Source of the DNA: a virus | Length of the DNA stretch: 21,215 nt | Direction: 5' to 3' (one strand) | UHGV virus genome: UHGV-1726252 | In this document: in pieces, positions 1-21,215 of the stretch | Layout: each line of letters begins with the position of its first letter | Position numbering within the stretch: position 1 is the stretch's first letter | Notes under the pieces: model-generated | Told to the model about the DNA's origin: nothing | Databases searched by the model: none | The model's input: only the letters and a program-made list of their open reading frames with translations | Position numbers and translations under genes: made by a program

Positions 1-51
1 ACCGTCATGGGGTGTCGGGGGTCGGAGGTTCAAATCCTCTCGTGCCGACCA
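1..51 (+). tRNA. 3' portion of a tRNA-Pro gene (anticodon GGG); the 5' part lies upstream of the window
   Basis: T-arm GGAGG-TTCAAAT-CCTCT, acceptor 3' strand CGTGCCG, discriminator A and encoded CCA at 49-51. Anticodon loop ATGGGGT (7-13) gives U33 and anticodon GGG. The T-arm and acceptor match the enterobacterial tRNA-Pro (proL-type) sequence as I recall it. Confidence 0.75.
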
Positions 52-63
52 AAAACTCCTTTA

Positions 64-92
64 AGAACCAGCCTTTATGGCTGGTTTTTTTA
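64..92 (+). terminator. Intrinsic terminator downstream of the tRNA
   Basis: Inverted repeat AACCAGCC / GGCTGGTT with a short loop, followed by TTTTTTTAT, starting about 15 nt after the CCA end. Confidence 0.6.
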
Positions 93-138
93 TGCCTGTT
101 TTCTGAACGGGGAAGCAACGGGGAATAATCGGGGAAAA

Positions 139-160
139 ACCCCGACACAAAACATCGACT
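139..160 (-). terminator. Possible weak terminator hairpin for the umuD'-like gene
   Basis: On the minus strand, TCGGGG-TTTTT-CCCCGA followed by ATTATTCC, about 25 nt after the stop at 182-184. The U-tract is imperfect. Confidence 0.3.
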
Positions 161-181
161 TTACCGTAAAGTTTCAACTAT

Positions 182-571
182 TCACATCACCGGGCAGTCA
201 TCAAACTCCGCGTTCCTGGCATCATTAATGATGTACGTGATCACCCCGAATATAGCGGGTGCAGAACTGTAACCGTCATCATCTACTGGCAACGCCTCCC
301 TTCTCCCGTTCTCCAGATTAACCAGGTGGGGTTGAGGATGAGTCCGATATCGCTTGATCCTGAATTCCCCGTCTATCGCACATATCAGCAGCGAGCCATC
401 ACAGGCTGAAAGTGAGGCATCAACAACAAGCAGCGCCCCCTGAATTATCCCTTCCCTGAAATGTGAACGCGATGCACGCATGAAATAAGTCGCTGCGGGC
501 TGGCTGATTAACTGCTGATCGAGGGAGATTCGTGTTTCAACATAATCTGCAGCAGGTGAAGGAAAGCCCAT
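182..571 (-). CDS. umuD: UmuD'-like protein (S24 LexA/UmuD family) that begins at the position of the UmuD post-cleavage N-terminus; no umuC partner
   Basis: The product from the ATG at 571 starts MGFPSPAADYVE and aligns end to end with UmuD/MucA-type proteins from the conserved GFPSPAADYVE motif onward. AAGGAG sits 6 nt upstream of this ATG. The Lys of the Ser/Lys dyad is retained (EFRIKR) but the GDSM motif is degenerate (ASRSHF). The track ORF extends 6 codons further to a GTG at 589, which lies inside the LexA box. Confidence 0.8.
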   Translation of the reverse strand: MGFPSPAADYVETRISLDQQLISQPAATYFMRASRSHFREGIIQGALLVVDASLSACDGSLLICAIDGEFRIKRYRTHPQPHLVNLENGRREALPVDDDGYSSAPAIFGVITYIINDARNAEFDDCPVM

Positions 572-586
572 GATCTGCACTCCTTT

Positions 587-606
587 CACTGTTTTTATAT
601 ACAGTA
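587..606 (-). promoter_or_regulatory. LexA (SOS) box overlapping the promoter of the umuD'-like gene
   Basis: Minus strand reads TACTGTATATAAAAACAGTG, a canonical CTGT-N8-ACAG palindrome, about 15 nt upstream of the SD/ATG. A TTGATC -35-like hexamer lies 17 nt upstream of the TACTGT half-site. From memory it is nearly identical to the E. coli umuDC operator. Confidence 0.8.
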
Positions 607-663
607 GTTTTAAAGGGGTTGCAGATCAATGAGGCGACACCTATCAATCTACGCCACCGGGGG

Positions 664-3027
664 TTATTTGAATTTACGAATCAACAACTGAGTGATCCGC
701 ACCGTCCTGGCAATGTTTCTCGTTGCGTAAACTCCGCCAATAATCCCACCGCCGCAGAACTTCCCCTTCGTCCAGTCTCCCGTATAGTTCAGGACAGGGG
801 TGTCGATAGTCTCCCACCCGTCGTAGACCTTAACGGTCTGAGTTGTAGGCGAGGTTTTTTCGCAGCGGATGAGGAACTTTCTTGCCCTATCGGTGGGACT
901 ATAAACATCGTCTATCCCGGCCTGGATCTGAGGATAGGGAGCGGAACCCTGGTATGGATAGCGCAGCTGTAGCAGGTTAAATGTTTTCGACGTGGCATAC
1001 AAAAGCAGGCAATTATCCTCCTGATAATTATCTGCAGCTCCCGAGTTTCGGTTGAGGGACTTCCCGCCAAAGAAAAGAAAACCCGTATCCGTGTCGAAGA
1101 AGCCCTCAACCAGGATTTCAACTTTGTCACCTACCTGTCCAATATCAGCGCAGTTTGTGCCGTCAAACATCTCAGGATTCATGAACGCCACGCGGTTATT
1201 TGTGGCATCCGCCTCGAAGCGGAAATCGAGAGGCCCGGTTTTCTCCAGCGCATTCACCTGAATATAATTTGGCGCGCCGTAGTTGTTCACGTAGCCAAAG
1301 GTGTCCCTGGCCTTCCAGAACGGATTGAACTCAAACCAGCCGCCCCAGAATGCCCCGAGAACTGTCGCCGATGGCGCGATCACCTGGATACGGTTAAGCC
1401 CGTATTTCAACTTGGTAAGATAGAATGGACGGTCTGTCGCGTTGATGGCTGCTTCGTTCTCTCCGGTGTCCGGAAGCTCTTTATCGTAATAGGCGGAAGA
1501 GTTACCGAGTGAAAAGACCCTCACGCGCGGCAGCTGGTCGGCTGCATATGTAGATCCAATATTGCTGTTGCCAAAATTGCGGTATATCAGGGAATCCTGA
1601 TTACCCTCGCTCCACACGAAGAAGTCAAAGATAACCTCGCTCGCCACATAGTCTGCGGCCTGGATGTACCAGATCCGCGGGAACCGCGAGTATTTATATC
1701 CCTCCGACCCCGTATCAGGAACCCAGCTGGAATTGTAGTCCTTCGAATATCGCATCCGGCTGTCCATCCAGCAGATACGCTCAATATCAGTACCGTAGCA
1801 GCGAAGAATGTCAGGCATAAACGACTGAGCGACAAAGGACGCTTTCATCGCATGGCCAACGTCCCCCCAGTGCAGGCCGTCAGGCTGGAGTTCATACTGG
1901 TTGGAGTAATCGCTGTTTTTGGACATCCATGTTTTTTGCATGAAGTCCTGATCGATAATGGACACCCCCAGCACCTCCGCCATGTATTTTTTCGCGGCAT
2001 CGATCTGGGCTGCAGCTTCTTCATTGTCACGCCCGGAAGTACCAGAGTTCCAGCCGTTGTAGGAGCGCCAGTTTGCATCGCAGGTCGTTAGTACGGGTGT
2101 GGCGCCGGCTGCGATAACCTTCTTCATGACCTCGATTGTTTGCGCGATATGCTCGGTGATTTTATTTCCTGCGTCTGTAATATCGTTCAGCCCGAAGCTG
2201 ATGATCACGATATCCGGGTTAGAAGGAATATAGGGGTTTTGCAGGACGATTTTATCAAAGTAATAATTTACCCAGCCGTTCTGCATTTGCTGGCCGGAAT
2301 ACCCGGCGTTATAAACGCTAATGTTGTTGTTACGATGGTACTGCCGAAGGATTGTCTGCAGTCTGGCACACCATGCATTGGGCGCTTCTGCGTTATGGTC
2401 ACTGTTGGCCAGAGGTGCAGTGGCCCACGGGAAGCCAGTTACAGGCGTGGTGGGGTTTGCCGTCCACCCCGTGGAGCCATTACCATCACCGGTCGAATCG
2501 GCTATGCTGGTAATAATAACCGTCTCTCCGGCATGCATTTTTGCTGCCCAGTAATCCAGGGTTTTAATATGTCCCTGAAATAATGGTGCCGCAGCACTGA
2601 GAATTAACTGCCGAAGAGAGGCATCGCCTACGGAGACAAAATGGGAAGAGTCAGTTGTATCCCACGAAGTTTTTGTTGTCCCGGCTGTTTTATAAGGTGG
2701 TTTGGTACCAGCAGACAGCTTATAGAATTCACCGTCATAACGAATCAGCTCATTGTATTCAGAGACAGTAATTATGCCGTCTTCATAATCTCCAATTACG
2801 TCATAGCCCGCATTTTCAATAAAGGTGCGAAATCGCGTTTCCTGATCAGCTATCTGATTATTGAAGTCATATTCCATTCCACTCCACGATTTACGTATCC
2901 GACCCAGCCTGTCGGTCCATGTTTTGTTGGTAATTCCATTTACCGCCTGATCCAGGTTCTGAGCGTTATCACGTAAATCGCGTGGGTCAGTTGAACCCGG
3001 CGGGTTAAGAGTGTTGTATGGTGCCAT
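664..3027 (-). CDS. Tailspike / side tail fibre protein with a central SGNH (GDSL-like) esterase domain, a probable receptor-modifying (deacetylase-type) enzyme
   Basis: 787 aa from the ATG at 3027, which has GGAG 10 nt upstream. All four SGNH blocks are present in order: SIADSTGDG (Ser block), YNAGYSGQ (Gly block), ISFGLNDI (GxND), DGLHWGDVGH (DxxH). The N-terminal ~130 aa resembles conserved fibre attachment domains. The track ORF extends 15 codons upstream across a terminator and is not taken as real. Confidence 0.8.
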   Translation of the reverse strand: MAPYNTLNPPGSTDPRDLRDNAQNLDQAVNGITNKTWTDRLGRIRKSWSGMEYDFNNQIADQETRFRTFIENAGYDVIGDYEDGIITVSEYNELIRYDGEFYKLSAGTKPPYKTAGTTKTSWDTTDSSHFVSVGDASLRQLILSAAAPLFQGHIKTLDYWAAKMHAGETVIITSIADSTGDGNGSTGWTANPTTPVTGFPWATAPLANSDHNAEAPNAWCARLQTILRQYHRNNNISVYNAGYSGQQMQNGWVNYYFDKIVLQNPYIPSNPDIVIISFGLNDITDAGNKITEHIAQTIEVMKKVIAAGATPVLTTCDANWRSYNGWNSGTSGRDNEEAAAQIDAAKKYMAEVLGVSIIDQDFMQKTWMSKNSDYSNQYELQPDGLHWGDVGHAMKASFVAQSFMPDILRCYGTDIERICWMDSRMRYSKDYNSSWVPDTGSEGYKYSRFPRIWYIQAADYVASEVIFDFFVWSEGNQDSLIYRNFGNSNIGSTYAADQLPRVRVFSLGNSSAYYDKELPDTGENEAAINATDRPFYLTKLKYGLNRIQVIAPSATVLGAFWGGWFEFNPFWKARDTFGYVNNYGAPNYIQVNALEKTGPLDFRFEADATNNRVAFMNPEMFDGTNCADIGQVGDKVEILVEGFFDTDTGFLFFGGKSLNRNSGAADNYQEDNCLLLYATSKTFNLLQLRYPYQGSAPYPQIQAGIDDVYSPTDRARKFLIRCEKTSPTTQTVKVYDGWETIDTPVLNYTGDWTKGKFCGGGIIGGVYATRNIARTVRITQLLIRKFK

Positions 3028-3043
3028 TGTATTTCTCCAGCAT

Positions 3044-3066
3044 AAAAAAACCCGCCGGAGCGGGTT
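3044..3066 (-). terminator. Intrinsic terminator between the J-like gene and the tailspike gene
   Basis: Minus strand ACCCGC-TCCG-GCGGGT followed by TTTTTTT, ending about 15 nt before the tailspike SD. Confidence 0.75.
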
Positions 3067-3084
3067 ATGCAATTAAGGGTGTTT

Positions 3085-6000
3085 TCAGGAGACATCGCCG
3101 GGGTAGCTGGCGTCATCGTACTTATATTTATCGGGATGGTACTGAATGGCTGAAATACTGCTGGTCCCATCACCTCCGGGAGAAATCTCGCCAACCAGCG
3201 CGTCATACCCGACACGGGATGACGAACAGAACAGCAGGCGAGGCGGCTCAATGTACGGACTGTCCATCGCCCATTCTTCCGGTGCCAGCGCGGCGCTGTA
3301 TGGAATACGCAGGGTGTAATCATCGATGCGCGTCGGAACCTGCAGCGGCGACGCCCGGCCGTCCTGGTGGCGGATCACCACCCGCGGATTTGGAAAACTC
3401 CAGTCCGGCGGTTCGCTGACTGTCAGGGTGATCGCAGTGCTGTCCCATTCCATGTCAGTTATCAGGCAGCTCAGCGTCTGGTTGCCGGGAATGTCGTCAG
3501 TGAGGATGATCCGGTCCATAAACTGGTAGCACAGCGCATCCATTTCAGTGCTGGTCGTATGCTGCAGGCGCTGCAGCTGGTAGCCGCGCAAACGGCGCAT
3601 GCCAATGCGGTACGCCCGGTCCTGATCCACAACCCCCTCCAGTTTGTAATCTTCCACCTTCACTGGCGTAGAGTTTCCGGGCTGACGGCACTGTACGGTT
3701 TCTTCTGCCCAGGTCGTGCCGTTGATATACGTCACATCCACGCCGTCATAATCGTCCTGGCTCGGAGCCTTGAAGGCCGTCTGCAGCTCTTCAGTCGTCT
3801 CCTGGGGAGTGATCATCCCGGTCCAGTTTTTCACTCCTTCTCTCCCGGCGGAAACCAGTCCATCTGACAGAAGGAAGTATCCCATCCCTGCGCCGGTAAT
3901 GATTTTCAATACCTCGAGCGCAGACTTGCTGTCCCCGGTGGCCCAGTCGAACGTTTCCCCGCGGGGGGTCCACCAGGTCTGTTCGAGCGCGTCAATCGCT
4001 GCGCGGTCAATCTGTTCAGGGCGGAAACCCAGAGATTCCAGGACATGGTACAGCGCCCCGCTGATGCTGCGTGAAGGGTGTCCGTTATATAGCCGTGTGG
4101 GAATGACGTTAACGCGGCGATCGGACTGGGCCGCCAGTCGGTTACCGGTTCGTACCGTCAGCGCAAGAGTGGTCACGCCTGCATAGCTCCCCGGGCGTTT
4201 GCTCAACCGCGAGCGCATCGCCTGCCAGTAAAGGTTGTTCACCGTCCTGGCACCGCCAATTTTCGTCGTACGCCGCACGCGGACCTCATACTGTGCGGCC
4301 GGCAGCCCGCTGATGCGCCGGGTATAACCGTGGCCATCTGCGGTTTTGTTGGTGAAGTTATACACCACCTGCGACCAGGCTCCCGAAGTGGCTGCATTAC
4401 GGTACTGAACCAGCACCCGCACAGTATGCGACTGCGGATCCCCGTTCTTTTTGTACTGGATGTGGCCGTTGGGGAAAATGAAGTTATTTTCGATGGCCGT
4501 GGTTGTTTCTCCGTCCGGGCAGGCAAGGAAGGGGCCGAGCCAGGCATAATCATCATTCACGCCGGTGACCTGGGCATCGAGCAGCGTACGCTCGGTGAAC
4601 CCTGGCCATGCCGGATCCACGGTGACGACATCATTACCACTGGTGTCCTGGGTGACGACCACCCGCTCAACCGTGATGGTCTGATCATCAATATCGGTAA
4701 TGCGGAACTGGCCGTCGGCGTAGCCGATACCGATCCGCTGAACGCCATCAGGGATACCGGTGAAAGGCTTGCCTGTGGCATTGTCATACGCCAGCGTGAT
4801 ATTTGCCTCAACCGCCGCGGTACCGCCCGTCGAGGCCACCCCGGTAACATCTACCGTAGCGCTGCCGAATACGGAGACCGGAAGAGCGCTGTGACTGATG
4901 GCCCCCCCGGCAAACGGGCTGCTTTCCTCGGCAATCTGCAGCCGGCCACCAGTATCGCGCGCGATCAGGCCGGAACCGGTGAGCTGGTTTGATATGGTAT
5001 TAACCAGTCCGGACATCGTGACGTAACTGGTAATGAGTGAGATAGCATACGTCGTGCCTTTCCAGCCGATCGTGAACGTAACCGGCGTTGCCGTGAAATC
5101 GTACGTGGTGGGCGCGGCGCTGGCGGTAATGCTCGCTGTCGAACCACCCACCCCGGGCACCGCCGGAACGCCTGCTGCGTAACTGGCGATATACAGATCA
5201 TAAGCCGACTCATTAAACGTCACCGAGACAGGCATGCCTGCAGCTGGCCGTAGCTCAGCAACATCACCATAAATCACGCTGTACCCGCCGGCATTGGCAA
5301 CCCGGTAGGAGTTTGGTGCTACTACCGTGATTACTGTGCCAACAACCCAGGCCGCCGGGATCTCCGTTTCACCGTCGCTGGCCGTGGCCGCAATCAGGGA
5401 AAGAGTGTTACCGCTCACCAGAATGGCATCAGAGATGATACTGACCGTCTGCGGGCCGGTTGAGCCGAGGTCGAGGCCTGCGGTACCCGAAGTGGTATTC
5501 CCCACCTCGCCGCTGTTGAACCAGTTCTCGGAACGACTATCGGCCGCAACGCTGGCACCCGGTGGATAGATGGTGGCGCTGACATCACTGCCGAACGCGG
5601 ATGCTGGCGTGGAGCCAATGCGTATCGCCGACGCGGGCAGTGCCATGTCGCCCACCCCCACGCATAAAAACATGCTGGTCACGTATTTTTTGGGATCGGC
5701 GGAATCGAAGCGCGAAACCGGCTGGACGACGTAATCCGGCCACACCTTATAGCGACCAAATATCTCCCGGATGGGATCGCCCAGTTTTGCCATATTGGCC
5801 TTTGCAGGGTTGAGCTCGAGTTGATCCCCGTTGCCGGGCTGGCTGGCGCCGCCGGTCTGCATGGTGCTCATCATGTAGATGGAGTAGGCGGCAGAGGCGA
5901 CGGCTATTGCCACTGCCGTCCAGACCAGCCAGGCTGGCGCCGCCGGGCCAAACGGAACGGGATACAGGCGTACATCATCATCCGGTGCGATAATCTGCGC

Positions 6001-6177
6001 ACTCCACTCATTCGGAGGGATAGACACACCATTCAACTCCAGCGCCACCGGGTGGGTCATGTCAGGCTGCCAGCCCTGCACGTTTCTGGTGAACCAGTCG
6101 GCAATGGTGGTGCTGGCGTGCTGATGCGACTCCAGCGGTTCGCCTTCGATTCGGGAGGGATAAATTCGGATCGTCAC
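3085..6177 (-). CDS. Central tail fibre / host-specificity protein, lambda gpJ-like core with an extra N-terminal module and no lambda-type C-terminal receptor-binding domain
   Basis: 1030-aa ORF starting at a GTG that overlaps the K-like stop (GTGA), with GGAG 8 nt upstream. Residues ~110-700 show gpJ-like stretches (for example VRVLVQYRN...YEVRVRRTT against lambda RLLVQIQRN...FNIRMRRMT, from memory). The first ~75 aa end in YPVPFG and are followed by a ~25-residue hydrophobic segment. Confidence 0.8.
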   Translation of the reverse strand: MTIRIYPSRIEGEPLESHQHASTTIADWFTRNVQGWQPDMTHPVALELNGVSIPPNEWSAQIIAPDDDVRLYPVPFGPAAPAWLVWTAVAIAVASAAYSIYMMSTMQTGGASQPGNGDQLELNPAKANMAKLGDPIREIFGRYKVWPDYVVQPVSRFDSADPKKYVTSMFLCVGVGDMALPASAIRIGSTPASAFGSDVSATIYPPGASVAADSRSENWFNSGEVGNTTSGTAGLDLGSTGPQTVSIISDAILVSGNTLSLIAATASDGETEIPAAWVVGTVITVVAPNSYRVANAGGYSVIYGDVAELRPAAGMPVSVTFNESAYDLYIASYAAGVPAVPGVGGSTASITASAAPTTYDFTATPVTFTIGWKGTTYAISLITSYVTMSGLVNTISNQLTGSGLIARDTGGRLQIAEESSPFAGGAISHSALPVSVFGSATVDVTGVASTGGTAAVEANITLAYDNATGKPFTGIPDGVQRIGIGYADGQFRITDIDDQTITVERVVVTQDTSGNDVVTVDPAWPGFTERTLLDAQVTGVNDDYAWLGPFLACPDGETTTAIENNFIFPNGHIQYKKNGDPQSHTVRVLVQYRNAATSGAWSQVVYNFTNKTADGHGYTRRISGLPAAQYEVRVRRTTKIGGARTVNNLYWQAMRSRLSKRPGSYAGVTTLALTVRTGNRLAAQSDRRVNVIPTRLYNGHPSRSISGALYHVLESLGFRPEQIDRAAIDALEQTWWTPRGETFDWATGDSKSALEVLKIITGAGMGYFLLSDGLVSAGREGVKNWTGMITPQETTEELQTAFKAPSQDDYDGVDVTYINGTTWAEETVQCRQPGNSTPVKVEDYKLEGVVDQDRAYRIGMRRLRGYQLQRLQHTTSTEMDALCYQFMDRIILTDDIPGNQTLSCLITDMEWDSTAITLTVSEPPDWSFPNPRVVIRHQDGRASPLQVPTRIDDYTLRIPYSAALAPEEWAMDSPYIEPPRLLFCSSSRVGYDALVGEISPGGDGTSSISAIQYHPDKYKYDDASYPGDVS

Positions 6178-6728
6178 TTATAGAACTCCACTTTGACGTA
6201 CTGCCGGAGAAATCGGGCCAGAGGTAATATGGTCACGTTGCGTTTAGGGTTAGCCTCGAGGACGTGCAAAGCGCCATTAACGGTGACGGCGATTCCCAGA
6301 TGCGTTACTAGTCCCGCGGTATAACACGCCGCTACCGCACCCTCTTCTGGCTCGCATTTTTCGATACTGCTGAGGAAGCCGTTGCAGGTGTCATTCATCT
6401 GAGAGCCTTCGTTAATAACACCCTCAAAAACAGGCCAGTCCGGCAGACCTAGATCGCGCCTCACCTCATGAATTACGCCATAACAGTCGAGAACCGGGTA
6501 ATCGCGGCCGCCCATCTGCCATGTAACCGAGAGGTATTTTTCAGGATTAAACCGACCTTCTCTGGAGGATGAATTCATTTTTGAGGCGTTTGATAAGCTC
6601 ACCATTCGGCTCCTTAATCTCTTTTCTTCCTCTGCTCGTGTGATGAGATCAGGCTGGTCGTGACATTCATGGTGGATATTACGAGGATTCTCTGACGGCA
6701 GCGGATTTCCGGTATTGTATTTAGCCAT
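6174..6728 (-). CDS. Tail tip assembly protein, gpK-like NlpC/P60 peptidase lacking the JAB/MPN domain
   Basis: 184 aa with an NlpC/P60 Cys motif (VLDCYGV, compare lambda K TDCYTLF as recalled) and downstream His residues (VTHLGIAV, ALHVLE). No ExxGxLxG or HxHx7SxxD JAB motifs in the N-terminal 75 aa. ATG start; stop overlaps the J-like start. Confidence 0.7.
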   Translation of the reverse strand: MAKYNTGNPLPSENPRNIHHECHDQPDLITRAEEEKRLRSRMVSLSNASKMNSSSREGRFNPEKYLSVTWQMGGRDYPVLDCYGVIHEVRRDLGLPDWPVFEGVINEGSQMNDTCNGFLSSIEKCEPEEGAVAACYTAGLVTHLGIAVTVNGALHVLEANPKRNVTILPLARFLRQYVKVEFYK

Positions 6729-6737
6729 AATGATTTC

Positions 6738-7226
6738 CTACTGCAGGTAACGAAGTCCCGGGAAGTCCGGCAGCGTGTAACGGTAGCGCGGCCATGACGT
6801 ATCGAGAATGTTCATGTAGCCGGCGGTGATCTGCACCTCCGTTGCTGTCCAGGAACCCTCTTTAATCGCGAGGGTGAACGGGGGAGCTGCGGGTGCTGAC
6901 AGATCGGTGGAGACGTACCGTCGAAAGGTCAGTGATGCATTGCTCAAATTGTCGAGCGCATTACGGATCGCCGTTGATACAATGCCGTCGATATTGCTGA
7001 TGGCGAATTTTAGATCCTGCGTGCCGTCGGCGTTGCGCGCTGGCAGCGCCACATCAATGGCAGAACCGGTGAATGTCGCCTCGCTGCCCGTTTCCAGGGT
7101 AACAGTTATGTCATCCCATCCGCGGGTCAGCCAGTAATCCTGACCACCAACGGTGATTTGTAGCGTGTCCAGGATGACCTCATCACCACCGGATGCGTAA
7201 AGCCGGTTGAGAACCGCACTGGTCAT
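6738..7226 (-). CDS. Tail tip protein, gpL-like N-terminal domain, Cys-free
   Basis: 162 aa from the ATG at 7226 (AAGGAG upstream; ATGA overlap with the M-like stop). VILDTLQITVGGQDYWL resembles lambda gpL VVLWEIDLTEVGGERYFF as recalled. The track start at 7238 is a GTG with no usable SD spacing. Confidence 0.6.
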   Translation of the reverse strand: MTSAVLNRLYASGGDEVILDTLQITVGGQDYWLTRGWDDITVTLETGSEATFTGSAIDVALPARNADGTQDLKFAISNIDGIVSTAIRNALDNLSNASLTFRRYVSTDLSAPAAPPFTLAIKEGSWTATEVQITAGYMNILDTSWPRYRYTLPDFPGLRYLQ

Positions 7227-7684
7227 GCTTCGGGCCACTCCTTATTCAGCGCCAGATCGATAATGTCAGAACCAGCCACCATCTCGGGAAATAATCCCCA
7301 ACCTGGCGGCAATAGTGGCCGTTCCCACAATTCCAGCGTTGCGGTAAATTGCCAGAATTTACCGCTTGCCAAAATTGGGCCCTGATAAATATCTACAAAA
7401 CGACACTTATAAGGTTGAATCCCCAAAGGAGTTTTAAGGCGCATATAAAACCAGGCAACACCATCTGTAAGAGCGTCCCGAAACCATGCCTCAAATAACT
7501 GGGCTTCATTATCTCTCTTAAATGACCATTTCACGCTCGCTTGCGTAGGAACCGAGCTATAAATTCGGCGTTGCCTGGAACGGCCTGAGGTTAATTTGGT
7601 ACGAAGAAAAGGACTTATGGGCTCGAGCCCAAAACCATCTTTTAATGGGATCGGTAATTCTTTAGGGTAGAAAATATCAGCCAT
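7223..7684 (-). CDS. Distal tail protein, gpM-like
   Basis: 153 aa immediately after the tape measure gene, with a start/stop overlap (TAATG). Weak pattern similarity to lambda gpM. Base composition is clearly more AT-rich than neighbouring genes. Confidence 0.5.
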   Translation of the reverse strand: MADIFYPKELPIPLKDGFGLEPISPFLRTKLTSGRSRQRRIYSSVPTQASVKWSFKRDNEAQLFEAWFRDALTDGVAWFYMRLKTPLGIQPYKCRFVDIYQGPILASGKFWQFTATLELWERPLLPPGWGLFPEMVAGSDIIDLALNKEWPEA

Positions 7685-10377
7685 TATCTAGCCTTCCTTT
7701 TTGCGTACATAACATTAACCGCGTCATGAACTTTCCCCTGCCCTTTCGACAAGCTATTTACGACCATGTCAAAGCCCTGGGTCGCCCCGCGTTTCACAGC
7801 CGCTTCCATCATCGCAATTGTACGTGCATCAGGATCACCATTAACCTGAATGGTTGGTGAATAATTGAATTGACCCTGCATTGCGTTATTTTCACGTTGT
7901 TTTTGAATATCGGTGAGAGTCGCATCCAATTTTGCTGAGGTATTAGACTTAACGACTCGCTCTCCTTGTTGAAGCAACCAAGTCCCCGTCGCTGGAACCT
8001 TATCAAGACCATCGTGAGCCATACCCATCAGAGAGGCGGCTGATATGGCCGCAACCATTGGCGATGTTACTGCCGCAGCCGCAGCCATCGCAGCGGGTGC
8101 GAGCGCTGGCCCCACGATAGGGATCGCCGCAGTAGAAGCGTAGGCATTTAATTGGGCCATTAATGCACTGGCTGTGGCATTGCTGGTCATTGCGGCTGCG
8201 GCTGAAGCTTGGGTGCCTTTACCAACCATTAGCTGAACAGCCTGGTAAACGAGCCATTGAGCAGCCATTTGCGACAGGGTCTGAATAACCGTCTCGCCCA
8301 TGCTGGAGAACATATTCCCGAATGCATCACCGACAGATTTCGCTTGGGTGATAATTCCGCTAAAAGCATTAGCCATTGAATTAGTTGTTTGATTAAGTAA
8401 CGAAGATGCTGCGTTAGCAGCCGTCAGGTTATAGTTAGAAGCTTCATCGGCGAAATTCGCCATGGATGTTAAGGCACCAGCCTGCCAGTTCTGCCTGATC
8501 GCATCCTGCTGACCGTAGTAATTCCTGAGCGCGGTCAACTCATTCTGATAGCCTTTATCGCTTTCATTGCCGCCCGAATTTTTCCAGCCCTGAAGGAGTT
8601 GGGCCTCTTCAAGACGGCGCTGTGCCTGACGACTGCTCATGCCAGCACTATCGGCCAGCGCGCGGGTTTTCTCACCCATCTGGGTCACATATTTCTGAGA
8701 TGAGTCCTGCAGGCGGTTGAGGCGTTCCTGAATGACGATCTGATCTCCCAATCCGGCATTGATCTCCGCCTGGGCGAGCACCTTGTCTTTGCTGGCGAGC
8801 ACTGATTTTTCATCATCAGTGAGTACGCGATTTTTCGCAGCTTGCTCGAGTACAGTGAATTTGGCCTGCTCTTTCCATAACTGCTGCCGCTGCAGGCTGA
8901 TCTTGTCGTTGATTCCAGTATGCTGCCGTAAAACCTCCAGTTGAGTTTGCAATTCCAGAGTCTGAGCACTGGTACTGTCGGTAAGCTTCGTTCCACCCGG
9001 CGTCCTGACTTTCGTCGGTTTCTTCAGCGAGTCCTCATATTCCTTTCTCGCCGCGGCCAGATTGATGTTGTAATCAGCCTGAAGGATCCTACCTTCTTTC
9101 AACGCTTTGTTCAGTTCGTTCTGGCGATCGGTGTACTTCTCCAGAGCCGTCTGCGATTTGCTGTAATTCGCCTGGGCCTGTTGCGCGTACTTGAGGCGAT
9201 CGGCTTCCAGTCCTGCCTCACGGGTAGCGCTTTCCTGGGCGAGTTGAGAATTGCGTGCCTGTTGCTGCGCCATATCCAGCGCCTGGCGGGTTGTCTCACG
9301 GTCATTCCAGAAGCGGGCGCGCGCTTCATCGTTGACATAACGATCGCCCTTTCGCAAATCCCAGATTTCATCCGCCCGCCTGAAGGCCGCCTCTGCCTTG
9401 CTCAGCATTTCCTGAGAGGTATCCGGCCTGCCGATATCCAGCGCCGCATCCCACATGGATTTAAAGGCATTTTTCAGAGAGTCCGCAGCGGATTCAATCG
9501 AGCCCATGTTGTCGCGGATACTGGCAGTCTGCTTGTTGAACCCGGCGGTTGCTGCTTCGTTTGCCGCCTGTAGAGCCCCTGCTTCATTTCCTGAGCGCTG
9601 CAGAGCGGCAACATATTCAACCTGTTCAGCCGTGACATTGTGAAACTGCTGCGCCATCGCCAGCAGCCCTGACGCCGGATCGTTGACCATGCGTCCAAAT
9701 GCTTCGGCCACCTTATCGACCGGCAGACCGGATGCATCTGTGAATTTCGCAACCGAGATCGCAAGCCCTTCAAAGTTAGCACCCGCGCGAACGCCAGCGT
9801 TAACTAGTGCCGTCAATGCCTGACTGGTCTGATTGAAAGTTAATCCCGCTTTTTCGCCGGCTGCTGCAATAGTTTGCATACGGACTGCAGTGAGCCCGGC
9901 AGTGTTCCCGGTGAGCACCAACGTTTTATTGAATTCGGATAATGTACTTGATCCCTGATAGTACGAGTACATCAGCGCCGCGGTGCCAGCGGTTAACGCA
10001 CCAACGCCCAGCATTACAGGTGAGATTGAACTGGCAAGACCAACCAGCATTGGTCGAATCCCGCCAAACATGTCTTTTACCTGCCCGCCCTGCTGGAGCA
10101 GAATCAGCCAGGGGTTCTGCCCCCCTGCTAACTGTGTGGCAACATCCGTAAACTGTGCAGGCAACATGCGCATAGCATTGCTGTACTGCCCTACGGACAA
10201 GCCCGCTCTTTTTGCTGCTACTTCATGGCGGGTAAAGGACTTTTGGACCTGAAGGGCAGCGTCATTTGCGGCCTGACCAGTGCCTTTGAGCTGCTTATTT
10301 ACACGATTAACCTGCTCCGTGAATTTAGTCGAATCAACATCCAGATTTACTATCAGGTCACCCACTGACTGGGCCAT
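7684..10377 (-). CDS. H: Tail tape measure protein (gpH-like)
   Basis: 897 aa, Ala/Gln-rich with long predicted helical stretches and a hydrophobic Ala/Gly-rich segment near the C-terminus. Sits after G/T and before the tail tip genes; its start overlaps the T ORF end by 20 nt. Confidence 0.9.
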   Translation of the reverse strand: MAQSVGDLIVNLDVDSTKFTEQVNRVNKQLKGTGQAANDAALQVQKSFTRHEVAAKRAGLSVGQYSNAMRMLPAQFTDVATQLAGGQNPWLILLQQGGQVKDMFGGIRPMLVGLASSISPVMLGVGALTAGTAALMYSYYQGSSTLSEFNKTLVLTGNTAGLTAVRMQTIAAAGEKAGLTFNQTSQALTALVNAGVRAGANFEGLAISVAKFTDASGLPVDKVAEAFGRMVNDPASGLLAMAQQFHNVTAEQVEYVAALQRSGNEAGALQAANEAATAGFNKQTASIRDNMGSIESAADSLKNAFKSMWDAALDIGRPDTSQEMLSKAEAAFRRADEIWDLRKGDRYVNDEARARFWNDRETTRQALDMAQQQARNSQLAQESATREAGLEADRLKYAQQAQANYSKSQTALEKYTDRQNELNKALKEGRILQADYNINLAAARKEYEDSLKKPTKVRTPGGTKLTDSTSAQTLELQTQLEVLRQHTGINDKISLQRQQLWKEQAKFTVLEQAAKNRVLTDDEKSVLASKDKVLAQAEINAGLGDQIVIQERLNRLQDSSQKYVTQMGEKTRALADSAGMSSRQAQRRLEEAQLLQGWKNSGGNESDKGYQNELTALRNYYGQQDAIRQNWQAGALTSMANFADEASNYNLTAANAASSLLNQTTNSMANAFSGIITQAKSVGDAFGNMFSSMGETVIQTLSQMAAQWLVYQAVQLMVGKGTQASAAAAMTSNATASALMAQLNAYASTAAIPIVGPALAPAAMAAAAAVTSPMVAAISAASLMGMAHDGLDKVPATGTWLLQQGERVVKSNTSAKLDATLTDIQKQRENNAMQGQFNYSPTIQVNGDPDARTIAMMEAAVKRGATQGFDMVVNSLSKGQGKVHDAVNVMYAKRKAR

Positions 10378-10666
10378 AGCGCACTCCTCCCAGGCTTTCC
10401 GCCGCAGACATCATCACATCGTCATCCATCGGTAAGGTATCCTGCTCAGGTGGGTTAAGCAGGCTAAAATCACGGGGCGTAAATTCGGCTTTTGAACACA
10501 GCATTGAAACCATAAGATGGCTGAGACGGGAGAAATGGGTGTCCAGAAGATCGCCTTCAAAATACTGCTGCTGATAGTAACGCCCCCATTCAGCCAGCTC
10601 GGACGATGACATGCCGGCAAGCATGACGCGCCAGTCGGGGCGCCGAAACTCGCGCGCCAGCTTCAT
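10358..10666 (-). CDS. T: Tail assembly chaperone T segment, probably expressed only as a G-T fusion by -1 frameshift
   Basis: ORF in the -1 frame relative to G (from track coordinates). By my reading the frame stays open upstream across the 3' end of G. The position matches lambda G/GT. Confidence 0.65.
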   Translation of the reverse strand: MKLAREFRRPDWRVMLAGMSSSELAEWGRYYQQQYFEGDLLDTHFSRLSHLMVSMLCSKAEFTPRDFSLLNPPEQDTLPMDDDVMMSAAESLGGVRYGPVSG

Positions 10667-10686
10667 TACAAAGCTCAGCTCACCGG

Positions 10687-11097
10687 CTAATGCTTTTCCG
10701 CGCTGATGGGCTCGTCTTCCGTCACTACGTCTGTACTTTTCTCTTCGTCCGCCGGTACCGGTTCCGATACAGGGATCATGTCAGAAAGCGTTTTCACAAA
10801 AAGTTCGCCAGCGCCAATCATTCCCGGCGGCCAGCCGGACAGCACTTCATAATGCAGAGAATCGATCTCTTTAGAGGTGTCCCCCTGCCATAGCGATAAC
10901 GCGATCACCATCGCGCCGCTCCGGAGATTGCTGCTAACCCGTAACGGGAGATATCCCTCATCACCTTCGTCTTTCGGCAATGTTTTTTCTTCCTTCGCCA
11001 GGTATTGCAGATATTCAATACGTTGCAGGCCAGACAACTCAAACAACTGGATGGTGCTGCCGTTATAGGTGAACGGCTCAGATTTCAGAAAGCTCAT
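10687..11097 (-). CDS. G: Tail assembly chaperone G
   Basis: 136 aa; N-terminus MSFLKSEPFTYNGSTIQLFELSGLQRIEYL closely resembles lambda gpG (MFLKTESFEHNGVTVTLSELSALQRIEHL as recalled). Acidic C-terminus. Confidence 0.85.
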   Translation of the reverse strand: MSFLKSEPFTYNGSTIQLFELSGLQRIEYLQYLAKEEKTLPKDEGDEGYLPLRVSSNLRSGAMVIALSLWQGDTSKEIDSLHYEVLSGWPPGMIGAGELFVKTLSDMIPVSEPVPADEEKSTDVVTEDEPISAEKH

Positions 11098-11137
11098 GGA
11101 GTACTCCAGGAAAATGACGGGGCCAGCGCCCCGCCTG

Positions 11138-11875
11138 TCAGGAAACGGTGACTTTGCAGATCGCGACTTTCAGCCCGTCGTTGGACATCACGATAATTTC
11201 AGCAGCGCCTGTGGCTACGCCGGTGATGGTCAGGACATCGCCGTTAGCAGTAACTGTCGCTTTCGCCGGATCAGAGGAGGCAACACGGAAAGATTTGTCT
11301 GTAGCGCCAGCAGGGTTGACAGTAACGTTAACGGTGTCAGACGCGCCGGCGGCAACAGTCAGGGTTGCTTTATCAATCGTCACACCGGTAACCGGCACGA
11401 CAGGCGCGCGCGTTTCTTCCGCCAGCGATGGCTTGCCGTTGTTGCTGATCTTCACGCTGCGGGTAATGACTTCCTTCGCCGGGATGGTTTTACCGAGGCT
11501 GCTGACCCACCCCTTAAAGACGTCGATCGTCCCGTTCGGGTATTTAATTTTGTAGGCGCGCACGGCGCCGCTATAGAACCAGTCCACCAGAGATTGCTGC
11601 CCTGATTCACCCGGCTTCCAGGCCAGGGTGAAACTGGCTTCACCGGCTGACTTCTCCCCCTGCGCTGTGTTTGCCCAGTCTGCATTCGGATCGTCAAGGT
11701 AGGTGTCGTCATAGGACTCTGCGGTCAGTTCACCTGGCGTCAGGTCTTTGATTTTGGCCGTACGGGTCCAGTCGGTGTCACTGGTCGGATTGGCATAAGG
11801 GTCGCCTGAGCCGTTGTAAATCCAGAACGTTGTGCCTGCCCCTTTTACGGGCTCAAGCGGGTTCGGTGTTGGCAT
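11138..11875 (-). CDS. V: Major tail protein V with C-terminal Ig-like (Big_2-type) domain
   Basis: 245 aa. Near-colinear similarity to lambda gpV ([30 protein letters not shown]..., [34 protein letters not shown]). GAGG SD upstream. Confidence 0.95.
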
Positions 11876-11882
11876 GTTTACC

Positions 11883-12281
11883 TCACATTACGTATGAAAT
11901 TGAGTATTTGAGATCAGCCGATCCCCATGTCGCCATTTCGTCATCGCGCTGATAGTCATAGCCCTGAGCTGACATGGTTTCGATTAAGGGGAAAAGGCCG
12001 GGGAGTGCGTTAAGCTGGGGATAGATTTTGCTTTCCATCCAGGTATCCAGCGCTGTATCCGTTTCGCTCGCTTTCAGGAACACCTCGATATGAAGCGTGG
12101 CGCGCCAGATATCTTCGTCGATGGATTCCTCCGTGGACTGCGCGTCAGTGATATAGACGGCGACAGCAGGGAGATCTTCGGACTCAAGTACAGCGGGACG
12201 GCCATCAGACCACGTTACAGGATCGGTAATGCCAGCTTTCAACGCATCCAGAACCGCCAGGCGGATCAGTGGATGTTTCAT
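11883..12281 (-). CDS. U: Tail terminator protein U
   Basis: 132 aa; strong similarity to lambda gpU (MKH...AVLDAL, DGRPAV, PAVAVY, LHIEVFL, WMES.IYP, GYDY.RDD). ATGA overlap with the Z stop. Confidence 0.95.
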
Positions 12282-12832
12282 TTGGTCAGGATTATCCTCA
12301 GTTGATTGCGTAAGGCCGCTGAGAGCTCTTTCGGAAGATCCGTTGCCGTCAGGCGGGTGCTTTCCTGCTTGAATGCCTCCGTCAGCGGTACCGCCAGAGG
12401 AATGCTCACCACCTCGAGCGGGTAGCGGCTTTTGGTGGTTCTCCGTAGGACATGCCAGCGCCCGTTTTTGAGCTGCTGAATGAATCCGCCCGGGAAGCGA
12501 AACCGCCCGATGACCAGAACGCTTCGGACACCGGCCTTGTCACGTTTTCGCCGGGAAAGACGCACGCTGGCCACGCCCAGCTTGATCGCCGGGAGGTTGC
12601 CCCGGTTGACCCGAATAGTGGCCTGCGGTTTACGTACCGTGGCTTTCTTCAGGCGTGCACGCTGATTGACGAGTTTTCGCTGCACCCGGGTTTCCTTCGC
12701 AACCTGACGGGTGCTGCGGGAGATGGCCCGGGTGGCCACACGGTTCACCGCCTGAGAGGATGCACGTGGCACAGCGGTTTTGCTGATGCTTTCCAGGTTA
12801 GCGATCGCCTGTTCGAGCCCTTTAATGGACAT
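12278..12832 (-). CDS. Z: Tail completion protein Z
   Basis: 184 aa from the ATG at 12832 (GGAGG 5 nt upstream). MSIKGLEQAIANLESISKTAVP and FIQQLKNGRWHV match lambda gpZ as recalled. The track ORF has a 58-codon upstream extension with no support. Confidence 0.85.
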   Translation of the reverse strand: MSIKGLEQAIANLESISKTAVPRASSQAVNRVATRAISRSTRQVAKETRVQRKLVNQRARLKKATVRKPQATIRVNRGNLPAIKLGVASVRLSRRKRDKAGVRSVLVIGRFRFPGGFIQQLKNGRWHVLRRTTKSRYPLEVVSIPLAVPLTEAFKQESTRLTATDLPKELSAALRNQLRIILTK

Positions 12833-12842
12833 AGAGCCTCCA

Positions 12843-13118
12843 TTACTCAATCCAGATCTGTGGCTTACCGTTGAACAACTGTTTGCGGGTAACGGTGTAG
12901 TCCTGGCCCTTCCAGTGAATGACATCGCCTTTGCGTGGCGACACTGCCGGGGAGAACACCACCAGTGACAGGCCATCCCCCACCAGCGGCCCCATTTCTG
13001 CGACAAACTGGCTTTCTACAGCATCAAAAATGACCCCGTTGATCGTGACTTTATCCGCCATCAGATTGACGGTGGCCGCGTCCATACGGGCCACCATCGC
13101 GTCGAAGGGATTAGCCAT
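12843..13118 (-). CDS. Head-tail joining protein, gpFII-like
   Basis: 91 aa from the internal ATG; MANPFDAMVARMDAAT resembles lambda FII MADFDNLFDAAIARADET as recalled. Position between head genes and Z. Start overlaps the end of the preceding gene. Confidence 0.65.
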   Translation of the reverse strand: MANPFDAMVARMDAATVNLMADKVTINGVIFDAVESQFVAEMGPLVGDGLSLVVFSPAVSPRKGDVIHWKGQDYTVTRKQLFNGKPQIWIE

Positions 13119-13434
13119 TAAGCTTAACCAGTACGGCGGCGGCGTTCGCACCGGCAGCCTGCCAGGCTTTCCCTGCGGGGGTCGCGCCGGTGGCCTCCAG
13201 TTGCACTTTCCCGCTTTTGAAGTAAACGGTCTTGCCCTGGGCGATATCATCCGCCGCCAGCTTCGGCAACTGGACTACGCCACTGGTGAGGCCCGTACCA
13301 GTTTCGCCGACGGCAATATCAGCGATAGCGATCGCCAGAACATCCCCAACGGCAACCGGCGTGCCACTGGCAATCACCGCCGACCCCGAGTTGGTCAAAT
13401 CGATAGTGTGACCATCCTGTACGAAATTCTTCAT
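13111..13434 (-). CDS. Small Gly/Ala-rich head protein, putative capsid decoration/cement protein (paralog A)
   Basis: 107 aa from the ATG at 13434, with GGAG 7 nt upstream. First gene after the capsid gene terminator. Clear paralog of the ORF at 20020-20361. Confidence 0.5.
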   Translation of the reverse strand: MKNFVQDGHTIDLTNSGSAVIASGTPVAVGDVLAIAIADIAVGETGTGLTSGVVQLPKLAADDIAQGKTVYFKSGKVQLEATGATPAGKAWQAAGANAAAVLVKLNG

Positions 13435-13442
13435 GAGCTCTC

Positions 13443-13466
13443 CGTATGGCCCCTGCCGGGGCCATG
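13443..13466 (-). other. Stable 8-bp hairpin in the 5' leader of the decoration-like gene
   Basis: Minus strand ATGGCCCC-GGCA-GGGGCCAT, a perfect inverted repeat with no following U-tract, lying between the capsid terminator and the SD of paralog A. Confidence 0.5.
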
Positions 13467-13475
13467 TTGCAGATA

Positions 13476-13498
13476 TAAAAAAAGCCCTTACGGGCCGG
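13476..13498 (-). terminator. Intrinsic terminator immediately after the protease/capsid gene
   Basis: Minus strand GGCCC-GTAA-GGGCT (GNRA-type loop) followed by TTTTTTTATAT, about 20 nt after the stop at 13515-13517. Confidence 0.7.
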
Positions 13499-13514
13499 TT
13501 CAATGTCGGGGTGA

Positions 13515-15461
13515 TTACTTACCGGATGATTTCGCCAGGCCGCGATAATCCAGCGGCGCCACACCAGCATCGATGCGGACTTTCGTCGCAACACCATCAG
13601 TGGTGAAACCTTCCTGCTGGTCGATGTACGGGGCATCAATGCCATTGAGGTACGCCACTTCGATGGTATCGGTGCCCTGTGCGGCAGCCAGATACCAGGC
13701 CGCCGGGTCGGCGTCATCCAGACGCGCTTCTGCGATCACTTCGGCAAAGTTCTGCAGCGGGTTCACCACGCCGGCATTGATATCAGCCCCTTTCACGCTT
13801 GCTGACTTAATGGTCTGGCTGGCTAATGTTTCCAGACCCACCGGAACCAGCATGTAGGCCGGACGAATGTTCAGGGCGCGCTCGCCCTCTTTCTGCTTGC
13901 GCATGTTCTGGCGGGCCTTATCCAGGCTGTCAACGCTGATGGCGCCAGCTGAAAGGTTGGCATGGTCAGCATGGAAGAGCGCCTTGCCATCTGAAAGTTT
14001 CCCGTTACCGGTCAGCACGGCGTAGACCAGGTCACCGATAGTGGCTTTTGCAGCGCGGCCCATCTTCATCGGAACGTCAGTCAGCTGGTTCAGGTCATCG
14101 TTGATAATGGCCTGGCGGGTGATGGAGAAGATCTCACCGTAAGTAGCCAGCGCGATGGTTTCACCCTTATCCTGCGTGGTGATGTACTTATACTCCGCGC
14201 CCTCTCGCACCTGACGCAGGGACGGGAAGCCCCCCATGCCGACGCGATGCGCCGTTTTGAAGTCAGAGAGCTGGCCTTTTTTGGTCCAGAGTTCAAAGGT
14301 CTCTGCCGCTTCATCCCAGCCCTGCAACAGCGCTTTGTTGGCGACATCGAGCAGGATATTGCCAAAATCGGAGGTGCTGTGCGTCAGCGCAAAACCGACC
14401 ATCTGCATCGGGTTGTAACTGGAGACCCCGATGCCGCGCTCGGTCAAGGACATGCGGGCGTATTCGCGCAGCGTCATACCGTTATAGACGTTGTCACGCT
14501 CAACATTTTCATAACCGGCACGCGCCATCAGCGCCTGGCGGATCCCGTCGCCAACAAAGTTACCGTTCCCGGCATACACATGGGCCTGCCCCTGCGTAGT
14601 GGTGTTGGACGGCGTGGCATTTTTACCGAGCTCTGCCAGAAGAACATCTTTCGCCTGGCTGACCGAGCACTCTGGATCGGCAATACATTTAGCCTGCAGC
14701 TCCTGATGCTTTCCGCCGAACATGGCGAAGAGATCCTGAATACCGTTCACGCGTGCCTTTTGCTCCGCAATAACCTGCGCACGGATATCAGTTTCGCTGG
14801 CACCTGCCGCCGGAGCCGGCTGGGTGACAGTTGGCTGCTGTGTTTCGCGCGTAGCGGTATTGCGCGGCGGGGTGACCATGTTGCGAATGCTGTTTGGCAT
14901 CTTTTCAAATTCCTCAATACGTTTCGAATGGATGCAGGCCATTGCCTGCAAGGATGGTGTGACCTGGTCAGCGAAGCCCAGCTCCAGACATTCAGTGCTG
15001 GAGAGCCAGGTCTCTTCCTCCAGCATTGCCGCAATTTCTTCGGTGCTTTTTCCCGTCTTCTGCGCGTATGCCGGGATCAACACCGACTCCATTTTGTCGA
15101 GCAGGTCGGCGTAGTCGCGCATGTCATCAGCATCACCACCCGCAAAACCCCACGGCTTGTGGATCATCATCATGGTGTTTTCCGGCATGATGACCGGGTT
15201 TCCTACCATGGCGATGACTGATGCCATTGAGGCAGCCAGACCGTCGATATAAACGGTGATCGCCGCGCCGTGGAATTTCAGGGCATTAAAAATGGCGATA
15301 CCGTCAAAGACATCGCCACCAGGGGAGTTGATATGCAGTTTGATGTGGGTGACATCGCCCAGCGCCTTAAGGTTTGCGACGAACTGCTTCGCCGTTACCC
15401 CCCAGTAGCCGATCTCGTCGTAGATGTAGATTTCGGCTTCGTTTTCCGAACTGGCCTGCAT
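13515..15461 (-). CDS. Fused prohead protease (ClpP/S49-like) and major capsid protein (HK97-fold type)
   Basis: Single ORF. N-terminal ~200 aa carry a ClpP/S49-like serine protease signature (EIYIYDEIGYWG, HINSPGGDVFDG, GLAASMASVI, MIHKPW). A Pro/Ala/Gln-rich linker follows, then a ~330-aa capsid-like C-terminal region. Start uncertain: ATG at 15461 (11 nt after the portal stop, chosen here) or ATG at 15545 (overlapping the portal 3' end). The track extension to 15806 is rejected. Confidence 0.85.
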   Translation of the reverse strand: MQASSENEAEIYIYDEIGYWGVTAKQFVANLKALGDVTHIKLHINSPGGDVFDGIAIFNALKFHGAAITVYIDGLAASMASVIAMVGNPVIMPENTMMMIHKPWGFAGGDADDMRDYADLLDKMESVLIPAYAQKTGKSTEEIAAMLEEETWLSSTECLELGFADQVTPSLQAMACIHSKRIEEFEKMPNSIRNMVTPPRNTATRETQQPTVTQPAPAAGASETDIRAQVIAEQKARVNGIQDLFAMFGGKHQELQAKCIADPECSVSQAKDVLLAELGKNATPSNTTTQGQAHVYAGNGNFVGDGIRQALMARAGYENVERDNVYNGMTLREYARMSLTERGIGVSSYNPMQMVGFALTHSTSDFGNILLDVANKALLQGWDEAAETFELWTKKGQLSDFKTAHRVGMGGFPSLRQVREGAEYKYITTQDKGETIALATYGEIFSITRQAIINDDLNQLTDVPMKMGRAAKATIGDLVYAVLTGNGKLSDGKALFHADHANLSAGAISVDSLDKARQNMRKQKEGERALNIRPAYMLVPVGLETLASQTIKSASVKGADINAGVVNPLQNFAEVIAEARLDDADPAAWYLAAAQGTDTIEVAYLNGIDAPYIDQQEGFTTDGVATKVRIDAGVAPLDYRGLAKSSGK

Positions 15462-15471
15462 ACGGAACCAG

Positions 15472-16974
15472 CTATTTTTTGCCTGGGCTTTCGGGCGGTT
15501 CTTTACCCGGTTTTGCTTCCTGGACACGAGTGTCTCCTTTGTCATTTGCCGGGTCGGTATCAAACACCAGCCCCTGTTTACGGTTCTCGTCAACCTCCGC
15601 CTTACGGCGGCGCTTAACATCATCAGGATTTGCGCCGCGGGCGCGCACCCATTCACTCTCTGTCGCAGCACCGCCACGCAGCAGAATTTTCCAGGCGTTC
15701 GCCTCTTTGACCGGGTCAATCCAGGGCATAACGGGCCCGGAGAACACGGCGCTAAAGAGCGTGGCTTTATCGACATTTTTCGGGACCGTGATCTCGCCTG
15801 AAGCAATCGCCATCCTGAGCCAGGCCCGGTACATAGGTCGTGTGATCGCCGCGATGAATGCGTCCTGAAGAATGAAATAGCCTTCGGTTGACTCCACCAG
15901 CTCCTGGCGCTGCGCGCTGTATGTTCCGTCGTAGTTACGGGCGATACTTGAAAAGCTACCGCGCGAACCAGCGGCTACAGCACGTAGCTGGCTATTACGG
16001 AAAGTTTCGAGGTTGGGATTTGGTCGGTCTGACTTGATCATGCCGATGTCTTCACCCGGGCGGAGATCGTCAAACAGCATGCCGGGCTCGATGTTTAGCT
16101 CCCTTTGACCGCTGCTGCCTTCGTCATAAGTCTGGCCATCACCTTTTTTAATGAACATGCCCAGTGCCGCAGCAATGCGGGCAGCGGTCAGTTCGGCGTC
16201 CTCGTACTCCTTCAGCGCCGAAAGACGCATCAGCACCCCGGCAAGCAGTGAGTTACCCCGGATTTGATGCAGGCGGCGCATGAACTTCAGGTGAAGCATA
16301 TTCTCCGCCTGAATATCCTTGGTATCTCCCTGGCGCATGCCTTCCGCCGGAAGGTTTTTGTAGACCATGTATCGGGTCGGGCGGCCCCAGTCATTCAGGT
16401 AAATGCCCTGGCATAACTTCTGACCCGGCTCTGTCCGCTCCATCGGCACAAAATCCGGTTCCAGAGCCTCAATCCAGAAAGGAATGTCTGCCACCGGCGA
16501 CAGACCGTTCCCGGTGCCACTGACCAGCTGCGCGAACACCTCGCCGTCACGTAACCAGGTCCGGCACATCAGGCGCTCAAGCACTGGTCGGGTAAACTGC
16601 CCGGTAACATCGGGAGAAACGGACCACTCCGCCCATTTGGCGCGGATCTGTGTAGCAAGGTCAGTAGCGATGCCCCCGTTACTCATCAGGGGCTGCGGCT
16701 CCACGATGATGCCTTTTGCCCCCACAATGCGCTCTTCGAGTTTATCAAGGAGGCCGATCACCAGATCGTGGTTACAGTCAAGCCACCGGGCTTGTTCGCG
16801 CAGCGATCGCCCGCCGAATTGCGTCAACTGATTCGCGGAGCGGTTTTCGCGTTTTGCCCGGTGCGTCCGGGTAGGAATGACAGCCTCATATGCCTGGATC
16901 ATCAGGCGCGACTTCAGGCGCTCCGCTTTCCAGCCCGGGGAAAACATGCCTATCAGATTATCCAGGGCGCTCAT
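15472..16974 (-). CDS. Portal protein (lambda gpB family)
   Basis: 500 aa, located between W and the protease/capsid gene. ATGA overlap with the W stop. Basic/acidic C-terminal tail. Confidence 0.9.
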   Translation of the reverse strand: MSALDNLIGMFSPGWKAERLKSRLMIQAYEAVIPTRTHRAKRENRSANQLTQFGGRSLREQARWLDCNHDLVIGLLDKLEERIVGAKGIIVEPQPLMSNGGIATDLATQIRAKWAEWSVSPDVTGQFTRPVLERLMCRTWLRDGEVFAQLVSGTGNGLSPVADIPFWIEALEPDFVPMERTEPGQKLCQGIYLNDWGRPTRYMVYKNLPAEGMRQGDTKDIQAENMLHLKFMRRLHQIRGNSLLAGVLMRLSALKEYEDAELTAARIAAALGMFIKKGDGQTYDEGSSGQRELNIEPGMLFDDLRPGEDIGMIKSDRPNPNLETFRNSQLRAVAAGSRGSFSSIARNYDGTYSAQRQELVESTEGYFILQDAFIAAITRPMYRAWLRMAIASGEITVPKNVDKATLFSAVFSGPVMPWIDPVKEANAWKILLRGGAATESEWVRARGANPDDVKRRRKAEVDENRKQGLVFDTDPANDKGDTRVQEAKPGKEPPESPGKK

Positions 16975-17192
16975 CGCGGGAACCTCGCCAGTTTAAAGGG
17001 GCCACCCCTGCCCGCTGCGGCAGCCACGGCAGCAGCCTGCTTTCGCTCCCACTCCTGGCGGCCCTTCCGGATCTCGCTCAGGTTCTCCATGGTCATCTGC
17101 TGACCGTTAAACGTAATGGACTTACCCTGCAGGATCGCCATTTCCGCTTCGGTATAGCGGCGAACCATGTCCTGAATATCATTGAGATTCAC
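16971..17192 (-). CDS. Head-tail joining protein gpW-like
   Basis: 73 codons from a GTG at 17192 that overlaps the terL stop (GTGA) and has AGGAGG 6 nt upstream. Weak similarity to lambda gpW, including a G-rich C-terminus (GRGGPFKLARFPR against RRRGPAGFYV as recalled). The track start (ATG at 17219) would overlap terL by 31 nt. Confidence 0.55.
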   Translation of the reverse strand: MNLNDIQDMVRRYTEAEMAILQGKSITFNGQQMTMENLSEIRKGRQEWERKQAAAVAAAAGRGGPFKLARFPR

Positions 17193-19291
17193 ACCCAGCC
17201 TCCTGATGATGATGACCATGCAGATTCACGGGCTGGTTTCTTAGCCTTAGGCTCTGATACTGACGGTTTTGCAACCGGCTCCGGTGCCACTGCAGGCGCG
17301 TCTGGCGATGGCTCAACCACCAGATAACTCTCCCGGCGCGCCCACTCAGGGGCATCAGGCCACTTAATCTTTTCGTAACCATGAAGAATGACCAGGGCAT
17401 GTGCGTAAACCATAAGGTCAAACGCTTCGTTAGCCCCCTTACCAGGCTTCGTCCATTTCCCATCAGCTGATCGCTCCTCATAGGTCAGTTCGTCGTAAAA
17501 CCACCCTCCCAGCCAGTCAGGGAAATGCACGAAGTTCGGCCCCGGCACATCGCGCCAAAGCGCGTTGTTGATCCGGTCTTTCAGTGCGTTGGTCTGGAGA
17601 AGGTAGAGAGGGACATCACCGGCGGCCTTCGCGCGCCGGGTAGAACGCCCGGTGTTATCCGGGTAGGTTTTGGTAATCAGCTTCGCCCTGGTCTGGCTGT
17701 CACCCTTGAACAGCCAGACTTTGCGCTGCAGACCGTCACGGCGACAGCGCCGCCAGAACTCATAGGCATTGTCGGTAACGCCATCTTCACCACCGGAGTC
17801 GACGGCCATGGCCAGCAGACCCATTCGCTTGCCCGGTTCGCCATCAAGCGCCCAGGTTTTCTCCAGCACATCGGTGCGCAGCAGATCCCAGTCCTCCGGA
17901 TAGCTGGCAGGATCGATGTGGTAGCTTTCGCCGTCAGGCGTGGTGCGCATCGACTGCATGATGTTGTACCGGTCAACCACCCAACGCTCGCCGTGGGCGC
18001 CGTAGCCAACAACCTGCACCACAAATCGCCGGTTTTTACCGCCCTGAACATCGACGGTCGCCACCAGGAAGTTGACGCCAGCAGGCACGCGCCGGCGCTC
18101 AACAGGTTCGGCGCGCTGCTGCAGCTCCTCACCTTTACGTTGTTCAATGCTGGAGCGCGGGAGATACGGGAGTCCCCAGTCGGTGTTAATGACCGTCTTC
18201 AGCGTTTCTTCGCTGCCGGTCGCCTCGTACTCCTGTTCAGCGGTCAGCAGTTTGTAAACCAGTTGTGCCCAGGTCTGATATGCAGCTGCCGGGCCTTCCA
18301 TCCAGAACGACGCTATTCGCGACCGCCGTCCGGTGCCCGTTATTGTTCCGCTGCTGTCGATCTGCTGATCCTCACGCAGCCAGACACCTTTCATATTCAG
18401 GGAACGTTTCAGGTCGGCGGTGATCACCCCGGAGCAGGAAGGGCAATGGATACAGGCCGCTTCGCTGGCCTTTACCGGATCGCTGATTTCCCGGTAACCG
18501 GTCATCGCCGTCATCTCTGGCTGGAAAAACTCACCACAATGCGGACATGGCCAGTACCAGCGGCGGCGGTCGCCGCGGTTGTACAGTGACAGAATGCCGG
18601 TTGTGGGTGGGGCTTCGTGCGCCGAGCTCCGGCGCCACTTCGTATCGCGAATGTCCCGGCCTGGCGAACTCTCAACCAGCGTCATGCCGGACGACATAAA
18701 CGTGGTGGTACGCTTGGAGGCCAGGGAAAATGCATCACCTTCCCCGTCGATATCCTCCGGGAAGCGGTCATAATCTGTCAGGGCGACGCACTTGTAATCC
18801 GACGAGGACATGATATTGACCGACGGCCAGCCTATCTTGAGGTAGTTACCCGCCCTGAATGTCCTGTCGTAAACGTTGTTATCGTTCCTGCGGGGACTCA
18901 GGCGGGTTGCCACTTCCGGACTGCAACGGAATGTGCGATCCAGTCGTTTCTTCGAGTGCTCGCGGGCCTTTTCCTCTGTCATCTGAATAATCAGCATGTC
19001 AGACGGGTCGCAGACCACGCTATAAACCACCCACCCGTCAATCAGGCCGATTGTCTTCCCCGTTCGCGCCGGGCCGACAAACACCACCGCGTCATACTCA
19101 CGCGACGCCAGGCAGTTCATTGGCTCGAGTACATACGGAGCCAGGTTCGGATCCCAGGGAACGGAGTTACCGGCACCCATTGGCACGCGCATAAATTTAC
19201 TGACTGCATCGGCCACCAGCATGCGGCGTGGGGCACGAAGTATTCCAGGGACATCCTTTCGGATCCCCCGGGCAGATGCCCGCTTCGCCAT
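17189..19291 (-). CDS. Terminase large subunit (lambda gpA family)
   Basis: 700 aa. Walker A-like VFVGPARTGKT, CPHCGEFF...CIHCPSC zinc-ribbon-like motif as in lambda gpA, C-terminal nuclease region. The ATG overlaps the terS stop. Confidence 0.95.
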   Translation of the reverse strand: MAKRASARGIRKDVPGILRAPRRMLVADAVSKFMRVPMGAGNSVPWDPNLAPYVLEPMNCLASREYDAVVFVGPARTGKTIGLIDGWVVYSVVCDPSDMLIIQMTEEKAREHSKKRLDRTFRCSPEVATRLSPRRNDNNVYDRTFRAGNYLKIGWPSVNIMSSSDYKCVALTDYDRFPEDIDGEGDAFSLASKRTTTFMSSGMTLVESSPGRDIRDTKWRRSSAHEAPPTTGILSLYNRGDRRRWYWPCPHCGEFFQPEMTAMTGYREISDPVKASEAACIHCPSCSGVITADLKRSLNMKGVWLREDQQIDSSGTITGTGRRSRIASFWMEGPAAAYQTWAQLVYKLLTAEQEYEATGSEETLKTVINTDWGLPYLPRSSIEQRKGEELQQRAEPVERRRVPAGVNFLVATVDVQGGKNRRFVVQVVGYGAHGERWVVDRYNIMQSMRTTPDGESYHIDPASYPEDWDLLRTDVLEKTWALDGEPGKRMGLLAMAVDSGGEDGVTDNAYEFWRRCRRDGLQRKVWLFKGDSQTRAKLITKTYPDNTGRSTRRAKAAGDVPLYLLQTNALKDRINNALWRDVPGPNFVHFPDWLGGWFYDELTYEERSADGKWTKPGKGANEAFDLMVYAHALVILHGYEKIKWPDAPEWARRESYLVVEPSPDAPAVAPEPVAKPSVSEPKAKKPARESAWSSSSGGWV

Positions 19292-19779
19292 CAGTCCTCC
19301 TCTGGCTCATCCTCCTCCGGTTCTGCGTCCAGCACGCGCTGCGCAATCTGGTCGCGAAGATCGTCAATCACACTCTGCACGCGGCTGACAGCTGCGGGGT
19401 TCAGCGCGCAGTCACGCTCCAGAATGTCCGGTAACGTTTCCAGCACCTGCACCACAGCTTTTGCCATGACAGAAAATTCACGGGCCACCTCATCTGCCGG
19501 GATTAACTGGCCGGTATCCTGCTCAAATTTGAGCCGCTCGTTTTCCGCTTTCCAGTGGGCGAGCCTGTCCGAGGGCGTCATATCTTCGGCGCTGGACGCG
19601 ACGACGGGCGCCATCAGTTCGGTGAGCACATCAGTGATGAGGTAGAGTTTGAGTTTGTTGTTGCTGCCCAGCGCAGGCTCGAGTTGCTTAAGCCTGGCGG
19701 CAACGGTCTGGCGATGAACGCCGGTGATCCCTGCCAGCTGATTGATGTTCAGCTTCAGGGTGGAAAGCTCCTGGTCCAT
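19291..19779 (-). CDS. Terminase small subunit (Nu1-like) with N-terminal helix-turn-helix
   Basis: 162 aa from the ATG at 19779. HTH-like LNINQLAGITGVHRQTVAARL resembles lambda Nu1 VNKKQLADIFGASIRTIQNW as recalled. Acidic C-terminus. The track start at 19791 is a GTG; neither start has a clear SD. Confidence 0.8.
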   Translation of the reverse strand: MDQELSTLKLNINQLAGITGVHRQTVAARLKQLEPALGSNNKLKLYLITDVLTELMAPVVASSAEDMTPSDRLAHWKAENERLKFEQDTGQLIPADEVAREFSVMAKAVVQVLETLPDILERDCALNPAAVSRVQSVIDDLRDQIAQRVLDAEPEEDEPEED

Positions 19780-19884
19780 GATGGTGAACACTTTTTGAAC
19801 GATTCGACATCATTGCAAAACGTCACTGATAAAAATCATACAGTTATGCACATGATGATGATGACCCTGGATCACGAAAACTAG

Positions 19885-19920
19885 CCGTTTTCCGCGTGCC
19901 CGCCGCCTCGTGGCAGGCCA
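19885..19920 (-). other. Candidate cos site (cosN-like GC-rich element) upstream of terS
   Basis: Minus strand ACGAGGCGGCGGGCACGCGG matches the lambda cosN region ACGGGGCGGCGACCTCGCGG (as recalled) at 16 of 20 positions, about 120 nt upstream of the terS ATG. An A/T-rich stretch with an IHF-like site (TATCAGTGACGTTTT) lies between it and terS. Confidence 0.45.
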
Positions 19921-20019
19921 CCCCTCCGGGAGGACCCGTCCATATGAGAATGGTTATCAGTTGAGGTGGGGATCTGGCGGGGTTGCCCGGCTAGTCTGGG
20001 CGCTGGATGGGGCTGATGG

Positions 20020-20361
20020 TTAGAAGCCGAGGCGAACGCGACCCTCAGGGTCGTTTGCATTGGTGGTAATCCACGCAGTGCCTGCAACGGCGTTGTCATC
20101 AGTGCCATCCTTCGAGCTACTGGTCAACTTGCCATCTTTCGTCAGCCAGAGTCGGACCCCGCGCTGCCAGGTCTCAGCTGCAACCTTCGGCAAGACGAAT
20201 ACTCCGGTCATCATCAGAACACCATCACCGCTGGCGGCGATATCGTGCTGAGCGATACCGATGATCGCACCAACAATCACCGGTTGACCTGACACCACAT
20301 CTTTTGTGGTCCCGTTATGCCAGTCCATTGTATTGCCGTCCTGGTAGTAGTTTTTAGCCAT
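20020..20361 (-). CDS. Small Gly/Ala-rich protein, paralog B of the putative decoration protein, located outside the head module
   Basis: 113 aa from the ATG at 20361 (AGAGG upstream). Aligns along its length with the ORF at 13111-13434 at roughly 35-40 percent identity (MAKNYYQDGNTMD against MKNFVQDGHTID; shared G.PV.VG, DIA..G.G, GV..LPK.AA). Confidence 0.5.
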   Translation of the reverse strand: MAKNYYQDGNTMDWHNGTTKDVVSGQPVIVGAIIGIAQHDIAASGDGVLMMTGVFVLPKVAAETWQRGVRLWLTKDGKLTSSSKDGTDDNAVAGTAWITTNANDPEGRVRLGF

Positions 20362-20514
20362 ATTGGGCCTCTGGTTATGCCTGATAAGCAGGTTAAAAGA
20401 ATAGGTATTACGTTCGTTGCGCCGGGTGCGCTGAGGGGTAATTGACATGAGCATGTGTCTTCACATGATGATGTTAACTATCAGCCCCGCGAGAGCGAGG
20501 CTGCAAATAGCATG

Positions 20515-20814
20515 CTACGGTCTTGAAGTGCTCACGATGTATGAATCCACCACGCCGTCCTTATTTACTTTGACGACGAGCGATTTGCCCTGCCCCACGC
20601 TGAACGCTGTTGCATGAGCGTAGGTCCAACCATAAATCTTATTGCCCTCGGAATCGGCAGTTACTGAGGTTGGCTTACCGAACTTCTGCAAAACAGCCTG
20701 CTCAGTCGTAACCCCCTTTTGGATTGAGGTGACATCTGCTTCCGAAAAGTCTTTACCCACCGTCGCGCAACCGACCAGACCCAAAGCAATGACACCCAGA
20801 ATTGTCTTTTTCAT
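20515..20814 (-). CDS. Small lipoprotein (moron-like)
   Basis: 99 aa with a signal peptide and lipobox (MKKTILGVIALGLVGC). AAGGGA SD 9 nt upstream of the ATG. Base composition is lower in GC than the structural genes. Confidence 0.6.
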   Translation of the reverse strand: MKKTILGVIALGLVGCATVGKDFSEADVTSIQKGVTTEQAVLQKFGKPTSVTADSEGNKIYGWTYAHATAFSVGQGKSLVVKVNKDGVVDSYIVSTSRP

Positions 20815-20971
20815 TGATATATCCCTTATTTAAAAAGAGGATAATCCTACCACCGAGCCATCTGAAGCGCGAAGACTACATGGCCTGCGGTAAAGTCTTT
20901 GTGATCAGCGCAGTAGCCTGAACGGTCCGTAGTCGTACCGGGACAACCTCTCTTGCGACATGCGCGAGGGA

Positions 20972-21205
20972 TTAACGCTGGCATGGTTCAATCCTCACAG
21001 AGCCGTGAAGCGTATGCCGCTTCACTTCACCGTTCTCTGTCGTCATATAACCACGCTCATCAGGAACGGCTGCGATTACTTCGCCCTTCTCATCGTCAGC
21101 AGTGAAGACATGCTTAACCTCTATACCATCGAGAAAAACAGCGTATCGCTCTACACCGAGATTAATCTTCCTGCCGGGATCGTCATCTAATACAGTTAGA
21201 CGCAT
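20972..21205 (-). CDS. Hypothetical small protein (77 aa)
   Basis: ATG at 21205 with AAGAGG 4 nt upstream, all within the window. No recognisable motifs. Confidence 0.4.
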   Translation of the reverse strand: MRLTVLDDDPGRKINLGVERYAVFLDGIEVKHVFTADDEKGEVIAAVPDERGYMTTENGEVKRHTLHGSVRIEPCQR

Positions 21206-21215
21206 ATGACCTCTT

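Follow-up and report, generated by a model that had tools for sequence, protein, structure and literature searches.

Why would a temperate phage carry a gene for UmuD′, the form that UmuD takes after RecA-stimulated self-cleavage, with no umuC beside it? The question dates from 1999, and it is raised again by a short gene at one end of UHGV virus genome UHGV-1726252, whose 21,215 nucleotides (hereafter the window) we analyzed computationally. The gene, humD, lies at positions 182–571 on the minus strand (ATG at 569–571, TGA at 182–184) and encodes a natively UmuD′-sized protein of 129 aa. A first-pass annotation made from the raw sequence alone had read it as an orphan, truncated umuD′ under an umuDC-type SOS operator, and this reading was accurate. 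Judged by its sequence, the gene is an ordinary member of the HumD family and of a kind already known: it was described in 1999, has a curated NCBIfam equivalog of its own, and is annotated in near-identical Citrobacter prophages.

The window gene starts where UmuD′ starts. Its product begins M-GFPSPAADYVE, and alignment to the structures of UmuD (PDB 8gmt_B) and UmuD′ (1umu_A) begins at UmuD Gly25, with residue 2 of the window protein opposite Gly25 of the former and residue 1 of the latter, and Met1-Gly2 opposite UmuD Cys24-Gly25. A Shine-Dalgarno sequence, AAGGAG, can be read directly at 580–585 on the minus strand, 8 nt 5′ of the ATG. The sole in-frame start farther 5′ is a GTG at 589, out to which the mechanical ORF list runs the frame. 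This GTG sits within the LexA box described below, and since in-frame stops precede it and it would add only 6 residues (MKGVQI), a UmuD-type N-terminal arm is not encodable here. The earlier proposals that the gene begins at GFPSPAADYVE behind a good Shine-Dalgarno sequence, and that it encodes a native UmuD′ form with neither arm nor cleavage site, therefore stand; an upstream in-frame start encoding an arm was sought and none was found. The same start recurs among relatives, where 98/120 proteins among the matches listed in a cluster search begin at the humD Met and most are 129 aa long. Some database versions run to 148–223 aa with extensions unlike the UmuD arm; these are start-codon miscalls, produced by read-through of the LexA-box region or by fusion to an upstream ORF.

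Profile comparisons place the protein in the HumD family rather than among UmuD proteins. It scores 224.2 bits against the NCBIfam equivalog NF051876, "HumD family translesion DNA polymerase" (cutoff 120), with residues 1–129 matching model positions 1–129 of 129, whereas the UmuD subfamily model PRK10276 (NF007621) gives 92.2 bits, under its cutoff of 110. The protein also matches Peptidase_S24 in Pfam (PF00717) and PHROG 811, "UmuD-like protein" (E = 5e-51). Among phage records searched with tblastn, full-length identity is 72% to HumD of P1, P7, and SJ46 and 66–69% to the proteins of HK140, HK639, phiKO2 (gp23), and N15 (gp26), all labelled UmuD-like. A large protein collection holds 505 relatives, of which the nearest (96–98% identical) come from Citrobacter freundii, C. 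portucalensis, and C. braakii and bear the name "HumD family translesion DNA polymerase"; a 100% identical protein is encoded on an IMG/VR contig. HumD was first described from phage P1 as an “already activated” UmuD′ homolog (McLenigan et al. 1999, J Bacteriol 181:7005, via PMC7092418). As presented in PMC7092418, citing that work, P1 HumD is UmuD′-sized, comes without a umuC partner, and complements UmuD′ functionally; the GenBank record of P1 likewise marks a LexA site for lxr/humD and notes that the product "functionally complements E. coli UmuD′". This family had gone unrecognized in the first-pass annotation, so that its interpretation of the gene survives but is not new, in view of NF051876, the identity to P1 HumD, the P1 record, and PMC7092418.

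HumD proteins differ from UmuD at the protease motif. The alignment comprised 101 HumD-family sequences, 12 true UmuD proteins (encoded on chromosomes or plasmids, or distant representatives with adjacent umuC), and the C-terminal domains of LexA and lambda cI. The N-terminal arm, the Cys/Ala-Gly site, G-[D/N/E]-S-M, and V-K are present in 12/12 UmuD references, and every one of the 101 aligned HumD proteins starts with Met-Gly. Where UmuD has G58-D59-S60-M61, HumD has (by L-INS-i and HMMER) a variable residue, then Ser (75), Thr (25), or Ala (1), then His (94) or Tyr (7), and finally Phe (75), Tyr (25), or Leu (1); the window protein reads R-S-H-F at this motif (ASRSHF). Gly58 is retained in no member and Lys97 in 99/101. 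Because gap placement differs between alignments, it is ambiguous whether S36 or H37 stands in the Ser60 register: HMMER and L-INS-i (118 sequences) do not put S36 at the Ser60 position, and a five-sequence MAFFT alignment brings the HumD Ser under Ser60 through a shifted one-residue gap. The G and D of GDSM are absent under every alignment, and a quarter of members have Thr instead of Ser. The degeneracy noticed in the window protein is thus a family-wide trait that extends to P1 HumD. The family also shares a C-terminal extension, (IN)DARxxEFDDCPV (residues 117–129, window 182–220), that is nearly invariant and has no UmuD counterpart. An AlphaFold2 model based on a 55-sequence family alignment (all rows at least 70% identical) was of unusable quality, with a mean pLDDT of 44 and a pTM of 0.35.

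The upstream region of humD resembles that of umuDC. Using a LexA pattern with 16 specified bases, and with chance expectation taken from shuffles, we found a single site in the 21 kb (0.02 expected by chance). This putative LexA (SOS) box, TACTGTATATAAAAACAGTG as written on the minus strand, lies at 587–606, has 1 mismatch to the pattern, and agrees with the umuDC box of E. coli K-12 at 19/20 positions. Two further blocks, ATTGATCTGC and ACTACTGTATATAAAAACAGT, also occur upstream of E. coli K-12 umuDC, identical in sequence and equal in spacing; the former contains the hexamer TTGATC and stands at the same distance from the box as in umuDC. From this likeness we infer a weak sigma-70 promoter at 601–629 on the minus strand, with a −35-like TTGATC (624–629), a 17-nt spacer, and a −10-like TACTGT (601–606) that overlaps the LexA box; a generic promoter scan of positions 1–760 called no promoter. 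The near-consensus site, unique in the window, and the umuDC-type spacing of ATTGATCTGC agree with the earlier claims that the humD promoter carries a LexA box and that this operator is of the umuDC type.

Predicted LexA control is a property of the family. Counting as strong any box that matches at 14/20 positions or more within 450 nt upstream, we found one at 77/80 IMG/VR viral loci, and within 80 nt at 54/80; the background rate is 0.003 boxes in 450 nt. Twelve genome and phage loci follow the same pattern (LexA box, no umuC), and in the P1 record the LexA site stands 39 nt upstream of humD.

UmuC is consistently missing from the vicinity of humD. A tblastn search found no UmuC anywhere in the window, consistent with the first report that none follows the gene. 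Among relatives, a distance of 4 kb takes in umuC at 0/80 viral loci, and one of about 6 kb takes it in at no close relative from genomes or phages. Other partners are frequent: dinI lies near humD in 41/80 viral loci and in most genome loci. Upstream of the gene, relatives have either a divergently oriented dinI that shares the LexA boxes or, between a LexA box and humD, a 79-aa ORF. The window cassette has no dinI, 79-aa ORF, SRAP, or umuC, and no dinI remnant was found when one was sought at 607–663; the window thus holds a modular SOS cassette in its minimal form.

The layout of the window also has a junction at the humD start codon. Similarity of all close relatives to the window ends at position 572, and the start codon is a mosaic junction (window 572–663). 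Direct fusion of promoter to ATG, as seen in the window, is common to only 2/80 viral loci. The promoter, LexA box, and Shine-Dalgarno module recurs in a P22-like E. coli prophage (L025 3001–3110; 102/110 aligned bases identical), where it adjoins a homologous tailspike and drives a 79-aa ORF (MPRKSDIH start) and an S24-like gene; similarity stops after the ATG.

Two observations concern the cassette in relatives. The 79-aa ORF is conserved between the LexA box and humD in many relatives (for example L007 5759–5995, L005 2762–3001, L010, and L001), with a count of 25/80 among the viral loci; it appears to be translationally coupled to humD, and a Pfam search of it returned nothing significant. 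At the proL locus of E. coli 100181 (L027 3475–6500), we found an SRAP/YedK-like peptidase, a full-length umuD with a Y-family polymerase, and dinI, so that the att-proximal SOS cassette exists in a "complete Pol V" and a "HumD only" version.

We consider it probable (roughly 0.8) that the prophage uses humD to make a UmuD homolog directly in the shortened UmuD′ form, under SOS induction, which joins a UmuC-type polymerase. In the lysogen, host LexA bound to the box that overlaps the promoter would keep humD off. DNA damage would inactivate LexA, a signal shared with prophage induction, and HumD would then be made. Needing no RecA-stimulated self-cleavage, HumD would bypass the delay that restrains Pol V, and its dimer would associate with RecA filaments and with a UmuC-type polymerase supplied by the host or a plasmid, allowing translesion synthesis and damage tolerance. 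P1 HumD reportedly dimerizes and, in vitro, binds to UmuC and to RecA filaments. It is also said to be poorly expressed, with high copy number needed for full complementation, so that it may not be an efficient Pol V activator in nature. By analogy with P1 HumD, at 72% identity, the window protein would be expected to share its dimerization, its binding to UmuC and RecA filaments, and its complementation of UmuD′.

The main rival, which we regard as unlikely, is that the principal role of HumD is that of a modulator or decoy and not activation of Pol V. Binding to RecA filaments or heterodimerization with host UmuD would then adjust the co-protease activity of RecA, recombination, or the turnover of UmuD and, through these, the timing of prophage induction. 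The company that humD keeps is consistent with this, since the LexA-controlled cassette so often includes dinI, a RecA-filament binder, and never umuC; the near-invariant INDARxxEFDDCPV tail and the conserved His at the former active site are likewise unexplained by a UmuD′ role. However, P1 HumD is annotated and cited as complementing UmuD′, and the family strongly conserves the GFPSPAADYVE segment and the greater part of the core. The absence of dinI from the window also means that the gene evidently works alone.

It is still less probable, in our estimation, that the family has a distinct activity altogether and is not merely a UmuD′ that needs no cutting. HumD might, for example, regulate RecA filaments or the stability of host UmuD/UmuC so as to set induction timing, with mutagenesis a side effect seen on overexpression only. 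This idea draws on the loss of the Ser motif with Lys97 kept, the acidic, Cys-containing tail, the proximity of dinI, the occurrence of SRAP near the same att site in relatives, and the lack of umuC. The reading that we prefer remains that of a UmuD′ supplied ready-made to a UmuC-type polymerase.

Evidence of selection bears on whether the gene functions at all. Broken humD copies exist among relatives: one has multiple stops (L014 6001–6390), two are frameshifted (L001 4160–4665, and L002 in E. coli AH01), and that of phage Eeyore is a 92-aa truncation (L026 3652–3930). Such copies, together with the full umuDC-like operon that E. coli 100181 carries at the same place beside proL, might suggest that the window gene is a functionless, decaying remnant of a umuDC operon that has lost its 5′ end and umuC. 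We think this very improbable, because the window humD is intact and covers the NF051876 model end to end, shares its start with most of the listed matches, and has its own Shine-Dalgarno sequence and predicted LexA-controlled promoter. Values of dN/dS between the window gene and intact close relatives are 0.03–0.08, pointing to strong purifying selection. Identity to enteric UmuD is only about 40%, which argues against a recent deletion derivative; we rejected recent deletion from host umuD for this distance together with the HumD-specific features. The humD gene is dispensable in some prophages although intact copies are under strong purifying selection.

The relationship to UmuD rather than to repressors is also evident from phylogeny. 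In a neighbor-joining tree (200 bootstraps, capped distances), HumD forms a clade in 200/200 replicates, and HumD and UmuD together stand apart from LexA and cI in 152/200. HumD nests within UmuD, and 136/200 replicates join it to the enteric UmuD proteins. The protein thus groups with UmuD, as the first-pass annotation supposed, and not with LexA or lambda cI, to whose C-terminal domains it is 24% and 17% identical, respectively. That it is instead the C-terminal (S24) domain of a phage repressor or anti-repressor-type regulator, as the S24 fold family shared with LexA and cI (PF00717) and the wrong label "LexA family transcriptional regulator" on many database entries for relatives might suggest, is hardly credible given the absence of a DNA-binding domain, the best PDB matches (UmuD′ 1umu at E = 3e-23 and UmuD 8gmt_B, versus LexA at E = 1e-4), the 33 bits obtained with the LexA model TIGR00498 (NCBIfam) against a cutoff of 111, and the position of LexA and cI outside the clade.

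The surroundings of humD are those of a prophage end. The window comprises the late arm of a lambdoid siphovirus, with small and large terminase, portal, protease/major-head, and tail genes, a tape measure, a TipJ-like tail protein, and a tailspike, and humD is the last gene before a tRNA at the end of the tail genes. Positions 1–51 (plus strand) are identical to E. coli proL and correspond to the 3′ part (positions 27–77) of tRNA-Pro(GGG), found as a partial Rfam match cut at its 5′ end; ARAGORN called no tRNA in the window, which begins inside the tRNA gene. The near-identical locus L035 continues 22 nt further, into the 5′ part of the tRNA, indicating that an intact tRNA abuts the humD end. 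The gap from the humD stop to the tRNA is 130 nt, matching the distance and the terminal location originally proposed. A hairpin with a T-run at 63–92 (plus strand; 11-bp stem followed by TTTTTTT, −16.5 kcal/mol) is assigned from RNAfold as the tRNA terminator, while a consensus terminator scan of positions 1–760 called none.

This tRNA-adjacent segment corresponds to an attachment region. Window positions 6–147 show 84–86% identity to attP-region sequence from phages that target proL (Phi06_2987, Eeyore, Flotzy, and the Gifsy-2 end). In Eeyore the matching segment lies between int and the truncated humD-like gene, and the identity begins within the anticodon loop (window position 6); together these identify 6–147 as the att region. 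In HK140, humD overlaps the putative attP. The locus is therefore probably a lambdoid prophage of Citrobacter that carries humD as an SOS "moron" (accessory gene) beside its attachment site.

Several other features of the window and its relatives deserve mention. In E. coli AH01 (L002), a prophage region near the icd/e14 site has two tRNA-Pro-derived att segments (2824–2946 and 4001–4139), 1.1 kb apart, that adjoin SRAP and the frameshifted humD; the duplicate segments suggest that the att fragment moves together with the cassette. The window tailspike/tail-fibre protein (802 aa, 664–3072, minus strand) contains an internal SGNH/GDSL hydrolase domain at residues about 190–410, suggesting a deacetylase or esterase receptor-destroying activity, and unrelated P22-like prophages of E. 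coli have tailspikes about 80% identical to it at the DNA level. A long ORF at 13515–15806 (minus strand) matches both head-maturation protease and major-head families, a protease/capsid fusion type known from certain lambdoid phages. The TTG listed as its start overlaps the portal gene, and translation therefore probably begins at a more internal codon.

By itself, the locus adds little beyond a further lambdoid prophage with a putatively SOS-induced humD, and it is no better suited than P1 or HK140 to testing why temperate phages carry a pre-activated UmuD′. Its local peculiarities, a umuDC-like promoter fused at the ATG and a stripped-down cassette without dinI and the small ORF, are minor. 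What the family survey provides is a tidier definition of HumD: the protein begins at the Gly25 position, its gene follows a LexA box and lacks umuC, GDSM is lost with Lys97 kept, and the C-terminal tail is conserved.

Set against known systems, the window gene closely matches HumD of P1 and P7. These too are 129 aa long with an M-GFPSPAADYVE start, have a LexA box 35–39 nt ahead of the ATG, lack a umuC partner, and share the altered active-site motif (AADSHH in P1, ASRSHF in the window), the Lys97 equivalent, and the INDARxxEFDDCPV tail. Unlike the window, an integrated lambdoid siphovirus at tRNA-Pro, P1 is a plasmid prophage with humD between lxr and phd-doc, and the promoter module of the window is unlike that of P1 and closer to umuDC. 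HK140 gp28, HK639, N15 gp26, phiKO2 gp23, and the HumD proteins of Citrobacter and E. coli prophages belong to the same family (66–98% identity) and are likewise predicted to be LexA-controlled. HK140 and Eeyore resemble the window in carrying humD at the tail-fibre end beside attP. Most relatives carry dinI in divergent orientation, the 79-aa ORF ahead of humD in one operon, or both, whereas the window has neither. UmuD, MucA, and plasmid UmuD proteins share a homologous core (about 36–44% identity), the UmuD′ N-terminus, and the Lys97 equivalent with the window protein, and E. coli umuDC has nearly the same LexA box and −35 block. In contrast to UmuD, the window HumD lacks the 24-residue arm, the Cys/Ala-Gly cleavage site, and G-[DNE]-S-M, has no umuC downstream, and bears about 10 extra C-terminal residues.

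Follow-up and report, generated by a model that had tools for sequence, protein, structure and literature searches.

Phage proteins of the esterase-tailspike kind are already well described. The tailspike gp63.1 of coliphage G7C (PDB 4QNL) is an SGNH esterase that deacetylates the O-antigen of E. coli 4s, and its activity is essential for infection (PMC10743462). Similarly, the tailspikes of Shigella phages B2 and Moo19 are esterases that depend on O-acetyl modification (PMC11654681). In the receptor-binding proteins (RBPs) of Klebsiella prophages, SGNH is the most prevalent enzymatic domain and two such proteins were active on pNP-acetate (PMC13123978). A different enzyme is found in gp13 of Shigella phage Sf11 (PDB 9OCC), a tailspike which sits on a siphovirus tail tip next to a J-like hub and whose N-terminal helices form a bundle with a tail-tip adaptor (PMC12724387); its receptor-binding module is a P22/Sf6-like beta-helix endorhamnosidase.

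The gene described here, located in a stretch of viral DNA of 21,215 nucleotides (the window), adds another member to this class. Its product shares about 14-15% identity with G7C gp63.1; however, G7C is an N4-like podovirus and gp63.1 has a different N-terminal attachment region, whereas the present protein belongs to a temperate lambda-like siphovirus and carries an anchor like that of Sf11 gp13, joined to an esterase. Identities of 12-14% were obtained with the esterase tailspikes of B2 (Gp48/Gp49, PDB 9D84), Moo19 (gp82) and SFP21A (Gp09, PDB 9LNA), but these are virulent podoviruses (B2 and Moo19 are Schitoviridae) and their attachment domains and complex architecture are unlike those found here. 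By description, the SGNH RBPs of Klebsiella pneumoniae prophages are comparable, as they too come from temperate phages that infect Enterobacteriaceae and use an SGNH esterase, not a depolymerase, as the RBP enzyme, although they are tail fibres whose SGNH C-terminus is called 'brush-like' and which frequently also contain gp11/gp12 domains, and their association with capsule types (KL2, KL55 and others) is not transferable to the present tailspike (PMC13123978). We consider it very likely that the gene product is a virion-borne tailspike from a lambda-like siphovirus prophage, which would dock through its N-terminal anchor, deacetylate O-antigen or capsule with a gp63.1-type SGNH module and probably be expressed by Q-dependent read-through.

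The tailspike (receptor-binding protein) gene was assigned by ORF, translation, PHROG and Pfam analyses to positions 664..3027 of the minus strand, with the stop codon at 664-666. The initial annotation had given an ORF of 664-3072 and a length of 787 aa. That length is obtained when counting from the ATG at 3027, which is preceded by a GGAG ribosome-binding site (RBS) at 3035-3038; the TTG at 3072 was rejected as a start, because the corresponding extension of the ORF crosses a terminator-like hairpin. The product matched PHROG tail-fibre families with E-values of 1.4e-22 and 6.1e-19. It is encoded by the final structural gene of a late operon of lambda-type order (terminase, portal, ClpP-capsid, Z, U, V, G, tape measure, DUF1833, J, tailspike), in which it directly follows the gene for a J-like central tail-tip protein of the TipJ family (1030 aa; 3085..6177, minus strand; Pfam FNIII-A_GpJ; NCBIfam attach_TipJ_rel, E 3e-127). 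This RBP slot after J was conserved in six related loci (L003 and L006-L010), and the J-spacer-RBP arrangement was identical in seven other loci. The head and tail gene order is that of lambdoid late operons, and further features in common with them are an intrinsic terminator-like hairpin within the operon and an SOS-box HumD moron by the probable attachment site. In phage lambda, however, the genes that follow J are lom, stf and tfa, and we know of no conserved terminator-RBS junction of the J-tailspike type in that phage.

The central part of the protein (aa ~150-405; 1813..2580, minus strand) is an SGNH/GDSL esterase domain. In agreement with the initial annotation, four SGNH motifs occur in order within a single reading frame of the minus strand, namely SIADSTGDG (aa 174-182), YNAGYSGQ (239-246), ISFGLNDI (276-283) and DGLHWGDVGH (383-392), and the profile-HMM search proposed there identified a GDSL domain, with matches to Lipase_GDSL_2 (E 2.7e-11) and Lipase_GDSL (E 1.5e-7) that both exceed the curated Pfam cut-offs. 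The predicted nucleophile is Ser178 (codon 2494-2496), its predicted triad partners are Asp383 (codon 1879-1881) and His386 (codon 1870-1872), and Gly242 together with Asn281 would form the oxyanion hole. The block residues are A176-D177-S178 in block I, N240-A-G242-Y-S-G245 in block II, G279-L-N281-D282 in block III and D383-G-L-H386 in block V. In an alignment of 29 homologues with identities down to 21%, S178, G242, N281, D383 and H386 were invariant, and the sole block position that varied was 176. An AlphaFold monomer model was confident for aa 150-787, and the domain has the three-layer alpha/beta/alpha flavodoxin-like fold of SGNH hydrolases. Neither a missing fold nor unconserved catalytic Ser, Asp and His residues, either of which would have spoken against the original proposal, was therefore encountered. 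A search with the single tailspike sequence did not detect homology to gp63.1; a profile of the 29 sequences retrieved 4qnl_A with an E-value of 1.7e-7 over about 345 residues and with the catalytic blocks in register. The closest solved relative is G7C gp63.1, followed by the esterase-active tailspike complex Gp48/Gp49 of Shigella phage B2 (9d84) and by carbohydrate acetylesterases. We agree with the earlier prediction of an esterase rather than a glycosidase, to which the SGNH fold, the relationship to gp63.1 and the invariance of the catalytic residues all point. The tailspike most likely strips acetyl groups from a surface polysaccharide instead of cutting it.

An SGNH domain that is catalytically dead or serves in binding alone, making the protein a lectin-like fibre which recognizes an acetylated glycan and does not hydrolyze it, appears improbable to us. 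Such a role could be suspected since in the window's clade, including the closest relatives, block I has Ala176 where the canonical sequence has Gly, giving ADS instead of GDS, and since some matches to the C-terminal part of the tailspike were lectin-like folds. However, close relatives tolerate Ala at this position, and relatives with GDS, SDS and ADS variants interleave in the family. The Ser nucleophile, the oxyanion residues and the Asp/His pair are conserved throughout the 29 sequences, a dN/dS of 0.06 over aa 144-410 indicates strong purifying selection, and related tailspikes are active esterases (PMC11654681, PMC13123978). It is also quite improbable that an active esterase is directed at another target, be it the outer-membrane lipid or the acyl chains of lipid A (in the manner of a GDSL lipase or acyloxyacyl hydrolase) or O-acetylated peptidoglycan (Ape-like), and that it thereby aids penetration of the envelope.

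In the reading that we prefer, deacetylation of O-antigen or capsule, the part of the protein that follows the anchor would function as a gp63.1-type module, with the SGNH domain (Ser178-Asp383-His386, oxyanion residues Gly242, Asn281) ahead of the beta-sandwich domains. When it meets its host, the tailspike would bind O-acetylated O-antigen or capsule and remove acetyl groups without cleaving the backbone, by analogy with G7C gp63.1, and this deacetylation would let the phage reach the outer membrane and would set its host range. If this is true, the prophage recognizes its host via acetylation of the O-antigen or capsule, loss of an acetyltransferase could suffice for resistance, and the tailspike would be a ready, non-destructive reagent with which to type or de-acetylate that glycan. 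The result fits current understanding without altering it; it adds a lambda-like siphovirus with an Sf11-type anchor to a class which was founded on N4-like podoviruses and has lately been found dominant among the RBPs of Klebsiella prophages.

The N-terminal anchor domain (aa 1-143; 2599..3027, minus strand) coincides with the low-GC part of the gene. In a phmmer search it matched residues 2-130 of the trimeric Sf11 tailspike gp13 (PDB 9occ_G) with an E-value of 1.3e-8; the homology covers the N-terminal ~130-140 residues and includes the ...SVGD.SLR... hinge (PMC12724387), which in the present protein reads FVSVGDASLRQ (aa 130-140) and ends the anchor. By analogy with Sf11 gp13, the N-terminal ~143 residues would dock the tailspike to the tail tip beside the J-like central fibre. 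In the AlphaFold monomer this domain was modelled with low confidence (pLDDT below about 60). In Sf11, the anchor docks to a distal tail protein of 457 aa that has an adaptor helix, and no homologue of this protein was detected in the window. Searches with orf153, orf184 and J, the candidates for such a partner, against all solved chains, the tail-tip proteins of Sf11 included, were without a significant match.

The initial annotation had regarded the gene as a compositionally foreign cassette, citing a GC content of about 40 percent in its 5' region against about 65 percent in J. For the lines cited these figures hold (39.2% at 2701-2820 and 68.3% at 4561-4620), yet both are local extremes and not gene averages: the first 150 codons have a GC content of 45.1% and a GC3 of 0.40, J averages 59.5% with a GC3 of 0.69, and the window average is 55.3%. 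Among all 450-nt windows, the one at the N-terminal end of the gene ranks at the 1.7th percentile. The anomaly is confined to aa 1-150, and the esterase and C-terminal parts, with GC3 values of 0.60-0.63, resemble the other late genes (0.55-0.72), so that the anchor is anomalous and the cassette as a whole is not. GC also falls after J in related loci that bear other modules. A second and equally deep GC trough was found at 7311-7760. The idea that the two low-GC regions, anchor and orf153, represent a docking pair acquired together was rejected, as in locus L003 the anchor is identical and orf153 is 72% identical, and as relatives of orf153 have normal GC.

The SGNH domain is fused to C-terminal beta-sandwich domains (aa 406-787; 667..1812, minus strand) with the topology of gp63.1, which presumably function in glycan binding and/or trimerisation. 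Comparison with relatives revealed DNA breakpoints at window positions 3040, ~2595, ~1950 and ~870. In the Leclercia locus L008, which is 85% identical at the nucleotide level through J, homology with the window ends at 3040, just beyond the hairpin. In the case of an E. coli P22-like prophage (L001), homology runs from about aa 144 of the tailspike onward to window position 569, and this boundary inside the gene was seen against E. coli P22-like and other prophages. In L003, a recent recombined patch covers about codons 360-720 in the C-terminal part. The anchor (aa 1-143) is found elsewhere joined to S74-chaperone, pectate-lyase or beta-helix modules, in proteins whose N-termini are 44-64% identical to it, and the module of aa ~144-787 is found elsewhere joined to P22 head-binding (PF09008), TSP1/gp66 (PF18668), T7-fibre (PF03906) and other N-termini. 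The anchor is retained along with this J-type tail, podovirus- and myovirus-type anchors also carry the esterase module, and patches of the C-terminal domains continue to be swapped. The proposal of an exchanged host-range module is borne out insofar as mosaic exchange has taken place; because boundaries lie at the hairpin/RBS, at about aa 144 and at codons ~360-720, what has been exchanged is something other than 'the gene behind the terminator'. These breakpoints (hairpin/RBS, hinge at aa ~144 and C-terminal patch) provide practical guides for the engineering of chimeric RBPs.

The 57-nt spacer between the J stop (3085) and the tailspike ATG is occupied by an intrinsic-terminator-like hairpin with a U tract (AACCCGC-UCCG-GCGGGUU; 3044..3066, minus strand), supported by scan, fold and conservation, with the GGAG RBS directly after it. 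The hairpin and T run announced for this place are real: the 7-bp stem has five G-C pairs and a UCCG loop, is followed by U7, and folds with -14.8 kcal/mol (z -3.7 versus shuffles). In 12 kb, 14 terminator-like sites were found versus 11.4 +/- 3.1 expected, a total not above chance, and the hairpin is singled out by its conservation in relatives, not by the site scan. Hairpin and U tract were present in the J-RBP spacer of all eight related loci inspected, from E. coli, Enterobacter, Leclercia, Klebsiella and Pseudomonas, even though the receptor-binding modules behind them differ widely. The hairpin is a feature of the family and not the scar of a cassette insertion. Among the six enterobacterial loci the stem does not vary, while the flanking spacer diverges. 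The two remaining hairpins were inspected and folded one by one: in Pseudomonas (L010), the A-U pair at the outer end is changed to G-C on both sides, with a 5-nt loop and U5, and in E. cloacae (L011) the hairpin has the same position, a different loop and U7. With so few independent changes in the sequences, covariation support is thin.

As for its role, expression of the tailspike may reasonably be thought to depend on antiterminated late transcription. A lambdoid E. coli relative, related via its head genes, carries antiterminator Q upstream of the lysis and late genes; within the window, neither a Q gene nor a late promoter was found, and a scan of the 57-nt spacer revealed no sigma-70-like promoter. 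A separate tailspike promoter was rejected, since the spacer sequence TTGCAT-17-TTTTAT is weak by eye and transcription would start inside the RBS. Late-operon transcription would then extend through the terminator-like hairpin into the tailspike gene at its end, most likely by means of a polymerase antiterminated by a Q-type factor. It is possible, though we rather doubt it, that the hairpin acts mainly as a partial attenuator setting the J:tailspike ratio, as a 3' stabiliser of the J message or as a conserved linker for cassette exchange. The invariant stem amid diverging spacer and the halt of the L008 homology just past the hairpin are consistent with such roles, as is another hairpin between V and G of the same operon. 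However, the element has the features of a canonical terminator (GC stem, UNCG-type loop, U5-U7), which are kept in Pseudomonas despite the two-sided change of the outer pair, and an attenuator would be odd before a gene whose product is required in greater number than J (18 versus 3 in Sf11; PMC12724387). These roles and Q read-through are compatible with each other and not mutually exclusive.

A broader scheme, to which we give little weight, would make the hairpin-U-tract-RBS segment a portable boundary which insulates the RBP slot and also serves as crossover point, with the patches at codons ~360-720 retargeting the deacetylase towards other acetylated glycans, in a two-tier system of host-range cassettes. 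A boundary element of this kind would span the prophage lineage from Enterobacteriaceae to Pseudomonas.

Downstream of the tailspike lies a moron (182..604, minus strand), composed of a LexA-box-like operator (CTGT-N8-ACAG; 589-604), recognized by pattern match, and a gene for a HumD/UmuD-like S24 peptidase (182-571, minus strand; NCBIfam HumD equivalog, E 3.7e-67). The 5' part of the moron travels with the 3' end of the tailspike gene, as the L001 homology reaches into it, and L006 and L007 keep 80-110 nt of the moron flank after their own RBP genes. The left end of the window contains the 3' part of a tRNA-Pro gene (1..51, plus strand), ending in ...CGTGCCGACCA at position 51. This partial tRNA-Pro fragment was not called by ARAGORN or Rfam, and was recognized by BLAST, in which window positions 1-74 matched regions annotated as tRNA-Pro in all 5426 E. 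coli genomes. It probably represents the attachment site of the prophage, which puts the tailspike gene and the moron right at the prophage terminus.

Its place downstream of a terminator, at the outermost prophage end and close to both the tRNA-Pro att site and an SOS-regulated moron, might also suggest that the gene itself is a non-virion lysogenic-conversion moron, which the terminator separates from the late operon and which the prophage expresses in order to deacetylate the lysogen's own polysaccharide and block superinfection. We regard this as highly improbable, as the spacer lacks a sigma-70-like promoter, the hydrophilic N-terminus shows no signal peptide in the translation, the N-terminal domain shares homology with PHROG tail-fibre families and with the part of Sf11 gp13 that attaches it to the virion, and relatives hold classical tail-fibre and depolymerase modules in the same slot. 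A virion-borne tailspike is the interpretation that we retain.

Two scans of species-representative genomes, one with the single tailspike protein and one with a 16-sequence alignment, found no close relative and returned just matches of 27-30% in Enterovibrio and an Enterobacterales MAG. Among phage records, the best match, from Aeromonas phage ZPAH34, was only 28% identical. None of the complete E. coli genomes contained the whole tailspike gene, and their best matches were 79-80% identical at the nucleotide level over aa ~144-787. The genomes with the module formed about 95 clusters at E<=1e-30.

The large genes in the window are all on the minus strand and are arranged as a lambda-type late operon, in the order small terminase (DUF1441), large terminase (gpA type), lambda-family portal and ClpP-capsid fusion, followed by the tail genes Z, U, V (tube), G, T, tape measure, orf153, DUF1833, orf184, the J-like gene (TipJ family; 3085-6177, minus strand, 1030 aa) and the tailspike. 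A mechanical open reading frame (ORF) at 664-3072 starts with TTG upstream of a hairpin in the J-tailspike spacer and runs through that hairpin. The tailspike actually begins with the ATG at 3027, located seven bases past a GGAG (3035-3038), which gives the 787 residues already quoted in the initial annotation. The tailspike is the final structural gene, two features from a probable attachment site, as a LexA-box-like site, a HumD-like gene and part of a tRNA-Pro come downstream. Elsewhere in the operon, within 13515-16974 (minus strand), the ClpP-protease/major-capsid fusion ORF (763 aa, TTG start at 15806) shares 335 nt with the portal ORF, so its listed start is probably over-extended. Immediately downstream of G (10687-11097) is the T ORF (10358-10666), as would be expected for a putative lambda-like G/GT frameshift. 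Between V and the chaperone gene G of the same operon, a GC-rich hairpin, GGCGGGGC-GCUG-GCCCCGUC, with a weak U tract is located at 11116-11135 (minus strand; -18 kcal/mol).

Four SGNH hydrolase motifs occur in order at aa 174-182, 239-246, 276-283 and 383-392, where the initial annotation had implied them, and matches to the Pfam families Lipase_GDSL_2 (E = 2.7e-11) and Lipase_GDSL (E = 1.5e-7) exceeded the curated thresholds. In an alignment of 29 sequences with identities down to 21%, D177, S178, G182, N240, G242, Y243, S244, G245, F278, G279, N281, D282, D383 and H386 were invariant (29/29). This pattern points to Ser178/Asp383/His386 as the catalytic triad, conserved as the esterase proposal had foreseen, and to Gly242 and Asn281 as oxyanion residues. 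Block I of the window's protein and of its nearest relatives reads ADS instead of GDS, and the family has GDS, SDS and ADS. An AlphaFold2 model built from the 29-sequence alignment (mean pLDDT 76, pTM 0.73) was confident for aa ~150-787, with poor confidence for aa 1-150, and the predicted SGNH fold was present. When the model was compared to solved structures, the coliphage G7C tailspike gp63.1 (4QNL) was the sole target to span the C-terminal beta domains as well as the SGNH domain; the next phage proteins among the matches were the Gp48/Gp49 complex of Shigella phage B2 and Gp09 of SFP21A, and part of the C-terminus matched lectin-like folds (ERGIC-53, Emp47p, legume lectin). The family profile also retrieved 4qnl by sequence (E = 1.7e-7), with the aligned blocks GDStDG/GDSITDG, NAGYSG/NCSVSG, FGLND/MGWND and DG..H/DG....H.

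The esterase and C-terminal part (aa ~144-787, hereafter the module) is therefore homologous to a proven O-antigen deacetylase tailspike. Gp63.1 removes acetyl groups from the E. coli 4s O-antigen without breaking the backbone; it is indispensable for infection, and host mutants deficient in acetylation resist phage G7C (PMC10743462). Similarly, the tailspikes of B2 and Moo19 cleave 4-nitrophenyl acetate, and entry of both phages requires LPS O-antigen modifications, O-acetylation among them (PMC11654681). SGNH is the commonest enzymatic domain of receptor-binding proteins (RBPs) from Klebsiella prophages, and two SGNH RBPs are proven active esterases (PMC13123978). Going by the references of PMC10743462, Pectobacterium phages PP99 and Possum have further esterase tailspikes, and a literature search adds Acinetobacter phage Aristophanes. 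Esterase tailspikes are an established kind (G7C, B2, Moo19) that recent work has found to be common among enterobacterial prophages (PMC13123978), and the present one is a correct call of that known kind.

The N-terminal 142 residues matched the tailspike gp13 of Shigella siphophage Sf11 (9OCC; E = 1.3e-8) as well as PHROG tail-fibre families, so that this anchor is homologous to that of a siphovirus tailspike. In Sf11, three gp13 chains form a bundle, through their residues 4-59, with an adaptor helix of the distal tail protein, and the tail tip carries six gp13 trimers (PMC12724387). The corresponding docking partner was not found among orf153, orf184 and J, which had no detectable similarity to solved chains. 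Here, unlike in G7C, the gp63.1-type module is joined to an Sf11-type anchor and borne by a temperate lambda-like siphovirus. The protein would form a trimeric tailspike attached to the virion at the tail tip, would hydrolyse O-acetyl groups of the host O-antigen or capsule without cutting the chain, and might in this way contribute to host range.

A compositionally foreign esterase cassette had been proposed from GC values that hold exactly for the lines quoted (39.2% at 2701-2820; 68.3% at 4561-4620), but those lines are extremes. By segment, GC amounted to 45.1% (GC3 0.40) for the anchor (aa 1-150), 51.8% (GC3 0.60) for the esterase (aa 151-410) and 51.7% (GC3 0.63) for the C-terminal part (aa 411-787), compared to 59.5% (GC3 0.69) for J and 46-59% (GC3 0.42-0.72) for other late genes. 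The low-GC island, at the 1.7th percentile of 450-nt windows, is thus the anchor and not the enzyme; composition deviates in the former and not in the latter, and the cassette does not hold as stated. A second island of equal depth at 7215-8081 (43.8%; trough minimum 7311-7760) spans the 3' end of the tape measure gene and orf153, the gene at the position of the distal tail protein; in related loci, GC of the orf153 homologues is normal (52-58%), and these homologues show no co-variation with the anchor.

Homologues split cleanly into those that join the module to other anchors and those that join the anchor to other modules. The module was found at 56-93% identity behind unrelated N-termini, among them P22 head-binding (PF09008), TSP1/gp66 (PF18668) and T7 fibre (PF03906) domains and those of 875-888-aa forms in E. 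coli and Enterobacter, and is also present in Pseudomonas. The anchor (aa 1-143), at 44-64% identity, precedes S74-chaperone fibres as well as pectate-lyase and beta-helix modules in prophages of Klebsiella, Enterobacter, Leclercia and E. coli. When the module alone was searched for exhaustively, 263 clusters at 50% identity were retrieved (95 of them at E <= 1e-30), and among the matches listed it is mostly C-terminal, after about 100-450 variable residues. A P22-like E. coli prophage and another E. coli prophage with a different podovirus-type layout share 79% identity with the window, starting at 2598/2591 (aa ~144-146, right past the hinge FVSVGDASLRQ) and reaching the stop codon, and in the P22-like prophage the match continues to the HumD gene start. 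A Leclercia locus is 85% identical through J to position 3040, where homology is lost, which places its breakpoint at the hairpin/ribosome-binding site. The closest relative (L003) is ~100% identical over ~4800-~1950, about 2.85 kb that takes in half of J, the spacer and, in the tailspike, the anchor plus most of the SGNH domain, then 73-89% identical over ~1950-~870 (compared with L003 8001-10364) and ~100% again over 870-600. Between the two, dS was 1.1 and dN/dS 0.06 for codons 411-787, and dS reached up to 1.9 with dN/dS of 0.04 for codons 411-600; a diverged, functional allele of the C-terminal domains was patched into an otherwise identical gene. The exchange claimed in the initial annotation is thus real and ongoing, but its units, judged from the breakpoints at the hairpin/ribosome-binding site, at aa ~144-146 and around the C-terminal patch, are sub-genic. 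In a Pseudomonas sp. locus (GCA_030450835.1, 1888-7337), DUF1833, orf, J, hairpin and SGNH-RBP follow as in the window; its module is about 70-75% and its anchor 51% identical, which is unusually close for proteins across bacterial orders.

The predicted strong hairpin with a T7 run between J and the tailspike was recovered at 3044-3066 on the coding strand (AACCCGC-UCCG-GCGGGUU plus U run; -14.8 kcal/mol, z = -3.7). As terminator-like sites were not enriched (14 found versus 11.4 ± 3.1 expected), the scan alone proves little, and it is comparison with relatives that lends the hairpin weight. The order orf~155, DUF1833, orf, J (~1020-1030 aa), spacer of 52-57 nt and RBP recurs in seven further loci. 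Across the six enterobacterial sequences neither the stem ACCCGC/GCGGGT nor the T run varies, and the remaining spacer diverges; in the Pseudomonas locus the hairpin is GCCCGC-CUUGA-GCGGGC-U5, with the outer pair altered on both sides. In a second E. cloacae prophage (L011), CCCGC...GCGGG-U7 stands ahead of a SASA-family (PF03629) RBP. Its retention in related loci ahead of differing modules shows that the hairpin belongs to the J-RBP junction of this lineage, whichever module follows, and such conservation argues for a function. It does not mark a cassette insertion, so both parts that had made the finding sound unusual, a foreign cassette and a terminator as the mark of its insertion, fail as stated; only the conserved junction and the three-level breakpoint map are mildly new. 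Canonically, the hairpin would be a putative intrinsic terminator ignored by Q-modified polymerase, and the tailspike would be transcribed by read-through. A lambdoid E. coli prophage sharing head genes at 76% nucleotide identity has Q ahead of its lysis and late genes, and within the window neither a Q gene nor a late promoter was found. Alternatively, the hairpin may serve in attenuation, message stabilisation or as a recombination linker. The L011 contig (GCA_020889425.1, 8067-12628) also carries P0003, an 875-aa SGNH relative, with a reverse-transcriptase gene (PF00078, 495 aa) directly downstream; beyond it, a second, convergent J-like gene leads to the terminator hairpin and the 688-aa SASA-family RBP, a sialate O-acetylesterase-like protein that fills the same slot but belongs to another esterase family.

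Between the tailspike and the attachment site, 182-604 is a moron consisting of an SOS-type, LexA-box-like operator CTGT-N8-ACAG (CTGTATATAAAAACAG; 589-604, minus strand) and a HumD/UmuD-like S24 peptidase gene (182-571, minus strand; NCBIfam HumD equivalog, E = 3.7e-67), with no umuC-like partner visible in the window. About 100 nt of its 5' region also trail the RBP genes of L001, the P22-like prophage, and of the related loci L006 and L007. The 3' part of a tRNA-Pro (1-51, plus strand, ending at position 51) is the probable prophage attachment site; window 1-74 was matched in all 5426 complete E. coli genomes. A hairpin with flanking A and T runs is located at about 72-100. L003 adjoins genes with dacD/sbmC/yeeA/pdu-type Pfam domains and not tRNA-Pro, so that the same tail-end block is found at different integration sites.

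Follow-up and report, generated by a model that had tools for sequence, protein, structure and literature searches.

A gpJ-family tail-tip hub protein with a gpI-like module fused to its N-terminus

The viral genome UHGV-1726252 encodes, within the 21,215-nucleotide stretch of prophage DNA analysed here (the window), a 1030-amino-acid protein which is very probably a tail-tip hub of the gpJ family that bears, N-terminally and in cis, all of the lambda gpI (TAPI) module. Its gene lies at 3085..6177 on the minus strand, as does every gene of the window, has a GTG start and specifies a J-like protein of the baseplate hub 2 / TipJ family that bears the fused gpI-like module. A beta-grasp domain, a hydrophobic helix, a gpI-C-like segment and the hub are joined in one ORF, and this fusion is conserved. 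The window holds no separate I gene, and the K-like protein has no detectable JAB domain. The TAPI-TAPJ fusion architecture is not new: it occurs commonly, and its first description dates from 2006.

The earlier note, made from the letters alone, had the J-like ORF starting directly at the stop of the K-like gene, and the sequence reads exactly so. The K-like ORF (6174-6728) and the J-like ORF (3085-6177) overlap by four nucleotides, GTGA on the reverse complement, where K ends TAT AAG TGA and J opens GTG ACG ATC. The GTG start is supported because homologues open at the same first residues (MTIRIYPS...); among the matches listed, the match begins at residue 1-3 in nearly all of 150 cluster representatives. 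PHROG 469 matches the J-like protein over its full length (E 1e-234), and the N-terminal 109 amino acids alone match positions 2-107 of this family (E 1.5e-20). Given this match and the presence of the module in 548 clusters at 50% identity, almost always from residue 1 of proteins of 800-1480 amino acids, the fused module is not a product of chance. Its carriers include PHROG 469, Pseudomonas phage D3, JBD44 and Klebsiella prophages. When the N-terminal 158 amino acids were run in a word-indexed homology search, only gene fragments came back; in an exhaustive search of representatives the short matches were mostly fragments, and the module sat on long proteins. No match came from a PDB sequence search with the single full-length protein or from a nucleotide-level comparison with the phage collection. 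The AlphaFold2 (AF2) model of the full-length protein has a pLDDT of 87.

Residues 1-77 (5947..6177, minus strand), ending YPVPFG (72-77), form a ThiS/ubiquitin-like beta-grasp domain, as identified from AF2, Foldseek and the Pfam matches of relatives. A beta-grasp fold was what the proposal of a fused module had called for, and AF2 gives one at pLDDT 92-97 in residues 1-75, with the topology beta-beta-alpha-beta-beta-beta. Foldseek places ThiS first among PDB entries for the domain (3cwi/2k5p/1zud, target-normalised TM 0.53-0.70), followed by MoaD, Urm1, SAMP and ubiquitin. At the sequence level, the Pfam ThiS family (PF02597) is matched by 24 of 70 relatives (best E 1.6e-7) and Lambda_tail_I (PF06805) weakly by four of the 70 (best E 3.7e-3). 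The N-terminus of the J-like protein itself matched neither PF06805 nor PF02597, nor any other Pfam model, up to E 10; lambda gpI, run as a control, matches PF06805 at 1.1e-28. With the family profile, ThiS chains in the PDB and the T1 gpI homologue 9l9p_A are matched weakly. The family's ubiquitin-like (Ubl) HMM scores lambda gpI no higher than background, and stand-alone gpI was not returned by the BFVD or PDB fold searches; the BFVD structural matches are 'Tip attachment protein J' proteins of 781-1483 amino acids. The domain looks more like ThiS than like lambda gpI. TAPI and ThiS have a Ser/Thr preceding helix 1 and a Gly closing the domain (PMC1779556). In the family, the Thr/Ser before helix 1 is conserved, with T24 as the majority residue, and G77 is found at the domain end in 61 of 95 relatives, with P75 in 78 of 95.

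These results bear on whether the domain is gpI at all. It could have been recruited independently, as a ThiS-like domain unrelated to gpI in a convergent architecture, or the ORF could be an annotation or sequencing artefact joining two genes. Relatives do match ThiS more clearly than Lambda_tail_I, and lambda gpI goes undetected by the Ubl HMM. However, the Ubl domain of gpI is itself a relative of ThiS/MoaD (PMC1779556), the three parts come in the order seen in gpI and lie, as gpI does, between K and the hub, and the window is without ThiF/E1-like or sulfur-transfer genes. We consider such an origin highly improbable. Its artefact form, a frameshift included, is excluded, as the ORF is uninterrupted and conserved in hundreds of clusters and in phage genomes.

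The ThiS/MoaD sulfur carriers (PF02597) are the nearest relatives of residues 1-77 in both fold and sequence. These carriers end in a free C-terminal Gly-Gly, whereas the domain of the J-like protein is internal and runs into a helix past G77. Genes for E1-like ThiF/MoeB-type proteins, thiazole or molybdopterin synthase, or other sulfur-transfer partners are absent from the window. A sulfur-carrier function was rejected on these two grounds, the missing partner genes and the lack of a free Gly-Gly. Unlike in ThiS/MoaD, the setting is a phage tail, and the likeness is one of fold and ancestry, not of function.

The beta-grasp domain is followed by a hydrophobic, Ala/Val-rich helix, residues 78-105 (5863..5946, minus strand), recognized from a Kyte-Doolittle peak and a predicted helix. 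The arrangement read from the letters, a module ending YPVPFG and then a hydrophobic stretch, holds with residues 1-77 as the module and residues 78-103, PAAPAWLVWTAVAIAVASAAYSIYMM, as the most hydrophobic stretch of the J-like protein. Over all 1030 residues, 10 of the top 15 19-residue Kyte-Doolittle scores fall in residues 74-106, with a maximum of 1.72, and AF2 predicts the helix at 82-105. The hydrophobic segment is kept in 75-90 of 95 relatives: a 17-residue Kyte-Doolittle score of at least 1.6 is reached in 75 of them, and the best hydropathy window is uncharged in 59. In about 20% of relatives the helix is amphipathic and contains Lys, rather than being fully hydrophobic. Residues 78-105 correspond to the hydrophobic helices H1/H2 in lambda gpI, although gpI has two Gly-rich helices and the J-like protein a single Ala/Val-rich one.

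A segment of this kind could also act in the producing cell. That is, it could be a transmembrane anchor: the nascent hub would be held at the inner membrane, the beta-grasp domain lying to one side, and tail-tip assembly would begin there. The segment would then not be a helix buried in the lumen for use during infection. A helix of 24-26 residues that is uncharged and highly hydrophobic in most relatives would suit an anchor, as would its signal-anchor-like place near the N-terminus. Yet in the mature lambda virion the equivalent gpI helices are found within the lumen of the tail tip (PMC10721106, PMC11101478), the chain of Shigella phage Sf11 is ordered in the tip from the second half of the segment on (PMC12724387), and the amphipathic, Lys-containing helix of about a fifth of relatives is unfit as a membrane anchor. 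Anchoring in the producing cell is improbable.

The gpI-C-like segment, residues 106-170 (5668..5862, minus strand), was delimited by BLASTP, hhalign and conserved columns, of which G117, N128, G141 and P147 are invariant or nearly so. BLASTP aligns residues 116-166 to lambda gpI 169-219, a weak signal at E 7e-4. With hhalign, the alignment to gpI runs in the same order through the Ubl domain, the hydrophobic stretch and the C-terminus, with E 2.3e-4 and a probability of only 20-45%. The gpI profile was shallow (Neff 1.8, all sequences at least 69% identical), and the profile-profile evidence for gpI homology is weak because of this. The family TAPI-C HMM gives gpI homologues scores that are low but above those of shuffled sequences (median 4.1 against -1.3). 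The pLDDT of residues 106-170 is about 60 in the isolated model but 78-95 once the full length is modelled. The segment probably forms the plug and beta-strands packed on the hub. Taken with the AF2 beta-grasp, the ThiS and Lambda_tail_I matches of relatives and the fusions reported in PMC1779556, the same-order alignment of the gpI C-terminus supports the view of the earlier note that a gpI-type module is fused to J.

The gene order around the hub points the same way. In lambda, I is a gene of its own lying between K and J, as the earlier note stated and the lambda gene order confirms; in the window, the gpI-like module begins at the K stop codon, ahead of the hub in the same ORF. The note was also right that no separate I gene exists: a six-frame hmmsearch of the window with family Ubl, family TAPI-C and lambda gpI profiles matched only the N-terminus of the J-like protein. 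The best gpI-HMM match outside the hub, at 18514-18681 (E 0.039), falls within the terminase gene, in a different frame, and was treated as noise.

Upstream of the hub gene, all on the minus strand, other tail genes follow the lambda order. The K-position gene (6174..6728; PHROG 329), whose stop overlaps the J start, encodes a papain-fold, NlpC/P60-like protein. Over its residues 62-184 it shares 39% identity with JBD44 gp36 (E 4e-28), and it is homologous to the 135-amino-acid NlpC/P60-only proteins of JBD44 and D3. It has a weak Peptidase_C92 match, while JBD44 gp36 and D3 orf25 have weak NLPC_P60 matches. A Pfam search found no JAB domain in the K-like protein; lambda K, the control, matches both NLPC_P60 and Prok-JAB. 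In the lambda L position, the gene at 6738..7238 encodes a DUF1833 protein, baseplate hub 1 (PF08875, E 5e-43; PHROG 396). The Sf11 protein in the same position, gp16, is BH1P and has a weak DUF1833 match. A candidate distal tail protein occupies the lambda M position (7223..7684; PHROG 384, E 3.7e-56), as do JBD44 gp34 and D3 orf21, and a lambda-type tape measure protein is encoded at 7684..10377 (PF06791, PF09718, PHROG 24).

The remainder of the protein is hub. Residues 171-554 (4516..5667, minus strand) make up a beta-rich, family-specific region within PHROG 469, in which the hub domains start and further domains are inserted; no Pfam or NCBIfam model matched it, and AF2 predicts its beta domains with confidence. 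Residues 555-1019 (3121..4515, minus strand) are the gpJ/TipJ-related hub core, defined by NF040662, PF24801 and PF13550. NCBIfam NF040662 covers all of it (E 3e-127, 425 bits against a cut-off of 140), Pfam FNIII-A_GpJ matches residues 558-656, PF24801 scores 50.1 bits (cut-off 27) and PF13550, at 22.4 bits, is just under its cut-off of 23. On this point the earlier note needs correction: it had gpJ-like sequence beginning right after the hydrophobic helix, and gpJ/TipJ models match only from residue 555. The family profile finds lambda gpJ (8iyk_J) at E 3.8e-9, and BLASTP against lambda J gives a same-order alignment to its residues 122-185 and 393-595. With the full model, the best structural match in Foldseek is Sf11 gp14 (9occ_E, E 8.6e-42), and lambda gpJ (8xcg_J, E 1.8e-24, target-normalised TM 0.63) and T1 (9l9p_S, E 2e-20) are also found. 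The distal fibre and receptor-binding domain (lambda J ~600-1132) is absent, the alignments spanning only lambda J ~119-600. The J-like protein ends with the hub, and a separate gene for an 802-amino-acid fibre/spike follows. It is a hub and not a fibre; the label 'fibre' given to it before was a misnomer.

Fusions of this type have been reported. Iyer, Burroughs and Aravind (2006, Genome Biol 7:R60; PMC1779556) described TAPI fused to TAPJ beside a JAB-less, NlpC/P60-only K. As in the J-like protein, their prophage fusions place an N-terminal ThiS/MoaD-like domain on the host-specificity/hub protein, and their operon includes a beta-rich protein 'Z', which is probably the DUF1833 protein found at the corresponding place in the window. 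There is no difference of substance, and the J-like protein is a further member. The 2006 paper took TAPI to be absent from the mature tail (PMC1779556), which was corrected by later cryo-EM. In the phages D3 and JBD44 the genes follow the same order, again without an I gene.

Lambda gpI (PF06805; PDB 8IYK, 8XCG) shares the order of parts, that is, a beta-grasp, a hydrophobic helical segment and, with weak similarity, C-terminal strands, and it occupies the same genomic place, between K and the J hub. It differs in being a stand-alone polypeptide of 223 amino acids, and its partner gpK combines JAB and NlpC/P60. In the virion, lambda gpI forms a trimeric plug; transmembrane helices are predicted in it, and its N-terminal domain is unresolved (PMC11101478, PMC10721106, PMC12617516). 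The baseplate hub 2 protein of Sf11, gp14 (PDB 9OCC chain E), has the same Ubl domain, hydrophobic or amphipathic segment, strand segment and hub. The family profile finds it at E 7e-13 for the module (residues 6-156) and 1e-58 over the full length, and the gene order of distal tail protein (DTP), DUF1833, NlpC/P60 and hub is conserved. On the other hand, Sf11 gp14 has 828 amino acids, about 15% identity and an amphipathic, Lys-containing segment, and Sf11, which bears P22-like tailspikes, is virulent. The gp14 chain is modelled in the virion tail tip from residue 81; residues 1-80 are absent from the map, a point left undiscussed (PMC12724387). T5 pb3 (PDB 7ZHJ/7ZQP), to which lambda L+I+J(N) has been equated (PMC10721106), likewise holds a plug/membrane-insertion element and a hub in one polypeptide, and its hub fold is related to that of the J-like protein (Foldseek E ~2e-8). 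In pb3, however, the plug does not stand at the N-terminus as a module but is inserted within HDII, and no beta-grasp domain is described.

Lambda gpI and the internal plug of T5 pb3 suggest, by analogy, a way in which the fused module could work. The strand segment would pack by beta-augmentation on hub domains of the same chain, and the three hydrophobic helices of a trimer would sit in the tip lumen under the tape measure protein's C-terminal end and close off the tube. When a receptor is bound, the hub would open, and the helices would be released into the outer membrane, where a DNA conduit would begin. The beta-grasp domain may be a flexible appendage, probably chaperone-like, that maintains the solubility of the hydrophobic helix while assembly proceeds. 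It is from the structures of lambda, T5 and Sf11 that we infer a place in the lumen, a function as plug, insertion into the membrane and a part as chaperone.

The beta-grasp domain might instead be a cleavable pro-domain. Here, the adjoining NlpC/P60 K-like protein would act like a deubiquitinase and cut at the conserved Pro-x-Gly (G77) during or after tip assembly, so that the mature hub starts at the helix; the cut is assigned to this papain-fold protein because no JAB domain is present. We regard this as possible but unlikely. The conservation of the domain-end Gly and of P75 would fit it, but G77 is not invariant, being missing in 36% of relatives. Processing of TAPI by TAPK's peptidase domains was proposed by Iyer et al. 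(PMC1779556), the GTGA overlap couples the K-like gene translationally to the hub gene, and an NlpC/P60 gene adjoins the hub in D3, JBD44 and, unannotated, Sf11; against this, tail NlpC/P60 proteins are usually regarded as peptidoglycan hydrolases. The missing residues 1-80 of Sf11 gp14 (PMC12724387) could reflect cleavage, but flexibility explains them equally well, as with the N-terminal domain of lambda gpI (PMC11101478). More doubtful is the wider idea that, in JAB-less tail tips, the coupled NlpC/P60 protein removes the Ubl domain at Pro-x-Gly and the freed helix is then loaded into the tip lumen. If true, this removal would parallel, in a prokaryotic/viral setting, the action of a papain-type deubiquitinase on a Ubl-fusion precursor, and the K-type protein would have a proteolytic role in assembly, instead of or beside cell-wall hydrolysis. 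JAB-less fused hubs are a convenient system for asking whether the Ubl domain is cleaved.

Returning to the gpI-like module as a lasting part of the hub, gpI is found as a separate protein (lambda, T1), as an N-terminal fusion (the J-like family, D3, Sf11) or as an internal plug (T5 pb3). These varied arrangements support the view that siphophage tail tips consist of the same parts divided at different places. The window offers nothing beyond many other sequenced members. The practical value lies in better annotation: many copies in databases are called 'kinase' or just 'TipJ family', and neither Pfam nor NCBIfam has a model for the first 554 residues. A fragment of a close homologue carries the JGI label 'ThiS'.

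The gpJ-family tail-tip protein (the hub) is encoded at 3085-6177 (-) by an open reading frame (ORF) of 1030 aa with a GTG start, on the strand that carries every gene of the window. This ORF overlaps the K-position ORF (6174-6728, -; 184 aa from the first ATG) by 4 bases, K ending ...TAT AAG TGA and J starting GTG ACG ATC. The GTG start is corroborated by homologues, which open with the same MTIRIYPS motif. Residues 72-77 read YPVPFG and are followed by PAAPAWLVWTAVAIAVASAAYSIYMM (residues 78-103), the protein's strongest hydropathy peak. The GTGA overlap, the YPVPFG motif and the hydrophobic stretch had thus been described accurately in the earlier note.

That note had also proposed that a gpI-type domain is fused onto J, a reading supported by a beta-grasp fold, by ThiS and Lambda_tail_I matches in relatives and by a conserved three-part order. 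Using a 70-sequence alignment of the N-terminal module, AlphaFold2 predicts a beta-beta-alpha-beta-beta-beta arrangement for residues 1-77 (pLDDT 92-97) and, beyond it, a helix at 82-105. Searched against the PDB with Foldseek, the predicted domain retrieves ThiS first (3cwi, 2k5p, 1zud, 2lek and 1f0z; target-normalised TM-scores 0.53-0.70), then MoaD, Urm1, SAMP and ubiquitin. Structure prediction therefore recovers the beta-grasp fold, in keeping with the proposal. When the 70 relatives were scanned singly, 24 matched Pfam ThiS (best E 1.6e-7) and four matched Lambda_tail_I (best E 3.7e-3). Among PDB chains, the alignment profile weakly matched ThiS and 9l9p_A, the gpI homologue of phage T1. 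One close homologue has a fragment that JGI labelled 'sulfur carrier protein ThiS'. That a ThiS-like domain was recruited independently, or that the fusion is an artefact, we regard as very improbable.

The domain has a Thr before helix 1 and a terminal Pro-x-Gly that is mostly conserved (P75 in 78 and G77 in 61 of 95 relatives), features of ThiS, MoaD and the tail assembly protein I (TAPI, or gpI) according to Iyer et al. (PMC1779556). The conserved glycine invites the idea that the ubiquitin-like (Ubl) domain is cut off there, perhaps by the adjoining papain-fold protein; we consider this rather unlikely.

The hydrophobic segment is itself conserved: across 95 diverse relatives, the highest-scoring 17-residue window reaches a KD of at least 1.6 in 75 and is uncharged in 59. 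In about one-fifth (e.g. JBD44 and Sf11) an amphipathic helix takes its place. A role as membrane anchor in the producing cell, which the hydropathy might suggest, seems quite unlikely. The module's most conserved columns (G117, N128, G141 and P147) fall beyond the helix, in residues 106-170. By BLASTP, hub residues 116-166 align with lambda gpI 169-219 (pairwise E 7e-4), the part that threads through gpJ by beta-augmentation directly after the gpI plug. Comparing the family with the gpI profile, which is shallow, hhalign returns one alignment, collinear from the Ubl domain through the hydrophobic stretch to the C-terminus (E 2.3e-4, probability 20-45%). HMM scores of the 106-170 segment against gpI homologues are low, yet clearly above shuffled controls, and homology of this segment to the C-terminal part of gpI (TAPI-C) is likely. 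Its pLDDT is 78-95 in the full-length AlphaFold2 model versus about 60 in isolation, a predicted difference that fits packing onto the hub.

No separate I-like gene was detected in the window, as the earlier note had stated. HMMs built from the Ubl domain and the TAPI-C segment of the family and from lambda gpI were run against the window's six-frame stop-to-stop ORFs, and the only significant matches fell in the hub N-terminus (E 2.1e-30 and 6.8e-23). The K-like protein has no match to a JAB domain, unlike lambda K, which matches both NLPC_P60 and Prok-JAB. Over residues 62-184 the K-like protein shares 39% identity with the 135-aa JBD44 gp36, and NLPC_P60 is matched by JBD44 gp36 (E 0.09), D3 orf25 (E 0.04) and an Sf11 ORF (E 1e-8). 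The N-terminal ~60 residues of the K-like protein contain no detectable domain, the gp36 homology beginning only at residue 62; translation may in fact begin at an internal Met (M42 or M51).

The N-terminal module is shared across the family and is no local oddity. Its first 109 residues alone match PHROG 469 positions 2-107 (E 1.5e-20), and the whole hub matches that profile along its entire length (E 1e-234). An exhaustive HMMER search of residues 1-210 against 1.84 billion cluster representatives (E ≤0.001) matched 548 clusters, and in nearly all long matches the module starts at residue 1-5 of proteins of 800-1480 aa. Genomes of Citrobacter, Enterobacter, Klebsiella, Escherichia and Yersinia are rich in close homologues (58-90% identity), which go by the name 'host specificity factor TipJ family phage tail protein' or, mistakenly and in many GenBank records, 'kinase'. 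Klebsiella prophage records list the gene beside the hub as 'nitrite transporter' or 'formate/nitrite family transporter'. Both sets of names look like propagated misannotations.

Downstream of the module, NCBIfam NF040662 spans residues 555-1019 (E 3e-127) and Pfam FNIII-A_GpJ residues 558-656. Against the PDB, the full-length profile matches Sf11 gp14 (E 1e-58) and lambda gpJ (E 3.8e-9); the full-length AlphaFold2 model (pLDDT 87) best matches 9occ_E (E 8.6e-42), with lambda gpJ at ~1e-24, and also the T1, T5 pb3, JBD30, chi and RcGTA hubs. Only residues ~119-600 of lambda J are matched, so the distal fibre and receptor-binding domain are absent and the protein is a hub, not the fibre it had been called. 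Between module and TipJ core, residues ~171-554 form ~380 residues of confidently predicted beta-rich domains with no matching Pfam or NCBIfam model; in Sf11 gp14 and JBD44 gp37, relatives of 828-910 aa, the equivalent region is greatly reduced or missing. Because residues 1-554 have no curated model, the remaining value lies in annotation, along with the question of the Ubl domain's role.

The fused Ubl-hub architecture is already described and well populated, with a solved relative. In 2006 Iyer, Burroughs and Aravind recognised that lambda/T1 tail assembly protein I contains a ubiquitin-like domain, and the hub shows exactly the arrangement they describe: TAPI fused to TAPJ (gpJ), beside a JAB-less NlpC/P60 neighbour (PMC1779556). 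Later cryo-EM placed gpI in the virion, where its trimer plugs the tip lumen and holds the tape-measure C-terminus. Two transmembrane helices are predicted for gpI, its N-terminal domain is not resolved in the structures, and it is proposed to enter the outer membrane once the tip opens (PMC10721106, PMC11101478, PMC12617516). In the view of those who solved the lambda structure, the one T5 polypeptide pb3 corresponds to L+I+J(N). The hub's family includes a member of solved structure, Sf11 gp14, whose model covers residues 81-827 (PMC12724387); its beta-grasp domain is invisible, and order in the chain begins inside the hydrophobic/amphipathic segment. Judging from lambda, T5 and Sf11, the strand segment would pack in cis on the hub, and three helices would fill the tip lumen as a plug beneath the tape measure. 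Receptor-triggered opening would then free the helices toward the outer membrane, and the beta-grasp domain would serve as a flexible, chaperone-like appendage.

The window is the late operon of a mosaic prophage. Lambda-type genes make up its head and proximal tail: gpA terminase, lambda-family portal, ClpP-capsid fusion, gpZ, gpU, a gpV-like tube protein carrying a Big_2 domain, gpG/gpT chaperones and a tape measure with a lambda-type C-terminal domain. The tail tip is not of lambda type: it comprises a PHROG-384 distal tail protein, a DUF1833 protein, the small papain-fold K-like protein and the hub. Over the mosaic operon (7223-19291, -, overall), lambda-type genes from terminase to tape measure are joined to a D3/Sf11/chi-type tip. 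The same four-gene cassette, without an I gene, occurs in Pseudomonas phages JBD44 and D3 and in Shigella phage Sf11, where the NlpC/P60 gene is unannotated. In Sf11 (MF158038) a 165-aa ORF at 4577-5074 (+ strand of the locus) lies between gp16 and gp14, overlapping the gp14 start. Its match to Pfam NLPC_P60 exceeds the gathering score (E 1e-8, 35.5 bits), and Sf11 therefore shares the DUF1833, NlpC/P60, Ubl-hub cassette; gp15, annotated on the other strand as a 58-aa protein, was probably miscalled.

Two further genes of the window can be described. A 763-aa ORF (13515-15806, -) joins a ClpP-type protease domain (residues 112-283) to a major capsid domain (residues 463-760), an example of the protease-scaffold-capsid fusion genes reported for Gifsy-2-like prophages. 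After the hub, an 802-aa tail fibre/spike gene (664-3072, -) encodes a GDSL/SGNH esterase domain at its centre (residues ~192-409) behind an N-terminus that matches tail-fibre PHROGs; its product may act as a fibre that modifies the receptor (deacetylase-type), providing the host recognition absent from the hub.

Follow-up and report, generated by a model that had tools for sequence, protein, structure and literature searches.

A known counterpart of the gene analysed here is gpK of phage lambda, which is described as required for tail assembly (PMC12617516) and which was undetected in lambda virions by mass spectrometry (PMC10721106). In RcGTA, the 150-aa protein g14 degrades peptidoglycan, a deletion mutant makes tailless heads, and the protein is a possible occupant of the tail lumen (PMC7296036). 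Regarding the domain composition of these tail-tip proteins, Iyer, Burroughs and Aravind (2006, Genome Biol 7:R60, Table 1 row 5; PMC1779556) described a JAB-less TAPK together with a TAPI-TAPJ fusion, and noted that an I-J fusion in a prophage is nearly always accompanied by an NlpC domain without JAB. Nevertheless, the correlation between both features is not absolute, because JAB-less K also adjoins separate I (PMC1779556). Therefore, the idea that phages with a separate I gene always keep JAB in K does not hold. The same authors proposed that JAB releases a ubiquitin-like domain (PMC1779556). The first-pass annotation of the locus described below read it as a gpK homolog that had lost JAB and, together with an apparent I-J fusion, as a coherent remodelling of the tail tip.

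The locus lies in a stretch of 21,215 nt of a virus genome (UHGV-1726252), the whole of which is called the window here. The genes of interest are all on the minus strand, as are all the window features for which we give coordinates, and together they make up the late operon of a prophage. The genes for the head and the tail tube are of the lambda/Gifsy kind, among them a gpA-type terminase, a portal of the lambda family, a ClpP-capsid fusion, Z, U, G and T, a V-type tube protein that carries a Big_2 domain, and a tape measure in which TMP_2 and Tape_meas_lam_C domains were recognised. The ClpP-type protease and major capsid protein domains are joined in an ORF of 763 aa (13515-15806). Phage_cement_2 (head decoration) matches two ORFs (13111-13503 and 20020-20454), one of them adjoining the capsid gene and the other lying upstream of the small terminase.

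Past the tape measure the order is not lambda M-L-K-I-J, but a phrog_384 protein, a DUF1833 protein, the peptidase, TipJ and the tail fibre. The phrog_384 tip protein (153 aa, 7223..7684, assigned by PHROG match) is encoded directly after the tape measure gene. The DUF1833 minor tail protein (6738..7226, as called to 7238; Pfam DUF1833 E 5e-43; phrog_396) likely has its true start at the ATG at 7226, which overlaps the upstream stop as ATGA; its homologues are 160-162 aa long. Then come the 184-aa ORF (6174..6728), the TipJ-family central tail protein of 1030 aa (3085..6177; NF040662 E 3e-127; FNIII-A_GpJ) and a tail fibre with a GDSL esterase domain (664..3027, true start MAPYNT at 3027). Immediately upstream of the fibre start, a GC-rich stretch with a T-run (cggcgggttttttt-atgc-c/tggag, 3028-3057) has the look of an intrinsic terminator separating the TipJ and fibre genes, and the same element is conserved in nearly all loci (L004, L007, L008, L012-L018, L021, L024). 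Just downstream of the fibre gene there is a 135-aa Peptidase_S24 (UmuD/LexA-like) ORF (182-589), which may be prophage cargo.

The same tip cassette was found in many Klebsiella, E. coli, Citrobacter and Enterobacter prophages, where it is combined with several different tube and tape-measure types, and we consider it a mobile module. We read the window as a lambda-like tail tube onto which an old D3-type tip module, separate from the lambda one, was grafted. With megablast, the tip region had no match in the phage collection. One IMG/VR viral contig (IMGVR_UViG_3300029450_000003, here L022) is 98.4% identical to window positions 2520-9954 (7.4 kb), and its tail fibre starts with MAPCNT where that of the window starts with MAPYNT.

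The 184-aa ORF, which consists of an N-terminal add-on and an NlpC/P60 tail-tip peptidase, runs from an ATG start to a stop codon at 6174-6176, and its end overlaps by 4 nt (GTGA) the GTG start of the downstream 1030-aa gene. The exact protein is WP_440939698.1, labelled 'hypothetical protein [Escherichia coli]' and present on 21 contigs at NCBI, and other 184-aa variants occur in E. coli and Citrobacter, those listed being on 1 to 21 contigs each. Therefore, we consider that the fused 184-aa form is not a sequencing error.

The conserved NlpC/P60 domain comprises the 126 residues 59-184 (6177..6554), as delimited by the AlphaFold2 model and by homologue lengths. The LDCYGV motif and the downstream His that the first-pass annotation had noticed are indeed there, the former at residues 80-85 (6474-6491). 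Cys82 (codon 6483-6485) and His143 (codon 6300-6302) are invariant in 46 close homologues and are the sole invariant residues in 65 representatives at 23-59% identity; therefore, the enzyme is very probably active. In the AlphaFold2 model, which was built on 46 sequences, residues 59-184 are confidently predicted to adopt a papain-like alpha+beta fold, with Cys82 opening helix 82-92 and His143 within strand 140-150. Among the candidates for a third catalytic residue, His155 is not conserved in the 46 close homologues, and Glu158 and Asn160 are near-invariant only among these close homologues (n=46). The family-conserved K64, Y65, W70, G73, G74 and R75 lie inside the peptidase domain.

The 184-aa protein has no match to Pfam PF00877 (NLPC_P60) above the gathering score, and the relatives of the peptidase reach E 0.01-0.04 with this model, under the cut-off. 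The NlpC/P60 assignment rests therefore on the fold and on PHROG 329 ('minor tail protein'), which matches the protein at profile positions 541-655. Pfam and NCBIfam assign no family to the peptidase itself, and a profile search against PDB sequences gave for it only a weak C92-type match (E 0.08). Public records widely call the peptidase family 'nitrite transporter' and the TipJ protein 'kinase' (P0002, P0004, P0023, H1-H13 and others), labels that appear to be propagated errors.

Regarding JAB, the Pfam Prok-JAB profile (114 positions) matched neither the 184-aa protein (or its first 58 residues) nor the other sizeable ORFs of the window, and the motif HxH(6-12)SxxD was found in none of the six frames of the window. 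Thus, the N-terminus is free of JAB, as the first-pass annotation had stated, although the region outside the domain is 58 residues and not 75; neither is there a separate JAB-domain gene among the sizeable ORFs of the window. Furthermore, 43 of the 46 close homologues are 125-129 aa long, their first residue corresponding to residue 59 of the window protein. Searching 1.84 billion cluster representatives with a profile yielded 273 relatives; the full-length matches listed were nearly all of 120-148 aa, with the domain starting a few residues from the N-terminus in all but a handful, and none of the matches listed had a JAB-sized N-terminus. The single long match (266 aa) carries a DnaG-type zinc ribbon instead of JAB, and the BFVD structure matches of the peptidase model are small stand-alone proteins too. 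We conclude that the D3-type peptidase family is, as judged from these relatives, single-domain and that JAB is not part of the module's design. The window ORF departs from the family norm, since it has 184 aa and its domain starts at residue 59, versus 120-148 aa and a start at residues 1-10; residues 59-184 alone match the 126-aa norm of the D3-type family. The gene also lies between the DUF1833 and TipJ genes with a 4-nt overlap onto the TipJ start, as in the D3-type family, and the 273 single-domain representatives give no sign of a lineage-specific loss of JAB. Our preferred reading, which we hold to be probable, is that the peptidase is a member of the D3-type family, that is, a stand-alone Cys-His enzyme of about 126 aa (NlpC/P60, papain-like), to which an insert restricted to Enterobacteriaceae was added.

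The I-J fusion that had been suspected from the window was borne out as far as an I-like N-terminus of TipJ is concerned. In the gpI-like part of TipJ (residues 1 to about 170, 5668-6177; fold prediction, BLASTP and hhalign), residues 1-75 are predicted as beta-beta-alpha-beta-beta..beta with pLDDT 62-87, the model being of low confidence outside these residues. This predicted beta-grasp-like fold is followed by a hydrophobic helix at residues 87-101, and the first domain closes with a near-invariant Gly77. Residues 116-166 align with residues 169-219 of lambda gpI (BLASTP E 8e-4, hhalign E 0.011), marginal values obtained with a single gpI sequence; that part of gpI is the plug in the lumen of the lambda tip (PMC10721106). 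With the N-terminal model, Foldseek found ubiquitin-like proteins at a best E of about 0.1, which is not significant, and did not recover lambda gpI; many BFVD models named 'tip attachment protein J' match this N-terminus. Pfam Lambda_tail_I has no match in TipJ. The J-like core starts much later, with TipJ 573-638 and 807-1017 aligning to lambda J 122-185 and 393-595. We accept the I-like N-terminus of TipJ, its predicted ubiquitin-like fold being no more than moderately supported. One BFVD entry, A0A6J7WL04 (1483 aa, uncultured phage, 'Tip attachment protein J'), has a model that matches both the peptidase model (rank 8) and the I-like N-terminus of TipJ (rank 2), which suggests that the peptidase, the I-like part and J can join into one polypeptide.

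The first 58 residues of the ORF (6555..6728) correspond to a lineage-specific stretch of 174 nt. Loci of the 126-aa type (L004, L016, L017) have no insert; in a blastn of the window against one of them, the Leclercia locus L016, the alignment breaks exactly at 6552/6731. The closest loci of the 126-aa type read TAGGAAATCACC-ATG-TTCAATCC, and the window reads TAGGAAATCATT-ATG-(174 nt)-TTTAATCC. Given this break and the match of the flanks, the 174 nt were therefore inserted right after the ancestral start codon. We regard residues 1-58 as a recent insertion and not as a decayed domain. The insert was seen only in some Enterobacteriaceae prophages, and in the AlphaFold2 model these residues are mostly disordered (pLDDT below 50 except for one helix). 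A longer donor gene was not found, as the 59-aa add-on matched only 60-aa ORFs among 5.8 billion proteins; PHROGs and Pfam gave no match for it either. In D3 (L002), two additional small genes (orf23, orf24) and an annotated terminator occupy exactly the same DUF1833/peptidase junction (5367-5984 of that genome), which looks like a recurrent insertion site.

The insert exists in two forms. We classified 18 insert-bearing loci as fused or split; a scan of genome contigs gave two loci only, both of the 126-aa type, and a metagenome scan gave one locus. The fused form, with a 184-aa ORF, was found in 8 loci (the window, L022, L007, L020, L003, L024, L009 and L026). In the other 10 a 60-aa ORF (MAKYNTGNPL...ILQRRSV) overlaps a 142-aa peptidase by 56 nt. 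When 4 fused and 4 split loci were aligned there was one gapped column: the forms differ by a single T at 6619..6620, where the window has AAGA/GATT and the split form AAGATGATT. The insert is therefore of 174 nt in the fused form and of 175 nt in the split form, and the shorter insert puts codons 1-36 of the small ORF into the reading frame of the peptidase. The window also has an internal start site (6603..6616), composed of a Shine-Dalgarno TAAGGAG (6610-6616), a 4-nt spacer and the ATG of Met42 (6603-6605); the split-form 142-aa peptidase starts at the equivalent of Met42/43, behind a Shine-Dalgarno AAGGAG. The ancestral ribosome-binding site is kept before Met1 (TAGGAAATCA..ATG). Thus, the window can probably make a 143-aa peptidase from Met42 as well as, plausibly, a 184-aa fusion from Met1. 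Programmed +1 frameshifting in the split-form loci was considered too, and nothing was found in its favour. As to which form came first, the clean in-frame insert of 174 nt would argue for the fused one, and the stronger constraint of the small-ORF frame in the overlap (pN/pS 0.34 versus about 1, from few substitutions and non-independent pairs) would argue for the split one.

Residues 1-18 of the add-on, MAKYNTGNPLPSENPRNI (6675..6728), show a fibre-type N-terminal motif. A similar sequence opens the fibres whose genes follow TipJ, MAPYNTLNPPGSTDPRDL in the window and MTKYATKNPLGSTSPYDL in L007. With a PSSM built from 13 fibre N-termini, the add-on scored 30 bits, a value reached by none of 100,000 shuffles, and the next unrelated Met-started window scored 2.8 bits. 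Among 3,646 distinct Met-started windows drawn from the six frames of all loci, the versions of the add-on come next after the enterobacterial fibres and others close to the consensus; the D3 fibre, which is more divergent, scored 15.5 bits. A tblastn of the add-on against phages gave weak matches (E 5-10), all of them aligned from query residue 1, and the two that we inspected begin at codon 1 of a tail-fibre or pectate-lyase gene. The likeness to fibres ends after residue 18. Residues 1-18 thus resemble a copy or mimic of the tail-fibre N-terminal motif. It could even be a working docking peptide at the tip site that normally takes the fibre N-terminus, which we think rather improbable. If that were true, a cell-wall peptidase or a small fibre-loading regulator would be placed outside the tip, and one nucleotide of difference would switch between the arrangement with a 60-aa protein and that with a peptidase fusion.

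Selection on the add-on was estimated with pairwise Nei-Gojobori counts. In codons 1-25, pN/pS was 0.08 in the fused forms, 0.37 in the split forms and 0.22 overall, values that come from few substitutions and non-independent pairs; between the window and L003 these codons differ by 6 synonymous and 0 non-synonymous changes. In codons 26-36, with the same few substitutions and non-independent pairs, it was 0.07 in the split forms and 0.67 in the fused forms, and in the overlap the peptidase frame is at about 1, as given above. This suggests that selection acts on the fibre-like peptide in the fused and in the split form, and that the 16 residues leading the peptidase serve as nothing more than a leader.

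Three other explanations have to be weighed against a D3-type peptidase with an insert. The 184-aa ORF might be nothing but the accidental extension of a frameshifted, dead small gene, with only the 143-aa product from Met42 being functional and codons 1-41 meaningless. We lean against this, although it deserves to be kept in mind: the Shine-Dalgarno 4 nt before Met42 is perfect, the split-form loci use exactly the equivalent start for their peptidase, and the public annotation of L003 and L009 has a 142-aa protein despite an open frame that extends to 184 aa. Moreover, the N-terminus is disordered in the AlphaFold2 model and residues 26-36 are relaxed in the fused forms (0.67 versus 0.07 in the split ones, with the small and non-independent counts already mentioned). 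However, the ancestral ribosome-binding site is kept at the first ATG and no stop codon precedes the peptidase domain. Furthermore, codons 1-25 are conserved at the protein level among fused forms while their synonymous sites change (pN/pS 0.08, on the same few pairs), and the fused form is spread over E. coli and Citrobacter, with the listed variants on 1 to 21 contigs each.

That the gene descends from gpK and was stripped of JAB in a coordinated remodelling, in which gpI was fused to gpJ, seems unlikely to us. With a family that is wholly single-domain and an N-terminus that is a 174-nt insertion, a loss of JAB in this lineage is not supported; no JAB remnant is seen in those 58 aa, the M and L positions hold unrelated families (phrog_384 and DUF1833) and D3, a viable phage, has the same layout. 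Several facts would fit such a history, as the NlpC half maps to the PHROG region of gpK, the gene is in the K position and TipJ has an I-like N-terminus, the same co-occurrence that Iyer et al. saw. JAB-less K beside separate I counts on both sides: these authors suggested possible degenerate variants (PMC1779556), and its occurrence shows that the correlation is not absolute. What the first-pass annotation called a coherent remodelling is therefore a real layout, albeit one published in 2006. As for a very divergent JAB/MPN or other catalytic domain in the N-terminal region, its probability is close to nil. Beyond a His/Cys-rich patch (HHECH, residues 19-23) nothing speaks for it, whereas 58 residues are about half of the Prok-JAB profile, Pfam and PHROG give no match, the HxH..SxxD motif is missing, pLDDT is below 50 outside the one helix and the region is absent from nearly all family members. 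A divergent JAB was thus rejected on Pfam, model disorder and motif absence, and a D3-type enzyme with an added N-terminus is the reading that we follow below.

By analogy with lambda gpK and RcGTA g14, the small Cys-His peptidase would be needed to build the tail tip, and it may travel in the lumen of the tip until its release, when it would cut peptidoglycan. Another possibility is that it processes a tip protein such as TipJ, whose predicted ubiquitin-like N-terminus could be cut at the conserved Gly77; Iyer et al. speculated likewise on a papain-like enzyme as the processor of such a domain (PMC1779556). Since that N-terminus and its glycine persist without JAB, the idea of a release by JAB would not hold for the D3-type module. 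Processing of TipJ, if any, would have to be carried out by the papain-like enzyme or by a host protease, and would otherwise be absent; the papain-like peptidase is left as the only evident protease candidate among the tip genes. Regarding the add-on, some Enterobacteriaceae prophages took up 174-175 nt directly behind the start codon of the peptidase, and these brought a short ORF with fibre-like first 18 residues together with an internal Shine-Dalgarno and ATG. An insert of 175 nt would give a 60-aa protein and an overlapping 142-aa peptidase, and one of 174 nt the 184-aa ORF. Here one base decides whether a small protein stays separate or is fused to the peptidase, which makes a modest but testable example of tail genes gaining parts.

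Compared with lambda gpK, the window peptidase shares the gene position before I/J and an NlpC/P60 domain with DCY...H. The window peptidase and the NlpC/P60 half of gpK fall in the same region of phrog_329 (541-655 and 558-657, respectively), where D3 orf25 falls too, and this shared region is, at the level of sequence, the best link to gpK. Nevertheless, direct comparison with the single lambda gpK gave a BLASTP E of 3.2 and an hhalign E of 0.093, neither of them significant, with Cys and His in register. Calling the protein a gpK homolog is therefore supported only through phrog_329, as the counterpart of the C-terminal NlpC/P60 half, and direct similarity does not reach significance. Lambda gpK differs in its N-terminal JAB domain (Pfam Prok-JAB E 6e-5), its separate gpI, and gpM and gpL of other families. 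The RefSeq gpK (199 aa; L001) matches only positions 63-112 of the 114 of the Prok-JAB profile, and there is a gap of 148 nt between gene L and the annotated gpK start (4129-4276 of L001); this start may be annotated too far downstream.

RcGTA g14 and the peptidase of roseophage R4C are also JAB-less, stand-alone enzymes of about 150 aa encoded just before a large central tip protein, required for tail formation and proposed to be ejected to cut peptidoglycan (PMC7296036, PMC10276861). They are likened to ours by gene position and size; their neighbouring tip proteins belong to other families, and no alphaproteobacterial phages were among the tblastn matches of the window peptidase. The layout of Iyer et al. 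has in common with the window an NlpC/P60-only protein, an I-like J N-terminus, a beta-rich small protein upstream and its occurrence in prophages. It is a description of architecture only, with no mention of an N-terminal add-on, a 60-aa ORF or a fibre-like motif. Thus, the pairing of a JAB-less NlpC/P60 protein with an I-J fusion is already in the literature, is widespread among tail tips and is not a new remodelling; what is new here is the fibre-like add-on of 58 residues, in two forms that are one T apart.

Finally, orf25 of Pseudomonas phage D3 (135 aa, phrog_329) belongs to the same family, with a tblastn identity of 39% over residues 62-184. It has no N-terminal extension, unlike the window ORF. 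The cassette of D3 (orf21, orf22, orf25, orf26 and orf27) has the gene order of the window, namely DUF1833, peptidase, TipJ and fibre, and the N-termini of D3 orf26 and the window TipJ are homologous (E 2e-38).

Follow-up and report, generated by a model that had tools for sequence, protein, structure and literature searches.

Why would a phage carry a second gene for a capsid cement (decoration) protein, and why would that gene sit beside the packaging site instead of next to the capsid gene? The question is raised by a 21,215-nucleotide stretch of the virus genome UHGV-1726252, analysed here at its full length and referred to as the window. One cement gene of the window (copy 1, 13111..13434, minus strand) belongs to the head module, encodes 107 aa and has a GGAG ribosome-binding site (RBS) 5 nt upstream, while the other (copy 2, 20020..20361, minus strand) encodes 113 aa, has a GAGG RBS 6 nt upstream and lies ahead of the predicted cos site, a location termed pre-cos below. 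Both open reading frames (ORFs) are intact on the minus strand at these coordinates, which include the stop codons (read on the plus strand, the same intervals are riddled with stops), and a scan of the six-frame translation of the window with a profile HMM built from 103 family members returned exactly these two cement genes.

A first-pass annotation of the sequence had estimated that the two proteins resemble each other end to end at roughly 35-40% identity, and pairwise alignment with BLASTP bears this out, with 40 identities over 109 positions (37%) between residues 2-105 of copy 1 and 3-111 of copy 2 (E 2e-18). Its guess at a DUF2190-type family was equally sound: in an HMM search both proteins match PF09956 (Phage_cement_2, formerly DUF2190) well above the cut-off of 24 bits, copy 1 with 80.7 bits and copy 2 with 74.4 bits, and both matches are full-length (model positions 1-103 and 2-103, respectively). 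Furthermore, both match PHROG 122, ‘head decoration’ (E 4e-36 for copy 1, E 8e-25 for copy 2), and share the N-terminal motif KN[FY]xQDGxT[IM]D, while neither passes any model in a search of NCBIfam. Both proteins are ordinary members of a known family, and the novelty lies in the gene arrangement. As for its extent, the start codon of copy 2 is, on sequence grounds, the methionine of MAKNYY and not an upstream ATG at 20454, because the homologue alignment and the GAGG RBS agree on this 113-aa start; all copy 2 homologues begin with MAKNYY. Public annotations of copy 2 differ over the interval 20362-20454 (minus strand), some extending the protein to 142 or 144 aa via the upstream ATG, and shortened versions of 86 to 92 aa are likewise present.

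Sequence searches of the PDB were uninformative, so that fold comparison was needed: single-sequence searches of PDB sequences gave nothing meaningful, and a profile search gave only a weak match, to the ‘Cement’ chain of Pam3 (E 0.31). AlphaFold2 models of the two proteins (pLDDT 91.5 for copy 1 and 91.1 for copy 2) both show the small beta-rich fold of solved decoration proteins. The best PDB match of both models is phiCD508 gp48 (TM 0.79 for copy 1, 0.76 for copy 2, E 1e-4), and the leading PDB matches belong without exception to capsid decoration or cement proteins, namely phiCD508 gp48, Pam3 cement, the base of phi29 gp8.5, HFTV1 and T1. A partial fold match to lambda gpD and phage 21 SHP extends over about 60 residues (TM ~0.42, prob 1.0). 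In phiCD508, gp48 is trimeric, with 420 copies arranged as trimers, each touching nine capsid proteins, and with about one copy per capsid subunit; its contacts with the capsid include an N-terminal arm (PMC11948020). The closest structural match to both models (PDB 9gay/9gb0), gp48 resembles them in being small and all-beta with an N-terminal arm, but differs in that its sequence identity to the window proteins is just 13-15%, its gene, to judge from the numbers gp48/gp49, apparently lies ahead of the capsid gene within the head module, and only one decoration protein is modelled in the capsid structure (PMC11948020).

The position of copy 2 is defined by the order of the late genes, which was read from the window together with identical contigs; all genes of the region lie on the minus strand. 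Transcription order begins with antiterminator Q, two holins, the endolysin, small ORFs and a 99-aa lipoprotein, so that Q and the lysis genes lie upstream of copy 2 in the same orientation, followed by copy 2 and cos. Beyond cos come terS (19291..19779), a small terminase of the DUF1441 family (PF07278, E 6e-42, also called in loci L001-L008); terL (17189..19291), a large terminase with GpA ATPase and nuclease according to the Pfam families of the identical gene in L001; a gpW-like gene; the portal gene (15472-16974); a 670-aa fusion of ClpP-like prohead protease and major capsid protein (13515..15527; NCBIfam NF045540, 992.6 bits against a cut-off of 475); copy 1; directly 3' of it, a Gifsy-2-family head-tail adaptor (12843..13118; PF13856, E 7e-17); and the tail genes, again all on the minus strand.

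The predicted cohesive end, a 12-mer equivalent to cosN at 19897..19908 (minus-strand reading AGGCGGCGGGCA), was assigned by homology only: in the alignment with Escherichia phage LLS, window 19897-19908 falls opposite GGGCGGCGCGCT, which is annotated there as the 12-nt 5' cohesive end on the left. Around it, between copy 2 and terS, lies a conserved cos-region block (19840..19966, minus strand; TCAACTGATAACC...GGGTCCTCCCGGAGGGGTGGCCTGCCACG...GGAAAACGGCTAGTTTTCG) that is kept in pre-cos loci as well as in the satellite-like elements L134 and L181, and from terS upstream the window is 77% identical to phages mEp043, mEp213 and LLS. The stop codon of copy 2 lies about 112 nt upstream of the predicted cohesive end, and copy 2 would therefore be the last gene at the right end of the virion DNA. 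In transcription order it stands about 4.5 kb upstream of the capsid gene, with cos, terS, terL, the gpW-like gene and the portal gene between, and the place immediately 3' of the capsid gene is taken by copy 1, not by copy 2. The alignment with the LLS cohesive end confirms what had been proposed from the letters, that the second copy lies outside the head module as the last gene before cos. Upstream of copy 2, the lipoprotein gene (20515..20814, minus strand), recognised by a signal peptide and Cys in its translation, is a variable accessory gene present in some relatives only, and marks the outer edge of the conserved block. One source names an SmpA/OmlA domain in its product, its position between lysis genes and cos is Bor-like, and Pfam, NCBIfam and PADLOC gave no match above threshold.

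Such a placement had been called unusual from the start, a view that the phage records uphold. Among 50,697 of them 29 match, each at a single place, and none of the 29 has a second copy; the three that were checked have their cement gene in the head module, directly 3' of the capsid gene. The copy 2 region has no match in complete E. coli genomes, whether searched in near or distant mode. The sparse literature mentioning DUF2190 or PF09956 holds nothing on function or gene position, and no description of a pre-cos cement arrangement was found in it or in the phage records. The phages most like the window phage in this respect, which include mEp043, mEp213, LLS, Stx2a prophages, yong2 and Chris1, share PF09956, the ClpP-capsid fusion and the position of copy 1, but have a single matching place per record, and LLS has an unrelated hypothetical gene as its last one before cos.

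Better-known cement systems provide partial parallels. Lambda and phage 21 are lambdoid cos phages with a trimeric cement protein (gpD and SHP, respectively) that is encoded in the late operon, occupies threefold sites and matches part of the fold, but belongs to another sequence family than the two PF09956 copies. The gpD/SHP gene sits between the scaffold and capsid genes, and we know of no second paralogue or pre-cos copy. In T4 (Soc/Hoc) and P4 (Psu), decoration genes lie away from the capsid gene, or two decoration proteins occur. Another example is Shigella phage Sf14, with two decoration proteins, gp33 and gp20, on one capsid (PMC11821841). As in the window, a cement gene in these phages need not adjoin the capsid gene, and two accessory proteins per capsid are possible; however, the proteins of Sf14, T4 and P4 have unrelated folds and different sites, whereas those of the window are paralogues with the same predicted fold and N-terminal arm motif.

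The origin of copy 2 can be traced through its relatives. The exact protein is found on contigs in 256 collection blocks and recurs widely, with an unvarying layout, in draft assemblies of E. coli, Enterobacter and Leclercia, while homologues with 67-92% identity come from Kluyvera, Atlantibacter, Buttiauxella, Enterobacter and metagenomic viral contigs. When the terS, terL, portal, capsid and cement genes were mapped on about 100 loci, three configurations emerged. In configuration A, a copy-2-type gene (49-65% identity) lies directly 3' of the capsid gene and nowhere else, as in L014-L018, L020, L059-L107, Hafnia phage yong2 and Citrobacter phage Chris1. Configuration B (L022, L024/L025, L058 and L069) has the pre-cos gene only, with none 3' of the capsid gene, and configuration C, which includes the window and comprises about 35 loci from several genera, has both genes.

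Copy 2 is nearer to the head-module genes of those other phages (49-65%) than to copy 1 of its own genome (37%). In a neighbour-joining tree of 103 distinct cement proteins, the pre-cos genes form one clade (bootstrap 90/100) that is nested among the configuration A head-module genes and in which the configuration B genes branch basally, while copy-1-type genes form a separate clade (bootstrap 100/100). Given these separate clades and the nesting of copy 2 among configuration A genes, copy 2 is, as far as the tree can tell, not a duplicate of copy 1 but a different cement lineage, which moved into the pre-cos slot a single time and afterwards spread. The first-pass annotation had spoken of a duplicated, divergent paralog, which the tree does not support: copy 2 is a separate lineage that arrived by modular recombination, not by duplication within the genome. 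Traces of the relocation were sought as well; no capsid similarity was found upstream of copy 2 at E < 1e-3, as a remnant of a capsid 3' end would give, and the intergenic region by copy 2 does not align with capsid-cement intergenic regions.

Configuration B is the one in which the pre-cos gene stands alone. A profile search found exactly one cement gene in each of L022, L024, L058 and L069, and in each case it is the pre-cos one. L024, L058 and L069 have capsids 77-83% identical to that of the window and siphovirus-type tails; in their capsid-to-adaptor gap, a terminator-like hairpin, a second hairpin and the RBS are kept and the cement ORF is cleanly gone, the retained RBS now driving the adaptor gene directly 3' of the capsid intergenic region. 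L022, with a myovirus-type tail and 54% capsid identity to the window, has a pre-cos-clade gene and lacks the head-module cement gene that is present in its nearest relatives (capsid 80-83%, terS 93%). The pre-cos gene has displaced the resident cement gene in two capsid lineages sharing just ~54% identity. Moreover, 80 viral contigs with a capsid at least 83% identical to the window's were fetched, and both positions could be assessed in 71; in 59 of these the head copy stands alone, 11 combine the two genes, one has only the pre-cos gene and none is without any cement gene, with six ‘h0/p0’ contigs and L225 counted as head-positive from their ‘other’ matches. Some cement gene is hence retained in every assessable capsid relative (71/71). 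Since no cement-less capsid relative was found, phages of this capsid family apparently cannot do without a cement gene, and the pre-cos gene seems able to supply the cement.

Copy 2 is probably, then, a working, late-expressed cement gene that was relocated to the pre-cos slot, and the window phage a mosaic. This reading builds on the demonstrated homology, family membership, predicted fold, phylogeny, synteny classes, purifying selection and mosaic boundaries. The copy 2 lineage would ancestrally have stood directly 3' of the ClpP-protease/capsid fusion, with one monophyletic subgroup now found ahead of cos and terS. Copy 2 would become the first gene of the packaging/head block when the DNA is circular or concatemeric, and a Q-antiterminated late transcript that starts from the lysis genes and crosses cos would read it; from this we infer late expression. 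Because the predicted fold is like that of trimeric decoration proteins bearing an N-terminal arm, such as phiCD508 gp48, copy 2 may form trimers and bind the expanded capsid at threefold and quasi-threefold positions. As a recombinant mosaic of a block on the copy 2-cos-terS side and a block on the capsid-copy 1 side, the window phage encodes two cement proteins. As the N-terminal arm motif is common to both, the same capsid targets are expected, and copies 1 and 2 are likely either to be rivals for these sites or to share them, which may include joint occupancy of one capsid. An alternative or auxiliary cement protein had been one of the roles first suggested for the second copy, and the family, the predicted fold and the four loci with a pre-cos gene as sole cement lend it support; adaptation to another role, the second suggestion, is possible, and nothing found points there.

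Selection on the pre-cos genes bears on the first alternative, namely that copy 2 is a competent cement gene that adds nothing in the window phage and is carried as a redundant passenger by attachment to the cos/terS packaging block, being kept intact through frequent allele exchange with phages that have it as their sole cement. Such an account would fit the 59 of 71 capsid relatives without a pre-cos copy and the existence of pre-cos-only phages in which selection could act. It would also fit the turnover of copy 2 alleles by recombination: synonymous divergence between the window and close relatives is 0.6-1.6 for copy 2 against 0.09-0.25 for the adjacent terS and terL (3-15x). However, the state with both copies occurs in about 35 loci from several genera, against four pre-cos-only loci, and simple redundancy would not predict that this configuration is common with both genes under constraint. 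Pairwise dN/dS among pre-cos genes is 0.04-0.17, unsaturated pairs with dS of ~0.3 included, and the values for copy 2 against the close relatives of the window that have both copies are 0.04-0.08, placing the constraint within the both-copies group itself. Additionally, none of the otherwise intact configuration C loci was seen to have a truncated or frameshifted copy 2, and a comparison of 35 distinct pre-cos proteins shows little or no change in the N-terminal arm (MAKNYYQDGNTMDW), the core strands and the C-terminal VRLGF, variation being concentrated in three or four loops. We therefore regard a mere passenger as unlikely, albeit the best surviving of the alternatives to a working cement gene.

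The exchange of copy 2 between genomes leaves sharp boundaries. Seven configuration C relatives align with the window at the nucleotide level from the very first codon of copy 2 onwards, across cos, terS and terL, and have other sequence in place of the lipoprotein region upstream of copy 2. Four configuration A relatives with 97-99% identical terS have other cargo instead of copy 2, and their homology to the window starts 57-83 nt past its stop codon, inside or just upstream of the cos block. There are also pairs with capsids more than 99% identical in which the copy 2 alleles are just 86-92% identical; because of these diverged alleles beside near-identical capsids, and because of the high synonymous divergence of copy 2, this gene is exchanged independently, without tight co-variation with the capsid. 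Such independence, like the 59 of 71 capsid relatives that do without a pre-cos copy, speaks against the reading of copy 2 as a working cement gene. By the evidence of these alignments, copy 2 is swapped as a discrete cassette with one breakpoint at the start codon and the other a little upstream of cos. Some swapping of alleles is seen for copy 1 too: in L029, for instance, its dS is 0.39 against 0.015 for the capsid.

A second alternative takes this mobility further and holds that ‘cement-cos’ is a mobile cassette passing between helpers and satellites, and that the two paralogues are non-redundant, partitioning between different quasi-equivalent capsid sites or forming mixed trimers, in a heterotypic cement lattice of a type so far undescribed in lambdoid phages. 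We consider it less likely again than a passenger. The elements that bring satellites into play are several. One viral contig (L057/L108/L110, where L110 is L108 reverse-complemented and corresponds to the L057 coordinate + 1284) is a configuration B phage with a roughly 10-kb element interrupting its terL, at ~2490-12500 of L110. The terL of L110 breaks after ‘...CDPGDML’, resumes at ‘MLVVQMTQDK’ and is 97.6% identical to the intact one of L058. The element encodes a tyrosine integrase, a DUF927 protein of 705 aa, a ClpP-capsid fusion whose gene has a nonsense codon, and a cement protein of the pre-cos clade, and it has a cos-like region and a DUF1441 terS of its own. A perfect 29-bp direct repeat occurs close to either end, and the whole resembles a capsid-encoding satellite that has inserted into the terL of its helper. 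That L057 is a circular or tandem assembly artefact was considered and rejected, its two cement-cos copies being just 83.6% identical, and so was a conserved recoding site at the in-frame stop of the major capsid protein gene of L057/L110, which is an Asn codon in three related elements.

Three further elements of 9-14 kb (L134 9735-12100, L135 8043-10330 and L181 7203-9820) have, in this order, an integrase, DUF927, the ClpP/capsid fusion, a hairpin, cos and terS; no portal, terL or tail genes were detected in them, and they have no cement gene. Their cos-like block (GGGTCCTCCCGG...GGCCTGCCACGGGGCGG...GGAAACGGCTAGTTTTT) is very similar to window 19860-19940, which makes the window phage group their possible helper, and they look like capsid-encoding satellites of that group. 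The cement-bearing satellite most likely captured ‘cement-cos’ from its helper, in which case the cement-cos junction travels as a unit.

Less probable still, and in our view doubtful, is a third alternative, in which copy 2 is a moron-like gene that has kept the cement fold and acts elsewhere, for example as a lysogen-made poison of the capsids of superinfecting relatives or in the service of satellites. Its location suggests as much, since the stretch between lysis genes and cos, here beside a lipoprotein gene, is a classic accessory slot, and the high diversity of copy 2 alleles and the presence of the same gene beside the own cos of a capsid-encoding satellite-like element could be read in the same way. 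The pre-cos slot indeed behaves as a variable accessory or cargo site, given the 59 of 71 relatives without a pre-cos copy and the other cargo that relatives have in this slot. In L228 (2097-3558; terS 97.6% identical), the one examined of the four configuration A relatives with near-identical terS, the slot holds an IS3-type transposase pair and an unrelated 101-aa ORF. Against a moron, a crude consensus scan found no sigma-70-like promoter or terminator flanking copy 2 on its own strand, and its GC content (0.58) is like that of the structural genes, whereas the upstream accessory region has 0.48-0.51 and the lipoprotein gene 0.48-0.49, so that of the usual marks of a moron, location alone fits. 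Neither copy 2, copy 1 nor the neighbouring small genes matched a PADLOC defence model at E <=0.01. Furthermore, the gene is the sole cement in four loci, no capsid relative is without cement, and the N-terminal arm motif is kept exactly as in head-module genes. Because homology has its edge at the start codon, the GC content is structural and no own promoter or terminator was found, copy 2 is better understood as a structural gene that opens the packaging/head block than as an autonomous moron.

A decaying recent in-genome duplicate, or a chance likeness of small Gly/Ala-rich ORFs, has nothing in its favour except the low identity of the two copies and can be set aside in view of their pairwise E value of 2e-18, the full-length family matches of both, their separate clades with bootstraps of 100 and 90, the greater similarity of copy 2 to other phages' head-module genes than to copy 1, the strong purifying selection and the identical protein in 256 collection blocks; the pseudogenised duplicate that the first-pass annotation had named as its own refutation is excluded by an intact ORF, conserved across genera at dN/dS 0.04-0.17.

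Cement proteins set capsid stability and are widely used as display scaffolds, and the assumption is that their genes move together with the capsid gene. In the present case, a cement gene has become detached from it and attached to the packaging site, and coexists with a paralogue in many prophages. If both proteins decorate one capsid, the window phage and its relatives would offer a natural system for paralogues competing for, or sharing, lattice sites; if not, they would be a clear case of positional displacement of a structural gene via modular recombination. Either way, the locus advises caution in reading function from position, as a gene in a ‘moron slot’ may be structural.

Two minor observations concern the flanks of the two genes. 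Between the capsid gene and copy 1, a pattern scan and RNA folding identified a terminator-like hairpin with a T-run (13477..13496, minus strand), which is also found 3' of the capsid gene in L015, L020, L024, L058 and L069. It has a T7 run and lies directly past the capsid stop codon, and a second, GC-rich hairpin (13448-13463, minus strand) precedes the copy 1 RBS. Both are kept in distant relatives, even in those without a head-module cement gene, and the pair is possibly an mRNA-stability or attenuation element that tunes expression from the capsid gene to the genes downstream. Near the pre-cos gene, a prophage remnant in Buttiauxella massiliensis (L013 100-956, NZ_LR722674.1) retains an intact pre-cos cement gene and the cos region, with terS broken off after about 75 aa and followed by chromosomal genes (glutathione peroxidase, ABC transporter and others).
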